Source: a virus
Direction: 5' to 3' (one strand)
IMG/VR virus record: IMGVR_UViG_3300035034_002798
Location: 64,001-128,000 of that record
DNA: 64,000 nucleotides
The translations under genes were made by a program, and so were the position numbers. Of this stretch, positions 1 through 64,000 are shown piece after piece; positions within the stretch are counted from its first letter, which is position 1, and each line of letters begins with the position of its first letter. The notes under the pieces are model-generated. The model searched no databases. It saw nothing but the letters and a program-made list of their open reading frames with translations, and was not told where the DNA came from.

Positions 1-235
1 CCAAAAATCTAGCCTTAAATAGATTACAAAAAAATAACCCTTCACAATAACTATAACTAAGATAAGGAGAGGGTAATAATGTTAAAAGAAATCGCAGATG
101 CTATTTTTAAGGCAGGCGAAATGGAAGCAAAGGCAAGAGATTTTAGAGAAGATTCTTTAGAGAAGATTCTTTAGATAAGGCAATGAAACACGGATATTTC
201 CTATAAGTAATATAACTTTATAAGAGGTGGTAATA

Positions 236-325
236 ATGAAAATCAATGTATGTGAAGATTGCGGCCATGAAAATAGAATGTCAATAGACCATTATTGTAA
301 TAGATGTAGTAATGACTTAATGTAG
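236..325 (+). CDS. Small zinc-ribbon peptide, 29 aa (mirror 42624-42713 -)
   Basis: GAGGTGG SD; MKINVCEDCGHENRMSIDHYCNRCSNDLM with two CxxC motifs. Confidence 0.55.
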   Translation: MKINVCEDCGHENRMSIDHYCNRCSNDLM

Positions 326-333
326 AACTTTAA

Positions 334-410
334 CTGACTGTAGCCTAGTTTGGTAGGGAACTTCGTTTGGGACGAAGGAGTCGTAGGTTCAAATCCTACC
401 AGTCATACCA
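334..410 (+). tRNA. tRNA-Pro(TGG)
   Basis: Cloverleaf; anticodon arm CTTCG-TTTGGGA-CGAAG; T arm GTAGG-TTCAAAT-CCTAC; 3' CCA. Confidence 0.9.
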
Positions 411-413
411 TTT

Positions 414-486
414 TGCAGGGAGGATTGGTGTCCAGTCGAGGTTCATAATCTCGCTTTCGCGTGTTCGATTCACGCCCCTGCTCCCA
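414..486 (+). tRNA. tRNA-Met(CAT), possibly initiator-like
   Basis: Anticodon arm CGAGG-TTCATAA-TCTCG; T arm GCGTG-TTCGATT-CACGC; unpaired 1:72; short D arm; CCA. Confidence 0.75.
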
Positions 487-577
487 ATTTATAAATAAAT
501 CCGCTCCGTTGAGTGGATAAGTAATAGATAAGTAATAGAAATGACAAATAAGAGAGGCCATGAGCGCCCCTCAGTAA

Positions 578-653
578 AGTAGAATAGCTCAGTTGGTAGA
601 GCAGCTCACTGTTAATGAGAAGATCTCAGGTTCGAATCCTGATTCTACTGCCA
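578..653 (+). tRNA. tRNA-Asn(GTT)
   Basis: AGTAGAA/TTCTACT acceptor stem; loop CTGTTAA; TTCGAAT T loop; GCCA end. Confidence 0.92.
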
Positions 654-664
654 TATTTACTTGT

Positions 665-814
665 TATAAGGAATAAAGGAAGGAATAATAACTGAAGTTT
701 TGTATTAGTGGGATGTGATCATTTCTTAAAGTACAGAATGAGAGTTTAAAGATTAGTTACATAATTCTAGAATAAGTGCTAATTAATTCGCAGGTTCGAA
801 TCCAGCCCTTATAG
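665..814 (+). ncRNA. tRNA-like RNA with acceptor stem and T arm around an enlarged body
   Basis: TATAAGG(665-671) pairs with CCTTATA(807-813), extendable to 11 bp; GCAGG-TTCGAAT-CCAGC T arm; two internal hairpins; no canonical D or anticodon arm. Confidence 0.5.
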
Positions 815-878
815 CAAAAAGTTTTATCCCCGGGAGTAACGGAGATTGATAGAGAATATTACTCATTCGTAAGTAAAT

Positions 879-963
879 GTAAGGATGGCCGAGTGGTTGA
901 AGGCGCGAGATTGTAAATCTCGTACACGAAGAAACAGCGGAGGTTAAAATCCTCCTCCTTATA
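879..963 (+). tRNA. tRNA-Tyr(GTA)
   Basis: GTAAGGA/TCCTTAT acceptor; CGAGA-TTGTAAA-TCTCG anticodon arm; long variable region; atypical T loop TTAAAAT. Confidence 0.82.
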
Positions 964-967
964 CTAT

Positions 968-1043
968 GGACCCATAGCTCAACCGGCAGAGTCGCCGGCT
1001 CATAACCGGCTTGTTGCAAGTTCGATTCTTGCTGGGTCCACCA
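968..1043 (+). tRNA. tRNA-Ile2(CAT, lysidine type) (alternatively Met)
   Basis: GGACCCA/TGGGTCC acceptor, A73, CCA; GCCGG-CTCATAA-CCGGC arm resembles Firmicutes tRNA-Ile2. Confidence 0.85.
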
Positions 1044-1049
1044 TAATAT

Positions 1050-1102
1050 GGACAAGAAACCAGGCGGTACATTTTCGAGAGGTTCGATTCCTCTATTGTC
1101 CT
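1050..1102 (+). pseudogene. Truncated tRNA-like element (acceptor stem + T arm only)
   Basis: GGACAA/TTGTCC stem and AGAGG-TTCGATT-CCTCT arm with only about 20 nt between; no anticodon arm. Confidence 0.5.
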
Positions 1103-1285
1103 TTGAATAAAAACGCAGAAAGATGAAAAGGGGTAGTTTAAATGTTCAAATTATTTATGAAAGTATTTGGGATATATAAAGGCGAAACGATCATTAGACA
1201 CGGTTCGCTATCTGGAGTTTATGAAGTTTACGAATTTTTCGGTAAGAACTTCGAATTCAAAAAATAAAAAAGTAGGTGTCAGCCT

Positions 1286-1474
1286 ATGTACAAAAAGTTC
1301 ACTGAGTATGTAAATAGAATAGACGATATTGATAAACTTATGAAAGAGTTTATTATTATTAACCGAATCATCAGCAATCAAATAAAGAAAAGGCGGCACT
1401 TGAATGTAAAAATACTCAGAGAAATGTCTTATAAACTTTTTATAATCTCCAATAAAATAATAAATACACAATAG
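1286..1474 (+). CDS. Hypothetical protein, 62 aa (mirror 41475-41663 -)
   Basis: AGGTG SD; co-oriented and abutting the next gene. Confidence 0.5.
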   Translation: MYKKFTEYVNRIDDIDKLMKEFIIINRIISNQIKKRRHLNVKILREMSYKLFIISNKIINTQ

Positions 1475-1477
1475 AGA

Positions 1478-2077
1478 GTGATAATAATGGAACTAAAAAC
1501 AAACCCCGATTTACACCCACCGCTTAATGAATCATCCACACACTACCTACTCAAACTCGTGGCAAGTAAGTACTTAAAAGATAAAAAGAACTGTAAGTTT
1601 ATTGCCAAAGAGGTCTACGTAGGAGACGAAAAAAATCCCTATTTAAATTCAAAATACAGAACTACAAAACAAATAACAGATGTAATTGGAATGACTGTAA
1701 GAGGCCGCAAGAAAAGAAGGACGGCTTTTAATATAGAAGTTAAGGTATCAAAGGAAGACTTCAAAGCAGGATACACACTTGCAGGAGACTATAATTACAT
1801 AATGGCTCCAAAAAATGTGCTTACTCGTGATGATATGCCTCCTAAAGTGGGGCTTGTTGAGGTTGACCTGGATAAATTAAACTTTGAGCTTGATGGTGTC
1901 CAATCGATCAAGAATGCAACCAAGATGCACGAGGAAGTAGTTAAATTTAGAAATAACTATTATAAACAGAGTTATTACAACTTTCTTGAGAGTCAAGTAA
2001 TAGGAAGTTTAACTAACGAAATAATATACAACAATCCCTGGTTTTATCAGGATGTTGATATAAAAAAGGGCGGATAA
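1478..2077 (+). CDS. PD-(D/E)XK nuclease-like protein (MmcB-like)
   Basis: H..LK, E, DVIG and IEVKVSKEDF motifs, then YIMAP..V. Confidence 0.6.
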   Translation: MIIMELKTNPDLHPPLNESSTHYLLKLVASKYLKDKKNCKFIAKEVYVGDEKNPYLNSKYRTTKQITDVIGMTVRGRKKRRTAFNIEVKVSKEDFKAGYTLAGDYNYIMAPKNVLTRDDMPPKVGLVEVDLDKLNFELDGVQSIKNATKMHEEVVKFRNNYYKQSYYNFLESQVIGSLTNEIIYNNPWFYQDVDIKKGG

Positions 2078-2080
2078 TAA

Positions 2081-2308
2081 ATGAAAGATTCAGTAAGAGG
2101 AATTATCAGAGAAAGAATTGCAAATGAAAAACCAGAACATTTAAATGGCTTTGATGAAGGCTGGCTTGAGATAGTAGAAAATGACTTCCAAATAGAAGAA
2201 TCAGAAGATAAAGAAGATAAAGAAGATGGCCCGGCCAGAGGAAAATCAATTCAAGTATTTAGCAATGAGAATGGTTTTAAGAAAATAGTAACTACAGTAA
2301 TAATTTAA
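2081..2308 (+). CDS. Hypothetical acidic protein
   Basis: ORF in operon context. Confidence 0.6.
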   Translation: MKDSVRGIIRERIANEKPEHLNGFDEGWLEIVENDFQIEESEDKEDKEDGPARGKSIQVFSNENGFKKIVTTVII

Positions 2309-2314
2309 TTTTAA

Positions 2315-2390
2315 GCTAATGTAGCTCAGTAGGTAGAGTAGCTCATTTGTAACGAGCAGGTCGCGGGTTCAATTCCTGTCATTAGCTCCA
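2315..2390 (+). tRNA. tRNA-Thr(TGT)
   Basis: GCTAATG/CATTAGC acceptor; loop TTTGTAA; CCA. Confidence 0.92.
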
Positions 2391-2401
2391 TTTTATATAT
2401 T

Positions 2402-2476
2402 AGGAGAGTAGCTCAATTGGTAGAGCAGTGGACTCCAAATCCATGTGTATGGGTTCAAAACCTGTCTCTCCTGCCA
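2402..2476 (+). tRNA. tRNA-Trp(CCA)
   Basis: AGGAGAG/CTCTCCT acceptor; GTGGA-CTCCAAA-TCCAT arm; GCCA end. Confidence 0.92.
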
Positions 2477-2499
2477 ATTTTTAAAATATAACGAGAGAG

Positions 2500-2967
2500 G
2501 TGAACGATATGGCTTTAATGAGTAATTTAGGAAGTACATTAGGAGATTTTGCTGGTAAAGCCGCAAGAGGAGTTTCTGACGGAGCATCTGGAATAGCAAA
2601 AGTCGGAAAGCACATTTCGAATCAACCCATAGAATCAGCTTCGAGCTTTTGGACCAAAAACGGTGCAAAAGTACTGGGCGGCGCCACTATAGGAGCTGGC
2701 GTAGGAGCTGGATCTGCAGCAGTAACAGGAAACAGTATAATTAAAGGTGGGTTAATGGGGGCCGCTGGTGGAGCAACAGCAGGTGGAGCTATAAGCCACG
2801 GTGGTGGAATGGACGCAATTAAAGGTCAATTCACCAAAGGCTCATCCGCATCTAAGGTTAGTAGAACCGCAAAGTCGGTTAATGAGGGTGCAATTAATGC
2901 AACCAAAAGAACAATGAATGCGGCCGCCAAAAACAATGCTAGGAAAACCGGCAGAACAGTACTTTAA
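2500..2967 (+). CDS. Gly/Ala-rich glycine-zipper protein (possible virion/ejection protein)
   Basis: GxxxGxxxG zippers; likely true start ATG 2509 after GAGGTG. Confidence 0.6.
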   Translation: MNDMALMSNLGSTLGDFAGKAARGVSDGASGIAKVGKHISNQPIESASSFWTKNGAKVLGGATIGAGVGAGSAAVTGNSIIKGGLMGAAGGATAGGAISHGGGMDAIKGQFTKGSSASKVSRTAKSVNEGAINATKRTMNAAAKNNARKTGRTVL

Positions 2968-2979
2968 AGTAGGTAAGCA

Positions 2980-3558
2980 ATGAATATTTATAGAAAAGCC
3001 TTAGACGGTGTATTCTCTGGACTGCTTAAAGGGGCCAAAAACCTAGCAATAGCCCCTTTAGCCGGTGCAGTTAGCGGTTCAGTATTAAAAGACATACCAG
3101 AAAATATACTCAATACAGTGGGCATGAAAAAGGGCCTCGGAGGTTTAATGTATAACGCATCCAATGCTGCGGCACAGGGAGCGTCAATGGCTGGAATATC
3201 AGCGGCTAAAGCAGCACCCGGTGTTGCTAAGACATTAGGATCTGGAGCGCACAAATTCGCAAAAGAAGTTGCTCCCGGTTTGAAAAAGGGTGCAGTTAAT
3301 ACCTTCAAAGCCTTAACAGTAGAAGCCCCAGATGAAGCAATGGGTAGAATGCTTAGACCTGCAGTTCAGAACACAGTTGCGGGTACAGCAGTTGCCGGTG
3401 GAATATACGCTGGAGTTAAATCGTACAACACCTCAAAACATCAAGTAGCAAATACTGAAAATACAATGCCCACATCCGGTTATGATGGTAGACCAAATAA
3501 AAGACAGGATGTAGAAAATACTATGGGCCTAGTTCAGGCATTAAATGATTTAAGATAA
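2980..3558 (+). CDS. Gly/Ala-rich hypothetical protein
   Basis: Operon ORF with amphipathic Gly/Ala segments. Confidence 0.65.
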   Translation: MNIYRKALDGVFSGLLKGAKNLAIAPLAGAVSGSVLKDIPENILNTVGMKKGLGGLMYNASNAAAQGASMAGISAAKAAPGVAKTLGSGAHKFAKEVAPGLKKGAVNTFKALTVEAPDEAMGRMLRPAVQNTVAGTAVAGGIYAGVKSYNTSKHQVANTENTMPTSGYDGRPNKRQDVENTMGLVQALNDLR

Positions 3559-3571
3559 GGAGCTAATCGCT

Positions 3572-3985
3572 ATGGATAAAAATGTAGCAGGAAAATGGTT
3601 AAAAAAACATGGTGATTTTGTAAAAGGAGTAAGTGCAGGAGCCGCGATAGATGTAGGAATGGAACTTGCAATGGGTAACGGCTTAGGCAAAGGCTTAAAG
3701 AATGCCGCTATTGAAGGTTTAATGTTTGAAATGTTCCCTGCAGTAGGTCTTTCGACTATGGTAGTAGCTCCTCTGGCAACAGTTGGAGCGCAATTAGGTA
3801 AGGCTCATTATGACAACGATAAAGCTCAGTATAATGAAATGTTTGATGACAGTCTTGGCGGAGGCTATCAGGACACACAATCGGCCTACACAATGAGGCA
3901 GAGAGGTATGCAGGCGATACAGAACAGCAGAATGAACTCAAGAAGTGCCCTCGGTAATACAGCAAGAATGAAACATAGATTATAA
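3572..3985 (+). CDS. Gly/Ala-rich hypothetical protein with hydrophobic segment
   Basis: AAGGAG SD; operon context. Confidence 0.65.
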   Translation: MDKNVAGKWLKKHGDFVKGVSAGAAIDVGMELAMGNGLGKGLKNAAIEGLMFEMFPAVGLSTMVVAPLATVGAQLGKAHYDNDKAQYNEMFDDSLGGGYQDTQSAYTMRQRGMQAIQNSRMNSRSALGNTARMKHRL

Positions 3986-4000
3986 AGGAAGTGACTATAA

Positions 4001-4669
4001 ATGGCAAGTTTTATGGGAAAAGCAAGAAAAATACTCTCAAATGCAGCCAATGAGATAGGGCAAAAAGCAACCAAATTAGGAGACGATGTTGGAAGCACAG
4101 TAAACAGGGCTTTTAATAGGTCAAGTGGTTATGAAGACATAATGGGCGAAGTTGGAGGCAAAGTGGGAAGAACTGCAAATGATGCCACCACAAAAGCCGC
4201 ATCCCAAGGCGACGATCTGGCTAAAGCTAGCTGGGCAAAAAGAAATGCTACGGAGAGAGGAAGAAATTATAACAACTCTTCCAGTACTACTAGAAAAAAC
4301 CTCAGAAACGCTAGAACTGTTAATAACCCCCAAAGAGCTAAAGAATTGGAAGTTGATGAGATCACTCGTGGTATTGATAACTATAATGCTCATAGCAAAG
4401 CAAATAAAGCTAGTGTTGGTCAAAATACCACTATCAATGCAAACAAGAAAGTATCCCAAGAGGGCGTATCAAGCAATGGTAAAAGAACTCTAACCAGTAA
4501 CAACTCACTTAGTTCAGATGGTTATACTAGAAAGAAAAGTGGTTTACTGGCAAGTGCAAAAAGACATCCAGTAGTAACCGGTACACTTGCGGCTGGCGGA
4601 GTTGGAACAGTTGGATACATGTCAGGTAAAAAAGGTAGAAGAGAAAACAACGATCTTTTTAGAAGATAA
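4001..4669 (+). CDS. Basic low-complexity protein with C-terminal Gly-rich hydrophobic helix
   Basis: AAGGAAG SD; directly upstream of TerL. Confidence 0.65.
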   Translation: MASFMGKARKILSNAANEIGQKATKLGDDVGSTVNRAFNRSSGYEDIMGEVGGKVGRTANDATTKAASQGDDLAKASWAKRNATERGRNYNNSSSTTRKNLRNARTVNNPQRAKELEVDEITRGIDNYNAHSKANKASVGQNTTINANKKVSQEGVSSNGKRTLTSNNSLSSDGYTRKKSGLLASAKRHPVVTGTLAAGGVGTVGYMSGKKGRRENNDLFRR

Positions 4670-4692
4670 ATAAATTACGATAAGGTGAGATT

Positions 4693-6294
4693 ATGAGTGA
4701 AAATTTTACAGATGAGGAACTAAATACTCTTGAAATACTAGAAGATCCCGTTAAGTTTGCAGAATATGAACTTGACTGGACAGCAAGATCTTACCAGGAG
4801 ACCATGCTCAACTCAGATGAGAATAGAGTAGTTGTAAGAGCTGGTCGTCGTATTGGTAAAACCGATATGGCCGTAATTAAAATGCTTCACTCAGCATTCA
4901 CAATAGAAGGATACAGGGTATTGATTGTTACACCTTTTGAGTCACAGATTAAACATATATTCCAGAGATTAAGAGCTCTAATTAAAAAAAGCGATATGAT
5001 ACAGCAAAGTGTTACCAGAGATATTAGATCACCTAATAGAATAGAATTCGGTAACGGAAGTTATATCGTAGGATTTACAGCAGGAACCACCGGCGGAGGC
5101 GGAGCAGCAAGCGTTCGTGGGCAGGGCGGGGACCTCATTTATCTTGATGAGGCAGATTATTTGAGTGATGATGATATAGATACAATTATCTCGGTTGCCT
5201 ATGAGGATGCTGAGAACGTAAAGATATGGGCAACATCAACGCCGACTGGTCGCAGGGGCAGGTTCTGGCAGTGGTGTACCAAAAAAGAACTTGACTGGAC
5301 AGAGTTTCATTATACATCTCATGTTAACCCTAACTGGTCAGATGCGGCAGAAAGAGATGCACGCAACAACCTTACTGAACTCGGTTATGTACACGAGATA
5401 CTAGCAGAATTCGGAGATATGGCTGAAGGAGTATTCCAGAGAAAGTTTGTAGAGAAGTCAGCAGAAAAAGGCAAAGAAAAAGGGATAGAGCTGGTAGATG
5501 AGATCGACTACCAGGCTGTTAGAACGATAGGTATCGACTGGGATAAAGCTGGTGCAGCAACACAGATTGTAGTATCAGAGTACGATCCTGAAGAGGATAT
5601 ATTCTATCCAATAAACAGGTCAGAGATACCATCTGGAGAATTCACTTATTCAAATGCTATCGACACTATCGTAGAGTTAAACGAAGAGTTCGATCCAGAC
5701 TTCATTTACGCTGACAGGGGCCACGGAGAGTATCAAATAGAAGCCCTGCATAAATATGGAATAGCACATCCTGGTACTGGACTGGAAGACAAGGTTAAAG
5801 GTATTAGTTTCTCGGATAAAATTAATATTCCTGATCCTCACACCAAAGAAATCGGGAAAAAACATATTAAACCATTTATGGTAAATACAACGGTTTTATT
5901 ATGTGAAAACGAGAGAATCGCCTTACCAGGCAATGATCAGATGATAAAAGAGCAAATGCTTGATTATTATATAGAAAGAGTAACCCCAACTGGCCGACCG
6001 GTATACAACGATGATAATGAACATGCATTAGATGCTTTCATGTTGAGTCTGCTCGCAATGCAGTTAGAATTTACAGATATAGCAAAGTCAAAATTTGCAA
6101 GTAATGTAGCAACAGCACCCAGACTCGACTACGCGCGACACAAGAAAAAAAGAGAAGAAGACAAGAATAAATCTAAGAATACAGGTGTTGCTTTCCTTGA
6201 TGGTCCAGGACTGTCAAAAGGAGCAAATGCCATAAGATCAAGCTTTAATAGAAGCAGAACTTTAAAAAGACCTCCAAAAAGGAGCAGTTTTTAG
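4693..6294 (+). CDS. terL: Terminase large subunit
   Basis: Walker A GRRIGKT, Walker B IYLDE, coupling motif TSTP, RNase H-like GIDW and HALDA. Confidence 0.93.
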   Translation: MSENFTDEELNTLEILEDPVKFAEYELDWTARSYQETMLNSDENRVVVRAGRRIGKTDMAVIKMLHSAFTIEGYRVLIVTPFESQIKHIFQRLRALIKKSDMIQQSVTRDIRSPNRIEFGNGSYIVGFTAGTTGGGGAASVRGQGGDLIYLDEADYLSDDDIDTIISVAYEDAENVKIWATSTPTGRRGRFWQWCTKKELDWTEFHYTSHVNPNWSDAAERDARNNLTELGYVHEILAEFGDMAEGVFQRKFVEKSAEKGKEKGIELVDEIDYQAVRTIGIDWDKAGAATQIVVSEYDPEEDIFYPINRSEIPSGEFTYSNAIDTIVELNEEFDPDFIYADRGHGEYQIEALHKYGIAHPGTGLEDKVKGISFSDKINIPDPHTKEIGKKHIKPFMVNTTVLLCENERIALPGNDQMIKEQMLDYYIERVTPTGRPVYNDDNEHALDAFMLSLLAMQLEFTDIAKSKFASNVATAPRLDYARHKKKREEDKNKSKNTGVAFLDGPGLSKGANAIRSSFNRSRTLKRPPKRSSF

Positions 6295-6425
6295 TTCTTT
6301 TCTAGACACCATGGGGTCGCGTTTTTCCAACCCCCTTTTTCGCGCCCCATGATGCCTATAAAACAAAAGGGAGAAACAGTTGTTAGAAGTACAACTTTAA
6401 GAATTTCCATAAATAAAAGTGGGAA

Positions 6426-6725
6426 GTGATAATTATGAAAAAAGTATTAGTTATTTCAACAGAGTTCAGACGGTCAAGAAGATTTGCAGAAAAGATAATA
6501 GAAGACAGAAAAGAAGAGATATTAGAGGCAAGCTACATGGACAACATTGAAACCGAAGATACTAATTATTTAATGTGCAGCACTAATAACCTCGAATCTA
6601 AAAGAGGCCTGGATGTTGATGAAGTATTAATTGATATGGAAGTAGAGATCAATAATGAACTAAATGATGTTGTAGAACCTCTCATTTTAAATAGTGATTT
6701 AAACTTTCCAGTTAAGCTTATATAA
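6426..6725 (+). CDS. Small protein resembling a terminase ATPase subdomain fragment
   Basis: KVLVIS...SKRGLDVDEVLID parallels RVLIVT...SVRGQGGDLIYLD of TerL; no Walker A. Confidence 0.45.
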   Translation: MIIMKKVLVISTEFRRSRRFAEKIIEDRKEEILEASYMDNIETEDTNYLMCSTNNLESKRGLDVDEVLIDMEVEINNELNDVVEPLILNSDLNFPVKLI

Positions 6726-6738
6726 AGGTGGTTAAAAG

Positions 6739-8160
6739 ATGGGTAGAGGTATAGACACAAAAGAAGAGAGAAGATCAATAGAATATAAACCTAATCTTGA
6801 GTATATACCAGAAGAAGTCTTTATAGAAGATGAAGAATCAGCTACTCAAAAAAATTACAAAGTACCACCACAGCTAACAAGAGTAAGCGAAATTAAAGTA
6901 ACAGATAGTTATGAAAAGGTGTCGGATACCCTAAAGAAGCTGGAAGAATTCATCAGTAACTTGGAAGAAGATTTAGAAGACGATACAGTCAAGTTAGATG
7001 ACGAGATAAAAGAATACTTAAAAGATGAAGATTTCGGTGATGAGATATCTTTTACTGATTATAAAGACATAAGGTTCAAGCCTGAGCCGACATCAGATGA
7101 AATAAGTATTTCTAACTATTACGAGAAAGAACATAAAAGTATAACAGATGATATAAAAGTAGAGATACTTGATATGGCCTGGGATATGAGGGATGAATTT
7201 ACAGACTCCTTATCTTTTATGGAAAACACTCTACTTGATGTAAGTGATGATTTCAGCCTCGAAAAGCAGAGAGACAAAGAACTCGAACTTTTAAACAGGT
7301 GGCTTGAACTGGATATAAAAAAACAAAACTTAGAAGAAGAATACAAGAGGATGGACAACCCTGATCAAGACGAGCTAAGATCATGGCGCGAAGAATACCA
7401 GGGTGTTAATGAAGAGCTTGATGAAATATCAGTATATGGACCCAAGGGTGATATCGGTAAAACATTGTACGACAGGGCCACCAAAATGAATGAAGTAATA
7501 GATGAGTGGTCAGAACTAAGAAACAATACCGTAGCCGATTATTTCGATGGATATGTTTACTGCATAATACATGAATTCCTTTCAAATAATAAAGTTGGAT
7601 TCGATACTGCAAGAATAGCCGGCAGATTAAAGAAAGTAAAAGCACTACTTGAATTCGCACACAGAGGTTTAAATGATGATATTAAAAACATCAAACAGCA
7701 GATTAGAAGCCTAAAGAATCTACCACAAAGGCTTGCCATGGAGGCTGGAGGGGCAGCAATTGGTGTCTTAACCCAGTATATTGGAGAGTCTGTTGCAAAC
7801 TTCGTTCAATACTCTACTACGTCAGGAACAAGCTGTCAGCCCTTTTACGAGATAGGTAGAGAGCTATTAGATATCATAAAGGGACTTGATATTCAGTACA
7901 ACGAGCTGCTTGACGATTATTATAGAACAAACAGCCTAGAATTCAATAAATACAAGAATACAAATAATATACTTAGGAATAAAAAGAAAAAACAGGGCGT
8001 ATTTTACATGCTAGATCTAGTAGTAGATGTTGTTGATACACTCGAAAAATCAACACGAGAAAAACCGTTAGATGAGTGGATCGAGGATTTCATCAAAAAC
8101 AACAATCTAAATACGACCTACAATAAGAAAACAAACCAGGTAGAGCGGTTTGAAATATAA
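6739..8160 (+). CDS. Hypothetical acidic helical/coiled-coil protein
   Basis: 473-aa ORF with AAGGTGG SD in the head operon. Confidence 0.7.
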   Translation: MGRGIDTKEERRSIEYKPNLEYIPEEVFIEDEESATQKNYKVPPQLTRVSEIKVTDSYEKVSDTLKKLEEFISNLEEDLEDDTVKLDDEIKEYLKDEDFGDEISFTDYKDIRFKPEPTSDEISISNYYEKEHKSITDDIKVEILDMAWDMRDEFTDSLSFMENTLLDVSDDFSLEKQRDKELELLNRWLELDIKKQNLEEEYKRMDNPDQDELRSWREEYQGVNEELDEISVYGPKGDIGKTLYDRATKMNEVIDEWSELRNNTVADYFDGYVYCIIHEFLSNNKVGFDTARIAGRLKKVKALLEFAHRGLNDDIKNIKQQIRSLKNLPQRLAMEAGGAAIGVLTQYIGESVANFVQYSTTSGTSCQPFYEIGRELLDIIKGLDIQYNELLDDYYRTNSLEFNKYKNTNNILRNKKKKQGVFYMLDLVVDVVDTLEKSTREKPLDEWIEDFIKNNNLNTTYNKKTNQVERFEI

Positions 8161-8175
8161 AAAGGGGCGTTATAA

Positions 8176-9087
8176 TTGGCCAACGATTTAGATAAAGAAT
8201 TAGAAGATAAGGTGAAAGAGTTTATATCAGAGATGGAAATGGACCCAGAAAAAGAAGTTCAGGAAGATGATAACAGTCTTAAGAAGTTTGACAAACTGAA
8301 TGCACAGTCTGAAGCCCAGATGCAGAGCAAAGAAGTCCAGGTTCTAGATTTTGAACCTGAAGGAGATAAGGTACAGATAGTACCCATATCGGATATACAT
8401 CTCGGCTCAATAAATGCGAATATACCAAAGCTTAGAGATTTTATTAAATATATAGAAGAGACTCCCAACACCTACACGGTACTTACTGGAGATCTTGGAG
8501 AGAATGCAACTAAAACATCTATAGGACTTGGTGTGTATGAACAAAGATATGACCCGCAGACACAAATAGAAATCTTAGAAGAAGAACTAAGACCACTCGC
8601 AGAAAAGGGCAAGATACTCGGAATCCAACCCGGCAATCATGAAAGACGGATCATGAGAAGCACTTCAATTGATCCTATGAGAATACTCGCAAGAAGCTTA
8701 GGAGTACCTTATTTAGGTTATCAGGGCTACCTGAAACTTAATGTCGGAGAACAAACCTACCACGCAATTACCTTCCACGGAAGATCTGGAGCCCGCACAC
8801 ACGGAGGAAAAATTAATGCAGCTCATAAGATGAATCGAGTTGCCAATGTTGACCTCTACATTTCAGGACACACTCACGTCTTAGACTCTTCACACGATAT
8901 CATAATGGAAATCGACGATGAAACAAATGAAATTGTATACAGAAGAAGATATTACGTTATAGCAGGTTCCTTTTTAAGCTATTGGGGTGGCTATCCAGAG
9001 ATGAAAGCTTATTCCGTAGCAGATCAAGGAGCTATGCGTATTGACTTATATAAAGACAGACACAAGATAAAAGTACACAAACCATAA
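8176..9087 (+). CDS. Calcineurin-like metallophosphoesterase
   Basis: DIHLG, GDLGE, GNHE, FHG and GHTH motifs. Confidence 0.88.
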   Translation: MANDLDKELEDKVKEFISEMEMDPEKEVQEDDNSLKKFDKLNAQSEAQMQSKEVQVLDFEPEGDKVQIVPISDIHLGSINANIPKLRDFIKYIEETPNTYTVLTGDLGENATKTSIGLGVYEQRYDPQTQIEILEEELRPLAEKGKILGIQPGNHERRIMRSTSIDPMRILARSLGVPYLGYQGYLKLNVGEQTYHAITFHGRSGARTHGGKINAAHKMNRVANVDLYISGHTHVLDSSHDIIMEIDDETNEIVYRRRYYVIAGSFLSYWGGYPEMKAYSVADQGAMRIDLYKDRHKIKVHKP

Positions 9088-9131
9088 AATATATCTAACC
9101 ATTAAACTATATCACAAAAAAGGGGATTTAT

Positions 9132-9539
9132 ATGATTAAAAAAGTTTACATGGCCGGGCCAGTAACCGGTAAAGACTTACTGGAAGCAAAAAAACACAGA
9201 AATAACATAGCGGATATGTTATCTGACCAAGGATTAATGGGTATCTCACCGCTAAGGGGTAAAAAAGAAGGAGAAGAATATACCCCTCAAGAGATAGTTA
9301 ATAGAGACTTAATGGATATTAGAAATTCTGATGCTATTTTATGTGATTACTTTGATGAAGACCACAGTTACATAGGTACGAGCATGGAAATCATGTATGC
9401 AGCTCAAAAAGAAATACCAGTATTTATAGTAACTGGTAGTGACACCATAAGAAATCATTACTGGATCCAAAACTATGCCACTAAGATTTTTAGCTGTATA
9501 GAAGATGCAGTAATATATATAAATAATTTTTTAGAATAG
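9132..9539 (+). CDS. Nucleoside 2-deoxyribosyltransferase-like / nucleotide N-hydrolase
   Basis: VYMAGP, DLMDIRNSDAIL and GTSMEIMYA motifs. Confidence 0.8.
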   Translation: MIKKVYMAGPVTGKDLLEAKKHRNNIADMLSDQGLMGISPLRGKKEGEEYTPQEIVNRDLMDIRNSDAILCDYFDEDHSYIGTSMEIMYAAQKEIPVFIVTGSDTIRNHYWIQNYATKIFSCIEDAVIYINNFLE

Positions 9540-9562
9540 ATAAGCAAGGAGACTGATCATCG

Positions 9563-11650
9563 ATGAAGATATTCCAGAAAATTGGTAATTTCTTCAATCG
9601 TATGATTTCTTTAAAAAACGCTTCACCTCAAGATTATGACCCTAAAAATGTAAGAATCGGAAGAGTGGGTACAGCTGATATAGCAGGAGGTGGCGGAGGA
9701 GAAACATTTGAAGCCCCGCAATGGGACTTTCAACAAATAACAGATGCTTACGCTACTTCAAGTTACACAAGACAGGCTGTAGATAAGTATATAGAGCTGC
9801 TCTTTAAAGAATCATATGATTTTGTAGGGCCAGATTCAGACGCAATAAAATACATCAGACAGAGGTTTAAGGTTATGGCCCTGGCAACTGGCAAGCCCGT
9901 TCAACAGTTTTTTAATGAAATGGCTGAGGACTTAGTTAAATACTCCAATGTTTTTGTAGTAAAAGCAAGAGAAAATAATTCTAAAGCTTTGCAGATGCAG
10001 GGTGTTAGTCTTACCGGTGTGACTGGTAATCAACCAATAGCTGGGTATTTTATATTAAATCCTACTACTGTTGAAATTTTAAGAGACGAACACGGAACTA
10101 TAACTAAGTACAAACAGGAAGTGCCAGGGGTTGGAGATCCAGTCGAATTTGACCCCAACGACATAATACATATCTACTATAAAAAGGACAGAGGTAAGGC
10201 ATTTGGACAGCCTTTTATACTTCCCGTCCTAGACGACATAAGGGCTTTAAGAGAGGCAGAAGAAAGCGTTTTAAGGCTTTTATATAGACACCTTTTCCCC
10301 TTATATCAGTACAAAGTAGGTATTGCAGAACCCGGTTTTGAAGCAGACGAAAAAGAAATAGATAATGTAAGAAATCAGATAGAGAACATGCCCTCAGATG
10401 GCGGCATAGTAACCCCAGAGAGGCACGAAATAAAAGTAATCGGCGCAGATGGTGAGGCGATAGATGCCAAGGACTACCTGGAGCACTTTGAAAAACGAGT
10501 CTTCACCGGTTTAGGAGTGTCGTCTACTGTAATGGGTAGAGGCGACACGGCCAATAGATCAACTGCCGATAATATGACAAAAGAGATGCATGATAGGATA
10601 AAAGCTTTTCAAGAAGTATTATCAACCTTTTTAAATGAGTTCATGATACAGGAACTATTACTTGAAGCTGGGTATGATCCTTTAGAAAACCCAGAAAGCG
10701 AAGTTAAGTTCCAGTTTAGAGAAATAGATACTGAGCTTAAAATAAAAAAGGAAAATCATGCAGTATATAAATATGAACATAATGCAATTACAGAAGATGA
10801 GATGAGACAGGAAATTGGAATGGACCCCATAACTGATAGGGCTAAAATGCATATCAATCTGGTTACTGGAGCTACATCTGATGCAGAAGACTCCGAAGGA
10901 AGCAGCTCAGATACTGATAATAAAAATAACCCAGAAAACCAGAGCGGAAAAAGGGGAGGGCCTAAGACTAAGGAAAACTTAGAGAGCCTTACGGCAAATG
11001 AACTTGTCGATAACTTAAATTATGAAAAGCATCTTTCCAAACTAAAAAAGCAATACACAAACTCCAAAAAAGATGTATTAGAGCTTACGGAAAAGTACTT
11101 CGAAGATAACAAAAAGAAACACCCCAATTCCACGAAAGACATAACATCCTCACTTAAATCACTCGCACGATTAACTCTCAAAATGAGTGCTGACACCTTC
11201 AGTACTTCTTTCCAAGCAGGCAACGACACAGCTTTTAAAGATATAGCAGATGAAAAAGTGTCTAAAGCCACTCACGATTATGAAATCAAACAGGTAGAGG
11301 AATCTCATAAAAAATACTTCAATAAGCTGGCAGATGAAATGTCGGCCAAAATAGAAACAGCACTTAAAAACAACAATAAGAGTAAAGCTCTAAATAGAGT
11401 CAACAGGCTTTATGAGGCTTATGCTCATAGAATAGATTTCATTGCATTTACAGAAATGATGCATGCCTATAACTACGGATATGCTGTATCCGCAAGGGAT
11501 TTAGGCAAAACAGAGTTGATAGTTAATTCTAGTGAAGACACTTGTGAATTATGTGGAGAAAAGAAAAAGATCAACTTAGAAGGCAGCAACTTATATGAAA
11601 GGGTGCCGCCATTCCACACCAATTGTCATTGCACTTTAGAAGATAAATAG
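9563..11650 (+). CDS. Portal protein with C-terminal Mu gpF/SPP1 gp7-like domain
   Basis: Portal-like core (LNPTTV, IIHI, G.P, EMRQEIGMDP); C-terminal TCELC...VPPFHTNCHC motif; position between TerL and protease. Confidence 0.82.
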   Translation: MKIFQKIGNFFNRMISLKNASPQDYDPKNVRIGRVGTADIAGGGGGETFEAPQWDFQQITDAYATSSYTRQAVDKYIELLFKESYDFVGPDSDAIKYIRQRFKVMALATGKPVQQFFNEMAEDLVKYSNVFVVKARENNSKALQMQGVSLTGVTGNQPIAGYFILNPTTVEILRDEHGTITKYKQEVPGVGDPVEFDPNDIIHIYYKKDRGKAFGQPFILPVLDDIRALREAEESVLRLLYRHLFPLYQYKVGIAEPGFEADEKEIDNVRNQIENMPSDGGIVTPERHEIKVIGADGEAIDAKDYLEHFEKRVFTGLGVSSTVMGRGDTANRSTADNMTKEMHDRIKAFQEVLSTFLNEFMIQELLLEAGYDPLENPESEVKFQFREIDTELKIKKENHAVYKYEHNAITEDEMRQEIGMDPITDRAKMHINLVTGATSDAEDSEGSSSDTDNKNNPENQSGKRGGPKTKENLESLTANELVDNLNYEKHLSKLKKQYTNSKKDVLELTEKYFEDNKKKHPNSTKDITSSLKSLARLTLKMSADTFSTSFQAGNDTAFKDIADEKVSKATHDYEIKQVEESHKKYFNKLADEMSAKIETALKNNNKSKALNRVNRLYEAYAHRIDFIAFTEMMHAYNYGYAVSARDLGKTELIVNSSEDTCELCGEKKKINLEGSNLYERVPPFHTNCHCTLEDK

Positions 11651-11685
11651 AATATTTACTACCACAATGGGGAGGAGGTGTTAGA

Positions 11686-12990
11686 TTGAGAAGATTACGT
11701 TTAAACGAATCATATAAATTAGAAGTATCCAAAGAAGAGAAAGAGAAAAGACTGGAATCGACTGAGGGTGTTTCTAAAAAAGGTGGTTCTGTCATTGCTA
11801 ATCTCGCCGCGATTCATGCCGGCACTACAGCAAATTACACTGTTTACGGTGCCGATAAGTTGCGAGGAGATGAAGCAGAAGGCACCGGAGTAGCCTCATG
11901 GACTAATCCATACAACAAACCAGTACTTACTCACCACGATAAGCACTCAGACCCCATAGGTCGAGTAGAGAGCGCTTCTTATATGACAGCAGGAAGTAAG
12001 CCCTTTATCAAGCTTAAGGTAAAGATATCGGATGAAAGTGCCGCCGAGAAAGTTTTAGATGGCAGGTACGACACGGTAAGCATCGGCTCAGAAACTGATG
12101 CAGCTATCTGTAGCATTTGTGGTACAGACATAGTAGAAGAGGGTTTTTGTGGCCACTGGCGTGGAGAAACATACGAAGGAGAGACTGCTAAGTGGATACT
12201 TGGTGACTTATGGTTTAACGAAGTGAGTTATGTCAATGTTCCAGCTGACAAAGATGCAGGAACTCTTTCAAAAGAAAGATTACAAGAAAGCGCTGATTAC
12301 AACATAGATACAGTAGAAAGTCTAGGAGATGGTACTGCAGTCCTCATTGTGGGCTCAGAAGAAACTGAAGAAAGCAAAAACAAAAAGAATACAGCTTCAG
12401 TTCAATACACCATAGAAGAAAGCAAGGAAGGAGATAACACATTGCCAGAAGGTAAAGAAAATGAAAAAACAGTTGCAGAGTTACAGGAGGAATTAGATTC
12501 CCTTCAAGAGAGTCATGACGAACTAGAGGAAAGTAACAAAGACCTCGAAGGAAAGTTAGAAACTCTCAAAGAAGAAAAACAGGATCTTGAAACAGAGAAA
12601 GAAAAGTTGATGGAAAATGTTGAAGAAAAAACAGACAAGCTCCACGATGCTCTATCACAAAGAATCGTTGATATGAGAACTGTATTGGGTAAACCAATGG
12701 AGGAAGAAAGAGACGATGAGGTAGAAAAGTACGCATCTAGAAGCTTTGAGTCATTAAACGACACCATGGGTGATTTAGTATTGGAATATAAAGATGCATT
12801 ACCCGGACTGAGAGGTCAAATTGAAAAGGTAAATAATCCTGGAGCCGCAGTCAATGACGGGAAAGAACCAAATTCCTCAATTGAAGGTGTAGAGGAGAAA
12901 GATGACGATGAAGATGTAGAGATGACAGAAGAAGAGATCAACAAGAAAACAGAAGATGTATTAAAAAACTTATTCGGTGGAACTAACTAA
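11686..12990 (+). CDS. Prohead protease with C-terminal coiled-coil scaffold
   Basis: KPVLTHHD..PIGRV, VSIG, EVSYVNVPAD motifs; CSICG insert; acidic heptad C-terminus. Confidence 0.8.
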   Translation: MRRLRLNESYKLEVSKEEKEKRLESTEGVSKKGGSVIANLAAIHAGTTANYTVYGADKLRGDEAEGTGVASWTNPYNKPVLTHHDKHSDPIGRVESASYMTAGSKPFIKLKVKISDESAAEKVLDGRYDTVSIGSETDAAICSICGTDIVEEGFCGHWRGETYEGETAKWILGDLWFNEVSYVNVPADKDAGTLSKERLQESADYNIDTVESLGDGTAVLIVGSEETEESKNKKNTASVQYTIEESKEGDNTLPEGKENEKTVAELQEELDSLQESHDELEESNKDLEGKLETLKEEKQDLETEKEKLMENVEEKTDKLHDALSQRIVDMRTVLGKPMEEERDDEVEKYASRSFESLNDTMGDLVLEYKDALPGLRGQIEKVNNPGAAVNDGKEPNSSIEGVEEKDDDEDVEMTEEEINKKTEDVLKNLFGGTN

Positions 12991-13016
12991 AAATAACCCA
13001 AGGAGGTAATTAATAG

Positions 13017-14066
13017 ATGCCACTTTTTGAACAGTATAATCAGGTACCAGATAGTCGTTCTAACACAAAATTAGTAGTTTCTGGCGGGGATTCCCCAGCA
13101 GAAGAATTTATAGTTGACCCAACATTAGAAGTTAAATTTAAACATGAATATGGTGGATGGGGCCAGCAAGAGGTTGTTATCGCAAAAGGACAGTTATGTG
13201 CGATTGGCGACCCAGTTAAAGACACAGTTACAGGTGAGTATCGTCCAACACTTACTATCGCGGACGGAACAAACCCAGTAATCGGTGTAGCTCCATACAA
13301 CATTAGTAAGAATACAGACGATAGGTTTGACGGGAATCAGCCTTCAGTAATTACCAAAAATTACATTGAAGTACCTTATATTCCAGATAGCAAGTACTCA
13401 TCTCAGGTACATTGGGGATTAGCAACAGGTAGCCTTGAACAAGGTGACTTTGTTAAGGCTAATGGCAATGGTAAATTTGAGAAATGGGAAGAAGGAACAG
13501 ACTCCATTAGACAGATCGCAGGAACATTATGGGCTATTGAACAAAATATTCCACCTGCAGGATGGTTAAAGTGGGCGATGTTACCAGACGAAGTATTAAG
13601 ACAGATGGAGAACCCAGGAGAAGCACCAGGACCAGAAGGGTATCCTTACGATCCTCAGTATGGCTGGCCTACAGAAGGTATGGAAGGACAGGACGCAACA
13701 GGTATTCCTGGACTTACAGATGCTTATAATCTATCTAAAGAAGATGTAGCAGCAGAAGAATTGGGAACAGTATCCGCTGGAACATTAGCTGGCACTAACT
13801 TTGTCTTCAAGACAGATCATACACCAGTAGTTGAAGGTACATTAGTACTGAAAGCAGACGGAGCACCAATCGACGCAGTTAACTACACAGTAAATGAAGA
13901 AAAAGGCGAAGTAACTTACACAGTAGAAAGTGATATCGGCGCGTCTGATGTAACAATCACAGCTGATTATACACATACCGAAGCTCAATGGGATAACACT
14001 GGTTTACCAACTGGTTGGGACTTCCAAGGAAGCACAGGAGCTGCAAGAATCTTACTACGCATGTAA
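13017..14066 (+). CDS. Head decoration/structural protein with inserted beta-sandwich domain
   Basis: Position between protease and MCP; Gly/Pro-rich beta structure. Confidence 0.6.
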   Translation: MPLFEQYNQVPDSRSNTKLVVSGGDSPAEEFIVDPTLEVKFKHEYGGWGQQEVVIAKGQLCAIGDPVKDTVTGEYRPTLTIADGTNPVIGVAPYNISKNTDDRFDGNQPSVITKNYIEVPYIPDSKYSSQVHWGLATGSLEQGDFVKANGNGKFEKWEEGTDSIRQIAGTLWAIEQNIPPAGWLKWAMLPDEVLRQMENPGEAPGPEGYPYDPQYGWPTEGMEGQDATGIPGLTDAYNLSKEDVAAEELGTVSAGTLAGTNFVFKTDHTPVVEGTLVLKADGAPIDAVNYTVNEEKGEVTYTVESDIGASDVTITADYTHTEAQWDNTGLPTGWDFQGSTGAARILLRM

Positions 14067-14141
14067 TTGATCATAAATAACAAAATTATAGATTAACAAA
14101 ATAAATAATATATTGGAGAAAACTTCAAAGGAGGAAGAATA

Positions 14142-15218
14142 GTGCCAAAAGAATTAACCGAAGAACAGCAAAAAAAGCTTAATTTAATTGAGCGTTACCA
14201 AGATATGATGAACCCAGACTATAACTCACCTTCCAAGTTAAAGGAAGAGAGAATTTCCGTAAATGAAGCTCTATCTACACCAGATGCTTCCGTACTTATT
14301 CCTAGAGTGATTGTGGGTGAATTAAGAGAGTCCGCAGAACCTAATTATATTGCAAGCGAGTTCTTTGATCAGGTGCAATTAACAGAAGGTAGAAGCATGG
14401 TATTTCCTAGTGTGTCAGCGATTCGAGCGCATGATATAGCTGAAGGTCAGGAATATCCTCAAGAAAATCTCGATTTTAATCAGTACAAAAGTACTGAAAT
14501 TCGCGTTGGTAAAGTTGGTCTACAGGTCAGCATTACCGATGAGATGATCGAAGATAGTCAGTGGGATACTATAGGTCTTCACATTCGCCACGCTGGACGG
14601 GCAATGGCTCGTTTCAAAGAGGAAAAGATTTACAATGAGTTTAAAAAGCACGGACACACATTATTTGATAATGATATCAGGGGTGAGCAGCCAGAAGCCG
14701 GTACTACAGGCTTAGGAAAAGATGGTAATCCAAACGATACTATGTCAGTAAATGACTTTATCGATATGGTATTAGCATTAATGGCTAATGGGTATGCAGC
14801 AACTGATATTTTAATGCACCCTTTAACATGGTCAATGTTTGCTAAGAATAATGCATTATCTAAGTTAGACTTAGCTGCTTTAGGTGGAGAAGGAAACGAT
14901 GTAACTTTATCACCATCTATGGTACAGGGTCGTATCCCAATGAACTTAAATGTTAACTTAACACCATTTATGCCTATCGATAGAGAGAACAAGAAGTTTG
15001 ATATGTATGTATTGGACCGTAATAACGTAGGTATTATGCTGGTCAAGGATCCACTCTCCACAGAGCGTTTTGACAATCCTCGGAGAGATATCCAATCAAT
15101 TAAAGTTAAGGAAAGATATGGCATTGGATTACTGGACTCTGGAAAGGCCGTTGTGTCAGCGAAGAATATCGCACTTGACGAGACCTACGAGGAGCCACAG
15201 CTAGTAAGAAACGTATAA
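14142..15218 (+). CDS. Major capsid protein (HK97 fold)
   Basis: LIPRVI, IAEGQEYP, KVG..VSITDEMIEDS, LMHP and KERYG pattern; strong SD AGGAGG, GTG start. Confidence 0.88.
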   Translation: MPKELTEEQQKKLNLIERYQDMMNPDYNSPSKLKEERISVNEALSTPDASVLIPRVIVGELRESAEPNYIASEFFDQVQLTEGRSMVFPSVSAIRAHDIAEGQEYPQENLDFNQYKSTEIRVGKVGLQVSITDEMIEDSQWDTIGLHIRHAGRAMARFKEEKIYNEFKKHGHTLFDNDIRGEQPEAGTTGLGKDGNPNDTMSVNDFIDMVLALMANGYAATDILMHPLTWSMFAKNNALSKLDLAALGGEGNDVTLSPSMVQGRIPMNLNVNLTPFMPIDRENKKFDMYVLDRNNVGIMLVKDPLSTERFDNPRRDIQSIKVKERYGIGLLDSGKAVVSAKNIALDETYEEPQLVRNV

Positions 15219-15257
15219 TAAGCTCTCAATACTAAATAAAAGCTAGGAGGAGATTAA

Positions 15258-15683
15258 ATGGCTAAAACAAGAGTCGGATTAGCTCCTGGTCGAGTTGCTT
15301 TTTATGACGAACTTACTGGTATACATTTAGGACTGCAGTCCCCTGTCGCGGAAGTGCCCGGGGACTCAGACTTAAAAGCTATTAAGTCGGGGTTAAGAGC
15401 GGGAACGCTCATAATGATAGAAGGCAATATTGAAGACCTAGAGCAAAAAGTGGAAGAGAAGGATGAAGATTCTAAAGCGGGCACCGAAAAAGAAGATGAA
15501 ACAGAAGATGCCCCCACTGACGAGTCTAAAGAGGCAGAGAAAGATACCTCGGAAGGCTTTACAGAAAAAGAGTTGGAAGATCTAACTGTTCCAGACTTAA
15601 AGGACTTAGCAAGAGAAAAGGATTTAAGCGGCTATTCAAGTATGAAAAAGGACAGCCTAATTGCTTTAATTCTTGATTCATAA
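15258..15683 (+). CDS. Rho N-terminal/HeH-like domain protein
   Basis: C-terminal LEDLTVPDLKDLAREKDLSGYSSMKKDSLIALI; follows the MCP. Confidence 0.75.
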   Translation: MAKTRVGLAPGRVAFYDELTGIHLGLQSPVAEVPGDSDLKAIKSGLRAGTLIMIEGNIEDLEQKVEEKDEDSKAGTEKEDETEDAPTDESKEAEKDTSEGFTEKELEDLTVPDLKDLAREKDLSGYSSMKKDSLIALILDS

Positions 15684-15693
15684 AAACAAAACA

Positions 15694-15719
15694 ATGGGGT
15701 CTTGTAAAAGAGGCCCCAT
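15694..15719 (+). terminator. Putative terminator/stem-loop after head genes
   Basis: ATGGGGTCTT / AGGCCCCAT hairpin, weak U tract. Confidence 0.45.
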
Positions 15720-15749
15720 ATATACATATAGGAAACGAGGAGGATTTAG

Positions 15750-16736
15750 ATGGCTTTAAGACCGATTAACTCAAAGATGATCTTAGCAATTGAACCAAGA
15801 AAGATAGACTCAAATGTACCATTAGATACAGACATAAAGGTAACTTTTCAAAGAGATATGGATGTTAGTACCCTTAACACCTCCACGTTTCAGGTTGCTA
15901 AAAATAATGGTGAAACAATAGAAGGTCATATTAACTATGATGATAAAATTGCTTATTTTGTTCCAGAAGGTGAATTGGAACCAGACACTACCTATCAAGT
16001 AACACTTGTAGGCCAAAGTGATTTAGAAGAAAACGAAAAGGAACAAGGTATAAAAGACATATTAGATAACAGTCTTTATGGTAATTACACCTGGACTTTT
16101 ACAACAGAAAATTCAAAGACCATTGATCCCCCACAACTTGAAGAACCTTACAACGAAAGTTACTTAACAGAAAATCCAATAGAATTCAGCTGGGAGAGAC
16201 CAGAAGGCGCAGTAAGATTCGAATTACAGGTTGCAAGAGATAGAAACTTCAGAGCAGTAATCTGGCCTAAAAAAGATTCACATATATCCAAGGAGCACAT
16301 AACTCCAGATGTAGAATTTGAAGATGGGCAGTATTACTGGAGGGTTAGATCTATTGATTCAAGAGAAAGACCCAGTAAGTGGAGTGAGATCTGGACTTTT
16401 TCGATAGATACTCTTAAAAAGGGAAAGGTTACAGAACACGACGCTGATGAACCAGAAGTAATAGAAAGCGGGTATGTTCCAGCAAGAGAGCTTGCTGACC
16501 AGTTCCCAGAAGAAAGCGACTCCAACCTTGATTTAAACCTAGGCGCGATCGTCATTAAGGTTCTTGGCGAGGTTGACCCAGAAGAAGTAAATGAAAACAA
16601 TTTTAAGATAAATGGTAAGACAATAGGATACCGACAGGAAGATGAATCACACGGCAGAGTAGAAGGAACAATATCTGTTTTTTATAAGGATGGGCTCAGT
16701 CATATAATATTCCAACCAGAGCCGATCACGGAGTAA
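15750..16736 (+). CDS. SbsA/Big_5 Ig-like + FN3-like virion protein
   Basis: I.VTF..DMD.ST, F.P...L.P.T.Y.V, Y.W.FTT and YYWRVRSID...SKWS motifs. Confidence 0.75.
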   Translation: MALRPINSKMILAIEPRKIDSNVPLDTDIKVTFQRDMDVSTLNTSTFQVAKNNGETIEGHINYDDKIAYFVPEGELEPDTTYQVTLVGQSDLEENEKEQGIKDILDNSLYGNYTWTFTTENSKTIDPPQLEEPYNESYLTENPIEFSWERPEGAVRFELQVARDRNFRAVIWPKKDSHISKEHITPDVEFEDGQYYWRVRSIDSRERPSKWSEIWTFSIDTLKKGKVTEHDADEPEVIESGYVPARELADQFPEESDSNLDLNLGAIVIKVLGEVDPEEVNENNFKINGKTIGYRQEDESHGRVEGTISVFYKDGLSHIIFQPEPITE

Positions 16737-16748
16737 AGGAGGATCTAA

Positions 16749-19700
16749 ATGGCAATTAATATACAAGGTGGCACCGAAGATCCAAAAAAAGTTTTGTTAG
16801 AATTTAAAGGCAATCAAGCCGAAATATCAGAAGATGGAGCCATTAAAGTTGACAGTACTCACACTATACAGGAAGTATCGGGTAGTGTTGATATAAATAG
16901 TCCTGTTGACATAAATGACCCAATTGAGACGAAAGAGCTCAATACAATAAGAAGTATAGAGTCAATGCCACCGGTTAAGATAGACGGTGCTCAAAACATA
17001 GTTAAAGCTGAGATAGATCAGCCCATTACTGTAAAACAAAATGATACGGTTTTATCAAGAATAGTTAATTCAAAAGTGCCGGTTGAAGGGGAAGTATCTG
17101 TAAGCAATATCCCGATACCACTTAATGCTGGTAAAGATGCTGTTAAGATTGATGGCAGTATTGATGTTAATAATCTGCCCGCAGTCCAGGAAGTTGATGG
17201 TACAGTAACTATCAAACAGGAAACTGGTGACAGATTAAAGGTTGACGCTAATATAGGTAACACCCCATTACCAGTGAGTACAGGTACAAACTCTCTGGAT
17301 ATAGATGGTGAGGTTAGATTAAAGCCAGGAGACGAGCTTATTGGTTCGGTTAATATAAACGGAAGACCTACTGTTGATGTTGGCAATCTCGCAAAAGATG
17401 CTAATGATCACCTTCAGGTGGATATAGTATCACAGCCTACTATTACTTTTGATGAAGTAAAAATAAATCCAGACTGGAATGGAGTAACAGTAACCAATTT
17501 TCCAGATATCCAAACAGTTAATCTTAAAGAAAATACCGTAAGACTCCCAACTTCAATACAGGAAAACTTAAAAAGTGTAACAGCAGAAGTTTCAAACATA
17601 GTAAAAGTAAAAGACCTTTCAGATAATAAGCATGTTGATGTAAATAACTGGCCGGCAGTACAGGATATAAGAGGAGAGGTTACACTACCAAGTGATATGG
17701 TGGATGACCTTAAAGTAGTACAGGTCGATAACTTCCCTGCAGTCCAGGATGTATCAATACCAGATGCTCACTTAGATTCTCTAGGTAGATGGATGGTTAA
17801 GGTAGATAAAATGCCTGCTATCACAATTGATGATTCCACGCCTATTAAAGTAGATACAGAGCTTACGGTCGAAAATGCCCAGGTTAATTTAGATAATCTA
17901 AAAAGTGTTGATGTAATAGATACATTGACTTCTATAACCAACCCGGTACCGATAGATGATGCAGAACCGATCAAAGTAGATGTAATAGGTATTGACCAGG
18001 TAACCTTTACTAACAGCTATTTAGATACTCATGAACAGAATGCATACGACGATATAAACGATAGATTTAAAGTGACTGTAGAAGAAGATCTTACAGGTCT
18101 AAGAAATGTAAATGTAGTGAATGAGTTATTGGATGTGAATGTTACAAATATTCCTGCAGTCCAGACTGTTGATGCTACTGGATTAGATATAAGAAATCTA
18201 ACAGCAGCACAGGATCATGTTAGTGCACAGATACTTAATAGCTCGCTTACGGTAGATAACGGTACACAACCTTTAGAAGTTACTGGAATGGTGGATGTAA
18301 ATAACTTCCCCAATGTTTATCCAATAACAAATGACGGTTCACCAATATCTATAGAAGGAACAGTAAATTCTAAGATAGTCAGTGCTCCTACAATAGAGGT
18401 TGCACCTGATTTAATGAAAGATCCTTTTCCTGTAGTTGGAACAGATTTTGATATCAGATCTCTTACAGCACTGGAAGATACTATAAGTGTTGAAGGGGGA
18501 AACACAAACCCTGTTAATATAGCTGGAGATGTAAGAGTAGAAAATCTCCCTGCAAATCAGGACGTAAAGGTGACCAACATCTCCCTGGACGCAAATAATC
18601 ATGTCCAGGCGGATTTATTATCGCTGCCGGCTGTAGAATTACATGCTGATACGCTGGCAGCCCTTGAAAATACCACAGTAACAGTTGACAATATACCATC
18701 AAACCAAGATGTTACTGTAACCAATATAAATCTAGACGATCTCGGCAATCAGCAGGTTGATATAGTTGATATGCCAAGCATACCACAGGGTAATAACATA
18801 ATAGGACAGACCAGAACTCTAGGGTATAACTACGACGAATTGTCTCCTACAGAAAATGAGATAAGAGTCAATGGAACTGGCGAGCAGTTTACCCATATCA
18901 TGAATCTACCCGAAGTACAAAAGGTAGACCTAAATAATGTAAGCCAGGACGCTGACAATAGGGTAAATGTAAATATAGACAATCAGCCAACAGTAAAAAT
19001 AGATGATTCTACTCCGATCAAAGTCGACACAGAGCTATCAGTACAGAACGCTGAAATTACACTAGATAATCTAACAAGTGTTGATACTGTTGATACTATT
19101 ACTTCGATCACAAATCCCGTACCAATCGATGATTCTACACCAATAGCTGTTGACGTAATCGGAATAGATACAGTTAATATCGAAGGCGGGATCTTAGATA
19201 CCAGAGAACAGAATGCATACGATACTGTAAATGATAGATTTAAAGTATCTATAGAACAGGAACCAGGAATAAGAGATGTAAATGTTACAAATACTGTACT
19301 TCCTATTGAGGGGACAGTAGAGGTTACAAATATTCCTGCCATTCAGACTGTAGATGCTACAGATTTAGATATAAGAGCCCTAGCAGCGGCAACCGATTCA
19401 GTTACTGCCACAATAGATAATCCTAGCTTAGATGTAAACCTTAATAATGGAATATTACAGGATGCTGCAGGGCATGGTCAGATAGATATACTAGATATGC
19501 CGAGTATAACTGGTAATGTAGTAATCGACAACCTTCCTGCTAATCAAGATGTAACAGTTTCCAATCCAGAAGCAAGAGATCTCGACGGACACCCGCAGGT
19601 CGATATAGTCAATACGCCAACGGTAAACGTACAGAATCTTGATGTTATTGGTTCAGAAACAGACCATTCAACAAGCAGTGTTCAGGTATACGGTAATGAT

Positions 19701-20132
19701 GGCACATCCAACCAACCTGTTGCTACAGATAATGAAGGTAGATTAAGAACTGTAAGCGAGCAAAATAAAGCACCTATAGATAAATACTTTGAGAAAACCT
19801 TAGATAAAGATGAATTTTCATATAAAGACTATGTAATTCCAGCAGGAGAAGAGTGGGTTATAGAAAACTTAGGGTACTCAATGTCACCTAAATGGGGACA
19901 CTGGCACGACTGGCATAAAGATTATGGACTGGAAATAGAAATGGTCTGGGATCCAGACGGTGTTGACGAAACAGTTAGAAGATTATCAGGTAACGGCAGC
20001 AACCCAGAGATAAACCTAAGACGCTCATTTATTGGAGACGGGACTAAAAAGATAAGAATAGTTGTCAGAAATAGAAGTCACGATGACGATGACCTTGTAA
20101 CTTCAGCCTGGTTCTTAGGCTACAGGAAATAA
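16749..20132 (+). CDS. Large repetitive beta-rich fibre-like structural protein
   Basis: 1127 aa; many V.N[FLWI]P..Q.V repeats and an internal duplication of about 150 aa. Confidence 0.65.
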   Translation: MAINIQGGTEDPKKVLLEFKGNQAEISEDGAIKVDSTHTIQEVSGSVDINSPVDINDPIETKELNTIRSIESMPPVKIDGAQNIVKAEIDQPITVKQNDTVLSRIVNSKVPVEGEVSVSNIPIPLNAGKDAVKIDGSIDVNNLPAVQEVDGTVTIKQETGDRLKVDANIGNTPLPVSTGTNSLDIDGEVRLKPGDELIGSVNINGRPTVDVGNLAKDANDHLQVDIVSQPTITFDEVKINPDWNGVTVTNFPDIQTVNLKENTVRLPTSIQENLKSVTAEVSNIVKVKDLSDNKHVDVNNWPAVQDIRGEVTLPSDMVDDLKVVQVDNFPAVQDVSIPDAHLDSLGRWMVKVDKMPAITIDDSTPIKVDTELTVENAQVNLDNLKSVDVIDTLTSITNPVPIDDAEPIKVDVIGIDQVTFTNSYLDTHEQNAYDDINDRFKVTVEEDLTGLRNVNVVNELLDVNVTNIPAVQTVDATGLDIRNLTAAQDHVSAQILNSSLTVDNGTQPLEVTGMVDVNNFPNVYPITNDGSPISIEGTVNSKIVSAPTIEVAPDLMKDPFPVVGTDFDIRSLTALEDTISVEGGNTNPVNIAGDVRVENLPANQDVKVTNISLDANNHVQADLLSLPAVELHADTLAALENTTVTVDNIPSNQDVTVTNINLDDLGNQQVDIVDMPSIPQGNNIIGQTRTLGYNYDELSPTENEIRVNGTGEQFTHIMNLPEVQKVDLNNVSQDADNRVNVNIDNQPTVKIDDSTPIKVDTELSVQNAEITLDNLTSVDTVDTITSITNPVPIDDSTPIAVDVIGIDTVNIEGGILDTREQNAYDTVNDRFKVSIEQEPGIRDVNVTNTVLPIEGTVEVTNIPAIQTVDATDLDIRALAAATDSVTATIDNPSLDVNLNNGILQDAAGHGQIDILDMPSITGNVVIDNLPANQDVTVSNPEARDLDGHPQVDIVNTPTVNVQNLDVIGSETDHSTSSVQVYGNDGTSNQPVATDNEGRLRTVSEQNKAPIDKYFEKTLDKDEFSYKDYVIPAGEEWVIENLGYSMSPKWGHWHDWHKDYGLEIEMVWDPDGVDETVRRLSGNGSNPEINLRRSFIGDGTKKIRIVVRNRSHDDDDLVTSAWFLGYRK

Positions 20133-20147
20133 CGGGGGAGGTATTAG

Positions 20148-20723
20148 ATGTTAGATAATCAAGTGATCGACATGGGATACTGGAAATTTAAAGAACTCTA
20201 TCAAGAAAGAAACTATCCCATGTGTTATTCAGAAAACTCAAAGGCTTACACGCTAATGATGTATGAGAGACACAGAGGATATAGATGTAAGGTAATAAAA
20301 AGCGGCTATGAAGATAGTTATATGACTGACCTAACAAGTCAGCAAGTAACAGATGTAGAAACAGACTTTAATGCAACCGGCAGCATCAAAGAGAATGCCA
20401 AGTTAGTAGAAGATATCACTAATGAGGCAGCTCTTGGTATAAACGTGAGTTCTTTTAAATACAATGCTAGCTTTAAAGAGAATCATCGTATAATCGATTT
20501 AGTACAGGACGATATCCCGTTTGAAGGTAAATGTAAATCGATCTGGTTTAAATCAGATAAAGATCTTAATTTCCAGATAAATAATGGTGATGTTATCTAT
20601 GTACATCACGGAGTAGAATATCAAGTAGAATTTGATTATAAATTAGTAAATCCAGTCTTTAACTTCACCTCTCAAAACGGTGATGGCTGGTTGAATTATT
20701 ACATTGATGGCGAGGTGTTATAA
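20148..20723 (+). CDS. Hypothetical protein (structural region)
   Basis: GGGGGAGG SD; operon context. Confidence 0.65.
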   Translation: MLDNQVIDMGYWKFKELYQERNYPMCYSENSKAYTLMMYERHRGYRCKVIKSGYEDSYMTDLTSQQVTDVETDFNATGSIKENAKLVEDITNEAALGINVSSFKYNASFKENHRIIDLVQDDIPFEGKCKSIWFKSDKDLNFQINNGDVIYVHHGVEYQVEFDYKLVNPVFNFTSQNGDGWLNYYIDGEVL

Positions 20724-21212
20724 ATGCCAGTAAGAAAAACCACTAAAGATGTAAGTTTATCTGGAAAGTATATAGACGGGACAGAAAGACAGGCTAACAT
20801 TGACCAACATGGAGCTCTTAAGGTAGTCACCCTAAACTACAAGCCCGGACGAAATATCTTAATGAAAGGTCATAAATTCACGGCAAAAGCGGCCTTTGGT
20901 CCAGATAGTCCAAGAACAACAGAGCATGTATGGGAACTGCCCTACGGTATAAACCTGCTAGGTGGAAATTTTAAAATGAAGAACGCTACTGATGGAGATA
21001 AGATAAATATATCTGTAATATATCCACAGGAAGATGGTTCTGAGATAGAGGTTAATTTTGTAGAAGACCTCTTTATCTTCCAGGGCGAGGAGTACTCTCT
21101 TAATAATGACACAAGTTTTGAGTTACCTGCGGCAACAAAGATAAAGGTATATTACACTAATACAGCAGAAAAGACCAAAGAAATATTTTACAGTTACACA
21201 CTTTATAGATAA
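20724..21212 (+). CDS. Hypothetical beta-sandwich protein
   Basis: Starts immediately after the previous stop codon. Confidence 0.65.
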
Positions 21213-21223
21213 GGAGTGAAGCC

Positions 21224-21532
21224 ATGAAAGCATTAGTCTTGTCAGGCGGCGCCTTCAGAGGTGCTGTGCACATAGGTGCTATAAAGGCACTAGAGGAAGC
21301 AGGATACAAACCAGATATTATAGTAGGAACAAGCATGGGGTCCGTAGTTGGCGGGGCTTATGCTTACGGGTATTCACCAGAAGAGATACAAGATATATTA
21401 AACGAAATAAATTGGTTCAAGATGATAGATCCAGATATAAGAGGATTTTTATCAACAGTATTACCATTTTATGATCATAAAATGGTAATACTGTTGATAA
21501 AAATCCTCTTATATCTGGATCTATCATCTTGA
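21224..21532 (+). CDS. Patatin-like phospholipase, truncated at the fold-back point (21474)
   Basis: [10 protein letters not shown] oxyanion loop and GTSMG nucleophile; residues after ...PFYD derive from the mirror arm; catalytic DG motif missing. Confidence 0.85.
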
Positions 21533-21725
21533 ACCAATTTATTTCGTTTAATATATCTTGTATCTCTTCTGGTGAATACCCGTAAGCATAAGCCCCGCCA
21601 ACTACGGACCCCATGCTTGTTCCTACTATAATATCTGGTTTGTATCCTGCTTCCTCTAGTGCCTTTATAGCACCTATGTGCACAGCACCTCTGAAGGCGC
21701 CGCCTGACAAGACTAATGCTTTCAT
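21417..21725 (-). CDS. Patatin-like phospholipase, truncated (mirror copy)
   Basis: Identical to 21224-21532. Confidence 0.85.
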
Positions 21726-21736
21726 GGCTTCACTCC

Positions 21737-22225
21737 TTATCTATAAAGTGTGTAACTGTAAAATATTTCTTTGGTCTTTTCTGCTGTATTAGTGTAATAT
21801 ACCTTTATCTTTGTTGCCGCAGGTAACTCAAAACTTGTGTCATTATTAAGAGAGTACTCCTCGCCCTGGAAGATAAAGAGGTCTTCTACAAAATTAACCT
21901 CTATCTCAGAACCATCTTCCTGTGGATATATTACAGATATATTTATCTTATCTCCATCAGTAGCGTTCTTCATTTTAAAATTTCCACCTAGCAGGTTTAT
22001 ACCGTAGGGCAGTTCCCATACATGCTCTGTTGTTCTTGGACTATCTGGACCAAAGGCCGCTTTTGCCGTGAATTTATGACCTTTCATTAAGATATTTCGT
22101 CCGGGCTTGTAGTTTAGGGTGACTACCTTAAGAGCTCCATGTTGGTCAATGTTAGCCTGTCTTTCTGTCCCGTCTATATACTTTCCAGATAAACTTACAT
22201 CTTTAGTGGTTTTTCTTACTGGCAT
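21737..22225 (-). CDS. Hypothetical protein (mirror of 20724-21212)
   Basis: Identical translation. Confidence 0.65.
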
Positions 22226-22801
22226 TTATAACACCTCGCCATCAATGTAATAATTCAACCAGCCATCACCGTTTTGAGAGGTGAAGTTAAAGACTGGATT
22301 TACTAATTTATAATCAAATTCTACTTGATATTCTACTCCGTGATGTACATAGATAACATCACCATTATTTATCTGGAAATTAAGATCTTTATCTGATTTA
22401 AACCAGATCGATTTACATTTACCTTCAAACGGGATATCGTCCTGTACTAAATCGATTATACGATGATTCTCTTTAAAGCTAGCATTGTATTTAAAAGAAC
22501 TCACGTTTATACCAAGAGCTGCCTCATTAGTGATATCTTCTACTAACTTGGCATTCTCTTTGATGCTGCCGGTTGCATTAAAGTCTGTTTCTACATCTGT
22601 TACTTGCTGACTTGTTAGGTCAGTCATATAACTATCTTCATAGCCGCTTTTTATTACCTTACATCTATATCCTCTGTGTCTCTCATACATCATTAGCGTG
22701 TAAGCCTTTGAGTTTTCTGAATAACACATGGGATAGTTTCTTTCTTGATAGAGTTCTTTAAATTTCCAGTATCCCATGTCGATCACTTGATTATCTAACA
22801 T
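22226..22801 (-). CDS. Hypothetical protein (mirror of 20148-20723)
   Basis: Identical translation. Confidence 0.65.
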   Translation of the reverse strand: MLDNQVIDMGYWKFKELYQERNYPMCYSENSKAYTLMMYERHRGYRCKVIKSGYEDSYMTDLTSQQVTDVETDFNATGSIKENAKLVEDITNEAALGINVSSFKYNASFKENHRIIDLVQDDIPFEGKCKSIWFKSDKDLNFQINNGDVIYVHHGVEYQVEFDYKLVNPVFNFTSQNGDGWLNYYIDGEVL

Positions 22802-22816
22802 CTAATACCTCCCCCG

Positions 22817-25800
22817 TTATTTCCTGTAGCCTAAGAACCAGGCTGAAGTTACAAGGTCATCGTCATCGTGACTTCTATTTCTGACAACTATTCTTATCTT
22901 TTTAGTCCCGTCTCCAATAAATGAGCGTCTTAGGTTTATCTCTGGGTTGCTGCCGTTACCTGATAATCTTCTAACTGTTTCGTCAACACCGTCTGGATCC
23001 CAGACCATTTCTATTTCCAGTCCATAATCTTTATGCCAGTCGTGCCAGTGTCCCCATTTAGGTGACATTGAGTACCCTAAGTTTTCTATAACCCACTCTT
23101 CTCCTGCTGGAATTACATAGTCTTTATATGAAAATTCATCTTTATCTAAGGTTTTCTCAAAGTATTTATCTATAGGTGCTTTATTTTGCTCGCTTACAGT
23201 TCTTAATCTACCTTCATTATCTGTAGCAACAGGTTGGTTGGATGTGCCATCATTACCGTATACCTGAACACTGCTTGTTGAATGGTCTGTTTCTGAACCA
23301 ATAACATCAAGATTCTGTACGTTTACCGTTGGCGTATTGACTATATCGACCTGCGGGTGTCCGTCGAGATCTCTTGCTTCTGGATTGGAAACTGTTACAT
23401 CTTGATTAGCAGGAAGGTTGTCGATTACTACATTACCAGTTATACTCGGCATATCTAGTATATCTATCTGACCATGCCCTGCAGCATCCTGTAATATTCC
23501 ATTATTAAGGTTTACATCTAAGCTAGGATTATCTATTGTGGCAGTAACTGAATCGGTTGCCGCTGCTAGGGCTCTTATATCTAAATCTGTAGCATCTACA
23601 GTCTGAATGGCAGGAATATTTGTAACCTCTACTGTCCCCTCAATAGGAAGTACAGTATTTGTAACATTTACATCTCTTATTCCTGGTTCCTGTTCTATAG
23701 ATACTTTAAATCTATCATTTACAGTATCGTATGCATTCTGTTCTCTGGTATCTAAGATCCCGCCTTCGATATTAACTGTATCTATTCCGATTACGTCAAC
23801 AGCTATTGGTGTAGAATCATCGATTGGTACGGGATTTGTGATCGAAGTAATAGTATCAACAGTATCAACACTTGTTAGATTATCTAGTGTAATTTCAGCG
23901 TTCTGTACTGATAGCTCTGTGTCGACTTTGATCGGAGTAGAATCATCTATTTTTACTGTTGGCTGATTGTCTATATTTACATTTACCCTATTGTCAGCGT
24001 CCTGGCTTACATTATTTAGGTCTACCTTTTGTACTTCGGGTAGATTCATGATATGGGTAAACTGCTCGCCAGTTCCATTGACTCTTATCTCATTTTCTGT
24101 AGGAGACAATTCGTCGTAGTTATACCCTAGAGTTCTGGTCTGTCCTATTATGTTATTACCCTGTGGTATGCTTGGCATATCAACTATATCAACCTGCTGA
24201 TTGCCGAGATCGTCTAGATTTATATTGGTTACAGTAACATCTTGGTTTGATGGTATATTGTCAACTGTTACTGTGGTATTTTCAAGGGCTGCCAGCGTAT
24301 CAGCATGTAATTCTACAGCCGGCAGCGATAATAAATCCGCCTGGACATGATTATTTGCGTCCAGGGAGATGTTGGTCACCTTTACGTCCTGATTTGCAGG
24401 GAGATTTTCTACTCTTACATCTCCAGCTATATTAACAGGGTTTGTGTTTCCCCCTTCAACACTTATAGTATCTTCCAGTGCTGTAAGAGATCTGATATCA
24501 AAATCTGTTCCAACTACAGGAAAAGGATCTTTCATTAAATCAGGTGCAACCTCTATTGTAGGAGCACTGACTATCTTAGAATTTACTGTTCCTTCTATAG
24601 ATATTGGTGAACCGTCATTTGTTATTGGATAAACATTGGGGAAGTTATTTACATCCACCATTCCAGTAACTTCTAAAGGTTGTGTACCGTTATCTACCGT
24701 AAGCGAGCTATTAAGTATCTGTGCACTAACATGATCCTGTGCTGCTGTTAGATTTCTTATATCTAATCCAGTAGCATCAACAGTCTGGACTGCAGGAATA
24801 TTTGTAACATTCACATCCAATAACTCATTCACTACATTTACATTTCTTAGACCTGTAAGATCTTCTTCTACAGTCACTTTAAATCTATCGTTTATATCGT
24901 CGTATGCATTCTGTTCATGAGTATCTAAATAGCTGTTAGTAAAGGTTACCTGGTCAATACCTATTACATCTACTTTGATCGGTTCTGCATCATCTATCGG
25001 TACCGGGTTGGTTATAGAAGTCAATGTATCTATTACATCAACACTTTTTAGATTATCTAAATTAACCTGGGCATTTTCGACCGTAAGCTCTGTATCTACT
25101 TTAATAGGCGTGGAATCATCAATTGTGATAGCAGGCATTTTATCTACCTTAACCATCCATCTACCTAGAGAATCTAAGTGAGCATCTGGTATTGATACAT
25201 CCTGGACTGCAGGGAAGTTATCGACCTGTACTACTTTAAGGTCATCCACCATATCACTTGGTAGTGTAACCTCTCCTCTTATATCCTGTACTGCCGGCCA
25301 GTTATTTACATCAACATGCTTATTATCTGAAAGGTCTTTTACTTTTACTATGTTTGAAACTTCTGCTGTTACACTTTTTAAGTTTTCCTGTATTGAAGTT
25401 GGGAGTCTTACGGTATTTTCTTTAAGATTAACTGTTTGGATATCTGGAAAATTGGTTACTGTTACTCCATTCCAGTCTGGATTTATTTTTACTTCATCAA
25501 AAGTAATAGTAGGCTGTGATACTATATCCACCTGAAGGTGATCATTAGCATCTTTTGCGAGATTGCCAACATCAACAGTAGGTCTTCCGTTTATATTAAC
25601 CGAACCAATAAGCTCGTCTCCTGGCTTTAATCTAACCTCACCATCTATATCCAGAGAGTTTGTACCTGTACTCACTGGTAATGGGGTGTTACCTATATTA
25701 GCGTCAACCTTTAATCTGTCACCAGTTTCCTGTTTGATAGTTACTGTACCATCAACTTCCTGGACTGCGGGCAGATTATTAACATCAATACTGCCATCAA

Positions 25801-26200
25801 TCTTAACAGCATCTTTACCAGCATTAAGTGGTATCGGGATATTGCTTACAGATACTTCCCCTTCAACCGGCACTTTTGAATTAACTATTCTTGATAAAAC
25901 CGTATCATTTTGTTTTACAGTAATGGGCTGATCTATCTCAGCTTTAACTATGTTTTGAGCACCGTCTATCTTAACCGGTGGCATTGACTCTATACTTCTT
26001 ATTGTATTGAGCTCTTTCGTCTCAATTGGGTCATTTATGTCAACAGGACTATTTATATCAACACTACCCGATACTTCCTGTATAGTGTGAGTACTGTCAA
26101 CTTTAATGGCTCCATCTTCTGATATTTCGGCTTGATTGCCTTTAAATTCTAACAAAACTTTTTTTGGATCTTCGGTGCCACCTTGTATATTAATTGCCAT
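22817..26200 (-). CDS. Large repetitive fibre-like protein (mirror)
   Basis: Identical to 16749-20132. Confidence 0.65.
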   Translation of the reverse strand: MAINIQGGTEDPKKVLLEFKGNQAEISEDGAIKVDSTHTIQEVSGSVDINSPVDINDPIETKELNTIRSIESMPPVKIDGAQNIVKAEIDQPITVKQNDTVLSRIVNSKVPVEGEVSVSNIPIPLNAGKDAVKIDGSIDVNNLPAVQEVDGTVTIKQETGDRLKVDANIGNTPLPVSTGTNSLDIDGEVRLKPGDELIGSVNINGRPTVDVGNLAKDANDHLQVDIVSQPTITFDEVKINPDWNGVTVTNFPDIQTVNLKENTVRLPTSIQENLKSVTAEVSNIVKVKDLSDNKHVDVNNWPAVQDIRGEVTLPSDMVDDLKVVQVDNFPAVQDVSIPDAHLDSLGRWMVKVDKMPAITIDDSTPIKVDTELTVENAQVNLDNLKSVDVIDTLTSITNPVPIDDAEPIKVDVIGIDQVTFTNSYLDTHEQNAYDDINDRFKVTVEEDLTGLRNVNVVNELLDVNVTNIPAVQTVDATGLDIRNLTAAQDHVSAQILNSSLTVDNGTQPLEVTGMVDVNNFPNVYPITNDGSPISIEGTVNSKIVSAPTIEVAPDLMKDPFPVVGTDFDIRSLTALEDTISVEGGNTNPVNIAGDVRVENLPANQDVKVTNISLDANNHVQADLLSLPAVELHADTLAALENTTVTVDNIPSNQDVTVTNINLDDLGNQQVDIVDMPSIPQGNNIIGQTRTLGYNYDELSPTENEIRVNGTGEQFTHIMNLPEVQKVDLNNVSQDADNRVNVNIDNQPTVKIDDSTPIKVDTELSVQNAEITLDNLTSVDTVDTITSITNPVPIDDSTPIAVDVIGIDTVNIEGGILDTREQNAYDTVNDRFKVSIEQEPGIRDVNVTNTVLPIEGTVEVTNIPAIQTVDATDLDIRALAAATDSVTATIDNPSLDVNLNNGILQDAAGHGQIDILDMPSITGNVVIDNLPANQDVTVSNPEARDLDGHPQVDIVNTPTVNVQNLDVIGSETDHSTSSVQVYGNDGTSNQPVATDNEGRLRTVSEQNKAPIDKYFEKTLDKDEFSYKDYVIPAGEEWVIENLGYSMSPKWGHWHDWHKDYGLEIEMVWDPDGVDETVRRLSGNGSNPEINLRRSFIGDGTKKIRIVVRNRSHDDDDLVTSAWFLGYRK

Positions 26201-26212
26201 TTAGATCCTCCT

Positions 26213-27199
26213 TTACTCCGTGATCGGCTCTGGTTGGAATATTATATGACTGAGCCCATCCTTATAAAAAACAGATATTGTTCCTTCTACTCTGCCGTGT
26301 GATTCATCTTCCTGTCGGTATCCTATTGTCTTACCATTTATCTTAAAATTGTTTTCATTTACTTCTTCTGGGTCAACCTCGCCAAGAACCTTAATGACGA
26401 TCGCGCCTAGGTTTAAATCAAGGTTGGAGTCGCTTTCTTCTGGGAACTGGTCAGCAAGCTCTCTTGCTGGAACATACCCGCTTTCTATTACTTCTGGTTC
26501 ATCAGCGTCGTGTTCTGTAACCTTTCCCTTTTTAAGAGTATCTATCGAAAAAGTCCAGATCTCACTCCACTTACTGGGTCTTTCTCTTGAATCAATAGAT
26601 CTAACCCTCCAGTAATACTGCCCATCTTCAAATTCTACATCTGGAGTTATGTGCTCCTTGGATATATGTGAATCTTTTTTAGGCCAGATTACTGCTCTGA
26701 AGTTTCTATCTCTTGCAACCTGTAATTCGAATCTTACTGCGCCTTCTGGTCTCTCCCAGCTGAATTCTATTGGATTTTCTGTTAAGTAACTTTCGTTGTA
26801 AGGTTCTTCAAGTTGTGGGGGATCAATGGTCTTTGAATTTTCTGTTGTAAAAGTCCAGGTGTAATTACCATAAAGACTGTTATCTAATATGTCTTTTATA
26901 CCTTGTTCCTTTTCGTTTTCTTCTAAATCACTTTGGCCTACAAGTGTTACTTGATAGGTAGTGTCTGGTTCCAATTCACCTTCTGGAACAAAATAAGCAA
27001 TTTTATCATCATAGTTAATATGACCTTCTATTGTTTCACCATTATTTTTAGCAACCTGAAACGTGGAGGTGTTAAGGGTACTAACATCCATATCTCTTTG
27101 AAAAGTTACCTTTATGTCTGTATCTAATGGTACATTTGAGTCTATCTTTCTTGGTTCAATTGCTAAGATCATCTTTGAGTTAATCGGTCTTAAAGCCAT
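26213..27199 (-). CDS. Ig-like + FN3-like virion protein (mirror)
   Basis: Identical to 15750-16736. Confidence 0.75.
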   Translation of the reverse strand: MALRPINSKMILAIEPRKIDSNVPLDTDIKVTFQRDMDVSTLNTSTFQVAKNNGETIEGHINYDDKIAYFVPEGELEPDTTYQVTLVGQSDLEENEKEQGIKDILDNSLYGNYTWTFTTENSKTIDPPQLEEPYNESYLTENPIEFSWERPEGAVRFELQVARDRNFRAVIWPKKDSHISKEHITPDVEFEDGQYYWRVRSIDSRERPSKWSEIWTFSIDTLKKGKVTEHDADEPEVIESGYVPARELADQFPEESDSNLDLNLGAIVIKVLGEVDPEEVNENNFKINGKTIGYRQEDESHGRVEGTISVFYKDGLSHIIFQPEPITE

Positions 27200-27265
27200 C
27201 TAAATCCTCCTCGTTTCCTATATGTATATATGGGGCCTCTTTTACAAGACCCCATTGTTTTGTTT

Positions 27266-27691
27266 TTATGAATCAAGAATTAAAGCAATTAGGCTGTCCT
27301 TTTTCATACTTGAATAGCCGCTTAAATCCTTTTCTCTTGCTAAGTCCTTTAAGTCTGGAACAGTTAGATCTTCCAACTCTTTTTCTGTAAAGCCTTCCGA
27401 GGTATCTTTCTCTGCCTCTTTAGACTCGTCAGTGGGGGCATCTTCTGTTTCATCTTCTTTTTCGGTGCCCGCTTTAGAATCTTCATCCTTCTCTTCCACT
27501 TTTTGCTCTAGGTCTTCAATATTGCCTTCTATCATTATGAGCGTTCCCGCTCTTAACCCCGACTTAATAGCTTTTAAGTCTGAGTCCCCGGGCACTTCCG
27601 CGACAGGGGACTGCAGTCCTAAATGTATACCAGTAAGTTCGTCATAAAAAGCAACTCGACCAGGAGCTAATCCGACTCTTGTTTTAGCCAT
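27266..27691 (-). CDS. Rho N-terminal/HeH-like protein (mirror)
   Basis: Identical to 15258-15683. Confidence 0.75.
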   Translation of the reverse strand: MAKTRVGLAPGRVAFYDELTGIHLGLQSPVAEVPGDSDLKAIKSGLRAGTLIMIEGNIEDLEQKVEEKDEDSKAGTEKEDETEDAPTDESKEAEKDTSEGFTEKELEDLTVPDLKDLAREKDLSGYSSMKKDSLIALILDS

Positions 27692-27730
27692 TTAATCTCC
27701 TCCTAGCTTTTATTTAGTATTGAGAGCTTA

Positions 27731-28807
27731 TTATACGTTTCTTACTAGCTGTGGCTCCTCGTAGGTCTCGTCAAGTGCGATATTCTTCGCTGACACAACG
27801 GCCTTTCCAGAGTCCAGTAATCCAATGCCATATCTTTCCTTAACTTTAATTGATTGGATATCTCTCCGAGGATTGTCAAAACGCTCTGTGGAGAGTGGAT
27901 CCTTGACCAGCATAATACCTACGTTATTACGGTCCAATACATACATATCAAACTTCTTGTTCTCTCTATCGATAGGCATAAATGGTGTTAAGTTAACATT
28001 TAAGTTCATTGGGATACGACCCTGTACCATAGATGGTGATAAAGTTACATCGTTTCCTTCTCCACCTAAAGCAGCTAAGTCTAACTTAGATAATGCATTA
28101 TTCTTAGCAAACATTGACCATGTTAAAGGGTGCATTAAAATATCAGTTGCTGCATACCCATTAGCCATTAATGCTAATACCATATCGATAAAGTCATTTA
28201 CTGACATAGTATCGTTTGGATTACCATCTTTTCCTAAGCCTGTAGTACCGGCTTCTGGCTGCTCACCCCTGATATCATTATCAAATAATGTGTGTCCGTG
28301 CTTTTTAAACTCATTGTAAATCTTTTCCTCTTTGAAACGAGCCATTGCCCGTCCAGCGTGGCGAATGTGAAGACCTATAGTATCCCACTGACTATCTTCG
28401 ATCATCTCATCGGTAATGCTGACCTGTAGACCAACTTTACCAACGCGAATTTCAGTACTTTTGTACTGATTAAAATCGAGATTTTCTTGAGGATATTCCT
28501 GACCTTCAGCTATATCATGCGCTCGAATCGCTGACACACTAGGAAATACCATGCTTCTACCTTCTGTTAATTGCACCTGATCAAAGAACTCGCTTGCAAT
28601 ATAATTAGGTTCTGCGGACTCTCTTAATTCACCCACAATCACTCTAGGAATAAGTACGGAAGCATCTGGTGTAGATAGAGCTTCATTTACGGAAATTCTC
28701 TCTTCCTTTAACTTGGAAGGTGAGTTATAGTCTGGGTTCATCATATCTTGGTAACGCTCAATTAAATTAAGCTTTTTTTGCTGTTCTTCGGTTAATTCTT
28801 TTGGCAC
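27731..28807 (-). CDS. Major capsid protein (mirror)
   Basis: Identical to 14142-15218. Confidence 0.88.
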   Translation of the reverse strand: MPKELTEEQQKKLNLIERYQDMMNPDYNSPSKLKEERISVNEALSTPDASVLIPRVIVGELRESAEPNYIASEFFDQVQLTEGRSMVFPSVSAIRAHDIAEGQEYPQENLDFNQYKSTEIRVGKVGLQVSITDEMIEDSQWDTIGLHIRHAGRAMARFKEEKIYNEFKKHGHTLFDNDIRGEQPEAGTTGLGKDGNPNDTMSVNDFIDMVLALMANGYAATDILMHPLTWSMFAKNNALSKLDLAALGGEGNDVTLSPSMVQGRIPMNLNVNLTPFMPIDRENKKFDMYVLDRNNVGIMLVKDPLSTERFDNPRRDIQSIKVKERYGIGLLDSGKAVVSAKNIALDETYEEPQLVRNV

Positions 28808-28882
28808 TATTCTTCCTCCTTTGAAGTTTTCTCCAATATATTATTTATTTTGTTAATCTATAATTTTGTTATTTATGATCAA

Positions 28883-29932
28883 TTACATGCGTAGTAAGAT
28901 TCTTGCAGCTCCTGTGCTTCCTTGGAAGTCCCAACCAGTTGGTAAACCAGTGTTATCCCATTGAGCTTCGGTATGTGTATAATCAGCTGTGATTGTTACA
29001 TCAGACGCGCCGATATCACTTTCTACTGTGTAAGTTACTTCGCCTTTTTCTTCATTTACTGTGTAGTTAACTGCGTCGATTGGTGCTCCGTCTGCTTTCA
29101 GTACTAATGTACCTTCAACTACTGGTGTATGATCTGTCTTGAAGACAAAGTTAGTGCCAGCTAATGTTCCAGCGGATACTGTTCCCAATTCTTCTGCTGC
29201 TACATCTTCTTTAGATAGATTATAAGCATCTGTAAGTCCAGGAATACCTGTTGCGTCCTGTCCTTCCATACCTTCTGTAGGCCAGCCATACTGAGGATCG
29301 TAAGGATACCCTTCTGGTCCTGGTGCTTCTCCTGGGTTCTCCATCTGTCTTAATACTTCGTCTGGTAACATCGCCCACTTTAACCATCCTGCAGGTGGAA
29401 TATTTTGTTCAATAGCCCATAATGTTCCTGCGATCTGTCTAATGGAGTCTGTTCCTTCTTCCCATTTCTCAAATTTACCATTGCCATTAGCCTTAACAAA
29501 GTCACCTTGTTCAAGGCTACCTGTTGCTAATCCCCAATGTACCTGAGATGAGTACTTGCTATCTGGAATATAAGGTACTTCAATGTAATTTTTGGTAATT
29601 ACTGAAGGCTGATTCCCGTCAAACCTATCGTCTGTATTCTTACTAATGTTGTATGGAGCTACACCGATTACTGGGTTTGTTCCGTCCGCGATAGTAAGTG
29701 TTGGACGATACTCACCTGTAACTGTGTCTTTAACTGGGTCGCCAATCGCACATAACTGTCCTTTTGCGATAACAACCTCTTGCTGGCCCCATCCACCATA
29801 TTCATGTTTAAATTTAACTTCTAATGTTGGGTCAACTATAAATTCTTCTGCTGGGGAATCCCCGCCAGAAACTACTAATTTTGTGTTAGAACGACTATCT
29901 GGTACCTGATTATACTGTTCAAAAAGTGGCAT
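28883..29932 (-). CDS. Head decoration/structural protein (mirror)
   Basis: Identical to 13017-14066. Confidence 0.6.
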   Translation of the reverse strand: MPLFEQYNQVPDSRSNTKLVVSGGDSPAEEFIVDPTLEVKFKHEYGGWGQQEVVIAKGQLCAIGDPVKDTVTGEYRPTLTIADGTNPVIGVAPYNISKNTDDRFDGNQPSVITKNYIEVPYIPDSKYSSQVHWGLATGSLEQGDFVKANGNGKFEKWEEGTDSIRQIAGTLWAIEQNIPPAGWLKWAMLPDEVLRQMENPGEAPGPEGYPYDPQYGWPTEGMEGQDATGIPGLTDAYNLSKEDVAAEELGTVSAGTLAGTNFVFKTDHTPVVEGTLVLKADGAPIDAVNYTVNEEKGEVTYTVESDIGASDVTITADYTHTEAQWDNTGLPTGWDFQGSTGAARILLRM

Positions 29933-29958
29933 CTATTAATTACCTCCTTGGGTTATTT

Positions 29959-31263
29959 TTAGTTAGTTCCACCGAATAAGTTTTTTAATACATCTTCTGT
30001 TTTCTTGTTGATCTCTTCTTCTGTCATCTCTACATCTTCATCGTCATCTTTCTCCTCTACACCTTCAATTGAGGAATTTGGTTCTTTCCCGTCATTGACT
30101 GCGGCTCCAGGATTATTTACCTTTTCAATTTGACCTCTCAGTCCGGGTAATGCATCTTTATATTCCAATACTAAATCACCCATGGTGTCGTTTAATGACT
30201 CAAAGCTTCTAGATGCGTACTTTTCTACCTCATCGTCTCTTTCTTCCTCCATTGGTTTACCCAATACAGTTCTCATATCAACGATTCTTTGTGATAGAGC
30301 ATCGTGGAGCTTGTCTGTTTTTTCTTCAACATTTTCCATCAACTTTTCTTTCTCTGTTTCAAGATCCTGTTTTTCTTCTTTGAGAGTTTCTAACTTTCCT
30401 TCGAGGTCTTTGTTACTTTCCTCTAGTTCGTCATGACTCTCTTGAAGGGAATCTAATTCCTCCTGTAACTCTGCAACTGTTTTTTCATTTTCTTTACCTT
30501 CTGGCAATGTGTTATCTCCTTCCTTGCTTTCTTCTATGGTGTATTGAACTGAAGCTGTATTCTTTTTGTTTTTGCTTTCTTCAGTTTCTTCTGAGCCCAC
30601 AATGAGGACTGCAGTACCATCTCCTAGACTTTCTACTGTATCTATGTTGTAATCAGCGCTTTCTTGTAATCTTTCTTTTGAAAGAGTTCCTGCATCTTTG
30701 TCAGCTGGAACATTGACATAACTCACTTCGTTAAACCATAAGTCACCAAGTATCCACTTAGCAGTCTCTCCTTCGTATGTTTCTCCACGCCAGTGGCCAC
30801 AAAAACCCTCTTCTACTATGTCTGTACCACAAATGCTACAGATAGCTGCATCAGTTTCTGAGCCGATGCTTACCGTGTCGTACCTGCCATCTAAAACTTT
30901 CTCGGCGGCACTTTCATCCGATATCTTTACCTTAAGCTTGATAAAGGGCTTACTTCCTGCTGTCATATAAGAAGCGCTCTCTACTCGACCTATGGGGTCT
31001 GAGTGCTTATCGTGGTGAGTAAGTACTGGTTTGTTGTATGGATTAGTCCATGAGGCTACTCCGGTGCCTTCTGCTTCATCTCCTCGCAACTTATCGGCAC
31101 CGTAAACAGTGTAATTTGCTGTAGTGCCGGCATGAATCGCGGCGAGATTAGCAATGACAGAACCACCTTTTTTAGAAACACCCTCAGTCGATTCCAGTCT
31201 TTTCTCTTTCTCTTCTTTGGATACTTCTAATTTATATGATTCGTTTAAACGTAATCTTCTCAA
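29959..31263 (-). CDS. Prohead protease/scaffold (mirror)
   Basis: Identical to 11686-12990. Confidence 0.8.
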   Translation of the reverse strand: MRRLRLNESYKLEVSKEEKEKRLESTEGVSKKGGSVIANLAAIHAGTTANYTVYGADKLRGDEAEGTGVASWTNPYNKPVLTHHDKHSDPIGRVESASYMTAGSKPFIKLKVKISDESAAEKVLDGRYDTVSIGSETDAAICSICGTDIVEEGFCGHWRGETYEGETAKWILGDLWFNEVSYVNVPADKDAGTLSKERLQESADYNIDTVESLGDGTAVLIVGSEETEESKNKKNTASVQYTIEESKEGDNTLPEGKENEKTVAELQEELDSLQESHDELEESNKDLEGKLETLKEEKQDLETEKEKLMENVEEKTDKLHDALSQRIVDMRTVLGKPMEEERDDEVEKYASRSFESLNDTMGDLVLEYKDALPGLRGQIEKVNNPGAAVNDGKEPNSSIEGVEEKDDDEDVEMTEEEINKKTEDVLKNLFGGTN

Positions 31264-31298
31264 TCTAACACCTCCTCCCCATTGTGGTAGTAAATATT

Positions 31299-33386
31299 CT
31301 ATTTATCTTCTAAAGTGCAATGACAATTGGTGTGGAATGGCGGCACCCTTTCATATAAGTTGCTGCCTTCTAAGTTGATCTTTTTCTTTTCTCCACATAA
31401 TTCACAAGTGTCTTCACTAGAATTAACTATCAACTCTGTTTTGCCTAAATCCCTTGCGGATACAGCATATCCGTAGTTATAGGCATGCATCATTTCTGTA
31501 AATGCAATGAAATCTATTCTATGAGCATAAGCCTCATAAAGCCTGTTGACTCTATTTAGAGCTTTACTCTTATTGTTGTTTTTAAGTGCTGTTTCTATTT
31601 TGGCCGACATTTCATCTGCCAGCTTATTGAAGTATTTTTTATGAGATTCCTCTACCTGTTTGATTTCATAATCGTGAGTGGCTTTAGACACTTTTTCATC
31701 TGCTATATCTTTAAAAGCTGTGTCGTTGCCTGCTTGGAAAGAAGTACTGAAGGTGTCAGCACTCATTTTGAGAGTTAATCGTGCGAGTGATTTAAGTGAG
31801 GATGTTATGTCTTTCGTGGAATTGGGGTGTTTCTTTTTGTTATCTTCGAAGTACTTTTCCGTAAGCTCTAATACATCTTTTTTGGAGTTTGTGTATTGCT
31901 TTTTTAGTTTGGAAAGATGCTTTTCATAATTTAAGTTATCGACAAGTTCATTTGCCGTAAGGCTCTCTAAGTTTTCCTTAGTCTTAGGCCCTCCCCTTTT
32001 TCCGCTCTGGTTTTCTGGGTTATTTTTATTATCAGTATCTGAGCTGCTTCCTTCGGAGTCTTCTGCATCAGATGTAGCTCCAGTAACCAGATTGATATGC
32101 ATTTTAGCCCTATCAGTTATGGGGTCCATTCCAATTTCCTGTCTCATCTCATCTTCTGTAATTGCATTATGTTCATATTTATATACTGCATGATTTTCCT
32201 TTTTTATTTTAAGCTCAGTATCTATTTCTCTAAACTGGAACTTAACTTCGCTTTCTGGGTTTTCTAAAGGATCATACCCAGCTTCAAGTAATAGTTCCTG
32301 TATCATGAACTCATTTAAAAAGGTTGATAATACTTCTTGAAAAGCTTTTATCCTATCATGCATCTCTTTTGTCATATTATCGGCAGTTGATCTATTGGCC
32401 GTGTCGCCTCTACCCATTACAGTAGACGACACTCCTAAACCGGTGAAGACTCGTTTTTCAAAGTGCTCCAGGTAGTCCTTGGCATCTATCGCCTCACCAT
32501 CTGCGCCGATTACTTTTATTTCGTGCCTCTCTGGGGTTACTATGCCGCCATCTGAGGGCATGTTCTCTATCTGATTTCTTACATTATCTATTTCTTTTTC
32601 GTCTGCTTCAAAACCGGGTTCTGCAATACCTACTTTGTACTGATATAAGGGGAAAAGGTGTCTATATAAAAGCCTTAAAACGCTTTCTTCTGCCTCTCTT
32701 AAAGCCCTTATGTCGTCTAGGACGGGAAGTATAAAAGGCTGTCCAAATGCCTTACCTCTGTCCTTTTTATAGTAGATATGTATTATGTCGTTGGGGTCAA
32801 ATTCGACTGGATCTCCAACCCCTGGCACTTCCTGTTTGTACTTAGTTATAGTTCCGTGTTCGTCTCTTAAAATTTCAACAGTAGTAGGATTTAATATAAA
32901 ATACCCAGCTATTGGTTGATTACCAGTCACACCGGTAAGACTAACACCCTGCATCTGCAAAGCTTTAGAATTATTTTCTCTTGCTTTTACTACAAAAACA
33001 TTGGAGTATTTAACTAAGTCCTCAGCCATTTCATTAAAAAACTGTTGAACGGGCTTGCCAGTTGCCAGGGCCATAACCTTAAACCTCTGTCTGATGTATT
33101 TTATTGCGTCTGAATCTGGCCCTACAAAATCATATGATTCTTTAAAGAGCAGCTCTATATACTTATCTACAGCCTGTCTTGTGTAACTTGAAGTAGCGTA
33201 AGCATCTGTTATTTGTTGAAAGTCCCATTGCGGGGCTTCAAATGTTTCTCCTCCGCCACCTCCTGCTATATCAGCTGTACCCACTCTTCCGATTCTTACA
33301 TTTTTAGGGTCATAATCTTGAGGTGAAGCGTTTTTTAAAGAAATCATACGATTGAAGAAATTACCAATTTTCTGGAATATCTTCAT
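31299..33386 (-). CDS. Portal protein with gpF-like domain (mirror)
   Basis: Identical to 9563-11650. Confidence 0.82.
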   Translation of the reverse strand: MKIFQKIGNFFNRMISLKNASPQDYDPKNVRIGRVGTADIAGGGGGETFEAPQWDFQQITDAYATSSYTRQAVDKYIELLFKESYDFVGPDSDAIKYIRQRFKVMALATGKPVQQFFNEMAEDLVKYSNVFVVKARENNSKALQMQGVSLTGVTGNQPIAGYFILNPTTVEILRDEHGTITKYKQEVPGVGDPVEFDPNDIIHIYYKKDRGKAFGQPFILPVLDDIRALREAEESVLRLLYRHLFPLYQYKVGIAEPGFEADEKEIDNVRNQIENMPSDGGIVTPERHEIKVIGADGEAIDAKDYLEHFEKRVFTGLGVSSTVMGRGDTANRSTADNMTKEMHDRIKAFQEVLSTFLNEFMIQELLLEAGYDPLENPESEVKFQFREIDTELKIKKENHAVYKYEHNAITEDEMRQEIGMDPITDRAKMHINLVTGATSDAEDSEGSSSDTDNKNNPENQSGKRGGPKTKENLESLTANELVDNLNYEKHLSKLKKQYTNSKKDVLELTEKYFEDNKKKHPNSTKDITSSLKSLARLTLKMSADTFSTSFQAGNDTAFKDIADEKVSKATHDYEIKQVEESHKKYFNKLADEMSAKIETALKNNNKSKALNRVNRLYEAYAHRIDFIAFTEMMHAYNYGYAVSARDLGKTELIVNSSEDTCELCGEKKKINLEGSNLYERVPPFHTNCHCTLEDK

Positions 33387-33409
33387 CGATGATCAGTCTC
33401 CTTGCTTAT

Positions 33410-33817
33410 CTATTCTAAAAAATTATTTATATATATTACTGCATCTTCTATACAGCTAAAAATCTTAGTGGCATAGTTTTGGATCCAGTAATGATTTCTT
33501 ATGGTGTCACTACCAGTTACTATAAATACTGGTATTTCTTTTTGAGCTGCATACATGATTTCCATGCTCGTACCTATGTAACTGTGGTCTTCATCAAAGT
33601 AATCACATAAAATAGCATCAGAATTTCTAATATCCATTAAGTCTCTATTAACTATCTCTTGAGGGGTATATTCTTCTCCTTCTTTTTTACCCCTTAGCGG
33701 TGAGATACCCATTAATCCTTGGTCAGATAACATATCCGCTATGTTATTTCTGTGTTTTTTTGCTTCCAGTAAGTCTTTACCGGTTACTGGCCCGGCCATG
33801 TAAACTTTTTTAATCAT
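33410..33817 (-). CDS. Nucleoside 2-deoxyribosyltransferase-like protein (mirror)
   Basis: Identical to 9132-9539. Confidence 0.8.
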   Translation of the reverse strand: MIKKVYMAGPVTGKDLLEAKKHRNNIADMLSDQGLMGISPLRGKKEGEEYTPQEIVNRDLMDIRNSDAILCDYFDEDHSYIGTSMEIMYAAQKEIPVFIVTGSDTIRNHYWIQNYATKIFSCIEDAVIYINNFLE

Positions 33818-33861
33818 ATAAATCCCCTTTTTTGTGATATAGTTTAATGGTTAGATATATT

Positions 33862-34773
33862 TTATGGTTTGTGTACTTTTATCTTGTGTCTGTCTTTATA
33901 TAAGTCAATACGCATAGCTCCTTGATCTGCTACGGAATAAGCTTTCATCTCTGGATAGCCACCCCAATAGCTTAAAAAGGAACCTGCTATAACGTAATAT
34001 CTTCTTCTGTATACAATTTCATTTGTTTCATCGTCGATTTCCATTATGATATCGTGTGAAGAGTCTAAGACGTGAGTGTGTCCTGAAATGTAGAGGTCAA
34101 CATTGGCAACTCGATTCATCTTATGAGCTGCATTAATTTTTCCTCCGTGTGTGCGGGCTCCAGATCTTCCGTGGAAGGTAATTGCGTGGTAGGTTTGTTC
34201 TCCGACATTAAGTTTCAGGTAGCCCTGATAACCTAAATAAGGTACTCCTAAGCTTCTTGCGAGTATTCTCATAGGATCAATTGAAGTGCTTCTCATGATC
34301 CGTCTTTCATGATTGCCGGGTTGGATTCCGAGTATCTTGCCCTTTTCTGCGAGTGGTCTTAGTTCTTCTTCTAAGATTTCTATTTGTGTCTGCGGGTCAT
34401 ATCTTTGTTCATACACACCAAGTCCTATAGATGTTTTAGTTGCATTCTCTCCAAGATCTCCAGTAAGTACCGTGTAGGTGTTGGGAGTCTCTTCTATATA
34501 TTTAATAAAATCTCTAAGCTTTGGTATATTCGCATTTATTGAGCCGAGATGTATATCCGATATGGGTACTATCTGTACCTTATCTCCTTCAGGTTCAAAA
34601 TCTAGAACCTGGACTTCTTTGCTCTGCATCTGGGCTTCAGACTGTGCATTCAGTTTGTCAAACTTCTTAAGACTGTTATCATCTTCCTGAACTTCTTTTT
34701 CTGGGTCCATTTCCATCTCTGATATAAACTCTTTCACCTTATCTTCTAATTCTTTATCTAAATCGTTGGCCAA
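33862..34773 (-). CDS. Metallophosphoesterase (mirror)
   Basis: Identical to 8176-9087. Confidence 0.88.
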   Translation of the reverse strand: MANDLDKELEDKVKEFISEMEMDPEKEVQEDDNSLKKFDKLNAQSEAQMQSKEVQVLDFEPEGDKVQIVPISDIHLGSINANIPKLRDFIKYIEETPNTYTVLTGDLGENATKTSIGLGVYEQRYDPQTQIEILEEELRPLAEKGKILGIQPGNHERRIMRSTSIDPMRILARSLGVPYLGYQGYLKLNVGEQTYHAITFHGRSGARTHGGKINAAHKMNRVANVDLYISGHTHVLDSSHDIIMEIDDETNEIVYRRRYYVIAGSFLSYWGGYPEMKAYSVADQGAMRIDLYKDRHKIKVHKP

Positions 34774-34788
34774 TTATAACGCCCCTTT

Positions 34789-36210
34789 TTATATTTCAAA
34801 CCGCTCTACCTGGTTTGTTTTCTTATTGTAGGTCGTATTTAGATTGTTGTTTTTGATGAAATCCTCGATCCACTCATCTAACGGTTTTTCTCGTGTTGAT
34901 TTTTCGAGTGTATCAACAACATCTACTACTAGATCTAGCATGTAAAATACGCCCTGTTTTTTCTTTTTATTCCTAAGTATATTATTTGTATTCTTGTATT
35001 TATTGAATTCTAGGCTGTTTGTTCTATAATAATCGTCAAGCAGCTCGTTGTACTGAATATCAAGTCCCTTTATGATATCTAATAGCTCTCTACCTATCTC
35101 GTAAAAGGGCTGACAGCTTGTTCCTGACGTAGTAGAGTATTGAACGAAGTTTGCAACAGACTCTCCAATATACTGGGTTAAGACACCAATTGCTGCCCCT
35201 CCAGCCTCCATGGCAAGCCTTTGTGGTAGATTCTTTAGGCTTCTAATCTGCTGTTTGATGTTTTTAATATCATCATTTAAACCTCTGTGTGCGAATTCAA
35301 GTAGTGCTTTTACTTTCTTTAATCTGCCGGCTATTCTTGCAGTATCGAATCCAACTTTATTATTTGAAAGGAATTCATGTATTATGCAGTAAACATATCC
35401 ATCGAAATAATCGGCTACGGTATTGTTTCTTAGTTCTGACCACTCATCTATTACTTCATTCATTTTGGTGGCCCTGTCGTACAATGTTTTACCGATATCA
35501 CCCTTGGGTCCATATACTGATATTTCATCAAGCTCTTCATTAACACCCTGGTATTCTTCGCGCCATGATCTTAGCTCGTCTTGATCAGGGTTGTCCATCC
35601 TCTTGTATTCTTCTTCTAAGTTTTGTTTTTTTATATCCAGTTCAAGCCACCTGTTTAAAAGTTCGAGTTCTTTGTCTCTCTGCTTTTCGAGGCTGAAATC
35701 ATCACTTACATCAAGTAGAGTGTTTTCCATAAAAGATAAGGAGTCTGTAAATTCATCCCTCATATCCCAGGCCATATCAAGTATCTCTACTTTTATATCA
35801 TCTGTTATACTTTTATGTTCTTTCTCGTAATAGTTAGAAATACTTATTTCATCTGATGTCGGCTCAGGCTTGAACCTTATGTCTTTATAATCAGTAAAAG
35901 ATATCTCATCACCGAAATCTTCATCTTTTAAGTATTCTTTTATCTCGTCATCTAACTTGACTGTATCGTCTTCTAAATCTTCTTCCAAGTTACTGATGAA
36001 TTCTTCCAGCTTCTTTAGGGTATCCGACACCTTTTCATAACTATCTGTTACTTTAATTTCGCTTACTCTTGTTAGCTGTGGTGGTACTTTGTAATTTTTT
36101 TGAGTAGCTGATTCTTCATCTTCTATAAAGACTTCTTCTGGTATATACTCAAGATTAGGTTTATATTCTATTGATCTTCTCTCTTCTTTTGTGTCTATAC
36201 CTCTACCCAT
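34789..36210 (-). CDS. Hypothetical helical protein (mirror)
   Basis: Identical to 6739-8160. Confidence 0.7.
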   Translation of the reverse strand: MGRGIDTKEERRSIEYKPNLEYIPEEVFIEDEESATQKNYKVPPQLTRVSEIKVTDSYEKVSDTLKKLEEFISNLEEDLEDDTVKLDDEIKEYLKDEDFGDEISFTDYKDIRFKPEPTSDEISISNYYEKEHKSITDDIKVEILDMAWDMRDEFTDSLSFMENTLLDVSDDFSLEKQRDKELELLNRWLELDIKKQNLEEEYKRMDNPDQDELRSWREEYQGVNEELDEISVYGPKGDIGKTLYDRATKMNEVIDEWSELRNNTVADYFDGYVYCIIHEFLSNNKVGFDTARIAGRLKKVKALLEFAHRGLNDDIKNIKQQIRSLKNLPQRLAMEAGGAAIGVLTQYIGESVANFVQYSTTSGTSCQPFYEIGRELLDIIKGLDIQYNELLDDYYRTNSLEFNKYKNTNNILRNKKKKQGVFYMLDLVVDVVDTLEKSTREKPLDEWIEDFIKNNNLNTTYNKKTNQVERFEI

Positions 36211-36223
36211 CTTTTAACCACCT

Positions 36224-36523
36224 TTATATAAGCTTAACTGGAAAGTTTAAATCACTATTTAAAATGAGAGGTTCTACAACATCATTTAGTTCATTATTGA
36301 TCTCTACTTCCATATCAATTAATACTTCATCAACATCCAGGCCTCTTTTAGATTCGAGGTTATTAGTGCTGCACATTAAATAATTAGTATCTTCGGTTTC
36401 AATGTTGTCCATGTAGCTTGCCTCTAATATCTCTTCTTTTCTGTCTTCTATTATCTTTTCTGCAAATCTTCTTGACCGTCTGAACTCTGTTGAAATAACT
36501 AATACTTTTTTCATAATTATCAC
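36224..36523 (-). CDS. Small terminase-ATPase-like fragment protein (mirror)
   Basis: Identical to 6426-6725. Confidence 0.45.
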   Translation of the reverse strand: MIIMKKVLVISTEFRRSRRFAEKIIEDRKEEILEASYMDNIETEDTNYLMCSTNNLESKRGLDVDEVLIDMEVEINNELNDVVEPLILNSDLNFPVKLI

Positions 36524-36654
36524 TTCCCACTTTTATTTATGGAAATTCTTAAAGTTGTACTTCTAACAACTGTTTCTCCCTTTTGTTTTATAGGCATCAT
36601 GGGGCGCGAAAAAGGGGGTTGGAAAAACGCGACCCCATGGTGTCTAGAAAAGAA

Positions 36655-38256
36655 CTAAAAACTGCTCCTTTTTGGAGGTCTTTTTAAAGTTCTGCTTCTA
36701 TTAAAGCTTGATCTTATGGCATTTGCTCCTTTTGACAGTCCTGGACCATCAAGGAAAGCAACACCTGTATTCTTAGATTTATTCTTGTCTTCTTCTCTTT
36801 TTTTCTTGTGTCGCGCGTAGTCGAGTCTGGGTGCTGTTGCTACATTACTTGCAAATTTTGACTTTGCTATATCTGTAAATTCTAACTGCATTGCGAGCAG
36901 ACTCAACATGAAAGCATCTAATGCATGTTCATTATCATCGTTGTATACCGGTCGGCCAGTTGGGGTTACTCTTTCTATATAATAATCAAGCATTTGCTCT
37001 TTTATCATCTGATCATTGCCTGGTAAGGCGATTCTCTCGTTTTCACATAATAAAACCGTTGTATTTACCATAAATGGTTTAATATGTTTTTTCCCGATTT
37101 CTTTGGTGTGAGGATCAGGAATATTAATTTTATCCGAGAAACTAATACCTTTAACCTTGTCTTCCAGTCCAGTACCAGGATGTGCTATTCCATATTTATG
37201 CAGGGCTTCTATTTGATACTCTCCGTGGCCCCTGTCAGCGTAAATGAAGTCTGGATCGAACTCTTCGTTTAACTCTACGATAGTGTCGATAGCATTTGAA
37301 TAAGTGAATTCTCCAGATGGTATCTCTGACCTGTTTATTGGATAGAATATATCCTCTTCAGGATCGTACTCTGATACTACAATCTGTGTTGCTGCACCAG
37401 CTTTATCCCAGTCGATACCTATCGTTCTAACAGCCTGGTAGTCGATCTCATCTACCAGCTCTATCCCTTTTTCTTTGCCTTTTTCTGCTGACTTCTCTAC
37501 AAACTTTCTCTGGAATACTCCTTCAGCCATATCTCCGAATTCTGCTAGTATCTCGTGTACATAACCGAGTTCAGTAAGGTTGTTGCGTGCATCTCTTTCT
37601 GCCGCATCTGACCAGTTAGGGTTAACATGAGATGTATAATGAAACTCTGTCCAGTCAAGTTCTTTTTTGGTACACCACTGCCAGAACCTGCCCCTGCGAC
37701 CAGTCGGCGTTGATGTTGCCCATATCTTTACGTTCTCAGCATCCTCATAGGCAACCGAGATAATTGTATCTATATCATCATCACTCAAATAATCTGCCTC
37801 ATCAAGATAAATGAGGTCCCCGCCCTGCCCACGAACGCTTGCTGCTCCGCCTCCGCCGGTGGTTCCTGCTGTAAATCCTACGATATAACTTCCGTTACCG
37901 AATTCTATTCTATTAGGTGATCTAATATCTCTGGTAACACTTTGCTGTATCATATCGCTTTTTTTAATTAGAGCTCTTAATCTCTGGAATATATGTTTAA
38001 TCTGTGACTCAAAAGGTGTAACAATCAATACCCTGTATCCTTCTATTGTGAATGCTGAGTGAAGCATTTTAATTACGGCCATATCGGTTTTACCAATACG
38101 ACGACCAGCTCTTACAACTACTCTATTCTCATCTGAGTTGAGCATGGTCTCCTGGTAAGATCTTGCTGTCCAGTCAAGTTCATATTCTGCAAACTTAACG
38201 GGATCTTCTAGTATTTCAAGAGTATTTAGTTCCTCATCTGTAAAATTTTCACTCAT
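36655..38256 (-). CDS. terL: Terminase large subunit (mirror)
   Basis: Identical to 4693-6294. Confidence 0.93.
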   Translation of the reverse strand: MSENFTDEELNTLEILEDPVKFAEYELDWTARSYQETMLNSDENRVVVRAGRRIGKTDMAVIKMLHSAFTIEGYRVLIVTPFESQIKHIFQRLRALIKKSDMIQQSVTRDIRSPNRIEFGNGSYIVGFTAGTTGGGGAASVRGQGGDLIYLDEADYLSDDDIDTIISVAYEDAENVKIWATSTPTGRRGRFWQWCTKKELDWTEFHYTSHVNPNWSDAAERDARNNLTELGYVHEILAEFGDMAEGVFQRKFVEKSAEKGKEKGIELVDEIDYQAVRTIGIDWDKAGAATQIVVSEYDPEEDIFYPINRSEIPSGEFTYSNAIDTIVELNEEFDPDFIYADRGHGEYQIEALHKYGIAHPGTGLEDKVKGISFSDKINIPDPHTKEIGKKHIKPFMVNTTVLLCENERIALPGNDQMIKEQMLDYYIERVTPTGRPVYNDDNEHALDAFMLSLLAMQLEFTDIAKSKFASNVATAPRLDYARHKKKREEDKNKSKNTGVAFLDGPGLSKGANAIRSSFNRSRTLKRPPKRSSF

Positions 38257-38279
38257 AATCTCACCTTATCGTAATTTAT

Positions 38280-38948
38280 TTATCTTCTAAAAAGATCGTT
38301 GTTTTCTCTTCTACCTTTTTTACCTGACATGTATCCAACTGTTCCAACTCCGCCAGCCGCAAGTGTACCGGTTACTACTGGATGTCTTTTTGCACTTGCC
38401 AGTAAACCACTTTTCTTTCTAGTATAACCATCTGAACTAAGTGAGTTGTTACTGGTTAGAGTTCTTTTACCATTGCTTGATACGCCCTCTTGGGATACTT
38501 TCTTGTTTGCATTGATAGTGGTATTTTGACCAACACTAGCTTTATTTGCTTTGCTATGAGCATTATAGTTATCAATACCACGAGTGATCTCATCAACTTC
38601 CAATTCTTTAGCTCTTTGGGGGTTATTAACAGTTCTAGCGTTTCTGAGGTTTTTTCTAGTAGTACTGGAAGAGTTGTTATAATTTCTTCCTCTCTCCGTA
38701 GCATTTCTTTTTGCCCAGCTAGCTTTAGCCAGATCGTCGCCTTGGGATGCGGCTTTTGTGGTGGCATCATTTGCAGTTCTTCCCACTTTGCCTCCAACTT
38801 CGCCCATTATGTCTTCATAACCACTTGACCTATTAAAAGCCCTGTTTACTGTGCTTCCAACATCGTCTCCTAATTTGGTTGCTTTTTGCCCTATCTCATT
38901 GGCTGCATTTGAGAGTATTTTTCTTGCTTTTCCCATAAAACTTGCCAT
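38280..38948 (-). CDS. Basic low-complexity protein (mirror)
   Basis: Identical to 4001-4669. Confidence 0.65.
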   Translation of the reverse strand: MASFMGKARKILSNAANEIGQKATKLGDDVGSTVNRAFNRSSGYEDIMGEVGGKVGRTANDATTKAASQGDDLAKASWAKRNATERGRNYNNSSSTTRKNLRNARTVNNPQRAKELEVDEITRGIDNYNAHSKANKASVGQNTTINANKKVSQEGVSSNGKRTLTSNNSLSSDGYTRKKSGLLASAKRHPVVTGTLAAGGVGTVGYMSGKKGRRENNDLFRR

Positions 38949-38963
38949 TTATAGTCACTTCCT

Positions 38964-39377
38964 TTATAATCTATGTTTCATTCTTGCTGTATTACCGAGG
39001 GCACTTCTTGAGTTCATTCTGCTGTTCTGTATCGCCTGCATACCTCTCTGCCTCATTGTGTAGGCCGATTGTGTGTCCTGATAGCCTCCGCCAAGACTGT
39101 CATCAAACATTTCATTATACTGAGCTTTATCGTTGTCATAATGAGCCTTACCTAATTGCGCTCCAACTGTTGCCAGAGGAGCTACTACCATAGTCGAAAG
39201 ACCTACTGCAGGGAACATTTCAAACATTAAACCTTCAATAGCGGCATTCTTTAAGCCTTTGCCTAAGCCGTTACCCATTGCAAGTTCCATTCCTACATCT
39301 ATCGCGGCTCCTGCACTTACTCCTTTTACAAAATCACCATGTTTTTTTAACCATTTTCCTGCTACATTTTTATCCAT
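38964..39377 (-). CDS. Gly/Ala-rich protein (mirror)
   Basis: Identical to 3572-3985. Confidence 0.65.
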   Translation of the reverse strand: MDKNVAGKWLKKHGDFVKGVSAGAAIDVGMELAMGNGLGKGLKNAAIEGLMFEMFPAVGLSTMVVAPLATVGAQLGKAHYDNDKAQYNEMFDDSLGGGYQDTQSAYTMRQRGMQAIQNSRMNSRSALGNTARMKHRL

Positions 39378-39390
39378 AGCGATTAGCTCC

Positions 39391-39969
39391 TTATCTTAAA
39401 TCATTTAATGCCTGAACTAGGCCCATAGTATTTTCTACATCCTGTCTTTTATTTGGTCTACCATCATAACCGGATGTGGGCATTGTATTTTCAGTATTTG
39501 CTACTTGATGTTTTGAGGTGTTGTACGATTTAACTCCAGCGTATATTCCACCGGCAACTGCTGTACCCGCAACTGTGTTCTGAACTGCAGGTCTAAGCAT
39601 TCTACCCATTGCTTCATCTGGGGCTTCTACTGTTAAGGCTTTGAAGGTATTAACTGCACCCTTTTTCAAACCGGGAGCAACTTCTTTTGCGAATTTGTGC
39701 GCTCCAGATCCTAATGTCTTAGCAACACCGGGTGCTGCTTTAGCCGCTGATATTCCAGCCATTGACGCTCCCTGTGCCGCAGCATTGGATGCGTTATACA
39801 TTAAACCTCCGAGGCCCTTTTTCATGCCCACTGTATTGAGTATATTTTCTGGTATGTCTTTTAATACTGAACCGCTAACTGCACCGGCTAAAGGGGCTAT
39901 TGCTAGGTTTTTGGCCCCTTTAAGCAGTCCAGAGAATACACCGTCTAAGGCTTTTCTATAAATATTCAT
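39391..39969 (-). CDS. Gly/Ala-rich protein (mirror)
   Basis: Identical to 2980-3558. Confidence 0.65.
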   Translation of the reverse strand: MNIYRKALDGVFSGLLKGAKNLAIAPLAGAVSGSVLKDIPENILNTVGMKKGLGGLMYNASNAAAQGASMAGISAAKAAPGVAKTLGSGAHKFAKEVAPGLKKGAVNTFKALTVEAPDEAMGRMLRPAVQNTVAGTAVAGGIYAGVKSYNTSKHQVANTENTMPTSGYDGRPNKRQDVENTMGLVQALNDLR

Positions 39970-39981
39970 TGCTTACCTACT

Positions 39982-40449
39982 TTAAAGTACTGTTCTGCCG
40001 GTTTTCCTAGCATTGTTTTTGGCGGCCGCATTCATTGTTCTTTTGGTTGCATTAATTGCACCCTCATTAACCGACTTTGCGGTTCTACTAACCTTAGATG
40101 CGGATGAGCCTTTGGTGAATTGACCTTTAATTGCGTCCATTCCACCACCGTGGCTTATAGCTCCACCTGCTGTTGCTCCACCAGCGGCCCCCATTAACCC
40201 ACCTTTAATTATACTGTTTCCTGTTACTGCTGCAGATCCAGCTCCTACGCCAGCTCCTATAGTGGCGCCGCCCAGTACTTTTGCACCGTTTTTGGTCCAA
40301 AAGCTCGAAGCTGATTCTATGGGTTGATTCGAAATGTGCTTTCCGACTTTTGCTATTCCAGATGCTCCGTCAGAAACTCCTCTTGCGGCTTTACCAGCAA
40401 AATCTCCTAATGTACTTCCTAAATTACTCATTAAAGCCATATCGTTCAC
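39982..40449 (-). CDS. Glycine-zipper protein (mirror)
   Basis: Identical to 2500-2967. Confidence 0.6.
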   Translation of the reverse strand: MNDMALMSNLGSTLGDFAGKAARGVSDGASGIAKVGKHISNQPIESASSFWTKNGAKVLGGATIGAGVGAGSAAVTGNSIIKGGLMGAAGGATAGGAISHGGGMDAIKGQFTKGSSASKVSRTAKSVNEGAINATKRTMNAAAKNNARKTGRTVL

Positions 40450-40472
40450 CTCTCTCGTTATATTTTAAAAAT

Positions 40473-40547
40473 TGGCAGGAGAGACAGGTTTTGAACCCAT
40501 ACACATGGATTTGGAGTCCACTGCTCTACCAATTGAGCTACTCTCCT
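40473..40547 (-). tRNA. tRNA-Trp(CCA) (mirror)
   Basis: Reverse complement of 2402-2476. Confidence 0.92.
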
Positions 40548-40558
40548 AATATATAAAA

Positions 40559-40634
40559 TGGAGCTAATGACAGGAATTGAACCCGCGACCTGCTCGTTAC
40601 AAATGAGCTACTCTACCTACTGAGCTACATTAGC
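40559..40634 (-). tRNA. tRNA-Thr(TGT) (mirror)
   Basis: Reverse complement of 2315-2390. Confidence 0.92.
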
Positions 40635-40640
40635 TTAAAA

Positions 40641-40868
40641 TTAAATTATTACTGTAGTTACTATTTTCTTAAAACCATTCTCATTGCTAAATACTTGAAT
40701 TGATTTTCCTCTGGCCGGGCCATCTTCTTTATCTTCTTTATCTTCTGATTCTTCTATTTGGAAGTCATTTTCTACTATCTCAAGCCAGCCTTCATCAAAG
40801 CCATTTAAATGTTCTGGTTTTTCATTTGCAATTCTTTCTCTGATAATTCCTCTTACTGAATCTTTCAT
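40641..40868 (-). CDS. Hypothetical acidic protein (mirror)
   Basis: Identical to 2081-2308. Confidence 0.6.
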   Translation of the reverse strand: MKDSVRGIIRERIANEKPEHLNGFDEGWLEIVENDFQIEESEDKEDKEDGPARGKSIQVFSNENGFKKIVTTVII

Positions 40869-40871
40869 TTA

Positions 40872-41471
40872 TTATCCGCCCTTTTTTATATCAACATCCT
40901 GATAAAACCAGGGATTGTTGTATATTATTTCGTTAGTTAAACTTCCTATTACTTGACTCTCAAGAAAGTTGTAATAACTCTGTTTATAATAGTTATTTCT
41001 AAATTTAACTACTTCCTCGTGCATCTTGGTTGCATTCTTGATCGATTGGACACCATCAAGCTCAAAGTTTAATTTATCCAGGTCAACCTCAACAAGCCCC
41101 ACTTTAGGAGGCATATCATCACGAGTAAGCACATTTTTTGGAGCCATTATGTAATTATAGTCTCCTGCAAGTGTGTATCCTGCTTTGAAGTCTTCCTTTG
41201 ATACCTTAACTTCTATATTAAAAGCCGTCCTTCTTTTCTTGCGGCCTCTTACAGTCATTCCAATTACATCTGTTATTTGTTTTGTAGTTCTGTATTTTGA
41301 ATTTAAATAGGGATTTTTTTCGTCTCCTACGTAGACCTCTTTGGCAATAAACTTACAGTTCTTTTTATCTTTTAAGTACTTACTTGCCACGAGTTTGAGT
41401 AGGTAGTGTGTGGATGATTCATTAAGCGGTGGGTGTAAATCGGGGTTTGTTTTTAGTTCCATTATTATCAC
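40872..41471 (-). CDS. PD-(D/E)XK nuclease-like protein (mirror)
   Basis: Identical to 1478-2077. Confidence 0.6.
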   Translation of the reverse strand: MIIMELKTNPDLHPPLNESSTHYLLKLVASKYLKDKKNCKFIAKEVYVGDEKNPYLNSKYRTTKQITDVIGMTVRGRKKRRTAFNIEVKVSKEDFKAGYTLAGDYNYIMAPKNVLTRDDMPPKVGLVEVDLDKLNFELDGVQSIKNATKMHEEVVKFRNNYYKQSYYNFLESQVIGSLTNEIIYNNPWFYQDVDIKKGG

Positions 41472-41905
41472 TCTCTATTGTGTATTTATTATTTTATTGG
41501 AGATTATAAAAAGTTTATAAGACATTTCTCTGAGTATTTTTACATTCAAGTGCCGCCTTTTCTTTATTTGATTGCTGATGATTCGGTTAATAATAATAAA
41601 CTCTTTCATAAGTTTATCAATATCGTCTATTCTATTTACATACTCAGTGAACTTTTTGTACATAGGCTGACACCTACTTTTTTATTTTTTGAATTCGAAG
41701 TTCTTACCGAAAAATTCGTAAACTTCATAAACTCCAGATAGCGAACCGTGTCTAATGATCGTTTCGCCTTTATATATCCCAAATACTTTCATAAATAATT
41801 TGAACATTTAAACTACCCCTTTTCATCTTTCTGCGTTTTTATTCAAAGGACAATAGAGGAATCGAACCTCTCGAAAATGTACCGCCTGGTTTCTTGTCCA
41901 TATTA

Positions 41906-41981
41906 TGGTGGACCCAGCAAGAATCGAACTTGCAACAAGCCGGTTATGAGCCGGCGACTCTGCCGGTTGAGCTATGGGTCC
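41906..41981 (-). tRNA. tRNA-Ile2(CAT) (mirror)
   Basis: Reverse complement of 968-1043. Confidence 0.85.
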
Positions 41982-41985
41982 ATAG

Positions 41986-42070
41986 TATAAGGAGGAGGAT
42001 TTTAACCTCCGCTGTTTCTTCGTGTACGAGATTTACAATCTCGCGCCTTCAACCACTCGGCCATCCTTAC
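41986..42070 (-). tRNA. tRNA-Tyr(GTA) (mirror)
   Basis: Reverse complement of 879-963. Confidence 0.82.
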
Positions 42071-42295
42071 ATTTACTTACGAATGAGTAATATTCTCTAT
42101 CAATCTCCGTTACTCCCGGGGATAAAACTTTTTGCTATAAGGGCTGGATTCGAACCTGCGAATTAATTAGCACTTATTCTAGAATTATGTAACTAATCTT
42201 TAAACTCTCATTCTGTACTTTAAGAAATGATCACATCCCACTAATACAAAACTTCAGTTATTATTCCTTCCTTTATTCCTTATAACAAGTAAATA

Positions 42296-42371
42296 TGGCA
42301 GTAGAATCAGGATTCGAACCTGAGATCTTCTCATTAACAGTGAGCTGCTCTACCAACTGAGCTATTCTACT
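42296..42371 (-). tRNA. tRNA-Asn(GTT) (mirror)
   Basis: Reverse complement of 578-653. Confidence 0.92.
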
Positions 42372-42462
42372 TTACTGAGGGGCGCTCATGGCCTCTCTTA
42401 TTTGTCATTTCTATTACTTATCTATTACTTATCCACTCAACGGAGCGGATTTATTTATAAAT

Positions 42463-42535
42463 TGGGAGCAGGGGCGTGAATCGAACACGCGAAAGCGAGA
42501 TTATGAACCTCGACTGGACACCAATCCTCCCTGCA
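42463..42535 (-). tRNA. tRNA-Met(CAT) (mirror)
   Basis: Reverse complement of 414-486. Confidence 0.75.
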
Positions 42536-42538
42536 AAA

Positions 42539-42615
42539 TGGTATGACTGGTAGGATTTGAACCTACGACTCCTTCGTCCCAAACGAAGTTCCCTACCAAA
42601 CTAGGCTACAGTCAG
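42539..42615 (-). tRNA. tRNA-Pro(TGG) (mirror)
   Basis: Reverse complement of 334-410. Confidence 0.9.
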
Positions 42616-42898
42616 TTAAAGTTCTACATTAAGTCATTACTACATCTATTACAATAATGGTCTATTGACATTCTATTTTCATGGCCGCAATCTTCACATA
42701 CATTGATTTTCATTATTACCACCTCTTATAAAGTTATATTACTTATAGGAAATATCCGTGTTTCATTGCCTTATCTAAAGAATCTTCTCTAAAGAATCTT
42801 CTCTAAAATCTCTTGCCTTTGCTTCCATTTCGCCTGCCTTAAAAATAGCATCTGCGATTTCTTTTAACATTATTACCCTCTCCTTATCTTAGTTATAG

Positions 42899-43057
42899 TT
42901 ATTGTGAAGGGTTATTTTTTTGTAATCTATTTAAGGCTAGATTTTTGGTCCTTTGATTTATCTCCTCCTGAGTGTTCTTTCTGGAGATAATGATCTCATC
43001 CAGTCTATTGTGAACATATACATCTACTAATCTGTTTTCGTCTAATTGTCTTTTCAT
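42899..43057 (-). CDS. Small hypothetical protein, 52 aa
   Basis: AGGAGG SD; MKRQLDENRLVDVYVHNRL...; reads through 42948, so the left arm is simply cut at the window start. Confidence 0.55.
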   Translation of the reverse strand: MKRQLDENRLVDVYVHNRLDEIIISRKNTQEEINQRTKNLALNRLQKNNPSQ

Positions 43058-43195
43058 TGGAAAGCCTCCTTGAATGGATGTGTTATAGGAGTACCACTCA
43101 TGAGGGCACTCCTATTGGAGGGAGTATTTGTTGCGAGGGATTTAATTTGGTTTGTATCAATCTATAAAAATTTATTGAAAAGACTAGGGAATGAT

Positions 43196-43873
43196 TTATT
43201 CTTCTTCAGCTTCCGACTCTGCCTCTATCTCAACAGTCTTTTCCTTTTCTGATTCCTGCTTCTTTTTCAGAAGCTTGGCAGCATAAGTACTTGGATCCTG
43301 AGATATCTCGAGTTTATCAGCTGATTGGTCTTTTGGTGTTGCATTCAGGTAACTTAATATCTTATGTCTTCTATCTAATAGCTTATCTTTTAACTCAGCT
43401 ACTTTATTGATCTCTGGCTTTCTGATTACCTTACCAGAATCACTAACAGCTACCGGCACATCATTAATTAAATCTGGATCAGCCGCCTGTTTCCTGTCAG
43501 CCCTGTCTATTTTTATGTCAAGGTCTATTACCTCTTTAAGCAGTGATAATTCAACCATGTCTTTACTTTCTAAACCCATTTGTTTACTGTATTTCTCATA
43601 AAGGTCTAATACTTTTGCGATCTCTTTTGGACAACGCTCTCCTTCTGGGGCATTATCGTTTTTGTAATAGCCACACGTCTCCTTGTAAGGACATTTATCA
43701 TCAAGACATATCATAGGTATGCCGGCATAAAGACCGTGCTTAACCTGTTGCTCTGTCTTTGCGTGGGCTATATTTCTCTTCCCCTCTTCTGAGAGATTCC
43801 ATTCACTGGGATAGTTGTCTTCTGCTTCTTGTTCTATAACTTCTTGAGAATCGCTCATAACTTCAACCTCCAT
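43196..43873 (-). CDS. Probable terminase small subunit-like protein with Cys cluster
   Basis: KHGLY motif typical of many TerS; C-x4-C-x5-C...C; helical C-terminus; upstream of and co-oriented with the packaging operon. Confidence 0.5.
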   Translation of the reverse strand: MEVEVMSDSQEVIEQEAEDNYPSEWNLSEEGKRNIAHAKTEQQVKHGLYAGIPMICLDDKCPYKETCGYYKNDNAPEGERCPKEIAKVLDLYEKYSKQMGLESKDMVELSLLKEVIDLDIKIDRADRKQAADPDLINDVPVAVSDSGKVIRKPEINKVAELKDKLLDRRHKILSYLNATPKDQSADKLEISQDPSTYAAKLLKKKQESEKEKTVEIEAESEAEEE

Positions 43874-43910
43874 AATCTATATATGAAGGATAGCCGAGCT
43901 CCAGGCTGGT

Positions 43911-44069
43911 TTATGAGTTTTCCCTGCTCTGACTATCCTTATCATCGTCATTTTCTAACTTAACCCAGAAATTGCCGCAGTTACTACAGTAATATGCATA
44001 CATGCTGGGCTTTTTCCTATTGTCTAGTAATATTTTCTGAACATTGCTGTGGCATTTGTTGCATTTCAT
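43911..44069 (-). CDS. Small zinc-ribbon protein, 52 aa
   Basis: AGGAG SD; MKCNKCHS...YYCSNCGNFW; first gene after the conserved promoter element. Confidence 0.65.
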   Translation of the reverse strand: MKCNKCHSNVQKILLDNRKKPSMYAYYCSNCGNFWVKLENDDDKDSQSRENS

Positions 44070-44110
44070 CCGTTGTCACTCCTGTAAGCACGCCTTTATT
44101 TAAATGTGCT

Positions 44111-44195
44111 TCTATATATATAATACCCGTTTTAGGGGGTGTTTTGCCAAGTCGAAAAAGATTTTCCTAACCATTTCCAGTTTTTCTTGTTAAAA
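44111..44195 (-). promoter_or_regulatory. Conserved leftward promoter element, copy A
   Basis: TTTTAAC...TGGTTAG...ACTTGGCA-N19-TATTATATA; near-identical to copy B. Confidence 0.65.
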
Positions 44196-44204
44196 GAAAA
44201 TAAT

Positions 44205-44522
44205 CTACCATAAATCTGGAGAATCGCTGTGACTATTGTCGTGGGGAGCATCTGTATGCTGATTGTAGGTTCCGTCTGTGTGGTTATCGTGACTACCATT
44301 GTCATTATGATCATCATAGCCGTAATTTGAATGCGTATCATGACCATAGTTGCTGTGCGTATCGTGATCGCTGTGAGTATCATGACTTGACTCGCTATAA
44401 CCACCATCATCACTATAACCACTACCAGAGTCGTCCGAATGACCGTCCCCGTATGATCCAGCATCATAAGATCCTGTTTTATCATATTTAGCGTAATCAT
44501 CTACATATAAATCATATCCCAA
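44205..44522 (-). CDS. His/Tyr-x-Asp/Asn repeat protein B (putative radical SAM substrate)
   Basis: GAGGTG SD, TTG start; about 20 H/Y-x-x triplets (HSD, HDT, HSN, YSD, HTD); in an operon with the rSAM gene. Confidence 0.75.
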   Translation of the reverse strand: MGYDLYVDDYAKYDKTGSYDAGSYGDGHSDDSGSGYSDDGGYSESSHDTHSDHDTHSNYGHDTHSNYGYDDHNDNGSHDNHTDGTYNQHTDAPHDNSHSDSPDLW

Positions 44523-44553
44523 ATTAAATCACCTCTATCTTCTTTTGATATTA

Positions 44554-44883
44554 CTAACCTCTGTCAGTATGTGTATCATGCCCAGAATTTGTGTGATCGT
44601 CGTGGCCACTATTTGTGTGGTCATCATGACCGGTATTTGTATAAACATCATAACCATAATCCCGATGAGTGTCTGTGTAATCACTGTGGTCGAAATGTGT
44701 CCACCTTGCCTTGTCGTCATTTTCTGGAATATGGTTGCTTTGCTTTGCGTCGTTATCTACCACATTCCCTCTGAACTTACTATCATTATTTTTGATATCC
44801 CTGGCGTCTTTTACGTTTTCTCCTTTTAGTCTATCAGAATCTACCCCCCAATTATCATGGGGGTAGTCTGTATGTCCTCCCAT
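44554..44883 (-). CDS. His/Tyr-x-Asp/Asn repeat protein A (putative radical SAM substrate)
   Basis: AAGGTG SD; charged N-terminal leader-like half, C-terminal GHDDHTNS-type repeats; starts 17 nt after the rSAM stop. Confidence 0.78.
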   Translation of the reverse strand: MGGHTDYPHDNWGVDSDRLKGENVKDARDIKNNDSKFRGNVVDNDAKQSNHIPENDDKARWTHFDHSDYTDTHRDYGYDVYTNTGHDDHTNSGHDDHTNSGHDTHTDRG

Positions 44884-44900
44884 CCTAGCACCTTCTTTCT

Positions 44901-46115
44901 CTATCTATTTAATTTACTGCTGTCAAATAAAGATCTTTGAGCATGCATTCTCTTGAATGGATTGTGCTTACTGTTTCTGCCGGATCTATTTCTGTAATCT
45001 TTATGTTCATCTTCTATTCTTATCGGTTCATCTACTACTAGGTCTATATGTGGAAACATGGACTGCATTCTCTCTGTGATGTAAGCATAAGTTTTAAAAG
45101 TTGCTTTACAATAATGATCTTTTCTCATATAATCATCGTCTCTTGCTCTTCCTGGACAACCACCGTAACACACCTTGAAGAAACGGCATCCTTGGCAGTC
45201 TTTCTGTAATAATAACTCATGTCTACCAGTAAAACTATTATCATCAAAAGGAATTGGATTACCGCCTTCATCTACCTGTTTTACACACGTAGAAAGGTCT
45301 CCGTCTGGTAATACAACCCTGCCTGCTGGTGTTTTGAAAGGTTCGCACTTTGTTTGAGTGCAGCAGCCTAATCCGTATCCCATTAAGTTGTCAGCAAATT
45401 CCCTAAAAGGATTATATCTTCTACGAGGCGAACTCAGGACGTATTCAGCTAGTCTTTCATAAACTATTGCAGCTCTCTCTCTACTTAGTTCTATTTCTGG
45501 AGTATCTCCATCTATGAATGCAAGGTTTAACCTACCACCTGTAATATCAAATTCTTCTTCTAATCTTCTTAAAAAGTTTAAAAACTTGTCTAATTTTTCA
45601 TCAGTGCCAACATTACCTTGGTGCAATACGGAAATAAAACCTGGGCGTACACCAGCATCTACCAGTTTTTTAAGAGTATCTTCAAGTCTGTTAGTGTATT
45701 CTTTTGTTCTTTCAACATCTGGATAACCTCTTAGATCATTCAAGTCACCGAATCCATCAAAAGAAATTCCAACACCAACATCATGTTTTTTAAATAATTC
45801 TACATGCTCATCGGTGATAAGATTTCCATTTGTTTGGATTCCTACTTTTTTTCCTAGATCGTTTTTATCCAGAATCTCGTTTGAAAATCTAATCAATTCT
45901 TCTAACTCGTCTATCGGAAGCAGTAGCGGCTCACCACCGTGGATTGTGATCCCATCTCTATTGCCAAATCTTTCATGATGTTTTTCTATCGACTCTTTCA
46001 TTAGTTCTATATCAGTTTCTACATTGGACTTATCTGATTCTAAAAGTCCTTCCTGGTGTTCGTAACAATAATCGCAGTTTAAATCGCATTTTAGTACTGG
46101 TTTAACTAATAACAT
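44901..46115 (-). CDS. Radical SAM/SPASM-domain peptide maturase (anSME/triceptide-synthase-like)
   Basis: Start MLLVKPVLK after AGGGGGAG SD; CDLNCDYC, HGGEPLL, QTNG, GISFDG; SPASM cysteines CC-x4-C...C...CQGC-x5-C-x3-C...C. Confidence 0.9.
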   Translation of the reverse strand: MLLVKPVLKCDLNCDYCYEHQEGLLESDKSNVETDIELMKESIEKHHERFGNRDGITIHGGEPLLLPIDELEELIRFSNEILDKNDLGKKVGIQTNGNLITDEHVELFKKHDVGVGISFDGFGDLNDLRGYPDVERTKEYTNRLEDTLKKLVDAGVRPGFISVLHQGNVGTDEKLDKFLNFLRRLEEEFDITGGRLNLAFIDGDTPEIELSRERAAIVYERLAEYVLSSPRRRYNPFREFADNLMGYGLGCCTQTKCEPFKTPAGRVVLPDGDLSTCVKQVDEGGNPIPFDDNSFTGRHELLLQKDCQGCRFFKVCYGGCPGRARDDDYMRKDHYCKATFKTYAYITERMQSMFPHIDLVVDEPIRIEDEHKDYRNRSGRNSKHNPFKRMHAQRSLFDSSKLNR

Positions 46116-46146
46116 ACTTCTCCCCCTTGTTAAAATTAAATTATCT

Positions 46147-46233
46147 TCTATTATATATAATACGCATTTTAGAGGGTGTTTTGCCAAGTAGAGACTGGGA
46201 TTCCTAACCAAATCCCGTTTTTTACGTTAAAAA
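46147..46233 (-). promoter_or_regulatory. Conserved leftward promoter element, copy B (rSAM operon)
   Basis: TTTTAACG...GATTTGGTTAGGAA...ACTTGGCAAAACACCC..GTATTATATATA. Confidence 0.65.
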
Positions 46234-46402
46234 AACAGATGTTTGTGCATTTATCCTTTTAATATGAAAAAACTTGTGATAATATATAACCTGTTATCAC
46301 GGTATACGAGCATTATTTGTCTTAATTTGTCGAATAAAAAAAGTTCTTTTAAAGACTAAGTTATCATGATAACATAGATTATGTTGATAATTTTTTGATT
46401 AT

Positions 46403-46555
46403 AAGAACAGGAGAAGATCAATAATATATCAAACGATTAAGGAGTTGAATTTAAAGAACAGGAGAAGATCAATAATATATCAAACGATTAAGGAGTTGAA
46501 TTTAAAGAACAGGAGAAGATCAATAATATATCAAACGATTAAGGAGTTGAATTTA
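46403..46555 (+). repeat. Three perfect tandem copies of a 51-bp unit containing the ribosome-binding site
   Basis: AAGAACAGGAGAAGATCAATAATATATCAAACGATTAAGGAGTTGAATTTA at 46403, 46454 and 46505. Confidence 0.95.
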
Positions 46556-46558
46556 AAG

Positions 46559-46960
46559 ATGGGATTTAAGGCGGTTATGTTGGACAACACTGTAGAGCTT
46601 CAAGGGGAAACAGGTAGTAGATGTATAAACATAACAGGTGACCTATCGCTTAAAGTATTAAGAAGAGAATGTGGTAGTACTCTTATGTGTGTGAGCTGCA
46701 ATGAGGAATTTAGCAGTGAGGCCATTGGTAATACCCTAGAGATACCAGACACCATAATTGAATTGTTCGAACTAAGTAATGGTCAAAATTATAGCACCTT
46801 TGTTAATGATGACGGTTCGGTTTCAATAGAGTTTGAAAAAGATGAATGTGTTGTCTGTGAAAAGGATAGGACTGGTAGTTATGATTTAATACCAGCAAAA
46901 GAAAAATATGTCTGCGAAGAATGTTTTCAGAACATGAGAAAGCATAGACTACTAAGATAA
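46559..46960 (+). CDS. AbrB-like regulator with C-terminal zinc finger
   Basis: LEIPDTIIELFELSNGQ..TFVNDDGSVSI followed by CVVC...VCEEC, matching the clostridial AbrB layout; ATG 46559, with upstream in-frame TTG starts from the repeat. Confidence 0.6.
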   Translation: MGFKAVMLDNTVELQGETGSRCINITGDLSLKVLRRECGSTLMCVSCNEEFSSEAIGNTLEIPDTIIELFELSNGQNYSTFVNDDGSVSIEFEKDECVVCEKDRTGSYDLIPAKEKYVCEECFQNMRKHRLLR

Positions 46961-46977
46961 ATAGACTTAACATAAAA

Positions 46978-47007
46978 AAGACTGGCCCATTTATTTAGGC
47001 CAGTCTT
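46978..47007. terminator. Intrinsic terminator (possibly bidirectional)
   Basis: AAGACTGGCC/GGCCAGTCTT stem with an upstream A run, between convergent genes. Confidence 0.65.
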
Positions 47008-47056
47008 ACTTATTTATGGTTTTCCAAAAATTTTATTTTACACACCACTATATTTT

Positions 47057-47089
47057 AGTCCTGGCCATTTTCTGGCTGGGACTTTTTTT
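47057..47089 (+). terminator. Intrinsic terminator
   Basis: AGTCCTGGCCA/TGGCTGGGACT stem followed by a T run. Confidence 0.7.
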
Positions 47090-47258
47090 GTTTGTCTTCT
47101 AAGCTTAATAAACACCTACTATAAGGATTTAGGGTTAGTGATGATCAAATATGCACCCTCCGGCTACAAGCTCTTATAATGGTCGCTGTTCCCTGCTGTG
47201 GCTTACTTATTCGAGAATGTTAAGTCTATATTGGGTATTCATTAATATAAGCCCCTAA

Positions 47259-47672
47259 TTAGTCTCTTACTTCAACATGTTCGTAGAAATAGTCGATAGA
47301 TGTTCTGATGATATCTGACATATCTCTGCCTGAACGCTCAGATAACTCTCTTACTTTCCTCAATTGAGTTGGATAGAAGTAATAAGTCTTTTTTGTCTTC
47401 TGCTCCTTAATTCCCTTAGATTTAAGTATAAAAGAATCATCCCTTTCACTTTCAGAATCACTTTTAACATCACTTGCACTTGCAGAAGTGCCATCACTTT
47501 CACTTGCACCATCACTTTCACCATCAACATCTTCCGATTTGGCTTTATCCTTCTTACCTTTAACCTTATCTTTAAGCTTTTCATTAGCTTCCTGTTTTTC
47601 TTCGTCCTCTTTTTTAGTCTTCTCTTTCAAACCATTAAAGAACTCTTCATTTTGATCATCTTTTTTAGACAA
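47259..47672 (-). CDS. Ribbon-helix-helix centromere-binding protein (ParG-like, type Ib)
   Basis: Overlaps the parA stop; disordered N-terminus; C-terminal KKTYYF.PTQLRKVRELSERSGRDMSDIIRTSIDYF. Confidence 0.72.
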   Translation of the reverse strand: MSKKDDQNEEFFNGLKEKTKKEDEEKQEANEKLKDKVKGKKDKAKSEDVDGESDGASESDGTSASASDVKSDSESERDDSFILKSKGIKEQKTKKTYYFYPTQLRKVRELSERSGRDMSDIIRTSIDYFYEHVEVRD

Positions 47673-48429
47673 TTCTCTCCACCACCTTTTCTAGCACGGT
47701 AAAGTACTGCTTTGCCGCTTCCTCGTCGTATTCAAATACAGTCTTACCTAAAGAAGTTGATTCGGCTATTTTTGTCCTTCTGTGAACTGGCTCAGTTAAG
47801 AGCTCCTGTTCGTCCTCGAATATCTCTTTTAATAGTTTATATTTATCTTTGGCTTCATTAGTTCTAATATCAAACATAGTTGGTATTACTACCTGGATCA
47901 TATCGCTGCTTAATCTTAGATCATTTAGGTAGTCGTACATATTACCAACCGACTCTACTGAAGCTCCTTCAGTCTGGACCGGCATTATGATTGCGCTTAC
48001 ATATAATAATACAGCATCATTTACCATCGATCTTTTTGGTCCGCAGTCGAATATTACAAAATCATAACCTCTCTCCTCTAAATCTCCTAAGATTTCATCT
48101 AAAGCTATGTCCAATCTTCTGTGATTATTAAAATAGGATTCAATATATTTCATTTTAGAGTTAGGAAGTAAGTCTAAGTTTTCTCTTGCACTGACCACCA
48201 CTTCCTCGAACTTAGCAGGTATTTGATTGTCTTCCCGCTTTATCATGTCATAGATAGTCTTATCATAATCATCCTCATCAAAGCCTAGAAAAGAACTGCC
48301 ATTGTTTTGGTCATCCATATCTACTATTAGCACCTTATAGTCTAATTTAGTTAGACCATGGGCACAGTTTACTGCTGTGGTAGATTTTCCGACCCCTCCC
48401 TTGTTATTCATAACCGCAATTTTCTTCAA
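47665..48429 (-). CDS. parA: ParA/Soj Walker-type partition ATPase (no N-terminal HTH)
   Basis: KGGVGKST, VDMDDQ.N, YDFVIFDCGP, TMFD.RT; AAGGAG SD with TTG start. Confidence 0.92.
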   Translation of the reverse strand: MKKIAVMNNKGGVGKSTTAVNCAHGLTKLDYKVLIVDMDDQNNGSSFLGFDEDDYDKTIYDMIKREDNQIPAKFEEVVVSARENLDLLPNSKMKYIESYFNNHRRLDIALDEILGDLEERGYDFVIFDCGPKRSMVNDAVLLYVSAIIMPVQTEGASVESVGNMYDYLNDLRLSSDMIQVVIPTMFDIRTNEAKDKYKLLKEIFEDEQELLTEPVHRRTKIAESTSLGKTVFEYDEEAAKQYFTVLEKVVERIV

Positions 48430-48439
48430 ATTACCATCT

Positions 48440-48825
48440 CCTTTGCCATTAATTCTAGTTTTGCCATTAGTGTTACTTGCAATTGTGCTTGCAACCTCAC
48501 TTGTACTTCCATAAGCAATTGTGCAATTACTTTTAATTCTGGATTCAATTGTAAAAGCCCTTGTGCTTTCGCTTGTAGAATTACCAGTACTTGTGGTTTT
48601 GATTTCAACATTACTTGCACCAGTAATTTTAACAGCACTTCTGCCATTATTCTGCCAGCACTTGCACCATCACATTACCAGCACTTGCACCATCATTGTT
48701 GATGGGCTTGTACCATTGCCAGCAATTAAATCCCCGTCATAAGAGTAATTAACTTGCTTGCACTATTGCCATTACCATTACCAGCAATTGCACCAGGACA
48801 TTACTTGCAACAGCAATTTGCTGTC
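48440..48825. repeat. Degenerate hexamer-repeat tract upstream of parA (candidate centromere/operator)
   Basis: Many ACTTGC/ACCAGC/ATTACC/ATTGCC units, including CCAGCACTTGCACCATCA twice. Confidence 0.55.
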
Positions 48826-49216
48826 ATGGTTTTTGGCCTGTCTTGTTCTAATTATTCTCGGTCTATCTCTTTATTCCTGCTTTTTATTTTAATGAATCCT
48901 GTTTTTTTATAGCAAAAAGCTATTGGGATTATCAAAAATTATATGAAAATATTTTGAGACCACCCCTTTTATTTATCTTCCGCCCGGGCCATATATAGAC
49001 CCCACCCCTTTACGGTTGTTGTATGAAGTTGGAAAAATGCCATTGTAGATATCAAAAATTGGGGTAAAAACCTAGAGGGGGACCACGTATTATATATACA
49101 TTTATGTTTGACGTTCGACGCCCGACCCATCTAGAGAAGGCGTCACTTATAACTATTCCTCACTCGCAAGAGGAGGACCAAGTTAGTATAGGTGTCAAAC
49201 AGGAAGGAGTTTTATC

Positions 49217-50389
49217 ATGAGAATCAATAACAATATCGACTTAGCAAAGGCATTATTTAACGACTCAGACAACAGAGAGGTTACTCTTTCTGTTGGTGAT
49301 GGTGAGGTTACATTCAATAATCCAGTTAGTCTTGTGCGTGCTCTTAATGACGCAATAGGCAACAGGGAGCAAGATATTGTTGCCAAGACATGGATCTCTG
49401 GCGTGCCTGTACAGTATGTAATACTGCCTGAAGAAAGAACCATCTTCATTAAGAAGTACAATCCAGAGAAGAGGGAAGGCCTGATGGATGTAGGGAGTTA
49501 TCCTGCTCCTTACCAAGTAAATAGAGAAGAAAGAGAGAGAGAGGCTAAGGCAGTATTAGAGGCTGCTGCCGATAAAGGTACTAAACTAGATGACGTGCCT
49601 ACTGAGTCACTTGCTGATTTTGATGCGTTTATGGCAGCAGATAGTGGCATAAGAGGTGATATCTTAGATGCTATCTCAAAGGAAAAGGAGGTGAGTGCTG
49701 AGGAGAAGGATACAACAGAAGAAGCGGCTGGCCTGGAAGCTGAGGCAGCTAGCACTAATAAGGGGGCAACAACAATGACTAAGAAGACTAAGATTAAGAT
49801 GGCAGACAAGGACATACTCAAGATGGTAGACGCTATGAACGAGGAGCTTAGAGCTACTATTGAGTCTATGCTTGAACATGGTGAGGATATAGATGAGCTG
49901 ACATACGAGTGGTTCTCAGGTTCCAATGATATGAGTGGTATCTGGAAGCCTAAGTTCAAACAGGTAGTAACAGAGATCAAGAGACAGCTAGATGAGGGCA
50001 GAGTAGTTATTATCAATGAGTCCTCTGACGAGCAGGCAGAGAGCAAGACTAAGACTAAGGAGGTGAATAAGATGACAGATAAGCTTAAGAAAGAGAAGGC
50101 TAGATTATCAGACAAGCTGGGTCGTGGCTTAGGTAAGACAGCTATGGGCTTAGAGGCTGGGGTAAAGAAGACTGGATCTGGTGTTAAGACAGCTATCACT
50201 AAGACTGGTCAAGGTGTCCAGGGTGCCAGTAAGCTAGCTGGTACTGGTATAAGAAAGGTTGATGAGGCAGCAGGTACAGTAATAGAAAAGACTGCTTCTG
50301 CCGCGAATAATACTGGTGGTTTCTTTAAATCTCTTAAGTCTTCTTTTGTAGAGGGCTTCAAAGGCGAAGACAATAATAAGGAGGCGTAA
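49217..50389 (+). CDS. Hypothetical early protein (multi-module, amphipathic C-terminus)
   Basis: AGGAAGGAG SD; 390 aa; first gene of the rightward block. Confidence 0.7.
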   Translation: MRINNNIDLAKALFNDSDNREVTLSVGDGEVTFNNPVSLVRALNDAIGNREQDIVAKTWISGVPVQYVILPEERTIFIKKYNPEKREGLMDVGSYPAPYQVNREEREREAKAVLEAAADKGTKLDDVPTESLADFDAFMAADSGIRGDILDAISKEKEVSAEEKDTTEEAAGLEAEAASTNKGATTMTKKTKIKMADKDILKMVDAMNEELRATIESMLEHGEDIDELTYEWFSGSNDMSGIWKPKFKQVVTEIKRQLDEGRVVIINESSDEQAESKTKTKEVNKMTDKLKKEKARLSDKLGRGLGKTAMGLEAGVKKTGSGVKTAITKTGQGVQGASKLAGTGIRKVDEAAGTVIEKTASAANNTGGFFKSLKSSFVEGFKGEDNNKEA

Positions 50390-50394
50390 CTACA

Positions 50395-50577
50395 ATGAGA
50401 GTAAGAGTACTCAAGTCACATGAGGTTAAGGCCATGTATGGTCGTATGAATAAGCGCTGTCCTGAGCTGGGTTGTTTCTCACACTACGAGCTAATAGGTA
50501 ACGAGCTCTATAGGGTACGTAAAGACGGTACTCTAGAGGGCTACCCAGTGGATGTACTGGAATCTATTACTCATTAA
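50395..50577 (+). CDS. Hypothetical protein
   Basis: AAGGAGG SD. Confidence 0.6.
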   Translation: MRVRVLKSHEVKAMYGRMNKRCPELGCFSHYELIGNELYRVRKDGTLEGYPVDVLESITH

Positions 50578-50642
50578 TCCCTTGTGGCGCCCTAGGCATG
50601 GCGTTAAACTGCCAAACTAATTCTCTTTAGGAGGAGATATAT

Positions 50643-50915
50643 ATGAAGAAGTTAATTACTGTTATTGCCCTAGTTGTTGTGCTGGGGTCTTTTGTTGTTG
50701 TGGGGATGTCAGGGGTTGGGGAAGTAGAAGATTACGATGTCATTATGCACAATGTAAGCTCAGGCGATACAGCCTGGGATATAGTGCAGGTCTATAACTC
50801 ACCAGAGGTTGACACAAGGAAGGCCGTTTATTACTTCAGACAGGAAAATGGACAGGACTTAATGTTGAGTATTGGCAGTAGGGTCAAGGTACCCGTATTA
50901 AAGGAGGCTAAATAA
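50643..50915 (+). CDS. Membrane-anchored LysM protein (YneA-like)
   Basis: N-terminal hydrophobic helix; V.SGDTAWDI...N....L.IG..V.VP LysM pattern. Confidence 0.8.
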   Translation: MKKLITVIALVVVLGSFVVVGMSGVGEVEDYDVIMHNVSSGDTAWDIVQVYNSPEVDTRKAVYYFRQENGQDLMLSIGSRVKVPVLKEAK

Positions 50916-51322
50916 TGAGATTCGATTGCTTTGTTGATAAAGAGGTATTTGATTGTTTGGTAAGTGCGGAAAAGAGAGGTCACGATTCAAGGAGAGGTGA
51001 GATGAGTAAGGCTCAGTACCACCAAAAGAGCCGCTTTGTTGACTTATCCTCCAAGAAAGATCGAAGAAAGCGTCATGAGTCTAAGAGCGAGCACCAGAGG
51101 AGGTGGCTTTTAGACTATGTGGGTACCACAGATGTTGATGTGGACTCAGTATTAGAAACCCTGGAGGATGCCGGCTTTAAGATTGACATTAAGTGGCGAG
51201 CTCAAGGGCCTAAGACTAATATCATGTTTGCTAATGGCTATGATGATGAGATCATGCAGCAGGTAAGAGAAAATGGCTGGAAGAGTGTCTTCAGAAAAGA
51301 ATTAGGACTGGAGGTGAAGTAA
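50915..51322 (+). CDS. Hypothetical protein
   Basis: AAGGAGG SD; coupled to the upstream gene. Confidence 0.65.
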   Translation: MRFDCFVDKEVFDCLVSAEKRGHDSRRGEMSKAQYHQKSRFVDLSSKKDRRKRHESKSEHQRRWLLDYVGTTDVDVDSVLETLEDAGFKIDIKWRAQGPKTNIMFANGYDDEIMQQVRENGWKSVFRKELGLEVK

Positions 51323-51511
51323 ATGACTGGACTTGTAAGTAAAGGAAAGGGCTGGTGGGATGCTAACGGTTATAACATGGACCGTTGGAATAACATGCCA
51401 TATAAGCAAAGATACGCTATCGCCAAGAAAGCGTCTTCTAAGGGCTGGCCCATGCGTAACCGTTCTTCTGCAGAGACTAGTGATCTCGTGCAGATGTCTT
51501 TATTTGAGTAG
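51323..51511 (+). CDS. Hypothetical protein
   Basis: GGAGGTG SD. Confidence 0.6.
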   Translation: MTGLVSKGKGWWDANGYNMDRWNNMPYKQRYAIAKKASSKGWPMRNRSSAETSDLVQMSLFE

Positions 51512-51537
51512 ACAAAATAAGACTCCAAAGAAAGGAG

Positions 51538-51720
51538 GTGATTACTTTGCCTAGTTATGATTATACATGGATTGAAGGAGGAGAGCAAGTGTACTCTGAG
51601 GACGATCAGAGGCTTGCTGACCTGACTTTAAATGAAAAGCGCGGTAATGGCCGCGTCCATGTTTACTGTCCAGATAATACAGACACCGACAATACTGAGA
51701 CGACTGATTTACCATTTTAA
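51538..51720 (+). CDS. Hypothetical acidic protein ending in DLPF
   Basis: AGGAGGTG SD (likely TTG start at 51547); SSB-tail-like C-terminus. Confidence 0.55.
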   Translation: MITLPSYDYTWIEGGEQVYSEDDQRLADLTLNEKRGNGRVHVYCPDNTDTDNTETTDLPF

Positions 51721-51732
51721 GGAGGAATTAAT

Positions 51733-52677
51733 ATGAGCGTTTATTTAAAGAAGTTTGGCCAAGATGTATTAGAGGCTAGTATAGAAACAGTTAGGATTAT
51801 GGGAAAGAATCACGGCAATGGTGGTAATCAGTATAAGTCCTGGAAAACTAACTTCCTGGGTGAAGTACTGATCAAACTTAAAGGACGGTTTGAGATTAAC
51901 GAGGAGTGGAATGAAGATCCACTTATTAAGATACTTGTTAATCTAAAGACTTATAAGGGACTTGATGAGATCAGGCAGAATAAGATTACAGTTGTGCCCG
52001 TTAGTTCTGGCTTAGAGAAGCCGGGGGCCATGAAGACAGAAGAAGAGTTGTTCTTATTAGAGAATCCCGGTGATATCCGCGGCCAGACTATTGGTTCAAT
52101 TGAGGCTGATACAGGGATCTTCTATTTAACAAATGCACTTAGAGGTGCAGCATCGGTTGCAATGTGGAAGAAGCTTAACCTCATATTGACCCAGAAGCAT
52201 GATGAGGTCGATAACCGCTTCTGGCATGATAATGACTACAATGATGAGTTCCCGTCCTGCTCTAACTGTGTTAACAAGTGCTATGTCCAGCCGGCTGAAG
52301 GACCAGTTTCAGGAGATGCCTTTAAACCAAGTAATAGATGTGCTATGACAGGGGAAACTCTGGATGATGGCGCTTCTGAGTCAGGGAACTGGTTGGCAAC
52401 AAGAGATCATGGTCTATTACACGGTCTCAAAGGCCACATGTATCTCAATGGTGAAAAACGTGTGACAGGAGGAGGGACTTATTCAGATAACGCTTTCTTT
52501 TCAGTAAAGACTGGGGGAAAGCATACTGATATGTCCGAGCTGCGTGAGGCTGACTTTGCCTACCATGCAGATAAATGCCCTTTCTATGCACCACACAGAG
52601 TTATACCAGAGAGAGCTATCTGGAGAAGAGATCTAAATAGAGTCTATTTACCAAATATTATCGTTAACTTTAAGTAA
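51733..52677 (+). CDS. Hypothetical protein with Cys motifs
   Basis: AAGGAGG SD; CSNC..KC...C...CPFY. Confidence 0.7.
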   Translation: MSVYLKKFGQDVLEASIETVRIMGKNHGNGGNQYKSWKTNFLGEVLIKLKGRFEINEEWNEDPLIKILVNLKTYKGLDEIRQNKITVVPVSSGLEKPGAMKTEEELFLLENPGDIRGQTIGSIEADTGIFYLTNALRGAASVAMWKKLNLILTQKHDEVDNRFWHDNDYNDEFPSCSNCVNKCYVQPAEGPVSGDAFKPSNRCAMTGETLDDGASESGNWLATRDHGLLHGLKGHMYLNGEKRVTGGGTYSDNAFFSVKTGGKHTDMSELREADFAYHADKCPFYAPHRVIPERAIWRRDLNRVYLPNIIVNFK

Positions 52678-52780
52678 TCTCACAGCGCCCGGCTCAGAGG
52701 CGCTCTATAAATGTCTGGCATTATTTTATTTAACATCAAATATATAGGGTGGCTCCTCAATCAGCCAGGGGGTATATATT

Positions 52781-54088
52781 ATGACAATTACAGTAGAGAG
52801 ACTATTTGACCTGGACTTAATCACAAAGAGAATGCATAAAGTGGCGGCAGAGGAAGGGATAGAATCAGTTGAGGTATCCCAGGGTGGATTAACCTCCATC
52901 AAAGGGATCGGTGAGAAGCGCGCTCAGTCTATTATCGATGAGCTACCAGAAGAAGAGACAGATACTACTAATAAGGAGGAAAAGAAGATGACAGAAGAAA
53001 AAGATGTGATTCTAAGGAACGTTGAGAGCATTGAGAAAGTTGCTGTTAATGCTTACTACCTTGGGGACTCCGCGGTTAATTTAGATGCTGAGACCTATGT
53101 AGCCGACCTGAAGATAACCTATGGATCCGGCCACAACCAGATACTTGAGGTTTCCCTTATAGATGGCAACTTAGAATATGAAACCTATGGTGATGACCTG
53201 CGAGGAAAAGAATGGGAAGCTATCAAGATGGCCTTAATCCGCGCCTATAAGAAAGAACTGGGCGAGGTTAACGAGGATCCTGAAGAAGTATTAGTTTCAG
53301 GAGAGCAGATGAAGACACTGGTAGAAGACGGATTCAGAGAAGTAACAGTAGATGAGGTGTATTACAAGGAAGAGCTTGCTGATAGTGACTTAGTAGCTGA
53401 CGTTACCCTAATTAGAGGAGATGGCAGCTATATCAGCGGTGAAGCAATCTATAATGACGAGTCCCTATTTATTAAGTATGAAGATGCATTAGATAAAGAA
53501 GAAGCTGGGGATGAGGTTCCTGATCACGTAACAAAGCACCTAATTGGTGAGATCAGAAAAGTATATACCCGTAAGAAAAAGCGGGCAGAGGCAGACTTTA
53601 ACACTGGTGAAAATACTAAAGACGAGGGGGTGAATCCTGTGCGTAAGAATCAAGACGAAGAAGAAACTGTGCTAGTTAAGAACGGCATGGTTGTTAAGGT
53701 TAATGGACGCAGACTAATCAAAGAAATCCCTGCTACTGAGTACTTTGCTCAAGAAGCAGCAAACAAAAAGCGGGCCAGCAAGAAACCCGCTCCTAAAACA
53801 AAGAAAGCCCCAGTAGATACTAATCCAAAGAGAAAGCAGAAGACTGCCGATCATGGACTAGATCGCTGGAGCATTTCTAAATTGCGTGATGACCTAGAAG
53901 ACATCACTAATGGCACCGCAATAGCGGATGTTGAACTAGAAGCAGGAGACAAGAAAGCACAGTTTGTAGCTGTGTTCTATAATGGCTCCCTAAGATTCTT
54001 TGATAAGGATCAGAATACTAGCATCAAAAGAGAAGCTACCGCTCAGTTTATAACTGACAAAGTAAGAGATGCCTATATTAAGGCGTAA
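52781..54088 (+). CDS. Helix-hairpin-helix domain protein with three acidic internal repeats
   Basis: LTSIKGIGEKRAQSI; repeats beginning VADLKI, VADVTL and IADVEL. Confidence 0.7.
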   Translation: MTITVERLFDLDLITKRMHKVAAEEGIESVEVSQGGLTSIKGIGEKRAQSIIDELPEEETDTTNKEEKKMTEEKDVILRNVESIEKVAVNAYYLGDSAVNLDAETYVADLKITYGSGHNQILEVSLIDGNLEYETYGDDLRGKEWEAIKMALIRAYKKELGEVNEDPEEVLVSGEQMKTLVEDGFREVTVDEVYYKEELADSDLVADVTLIRGDGSYISGEAIYNDESLFIKYEDALDKEEAGDEVPDHVTKHLIGEIRKVYTRKKKRAEADFNTGENTKDEGVNPVRKNQDEEETVLVKNGMVVKVNGRRLIKEIPATEYFAQEAANKKRASKKPAPKTKKAPVDTNPKRKQKTADHGLDRWSISKLRDDLEDITNGTAIADVELEAGDKKAQFVAVFYNGSLRFFDKDQNTSIKREATAQFITDKVRDAYIKA

Positions 54089-54263
54089 CTCTTATAGGCC
54101 CTTCGGGCCCTGGTTGTTAGGTATGTTCTCGTATTGAGTCTAGTTCTGAAACTTAGACAGACCCTTCGGGTCGGGTGGTTGTACACTCGGCCTGAAGTTT
54201 AAAAGTTCTAGCTTTGTAGTATGTTTATTGTCCTGTACTAAAACAATATCACGCCCGTCCTAC

Positions 54264-54288
54264 CGTGTCAAGAAACCCATTTGACACG
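54264..54288 (+). ncRNA. Conserved intergenic hairpin, copy 1
   Basis: CGTGTCAA-GAAACCCAT-TTGACACG. Confidence 0.65.
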
Positions 54289-54369
54289 CCGCGGTGGTCG
54301 TGGATACGTATTGGGTAAGATTTATTAGTTGTTCAGTTTATTAGTCTTTAAGTAAATACTATATAAGGA

Positions 54370-54627
54370 GTGGTTAATATGCATTTTGAGTTAAGTTACA
54401 GACAAATTAGTGTTATGTCAGAGGTTATGGAACAGAAAAAGATTCAGAATATCCAGTGTGATGATATCAGCCTTAATTTAGATATCGCCAGAGATGATGA
54501 TGGCCCGGTAGTTGAGTCGTATACTTTCTACGACGATGGCAGTTGTGTTCGTTCTCTTGGCCAACAAGGAGTATATAATGACTATGAAGTAATCCAGGCT
54601 CAGGCAAGCAGAGAGGAGAGTAAATAG
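54370..54627 (+). CDS. Hypothetical protein
   Basis: AAGGAG SD (likely ATG at 54379). Confidence 0.6.
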   Translation: MVNMHFELSYRQISVMSEVMEQKKIQNIQCDDISLNLDIARDDDGPVVESYTFYDDGSCVRSLGQQGVYNDYEVIQAQASREESK

Positions 54628-55098
54628 ATGATTACTAAAAACGATACAGTGAAGGTAGAAGGCTGGAGAGGTAAATATAAAGTAGAAGGTAATCCGTTCT
54701 ATAATAGCACCTTTGGTCACTATGTACTACCCGTTACTACAAGTGAGGGTAATACTATGCGTGTGTTCTTAGATGAATGCACCAAAGTGGCCTCTAAGCC
54801 CGAAAATAAACCCTGGTACCTAGCTTTCAGCTCAGGTAGAGCCTTTCAGGAGGATATTAAGCTCGAAAGTGTTAATATAGACCAGTCTAAACTTGCCGAC
54901 GCCCTAGGGAGACACCCTGCCTCAGGCCTGGCACGCGTACAAGGTTCGATTTATAACCCTAGAAGAGATACCAAAACTAGCTTCACGATTAATATAGACT
55001 ATGATGGCAAGAAACTATTCCCACAGGAAACCTACAGGGACAAAGCGAAGATGGGATATATACTCTCTCTCGTCCGTGAGCGCCTGCTTAAGGACTAG
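54628..55098 (+). CDS. Hypothetical protein
   Basis: GAGGAG SD; abuts the upstream stop. Confidence 0.65.
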   Translation: MITKNDTVKVEGWRGKYKVEGNPFYNSTFGHYVLPVTTSEGNTMRVFLDECTKVASKPENKPWYLAFSSGRAFQEDIKLESVNIDQSKLADALGRHPASGLARVQGSIYNPRRDTKTSFTINIDYDGKKLFPQETYRDKAKMGYILSLVRERLLKD

Positions 55099-55222
55099 TT
55101 AGCATCTAAGCTATATATTGAAGCCTCTCAACTCTGGTCTCGCTCATATGACCCTCTAGCGTGCTAATCTCGTATAGCCGTATTAGGGGGAAGATTCGCC
55201 GAGGCCGGAGGGAGCAGGTCTA

Positions 55223-55325
55223 GTTACCCCTATATTACTAGTTACCCATATATTAATTGTTACCCCTATATTAAGGGAGCAGGTCTAGTTACCCATATAT
55301 TACAGGTTTAGTTACTCCTATATTA
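55223..55325. repeat. Five 15-bp direct repeats (iteron-like)
   Basis: GTTAC(C/T)C(C/A)TATATTA at 55223, 55241, 55259, 55288 and 55311; GGGAGCAGGTCTAGTTACCC occurs twice. Confidence 0.85.
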
Positions 55326-56210
55326 ATTGTTCTTTTCATCTATATAAGTTGTGGTTACATCTAGTTATGAGGTGATTGAATAGGTAGTGACAACATTAGT
55401 CGATACGAAGGAGAGTAAGTGTCGTGTCACAGTCATCTCTTAAATAATAGTGAGGTGTGACGGGGAGAGACAGTCGTATTCTTAGTGATGTGTAATAGGG
55501 AACAGGTTGGTCTGTATTCATTATTGTGAGTGGAGATGTAATCGCAAGTGTAAGTGTTGGTAACATTGTAAGCAATTGTGTAAGTGTAGGTGCTGGTACA
55601 GTTACTGGTACAAGTGCAAGTGCAAGCAGTATTGGGGGGTGAGTTAGTAGTGGCTAGTTGGCTAGTATCCTTAGTATCCTTAGTAGAGTTAGTAGTACCA
55701 CTATTAGAAGGAGAATCAAGAGTATGGTTATAATGTTCCCTGCCGCGCCGGGCTTTTTGGTTGTATTACGAGATAGGTATATAAGTTATGTTATGACTAT
55801 TGATTATGTATTACAGAAATGATACACTGGTATTATAGTTAAGGGACAGGGGAAAACAATCGCAATTGAAAGGGGAGAGGGTTTCACCTAAGAAGGGATC
55901 TCTATCTGAATGTTACTTTTGTGTACCTGCTATTGCGCGCCCTCCCTTTTTAACAATGAGTCCAGGGTTTTTAGGGATTTATCCCTGAATGTAAGAGTCT
56001 GAGAGGACACTCCTCTTAGTACACCTCTCCCATTTTAGGTAGTTGTCAATAAATCGTTCAATAACTGATTAACTAAGTTCAAGTAACGTCTTTAGTTCTG
56101 ATATCAAATTCGTTAAAGCGTCAGTGTTGTGTTTTCTGGAGACTTTCAAATCACAGAACTCGAAAGGCCTAAGAATTAAGACCAAAGTCCTTTTCCCAGA
56201 AAAGTGACGC

Positions 56211-56285
56211 TCTATTTATATAATACCGTCAAAAACCCCCATTTTGTCAAGTCGATACTAACCAAATCATGTTATGACGTTAAAA
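56211..56285 (-). promoter_or_regulatory. Conserved leftward promoter element, copy C
   Basis: TTTTAACG...GATTTGGTTAG..CGACTTGACA-N19-TATTATATAAATAGA. Confidence 0.6.
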
Positions 56286-56357
56286 ACTTCGAATAATTGC
56301 TTAAAAATGGCCTTGTTGGCATTAAATAGTTCCTAAATAAAGAAAGGAAGGATATAA

Positions 56358-57062
56358 ATGGAAAGAGTTATAGTGTTCCCAATGGGTAAATCAGACAAGA
56401 TTATTAATTATTGTAAGGGTATTTTGAACAATTTAGGACAAAAAGGTGATCGCAAGGTTGTGGTCCCCGAAATCCAATCAGACGTAATAGATAGTATCTA
56501 TGCTAATTTCAATGATAGTCACCAGCCAGATGGTAGTGACAAAGATTATATTATTCAGTTAATAGATTATTCGACACAGGTTATTCTAGTAGGCAGTATT
56601 TCTAGTCCTTTGACAGGTACTGCATCACTTATTGCCAGATATACTATGGAAACACCAAAGAAGTTGATGGTCTTCGACACAGAGAATGGTGACTGGAAGA
56701 GTGAAGCCTTTTTAGACTTTGTTCAGGGTCCTAATGAAAAGGACTTACTTGACTATATAGACTTTGAGATAAAGGAAGTGGCTGAGTATATGGCTAAGGT
56801 GATAAACGAGAATGAACAGTGGCCACCAAAGGAGTTTAATATAGGGTTTGGTCACTTAGAGTTTGATTATAATTCTGACCACTGCCGCCGCGTCATGTAT
56901 TCTATTGAGCACAGGAGCTGGACACTTGCTAGATACAATGATGAACAGTATTTAGTATTTGATAACCCATCCTGCACCGAAGGTTATATCATAAATGGAG
57001 AGCTAATACATGCCGTTCCACCAGACTTAAGACCTCCCGAAGAATTTCAAAACGCCAGCTAA
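56358..57062 (+). CDS. Hypothetical protein
   Basis: AGGAAGGA SD; 234 aa. Confidence 0.7.
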   Translation: MERVIVFPMGKSDKIINYCKGILNNLGQKGDRKVVVPEIQSDVIDSIYANFNDSHQPDGSDKDYIIQLIDYSTQVILVGSISSPLTGTASLIARYTMETPKKLMVFDTENGDWKSEAFLDFVQGPNEKDLLDYIDFEIKEVAEYMAKVINENEQWPPKEFNIGFGHLEFDYNSDHCRRVMYSIEHRSWTLARYNDEQYLVFDNPSCTEGYIINGELIHAVPPDLRPPEEFQNAS

Positions 57063-57090
57063 ATCTAGTTCTACCCTTCGACTTCGCGGC

Positions 57091-57117
57091 GCCTGTCAAG
57101 AAGATCATTTGACAGGC
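57091..57117 (+). ncRNA. Conserved intergenic hairpin, copy 2
   Basis: GCCTGTCAA-GAAGATCAT-TTGACAGGC; outer stem CTTCGCG/CGCGAGG. Confidence 0.65.
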
Positions 57118-57170
57118 TTGCTCGCGAGGGTTTGTTAAAGTTAGATTAATTTAACTATCTTATAAAGGAG

Positions 57171-57512
57171 TTGTTAATTATGTCCGAAATAGTTGTGGAT
57201 TATCATGGAGAGCTTTGTGATGTCAATTTCAGTCACTATGTAGAAAACGATAACGTCGCAATAACTCTCACAACCGTAGAAGAAGGTATGCCTTTCACAA
57301 CGGCAACTGTCAATCTTGTCAACCTTCCCGGTCACCAGGTCGCTATCAAGAATTGGAGCGAGAATGAAGGGATGGCAAAAGCGTTGATAAAGGCTGAAGT
57401 TATCAAAGATGAAAGAATCGATGAAATCACGAGTGGATATGTTGTTGCACCTGTTTATGAACTCACTGAAAAAGCGATAGCTGAAAAGAAGAGAAGAGCT
57501 TTTAGTAACTAA
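57171..57512 (+). CDS. DUF4313-like phage/plasmid protein
   Basis: Y..N..VAI.L...GMPF..ATVNL...IKNWSENEG...SGY..APVY pattern. Confidence 0.55.
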   Translation: MLIMSEIVVDYHGELCDVNFSHYVENDNVAITLTTVEEGMPFTTATVNLVNLPGHQVAIKNWSENEGMAKALIKAEVIKDERIDEITSGYVVAPVYELTEKAIAEKKRRAFSN

Positions 57513-57527
57513 AAATACTTATAGGAG

Positions 57528-58379
57528 ATGATAATTATGATAAAGAATGTTAATGTAAAAGAGTTTTTTGAAGGTTGGATGGACGCAATTAAGACAAATA
57601 AAGAGAGTGGTCTTTTACCTGAAGAGATGGCTGAAGATTCTGTTGGTGTTTATGGCGGATTTGATATGGTTCCTATGCTTTTATTGCTTACTAATGAAAA
57701 TCAGATTGGTAAGACACTTATAACAGAGGATGGAAATAGTTATAAAGTAAGTCTTAGTAACTTTAATCCTGGTCTCAGTGAAGATGAAACAATCGATATA
57801 AAGGTATCAGAACAGTCTTTAGAGCTATCTAAATCAGTTTATGATGATTCATTTGTTGAGGAGAACGAGGAATTATTTACCGTCCAGCATCATAAAGACA
57901 TCTTAGAAAAGGTAATCTCAGAATCAGAAGAACAGATTTCATTTAAAACTATCGCTACTGCAAAAGAGATTAAGTTATCTGATTTAATTCAGTCTTTCAT
58001 TGATGGTCAAGATTCATTATATCAGCTCTACTCCGAACCCGAGCTTGAGCCTTATATGAATGATGAAAATGCATTAGTTGAAGAGCTAAGTAAAATTGTT
58101 GAACTTATACAGGAAGATGAAATTCTCAATAAAGATGAAAACGTAGTTGATGTTAACTTAATGCATGATGAGTTAAGAGACGTCTTAAAGTTTACCTTTA
58201 CCTATAAGGGAGACACAGTTCATTCTGAGGAGTTAGATAAAACAAAGTATCTTAAACAGTTGGTTGATATGAGATTAGTTGTTGATAGAGACTTAAGGGA
58301 GTTACTTGCTCTACCAGGTTATCACTGGAGCGACTTTAAGTTTTATTTAGAGAACACAGTTAAGTTGATGGCTGCATAG
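57528..58379 (+). CDS. Hypothetical acidic protein
   Basis: AGGAG SD; 283 aa. Confidence 0.7.
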   Translation: MIIMIKNVNVKEFFEGWMDAIKTNKESGLLPEEMAEDSVGVYGGFDMVPMLLLLTNENQIGKTLITEDGNSYKVSLSNFNPGLSEDETIDIKVSEQSLELSKSVYDDSFVEENEELFTVQHHKDILEKVISESEEQISFKTIATAKEIKLSDLIQSFIDGQDSLYQLYSEPELEPYMNDENALVEELSKIVELIQEDEILNKDENVVDVNLMHDELRDVLKFTFTYKGDTVHSEELDKTKYLKQLVDMRLVVDRDLRELLALPGYHWSDFKFYLENTVKLMAA

Positions 58380-58443
58380 TTTACCTTGTCTGCGCCCTCG
58401 GGTTTTATCTACTCGGGGGCAAATATTATAAGGAGGAATTAAA

Positions 58444-59076
58444 ATGGCTTATACTCAGTATTCAACAAATGATGGACTAGGTTCCTTAACAAGAAAATAT
58501 TCTAACTGGTGTGTAATCGACCTGCCCCGTATCTCTTACAGGGAGTATCAATTAATTAGAAAGCCTATTATGTCTAAGTTGGGACAGTTGCACAATCAGG
58601 GTTATGTGTTTGCTCTTCCAGCTATTAGTCAGTCTATACACTTTATGGAAGCTTTAATGAATATGAATGCCAAGTTTGTTGTTGTTCTGCCGCGCACCAT
58701 TTCCGATGAAAATATGTATATCAGAAATAAACTGGAAAAGGTAGAAGCTTATGATAAGGCATTTATAGTTGAACATGCTTCAAGATCAGATGAGATTGTT
58801 GAGGACGCCAAGCAGGCTTTAAGAAACTCTAATATATCAAATGCCCAGTATGCCTGGGCCAGCGAAACTATCGAAGACCCAGATAGAGCTGACTATATAG
58901 ACGGCCTTCGGCATAGAGAGCACGAATTTAACTCAATTATCAATGTTAAAACAAATAACACAGTTTTTATTGCTATTTTCAGAGATGGACCACAGTACCT
59001 ATCAGAAAAAGTACAGGATCGCATCCCTGTATGGAATTTAAACTTAAATAGTATCCGCAAAAAGGTCAAAAACTAA
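58444..59076 (+). CDS. Hypothetical protein (possibly a degenerate SLOG/YspA-like fold)
   Basis: AAGGAGG SD; alpha/beta pattern (FVVVLP; FIAIFRDG; IPVWNL). Confidence 0.6.
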   Translation: MAYTQYSTNDGLGSLTRKYSNWCVIDLPRISYREYQLIRKPIMSKLGQLHNQGYVFALPAISQSIHFMEALMNMNAKFVVVLPRTISDENMYIRNKLEKVEAYDKAFIVEHASRSDEIVEDAKQALRNSNISNAQYAWASETIEDPDRADYIDGLRHREHEFNSIINVKTNNTVFIAIFRDGPQYLSEKVQDRIPVWNLNLNSIRKKVKN

Positions 59077-59097
59077 TCTACCTGTTTAGAGCTGTGC

Positions 59098-59120
59098 TCG
59101 TCAAGAAGACCGTTTGACGA
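59098..59120 (+). ncRNA. Conserved intergenic hairpin, copy 3
   Basis: TCGTCAA-GAAGACCGT-TTGACGA; outer stems GAGC/GCTC and TACCTGT/ACAGGTA. Confidence 0.65.
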
Positions 59121-59339
59121 ACTTGCTCACACAGGTATGTGATAGTTGAATTAAATAAAATTATTAGGAGATGATGTTAATGATAACCTTCAGTAGTTTT
59201 TTATCTGGTTTTGATATGTTTATACCCACCTATCAGAAAAAAACCTGATTCAGAAAAAAGAATAAAAATATATAAAGAAAGAATAAATCAAATAATAAAA
59301 AATGTTAGTTCTTCTAAACAATGCAAAGGGTGATTATAA

Positions 59340-59723
59340 ATGAAAATGGAAATAGATGAAATACATTTCAAGGGCAAACACAAAGAGCTTGGTCATTATG
59401 TATATGGTGATCTAATACACGGTCGTGACGGCAAAGTATATATAGACACAAAAGAAAATGAAGTTATTCCCGAAACTGTGGGTCAATACACAGGCATGAA
59501 GGATAAAAGGGATAACAGAATATACAATAAAGATGAAGTTAAAATAAACACGCTTGCTTTAAATCACAAGGGCAATTGGATAGAAGGTAAGATTATTTTT
59601 AGCGATGGTTGTTTTGATGTTAAATTTAATGAGCCAGTTTATGATATTGACAGTTCAATAAATAGAACAAAACTATATCTAAAATGTTTTACGGTTAATG
59701 ATGCTGTAAAAATAATTAAATAA
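59340..59723 (+). CDS. YopX family protein
   Basis: I.FKGK...VYGDL...V.PETVGQYTG.KD....IY..D motif. Confidence 0.85.
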   Translation: MKMEIDEIHFKGKHKELGHYVYGDLIHGRDGKVYIDTKENEVIPETVGQYTGMKDKRDNRIYNKDEVKINTLALNHKGNWIEGKIIFSDGCFDVKFNEPVYDIDSSINRTKLYLKCFTVNDAVKIIK

Positions 59724-59733
59724 TATATAAAAG

Positions 59734-59765
59734 AACCCCGCTTTAATTAGCGGGGTTTACTTTGT
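59734..59765 (+). terminator. Intrinsic terminator
   Basis: AACCCCGCT/AGCGGGGTT stem with a T-rich tail. Confidence 0.7.
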
Positions 59766-59907
59766 TACTAAAATATTAAATTATTATAATAACTTAATAT
59801 TTTAATACTAAACAATCATGTTTCTTTAATAATATAAAAGCAGGATAGTATGATTAGAAAATATCAAACAGGAATTCTTATACGAAAATGAAAGGAGTGC
59901 TTAAACA

Positions 59908-61935
59908 ATGGACATTCAAGCGCTTTATATTGGCGAAGAGGGTTTTGGTGAGGCTCTAATGCATTATTGTGATAAAGACAATTGCAAAAATAACATCAAA
60001 AAAGTAACAAAAGCTACAATGTTATCTCTTCTGAGCGGTTTAGACAGCAGCACTGACATTTATAAAAAAATAAGTCTCGTATCTCAAGAGGTAGAACTTA
60101 TTGAAATAATAAAGAAGATAAAACCAAGAAAAATATTTGACGTATTCAAGAGGTTTATGACTTATCTAGACCGTTTTAAAGAAGATAATGCTGAAGTTAA
60201 TCACTATTATAACAGTGAAAAAGAAATAAGAATTAACTTTAGAAAAAATTTGTATGAATTATTTATAAAAAAGCTTTTATCGTTCGATGTTAGGCTATCA
60301 GATACAAAGGATAGAACTTACTCTATATCATATAAGCATTATAATGTTTCTGAAAGATTAATGGAGTCCCACTATTTTTGTTCTTGTGGACATGAAGATG
60401 AGGTTAAAACCCGGGGGGTAAAAATACACGGAGTTTTAATGGATGGCGATTTGAAGCGACACCGTATAAAGACAGTCTGTTCAGAGTGCTTGAATTCTAA
60501 CTTTAAGCAATTGGTACAGAACCCTACACCACAAAGCGTTGAAGCTTATCAAGATTTTTTCGAAGATGGTAGTAAAATTAAGGTGTCATCTAAGAGATTG
60601 GAATCTGGCTATAATATAAAGAGTGGTAAAAGATACTTTGAAATAAAATATCACAACAAAATAGTATTAAATTTAAAAAGCGGACGAAGTTTCTATCTAT
60701 TTAAAAATCACGAATATCAGCAATTCAGAGTTCGTGCCCTTAAAACACATCATAGTACTTATGTTGGTGATACCGAAAAGATTCAATTATATAGAGCATT
60801 TGCTAGGAAAAAGTTTAAAGTAGAATTCATAGAAAGTGCTATTGATTCTGTCTTTACTGACAAATCAGCCAAAACTGAGGTAGTTGAACCTTTTAGAAAG
60901 ATTCCGTCTATGGAGAAAATCAATCAAACTATAATAAGAAAATTACCTCACTATTTAGCTGTAATAAATAGAAATCCAGAGTTAAAGGATCTACTGCAGT
61001 TTATATACGATAATGTAGATAACAAACTTCTTATTGATTTTATAGTACTTTCAATGCTTGAGAACTACCCCAGAGGTGATTTTACAGGAGCACCAGAAAA
61101 AGTACTATCTACTATTTTTAACAGAGAGATAACTAAACCTCTTTTGAGAGAGATAACTAAAAACTACTATATTAGAAGTTATGATGGTTTCCTTACTTCT
61201 CTTGAAATCTATAAATTGTTTGGTCTCGATAATGGTAGAGATATAATTAATTCTAAACAAATGAAAAAGTTTATTAAGTTTTTTCGTAAATTTATATTAG
61301 ACGATGATATCGAAGATGATGACGTATTTGAATCTACTTATGATACTTATAATAAACAGTTATTTAAAGATTTACTTAGATATTACAATGGTGATATGAC
61401 AATGATTAAGAGTAAATTACACAAAATCTTTTCTGATAACGATATGTATCTATATAGAGATTCATATAGAATATATGAGGACTTAATACAAGAAGGTATG
61501 GATTTGAATTTAGACATAATTTCTTATTCTGTATCTGAACTTGTAGATATTCATGACAATTTAACCGACCTTTATAACAAGAACAAAAATAAAAGATTAA
61601 ACAAAGCCTATAATGAAAGATATGAAGAAAACAAGAAACTAGAGTTTGATGGTGACCATTATGTGATTAAAACTCCTCAATCACTAGAAGAGTTGAGCAA
61701 AGAGGGAATGGAAATGGGTCATTGCGTTGGCACATACGATAAGATGCTGGCTCGGGGTTCATGTAAGATTTACTTTTTAAGAACTAAAGACAACGAGAGA
61801 GTCGCAACAGTTGAAGTAAGAGGAGATGATGTTGTGCAGGTCAAATCAAAGCACAACAATAAACCACCAGAAGACGCGTTAGATTTTGTCAATGAATGGA
61901 CGGAAAACAAGGAGCTTTCATATACAAGTTGGTAA
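59908..61935 (+). CDS. PcfJ-like domain protein
   Basis: C-terminal P.S.EEL..EG.EMGHCVGTY, IYFLR, ATVEV and VQVKSKHN motifs. Confidence 0.82.
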   Translation: MDIQALYIGEEGFGEALMHYCDKDNCKNNIKKVTKATMLSLLSGLDSSTDIYKKISLVSQEVELIEIIKKIKPRKIFDVFKRFMTYLDRFKEDNAEVNHYYNSEKEIRINFRKNLYELFIKKLLSFDVRLSDTKDRTYSISYKHYNVSERLMESHYFCSCGHEDEVKTRGVKIHGVLMDGDLKRHRIKTVCSECLNSNFKQLVQNPTPQSVEAYQDFFEDGSKIKVSSKRLESGYNIKSGKRYFEIKYHNKIVLNLKSGRSFYLFKNHEYQQFRVRALKTHHSTYVGDTEKIQLYRAFARKKFKVEFIESAIDSVFTDKSAKTEVVEPFRKIPSMEKINQTIIRKLPHYLAVINRNPELKDLLQFIYDNVDNKLLIDFIVLSMLENYPRGDFTGAPEKVLSTIFNREITKPLLREITKNYYIRSYDGFLTSLEIYKLFGLDNGRDIINSKQMKKFIKFFRKFILDDDIEDDDVFESTYDTYNKQLFKDLLRYYNGDMTMIKSKLHKIFSDNDMYLYRDSYRIYEDLIQEGMDLNLDIISYSVSELVDIHDNLTDLYNKNKNKRLNKAYNERYEENKKLEFDGDHYVIKTPQSLEELSKEGMEMGHCVGTYDKMLARGSCKIYFLRTKDNERVATVEVRGDDVVQVKSKHNNKPPEDALDFVNEWTENKELSYTSW

Positions 61936-61958
61936 AGACCTACCTACAACGGCCGGCT

Positions 61959-61983
61959 ACTGTCAAGAAAACCATTTGACAGT
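61959..61983 (+). ncRNA. Conserved intergenic hairpin, copy 4
   Basis: ACTGTCAA-GAAAACCAT-TTGACAGT; outer stem AACGGCCGG/TTGGTCGTT with G-U pairs. Confidence 0.65.
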
Positions 61984-62034
61984 CTTGGTCGTTTTCGGTT
62001 TATTTAGGGTAGATTAATAAAATATTTTAAGGAG

Positions 62035-62496
62035 TTGGTTCATTTGTTCACTAATATTAAAGGAGATTTACTAAGTGCTTTCAATAGAGATGATGTAGTT
62101 GCCATCGCTCACCAGGTTAATTGCAAGGGTGTGATGGGTGCAGGACTTGCAAAACAGATAAAAAACTCCTATCCAGAAGTTTTTGCTCAATATAAGATGG
62201 CTCACGATAAGGTTGACGATCTATTAGGTAAGATACAGGTAATTGAAACTGAGAACGATAAAGCAGTTGTCAATATGTTTAGTCAGTATGGATATGGCAG
62301 AGATAAACGATACACGGACTATCAAGCACTCCAGATATGTCTTATTAAGTTAAGAGACAGCTTTGAAGGAGCTGTTGCTATCCCGAAATTCATCGGTTGC
62401 GGCCTTGCCGGCGGCGACTGGAATAAAGTTAAGAATATAATAAAACACGTATATTCTGAATCAGATAAGCAACTTTATATTTATTCATTAAAGTAG
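62035..62496 (+). CDS. Macrodomain ADP-ribose hydrolase (Poa1/DarG-like)
   Basis: KGDLL, IAHQVNC.GVMGAGLAKQI and IGCGLAGGDW motifs. Confidence 0.88.
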   Translation: MVHLFTNIKGDLLSAFNRDDVVAIAHQVNCKGVMGAGLAKQIKNSYPEVFAQYKMAHDKVDDLLGKIQVIETENDKAVVNMFSQYGYGRDKRYTDYQALQICLIKLRDSFEGAVAIPKFIGCGLAGGDWNKVKNIIKHVYSESDKQLYIYSLK

Positions 62497-62508
62497 GAGG
62501 TGAGGAAA

Positions 62509-62639
62509 ATGTATATGAAAAAATGTCCCGAATGTGGTGATAAATCTTACAGCTCAAGAAAAAAGGGGGGGAGTGGATTTGTCCGTACTGCAATCAGGAT
62601 ATCAGTGATGAAAAAATAGAAACAATAAAACCAGATTAA
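62509..62639 (+). CDS. Small double-CxxC zinc-ribbon protein split by a -1 frameshift at A6G7
   Basis: GGAGGTGAGG SD; frame 0 MYMKKCPECGDKSYSSRKK; -1 frame continues GGEWICPYCNQDISDEKIETIKPD. Confidence 0.6.
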
Positions 62640-62700
62640 ACAGACAATACAGGGGGTAATAATATGTTATTTTGGCAACACACTGCATACTACAAAGAAG

Positions 62701-63045
62701 GTGGATACTATCGGTAAAGGAGCTCCGATGTATATGATTAAACCACCGAAGACTTTTAGCCGCACCTCAACTTTACACAATCTAGACTCACATCCAAGCC
62801 ACTTTAGAAAAATACGTTCAAAAAAGTGTGATAATTGCTATATTGATACGCCCTGTTGTGAGGCGGATTGTGAGACGTATCAAAAAACTGTTGAGATGGC
62901 CTCTACTCTCGGCCTTGATTCTTGTTCTAATTGTTCTATCTATAAGACAAGTTGCAATGGCCCGGGCCAGCGTGCAGACCATGATGACTTAAAAGAGCGG
63001 CAGGTACAGGTAGATAATGAGACTATAAGTACCTGCCCTTTTTAG
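62701..63045 (+). CDS. Cys-rich hypothetical protein
   Basis: Two CxxC-x5-C-like clusters; likely ATG start at 62728 after AAGGAG. Confidence 0.6.
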   Translation: MDTIGKGAPMYMIKPPKTFSRTSTLHNLDSHPSHFRKIRSKKCDNCYIDTPCCEADCETYQKTVEMASTLGLDSCSNCSIYKTSCNGPGQRADHDDLKERQVQVDNETISTCPF

Positions 63046-63057
63046 AAAGGAGAAAAT

Positions 63058-63537
63058 ATGAGAGTGATAAAAGAATATGACTTGAGATTGAAACCAGTCA
63101 AGGAAAAAGAAATGTCTGCTGAATATAAGGTAACTGATCCCACAAGTTTTTATGATTTTCTGGTAAGAGAGGTCGAATTAGACCTTCGGCCAAAAGAAAT
63201 AATGGTTGCTGTAGGACTAAATAATAACAATAATGTCATAGGTTATATGGAAATTTCAAGAGGTTCTATCAATAAAGCAATATTTGATACCTCAAGTGTT
63301 TTTCAGGCCGCTATTTTGATGAATGCAACGGCAATTGTTCTAGCGCATAACCACACAAGTGACCGCAGTACGCCAAGTGATGATGATATCAGAGTTACTG
63401 AGAATTTAATAGAAGCAGGTATTCTGCTTAATATTCCGATTATTGACCATCTTGTAGTAAGTACCAAAAATTATACCTCAATTAAAAGAGATTATCCAGA
63501 AATAAAATTCGATATTAGGAGTGATTGCGCTGTATAG
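63058..63537 (+). CDS. radC: RadC-like JAB domain protein
   Basis: E...GL...N.VIG...IS.G.I, AHNH.S....PS.DD and IIDHLVV motifs. Confidence 0.88.
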   Translation: MRVIKEYDLRLKPVKEKEMSAEYKVTDPTSFYDFLVREVELDLRPKEIMVAVGLNNNNNVIGYMEISRGSINKAIFDTSSVFQAAILMNATAIVLAHNHTSDRSTPSDDDIRVTENLIEAGILLNIPIIDHLVVSTKNYTSIKRDYPEIKFDIRSDCAV

Positions 63538-63653
63538 AGAAAAAGATGATAAAAAACATAAATTACTGACTAAGCTAAATAAGTTTAAATCGCTTTTTAG
63601 TATTTTCACTGACTTTCTCCAATAAGTTCAAAAGAATGCTTCCATAACCGGCA

Positions 63654-63678
63654 ACTGTCAAGAAAACCATTTGACAGT
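63654..63678 (+). ncRNA. Conserved intergenic hairpin, copy 5
   Basis: ACTGTCAA-GAAAACCAT-TTGACAGT; outer stem ATAACCGG/TTGGTTAT. Confidence 0.65.
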
Positions 63679-63762
63679 CTTGGTTATTCCAGCTCGTTTA
63701 AATTAGATTAAATAAACATTTTTCTTTTTTACAATTAATTTACTCTAAAGGAGGTGAATTAG

Positions 63763-64000
63763 ATGATTGGAGATATTATAGATTCAGTTTTATCTGATTA
63801 CAATCAAATGTTAGATGAGACTTCTGGTCAAAAGATACAGGATATCAGATTATTACAGCTTAGGAACTTCTATGAGTTTCTAGTTGAGAATAAGATGATA
63901 CTCGATAACTATTATGAAGTGTATAATAATCACAATTTTAAGGATACTGGTAGGGATTTTATAAACACTGTACTTAAGTTTATCGCTGTTGAAAAAGAGG
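63763..64000 (+). CDS. Hypothetical protein, runs off the window end
   Basis: AAGGAGGTG SD; MIGDIIDSVLSDY... open to 64000. Confidence 0.6.
   Translation, partial: MIGDIIDSVLSDYNQMLDETSGQKIQDIRLLQLRNFYEFLVENKMILDNYYEVYNNHNFKDTGRDFINTVLKFIAVEKE

Follow-up and report, generated by a model that had tools for sequence, protein, structure and literature searches.

What does a phage-encoded radical SAM (rSAM)/SPASM enzyme act upon, and by which chemistry, when its gene heads an operon whose two other genes encode small proteins rich in His/Tyr-x-Asp/Asn triplets? This question is raised by a locus in the window analyzed here, i.e., the whole stretch of 64,000 nucleotides that covers positions 64,001 to 128,000 of the viral record IMGVR_UViG_3300035034_002798. 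Based on the locus and on its relatives in other phages, we propose, with moderate confidence, that the enzyme (P0001) modifies both small proteins (P0002 and P0003) by forming three-residue rings at aromatic-x-Asp/Asn triplets.

A leftward three-gene operon in a palindromic record

The source phage comes from lake water. Its record is a perfect palindrome of 170 kb with 85,474 bp of unique sequence, a palindromic assembly artifact, so that the size implied by the term "large phage" is overstated. A hairpin telomere as the origin of the palindrome was considered and rejected, since there is no protelomerase and the center cuts a patatin-like ORF. The compact leftward arrangement of three genes given in the preliminary description is borne out by the ORFs and their translations (Table 1), with intergenic gaps of 17 and 31 nt. 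AAGGGGGAGAAGT sits before the ATG of the rSAM gene and GAGGTGAT before the TTG start of P0003; a 436-aa, TTG-started rSAM frame is simply the longest open frame. A blastn search with positions 43000-47000 found no match among deposited phages. The same gene order recurs in independent assemblies (loci L003, L004, and L129-L132), a recurrence that speaks for a genuine operon maintained by selection.

An 84-nt element, with TTGGCA, a 19-nt spacer, and TATTAT and a small dyad upstream, precedes the rSAM gene and may act as a promoter; a sigma-70 scan with spacers of 16-18 nt did not call it. Its 24-nt core occurs exactly twice in the window versus zero occurrences expected, and since the element is duplicated, it brackets the operon; the second copy marks where the operon stops and the following unit begins. 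The element had been said to be common to the operon and the TerS/packaging genes. Its repetition before the next unit stands, but no TerS signature was found in the 52-aa and 225-aa ORFs behind the second copy, and a TerS identity of the 225-aa ORF has no support. The operon adjoins partition genes and lies outside any tail module. As noted earlier, neither a protease nor an exporter is found among the neighboring genes, and this absence makes a role of P0002 and P0003 as secreted antibiotics unlikely. The operon contains no second rSAM gene and no HxsD-like gene.

Table 1. Coordinates of the operon, its flanking elements, and the next ORFs (positions in the window)
Feature	Position	Strand	Remark
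Tight three-gene operon	44205-46235	minus	ORFs, translations
Promoter-like element (84 nt) before the rSAM gene	46152-46235	minus	Direct repeat family D3
rSAM gene (P0001), 404 aa from ATG	44901-46115	minus	First gene
P0002, 109 aa, candidate substrate 1	44554-44883	minus	Second gene
P0003, 105 aa, TTG start, candidate substrate 2	44205-44522	minus	Third gene
Second promoter-like copy, directly past the P0003 stop	44115-44198	minus	80% identical to 46152-46235
52-aa zinc-ribbon ORF	43911-44069		Behind the second element copy
225-aa ORF	43196-43873		Behind the second element copy

The enzyme and its candidate substrates

P0001 contains the cluster motif C10-x3-C14-x2-C17, whose three cysteines are invariant in a 31-sequence alignment of its homologs, as well as HGGEPLL. 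The same alignment reveals the invariant residues C252, C257, G272-x4-C277, C307-x2-C310-x5-C316-x3-C320, and C336, which fit the SPASM pattern of two auxiliary clusters (C-x9-15-G-x4-C, C-x2-C-x5-C-x3-C, C). Pfam Radical_SAM (PF04055) matches P0001 above its cutoff (1.3e-19), and the Pfam SPASM model PF13186 gives no match. The cluster motif begins at residue 10 without an N-terminal extension, and a Pfam search found no PqqD/RRE domain. Translation, alignment, and Pfam thus agree with the earlier reading of a 404-aa rSAM enzyme with SPASM cysteines and no RRE.

The NCBIfam models that score best on P0001 all describe peptide or protein maturases (DynA, anSME, YhhB, AmcB, FxsB, GrrM, and XyeB); apart from anSME, these maturases form cross-links at i/i+2 motifs. 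The top one, DynA, aligns over the full length (2.2e-33) with 116 bits versus a cutoff of 450, and the XyeB, GrrM/OscB, FxsB, YhhB, and AmcB models reach 57-91 bits versus cutoffs of 310-450. A placement near XyeB, GrrM, FxsB, and Hxs had been put forward; such families are indeed among the best matches, but P0001 is a member of none of them, being far below every cutoff, and its family appears to be separate from the characterized maturase families. PHROG 1802 also matches (1.7e-32). The AlphaFold2 (AF2) model of P0001 (pLDDT 89) has anSME (4K37) and the triceptide synthase ChlB (9GM3) as its top folds, with TM scores of 0.65-0.72, and fits the two equally well over the full length; by sequence, the nearest solved protein is anSME (2.6e-31, full length). 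The preliminary description had set its reading of the enzyme against a clustering with sulfatase maturases. The sequence supports half of the latter, since P0001 stands at the same distance from anSME and from a triceptide synthase, but the genomic context, which includes no sulfatase, opposes it. The C-terminal tail of P0001 itself bears the triplets HKD and YRN. R195 is nearly invariant, and one idea is that it pairs with the Asp at position 3 of the triplets; the specificity residue is D214 in HtkB and H204 in HaaB.

P0002 and P0003 are acidic (pI 5.2 and 4.3) and, as described before, Cys-free, and every triplet listed earlier was found in them. They contain 12 and 14 [H/Y]-x-[D/N] triplets, respectively, versus means of 5.1 and 7.1 in shuffled sequences, an excess over composition with P values of 0.00015 and 0.0007. 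A scan of all ORFs in the unique sequence of the record identified these two as the only H-x-D/N-rich ones. P0002 consists of a conserved N-terminal part of ~60 aa, which may serve in recognition, followed by the 8-residue repeat GHDxHT[ND]S, and P0003 terminates in H-S-D-S-P-D-L-W, which resembles the H-x-D-x-P-hydrophobic C terminus of the repeat proteins of the wider family. Orthologs of P0002 (59-82% identity) lie behind the orthologous rSAM gene in L003, L004, L129-L131, and L132, and those of P0003 were found in L129-L132 and L004. The triplets are retained at 42 of 46 orthologous positions for P0002, where 11 of the 12 triplets never vary at position 1 and position 2 is free, and at 39 of 47 for P0003, with His/Tyr swaps at position 1. 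Taken over the orthologs of both proteins, position 1 switches between His and Tyr and position 3 between Asp and Asn, with no constraint on position 2.

Searches of Pfam, NCBIfam, PHROG, and PADLOC with P0002 gave nothing above threshold, the Pfam Haspin_kinase hit (E 0.082, 12.4 bits versus a cutoff of 25) being a chance match, and P0003 matches no family in Pfam or NCBIfam. The ESM Atlas model of P0002 has a pLDDT of 0.38, consistent with a disordered protein, and ESM Atlas feature matches are lacking for both. Both N termini are polar, without a hydrophobic stretch, and neither protein has a C/S-x-P-x-R motif. A substrate of the fiber type was searched for in the genome with an HMM of the PGSIWVEG-type N-terminal domain of the family, which returned nothing at an E value below 1.6. 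We infer that P0002 and P0003 are the substrates of P0001.

A phage cassette and an aromatic motif

A scan of viral sequences with the P0001 protein alone found nothing, and an alignment-based scan found relatives of P0001 on at least 339 viral contigs. The family is large and mostly viral, with 931 clusters at E ≤ 1e-30. P0001 shares 28-38% identity with family members (E values of 1e-37 to 1e-66) and nests within the family tree as a sister to L005-type loci (local support, 93). The neighborhood survey proposed in the preliminary description, for rSAM genes next to H/Y-x-D repeat ORFs, turned out strongly positive: among 64 loci dereplicated by clustering at 90% identity, 57 have, in the flank of the rSAM gene, an H-x-D/N-rich ORF (six or more H-x-[DN] within 60 aa), nearly always on the same strand, mostly abutting it, and usually directly upstream, and in the other 7 no such ORF is present in the fetched flank. 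In addition, the C-terminal tail of the enzyme itself contains three or more H-x-D/N triplets in 48 of 83 homologs. A DUF483-like gene accompanies 62 of the 64 clusters, those without it being only the window's own relatives, and a tblastn search of the 85-kb unique sequence with five such partners gave nothing below an E value of 0.16. A methyltransferase partner is also frequent, and fusions of the rSAM enzyme with a DUF483, methyltransferase, or HExxH domain occur.

The trio of repeat protein, rSAM, and DUF483-like genes is found in hundreds of phages, in several bacterial phyla, and in haloarchaea. Over the whole family, the repeat proteins measure 105-1476 aa and have 12-130 motifs each; in the wider family they sit in tail or baseplate modules and are often tail-fiber-like. 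The AF2 model for those of middle size has a pLDDT of >90 at residues 1-100 and of about 40-50 in the repeats, and Foldseek found no match for this N-terminal domain in the PDB at E ≤ 0.001. The clade of the window deviates from this pattern by small repeat proteins encoded downstream, by the missing DUF483 partner, and by a location outside a tail module, and L003, a close relative, has a second rSAM gene inserted. On comparative grounds, the operon appears to be a reduced offshoot of the widespread cassette. Since the DUF483 gene is missing from the window and its closest relatives, this clade may differ in chemistry or in how far it depends on a helper. The products had been suggested as possible virion or late proteins, which agrees with the tail and baseplate modules of the wider family; here, they are encoded beside partition genes and have no fiber domain.

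The motif was counted in 95 repeat proteins. Asp or Asn stands at +2 after 97% of His, the residue by which alone these proteins were selected, and the shares for Phe, Tyr, and Trp are 52%, 37%, and 35%, versus at most 14% after any non-aromatic residue and a background of 20%. The His/Tyr repeat thus behaves as an aromatic-x-D/N motif, in keeping with its earlier description as an aromatic one, and by sequence it corresponds to the aromatic-x-x motif that defines triceptides. This aromatic requirement at position 1 fits ring chemistry and does not fit metal ligation.

Proposed chemistry and relation to known systems

Our working model is that the operon encodes a self-contained protein-maturation system. 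P0001 would bind the two small, disordered, acidic proteins and modify many of their aromatic-x-Asp/Asn triplets. A 5'-deoxyadenosyl radical would take a C-beta hydrogen from the Asp or Asn at position 3, and the resulting C-beta radical would attack the side-chain ring (imidazole or phenol) of residue 1, yielding a three-residue ring and a loss of 2 Da per triplet. With as many as 12 rings in P0002 and 14 in P0003, the two flexible chains would become stiff rods that resist proteases and abound in His and carboxylates. The predicted ring would resemble that of triceptides that contain His, with a bond from His C2 to C-beta, or the one that xenorceptides form at Trp-x-Asn; the kind of bond, like any role of the products, is our deduction from the genes.

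It is possible, though we consider it less likely, that P0001 modifies the repeat proteins by a chemistry other than three-residue rings, such as HXS-like carbon insertion (+8 Da), anSME-like oxidation at C-alpha/C-beta, epimerization, or a dynobactin-like link from His N to C-beta. P0001 is equally near anSME and ChlB, and its best HMM is that of DynA, which reportedly also makes a bond from His N to C-beta. The sole rSAM-matured His-x-Ser repeat protein studied experimentally carries +8 Da on SHRSS (PMC13128918), and the DUF483-like and often methyltransferase partners needed by most family members suggest multi-step chemistry. However, a position 1 limited to aromatic residues and a strict +2 spacing are predicted for triceptides, and oxidation or epimerization would need neither. 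As for HXS-like chemistry, for which membership was judged by models TIGR03976-03979, HxsB scores 40 bits on P0001 versus a cutoff of 370 and covers the N-terminal core only, HxsC is absent from the best 25 of 75 NCBIfam matches, and the operon has no HxsD.

We regard as improbable the view that neither small protein is a substrate, both being metal-binding or structural His/Asp arrays whose genes travel for some other reason with an rSAM enzyme that acts on DNA, a nucleotide, or a cofactor. HxH arrays in T4-type fibers bind metal, and His-rich arrays do so in known phage fibers; P0001 also has a weak, generic similarity to PADLOC viperin-type rSAM cores, and a preprint on Thermus phages proposes, in its available text, DNA modification (bioRxiv 10.1101/2024.08.14.607894). 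Yet the targets of SPASM enzymes with the architecture of P0001 are peptides and proteins, the operon is not flanked by genes for deazapurine or any other DNA modification, and the linkage to repeat ORFs holds across very different phages. The replacement of His by Phe, Tyr, and Trp, incompatible with a metal site, and the occurrence of the motif in the tails of the enzymes themselves point the same way. Finally, that P0001 is an anaerobic sulfatase-maturating enzyme installing formylglycine on a sulfatase of the host or the phage is hardly credible, for despite the closeness to anSME in sequence and fold and the annotation of one Thermus phage homolog as "arylsulfatase regulator," TIGR03942 reaches 93 bits versus a cutoff of 349, no sulfatase is found in the record by a search that is positive in 10 of 14 control genomes, the neighbors lack Cys and C/S-x-P-x-R, and across the family the enzyme is paired with a repeat protein rather than a sulfatase.

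If P0001 does lock the triplets into rings, rSAM cross-linking, so far a matter of small bacterial peptides, would also be viral and would involve dozens of sites per chain, and position 3 of the triceptide motif rule would come to include acidic and amide residues. A recurrent phage gene trio would gain a function, the sole comment in the published text available being a guess at DNA modification, and where the substrate is a tail fiber, ring formation would be a new way of hardening receptor-binding parts. A further, quite doubtful proposition is that the clade of the window has turned a fiber-maturation cassette into a factory of free, ring-locked acidic mini-proteins, made by a helper-independent enzyme with a new bond type (from a His/Tyr ring to the C-beta of Asp/Asn) at 12-14 sites in each 105-aa chain, and that these proteins act alone, e.g., as rigid polyanionic DNA mimics against host defense or as metal-loaded virion or injected components; if so, they would be the first phage-encoded RiPP-like proteins with a role beyond the fiber. 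With one enzyme, no helper, and two soluble candidate substrates of ~105 aa, the window is the most convenient entry point to the family.

Among known systems, the "rSAM module" of the cultured Thermus phages Cumys and phiMa has an enzyme of the same family (32% identity), together with a DUF483 gene and an upstream repeat protein of the fiber module, both of which the window lacks. In the Cumys record, the gene before the rSAM gene encodes a 343-aa H-x-D repeat protein, and it stands at the end of the baseplate and tail-collar-fiber genes. The available text of the preprint notes the module and guesses at DNA modification without mentioning the repeats, and it places rSAM and DUF483 homologs near deazapurine DNA-modification genes in cyanobacteria (bioRxiv 10.1101/2024.08.14.607894). 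anSME (PDB 4K36-4K39), the closest solved sequence and joint-best fold match, has three [4Fe-4S] sites and no RRE and acts on full-length proteins, in a setting unlike that of P0001, where both neighborhood and record are devoid of a sulfatase or a C/S-x-P-x-R motif.

In the HXS anti-phage system, the His-x-Ser effector HxsA is matured by HxsB/HxsC with HxsD (Li et al. 2026, PMC13128918). There, as predicted for P0001, an rSAM enzyme matures a protein rather than a short peptide, and the function of this protein hinges on an array of His-x-small-polar triplets; the setting is one of phage-bacterium conflict. HxsA is basic, exported, and anchored to peptidoglycan and carries five repeats and a single +8 Da site (PMC13128918), whereas P0002 and P0003 are phage-encoded and strongly acidic, have no signal peptide, and contain 12-14 triplets that end in D/N instead of S.

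The triceptide synthases are likewise among the closest known systems. HaaB, YhhB, and HtkB form rings from His C2 to C-beta on HAA, HNR, and HTK, HtkB also accepting Phe or Trp at position 1 (PMC11499958), and XyeB forms a WVN ring. The proposed substrates differ from triceptides in that position 3 is Asp/Asn instead of a basic or small residue, that each repeat protein has 12-130 motifs instead of 1-5, and that they are whole phage-encoded proteins of 105-1476 aa without a Gly-Gly leader, protease, or exporter; moreover, the DUF483-like partner is near-universal in the P0001 family and absent in the window. Like P0001, the triceptide synthases (HaaB, YhhB, HtkB, XyeB, and ChlB, which acts on YDR) are RRE-less rSAM/SPASM enzymes; ChlB, the solved one, matches the P0001 model in fold, and YhhB and XyeB, along with GrrM, FxsB, and AmcB, are similar to P0001 by HMM, with scores far below cutoff. 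Fusions to HExxH domains, which are known partners of triceptide synthases, occur in the P0001 family as well, and in both groups the substrate or candidate substrate adjoins the enzyme and repeats an aromatic-x-x motif, with four aromatic residues at position 1 in the P0001 family.

Genome setting and operon layout

The window is phage DNA that encodes packaging and head proteins together with a ParA-type partition ATPase (Table). The public record (G000, 170,948 bp) is a perfect palindrome, equal to its own reverse complement, with its center at window position 21474/21475. Since the center cuts a patatin-like ORF (21417-21725, GTSMGS motif) and a search for a protelomerase found none, we attribute the palindrome to a fold-back assembly artifact; the "inverted terminal repeats" and the 170-kb genome size are consequently not real. 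The unique sequence amounts to 85.5 kb (85,474 bp) and is incomplete at the palindrome-center end. Window positions 1-21474 mirror 21475-42948, and the tRNA cluster therefore appears twice, but the radical SAM (rSAM) operon lies outside the mirrored part. Three lake-water metagenome runs have contigs that contain the stretch. Short contigs from two lake-water runs also span the palindrome center; one of them is 228 nt long, and 114 nt of it, starting at its first base, fall on the stretch, so it could be a palindrome of 2 x 114.

The operon is a compact minus-strand unit running from 46235 down to 44205. The two 84-nt promoter-like elements that flank its genes are 80% identical and share a 24-nt core found twice, with none expected. 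Neighboring genes comprise ORFs of 52 aa (zinc-ribbon), 225 aa (no family), and 171 aa, as well as ParB-like and ParA genes; as the preliminary description had noted, no protease or transporter is found among them. Nothing supports the name "TerS" that it gave to the genes following the second copy of the promoter, the zinc-ribbon and 225-aa ORFs.

Features of the window
Feature	Position	Strand	Remarks
Major head protein	27731-28807		
Portal	31299-33386		
Large terminase	36655-38256		
Seven-tRNA cluster	40473-42615		
Promoter-like element, second copy	44115-44198		84 nt; directly past stop of 105-aa gene
105-aa gene (P0003)	44205-44522	minus	31 nt after 109-aa gene; TTG start behind GAGGTGAT
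109-aa gene (P0002)	44554-44883	minus	17 nt after rSAM gene
rSAM gene (P0001)	44901-46115	minus	404 aa; ATG start, AAGGGGGAGAAGT before ATG
Promoter-like element, first copy	46152-46235	minus	84 nt; 5' of rSAM gene
Three tandem 51-bp repeats	46398-46559		97-100% identical
ParA-type partition ATPase	47665-48429		
69-nt element, four copies	57086-57154, 59091-59159, 61953-62021, 63648-63716		each precedes a plus-strand gene

In this tailed-phage genome, window positions 47259-48429 hold the ParA-type ATPase together with its small partner gene (acidic and basic), which suggests a plasmid-like prophage life style. The 51-bp repeats fill part of the interval that separates the rSAM promoter from the 5' end of a plus-strand ORF (46445-46960), next to the ParB-like and ParA genes; they could act as a partition site or as phage-plasmid iterons. 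The 69-nt element, in which an AT-rich box comes after a TGTCAAGAA...TTTGACA dyad, looks like an operator-promoter shared by a different set of genes.

The enzyme and its candidate substrates

The enzyme P0001 contains the cluster motif C10-x3-C14-x2-C17 and HGGEPLL, and an alignment of 31 homologs shows the classical SPASM pattern to be invariant: C252, C257, G272-x4-C277, C307-x2-C310-x5-C316-x3-C320, and C336. It has neither an N-terminal extension nor a leader-binding RRE domain, which bears out the original assignment as an RRE-less rSAM/SPASM protein. The top NCBIfam match, end to end, is the dynobactin maturase DynA (2.2e-33; 116 bits against a cut-off of 450), followed by anSME, YhhB, AmcB, FxsB, GrrM, and XyeB, all far under their cut-offs; PHROG 1802, comprising phage rSAM proteins, also matches end to end. 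The AF2 model (pLDDT 89) superposes over its full length on anSME (4K37) and on the leader-bound triceptide synthase ChlB (9GM3) with TM 0.65-0.72, and anSME is the nearest solved protein by sequence. Based on these HMM, PHROG, fold, and sequence matches, we place P0001 in the RRE-less anSME/cyclophane-synthase branch of SPASM proteins: the HMM placement proposed earlier thus led to peptide and protein maturases, but to no named family.

P0002 and P0003 are acidic (pI 5.2 and 4.3, respectively), lack Cys, and contain 12 and 14 [H/Y]-x-[D/N] triplets, in agreement with the operon as initially described. D/N stands at +2 more often than in composition-preserving shuffles (P=0.00015 and 0.0007, respectively), and the two are the only H-x-D/N-rich ORFs in the 85,474-bp unique sequence. 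The feature is real and not due to chance. The triplets are under purifying selection, being kept at 42/46 (P0002) and 39/47 (P0003) orthologous positions; position 1 is near-invariant with H/Y exchange, position 3 exchanges D and N, and position 2 is free.

A widespread cassette and a derived clade

Close relatives in other assemblies (L003, L004, and L129-L132; 60-76% identity) retain the order rSAM, P0002 homolog, P0003 homolog in the same ParA-to-terminase region. In L003 (60% identical), a second, unrelated rSAM gene with a PapB/MoaA-like core (4917-5927, 336 aa) is inserted between the maturase and the P0002 homolog. More widely, viral relatives of the enzyme occur on at least 339 contigs, and 931 family representatives (E<=1e-30) were found among 1.8 billion clusters. 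The family has members in three cultured Thermus phages and in prophage-like loci of Halomonas, haloarchaea, Bacteroidota, Bacillota, and others.

The pairing of rSAM and repeat genes first pointed out at this locus recurs throughout the family. A scripted survey of 92 loci (64 clusters at 90% identity) found a flanking repeat ORF, with at least six H-x-[DN] per 60 aa, in 57/64 clusters, almost always on the same strand as the rSAM gene and mostly with its end only a few bases from the rSAM start. A DUF483-like gene, in some cases with a methyltransferase domain, lies just 3' of the rSAM gene in 62/64 clusters, and the C-terminal tail of 48/83 enzymes itself contains at least three H-x-D/N triplets; P0001 retains HKD and YRN in this tail. 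The homologs P0133, P0131, and P0139 are natural fusions of rSAM with a DUF483-like domain or a methyltransferase, one carrying both a domain with an HExxH motif and a kinase-like tail; such fusions indicate that the parts of the cassette are functionally tied. Five homologs (P0214, P0218, P0240, P0248, and P0156) contain an intein directly after the rSAM CxxxCxxC, some with a homing-endonuclease-like middle.

Repeat proteins of the family measure 186 to 1476 aa. Many have a conserved N-terminal beta-hairpin repeat domain (AF2 pLDDT > 90), and some have collagen-like Gly-x-y runs, a Laminin_G_3 lectin domain, or a Gly_rich_2 domain; their genes follow a GpJ-like tail-tip protein or, in Thermus phage Cumys, baseplate and tail-collar-fiber genes. 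Given these domains and this gene setting, the repeat partner looks in general like a tail-fiber component. Mid-size H-x-D proteins (L016:4084-4983 and about 40 similar ORFs) show three N-terminal beta-hairpin repeats (consensus PGSIWVEG..hHYID..G.E), whose confident model has no PDB match, and a common end, H-x-D-Q-P-V-x-V-G-P; the window's genome has neither. Some phages (L067, L056, L057, and L070) carry four or five tandem repeat-protein paralogs upstream of a single rSAM gene, some with collagen-like Gly-x-y runs or Cys-rich C termini.

A FastTree phylogeny of 93 family members, with distant SPASM proteins as root, groups the window with L004 and L003 on a long branch (support 100); this clade falls inside the family, adjoining L005-type loci (support 93). 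It is the only clade with the candidate substrates downstream of the rSAM gene and the only one without a DUF483-like gene, for which tblastn of the window's genome was negative; no fiber-type repeat protein occurs there either. From the tree and these missing parts, we conclude that the window version is derived and minimal, consisting of one enzyme and two short candidate substrates. The earlier idea of a virion or late protein suits the tail-fiber-like partners of the wider family; P0002 and P0003 are free-standing and lie beside partition genes instead of in a tail module.

Proposed chemistry and known systems

The family motif is aromatic-x-D/N. Among 95 unique repeat proteins, chosen on His alone, D/N stands at +2 of 97% of His, 52% of Phe, 37% of Tyr, and 35% of Trp; beyond His, only these three of the other 19 residues exceed the 20% background, all nonaromatic residues being at or below 14%. 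One clade has F-S-N alternating, in register, with H-T-D and H-S-N. A metal-binding array is disfavored since it would not accept Phe, whereas Phe at position 1 fits a ring-forming enzyme: HtkB, whose rings join His C2 to Lys C-beta, accepts Phe and Trp there too (PMC11499958). A Trp-Val-Asn ring is known from xenorceptides.

That P0002 and P0003 are substrates of the enzyme is, in our view, quite probable. Our working hypothesis, which we favor modestly, is that P0001 binds these disordered proteins, possibly through the conserved 60-residue N-terminal part of P0002 and the C terminus of P0003 (H-x-D-x-P-hydrophobic, as elsewhere in the family), and closes three-residue rings at the triplets. 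The enzyme would abstract a C-beta hydrogen of Asp/Asn and close the ring onto the imidazole or phenol, with a change of -2 Da per site. Another modification of the same substrates is less likely; a +8 Da change, for example, was reported for HxsA, a His-x-Ser effector (Li et al. 2026). A nonprotein substrate such as DNA, the guess offered for the Thermus module in a preprint (bioRxiv 10.1101/2024.08.14.607894), is improbable. Sulfatase maturation is hardly credible: anSME is the nearest solved sequence, but the record contains no sulfatase and the neighbors no C/S-x-P-x-R motif. Nor is this an antibiotic cluster, a secreted antibiotic having already been disfavored in the preliminary description.

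The authors of the Thermus phage preprint had recognized the module of three genes and how widely it occurs, but the passages found do not connect it to repeats; literature searches on this module, on rSAM together with DUF483, and on triceptides in phages returned nothing further. The system is undescribed in the literature searched, its function being predicted, and this locus is the simplest place to test it. In its proposed chemistry, the enzyme would work most like the triceptide synthases, yet it scores below their family cut-offs; the systems also differ in position-3 residue, motif number, substrate size, and viral origin, and the phage version has no leader, protease, or exporter. Among systems in which an rSAM enzyme matures a His-x-small repeat protein, the HXS anti-phage system (Li et al. 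2026, PMC13128918) comes closest, but its enzymes, effector charge, and localization are different.
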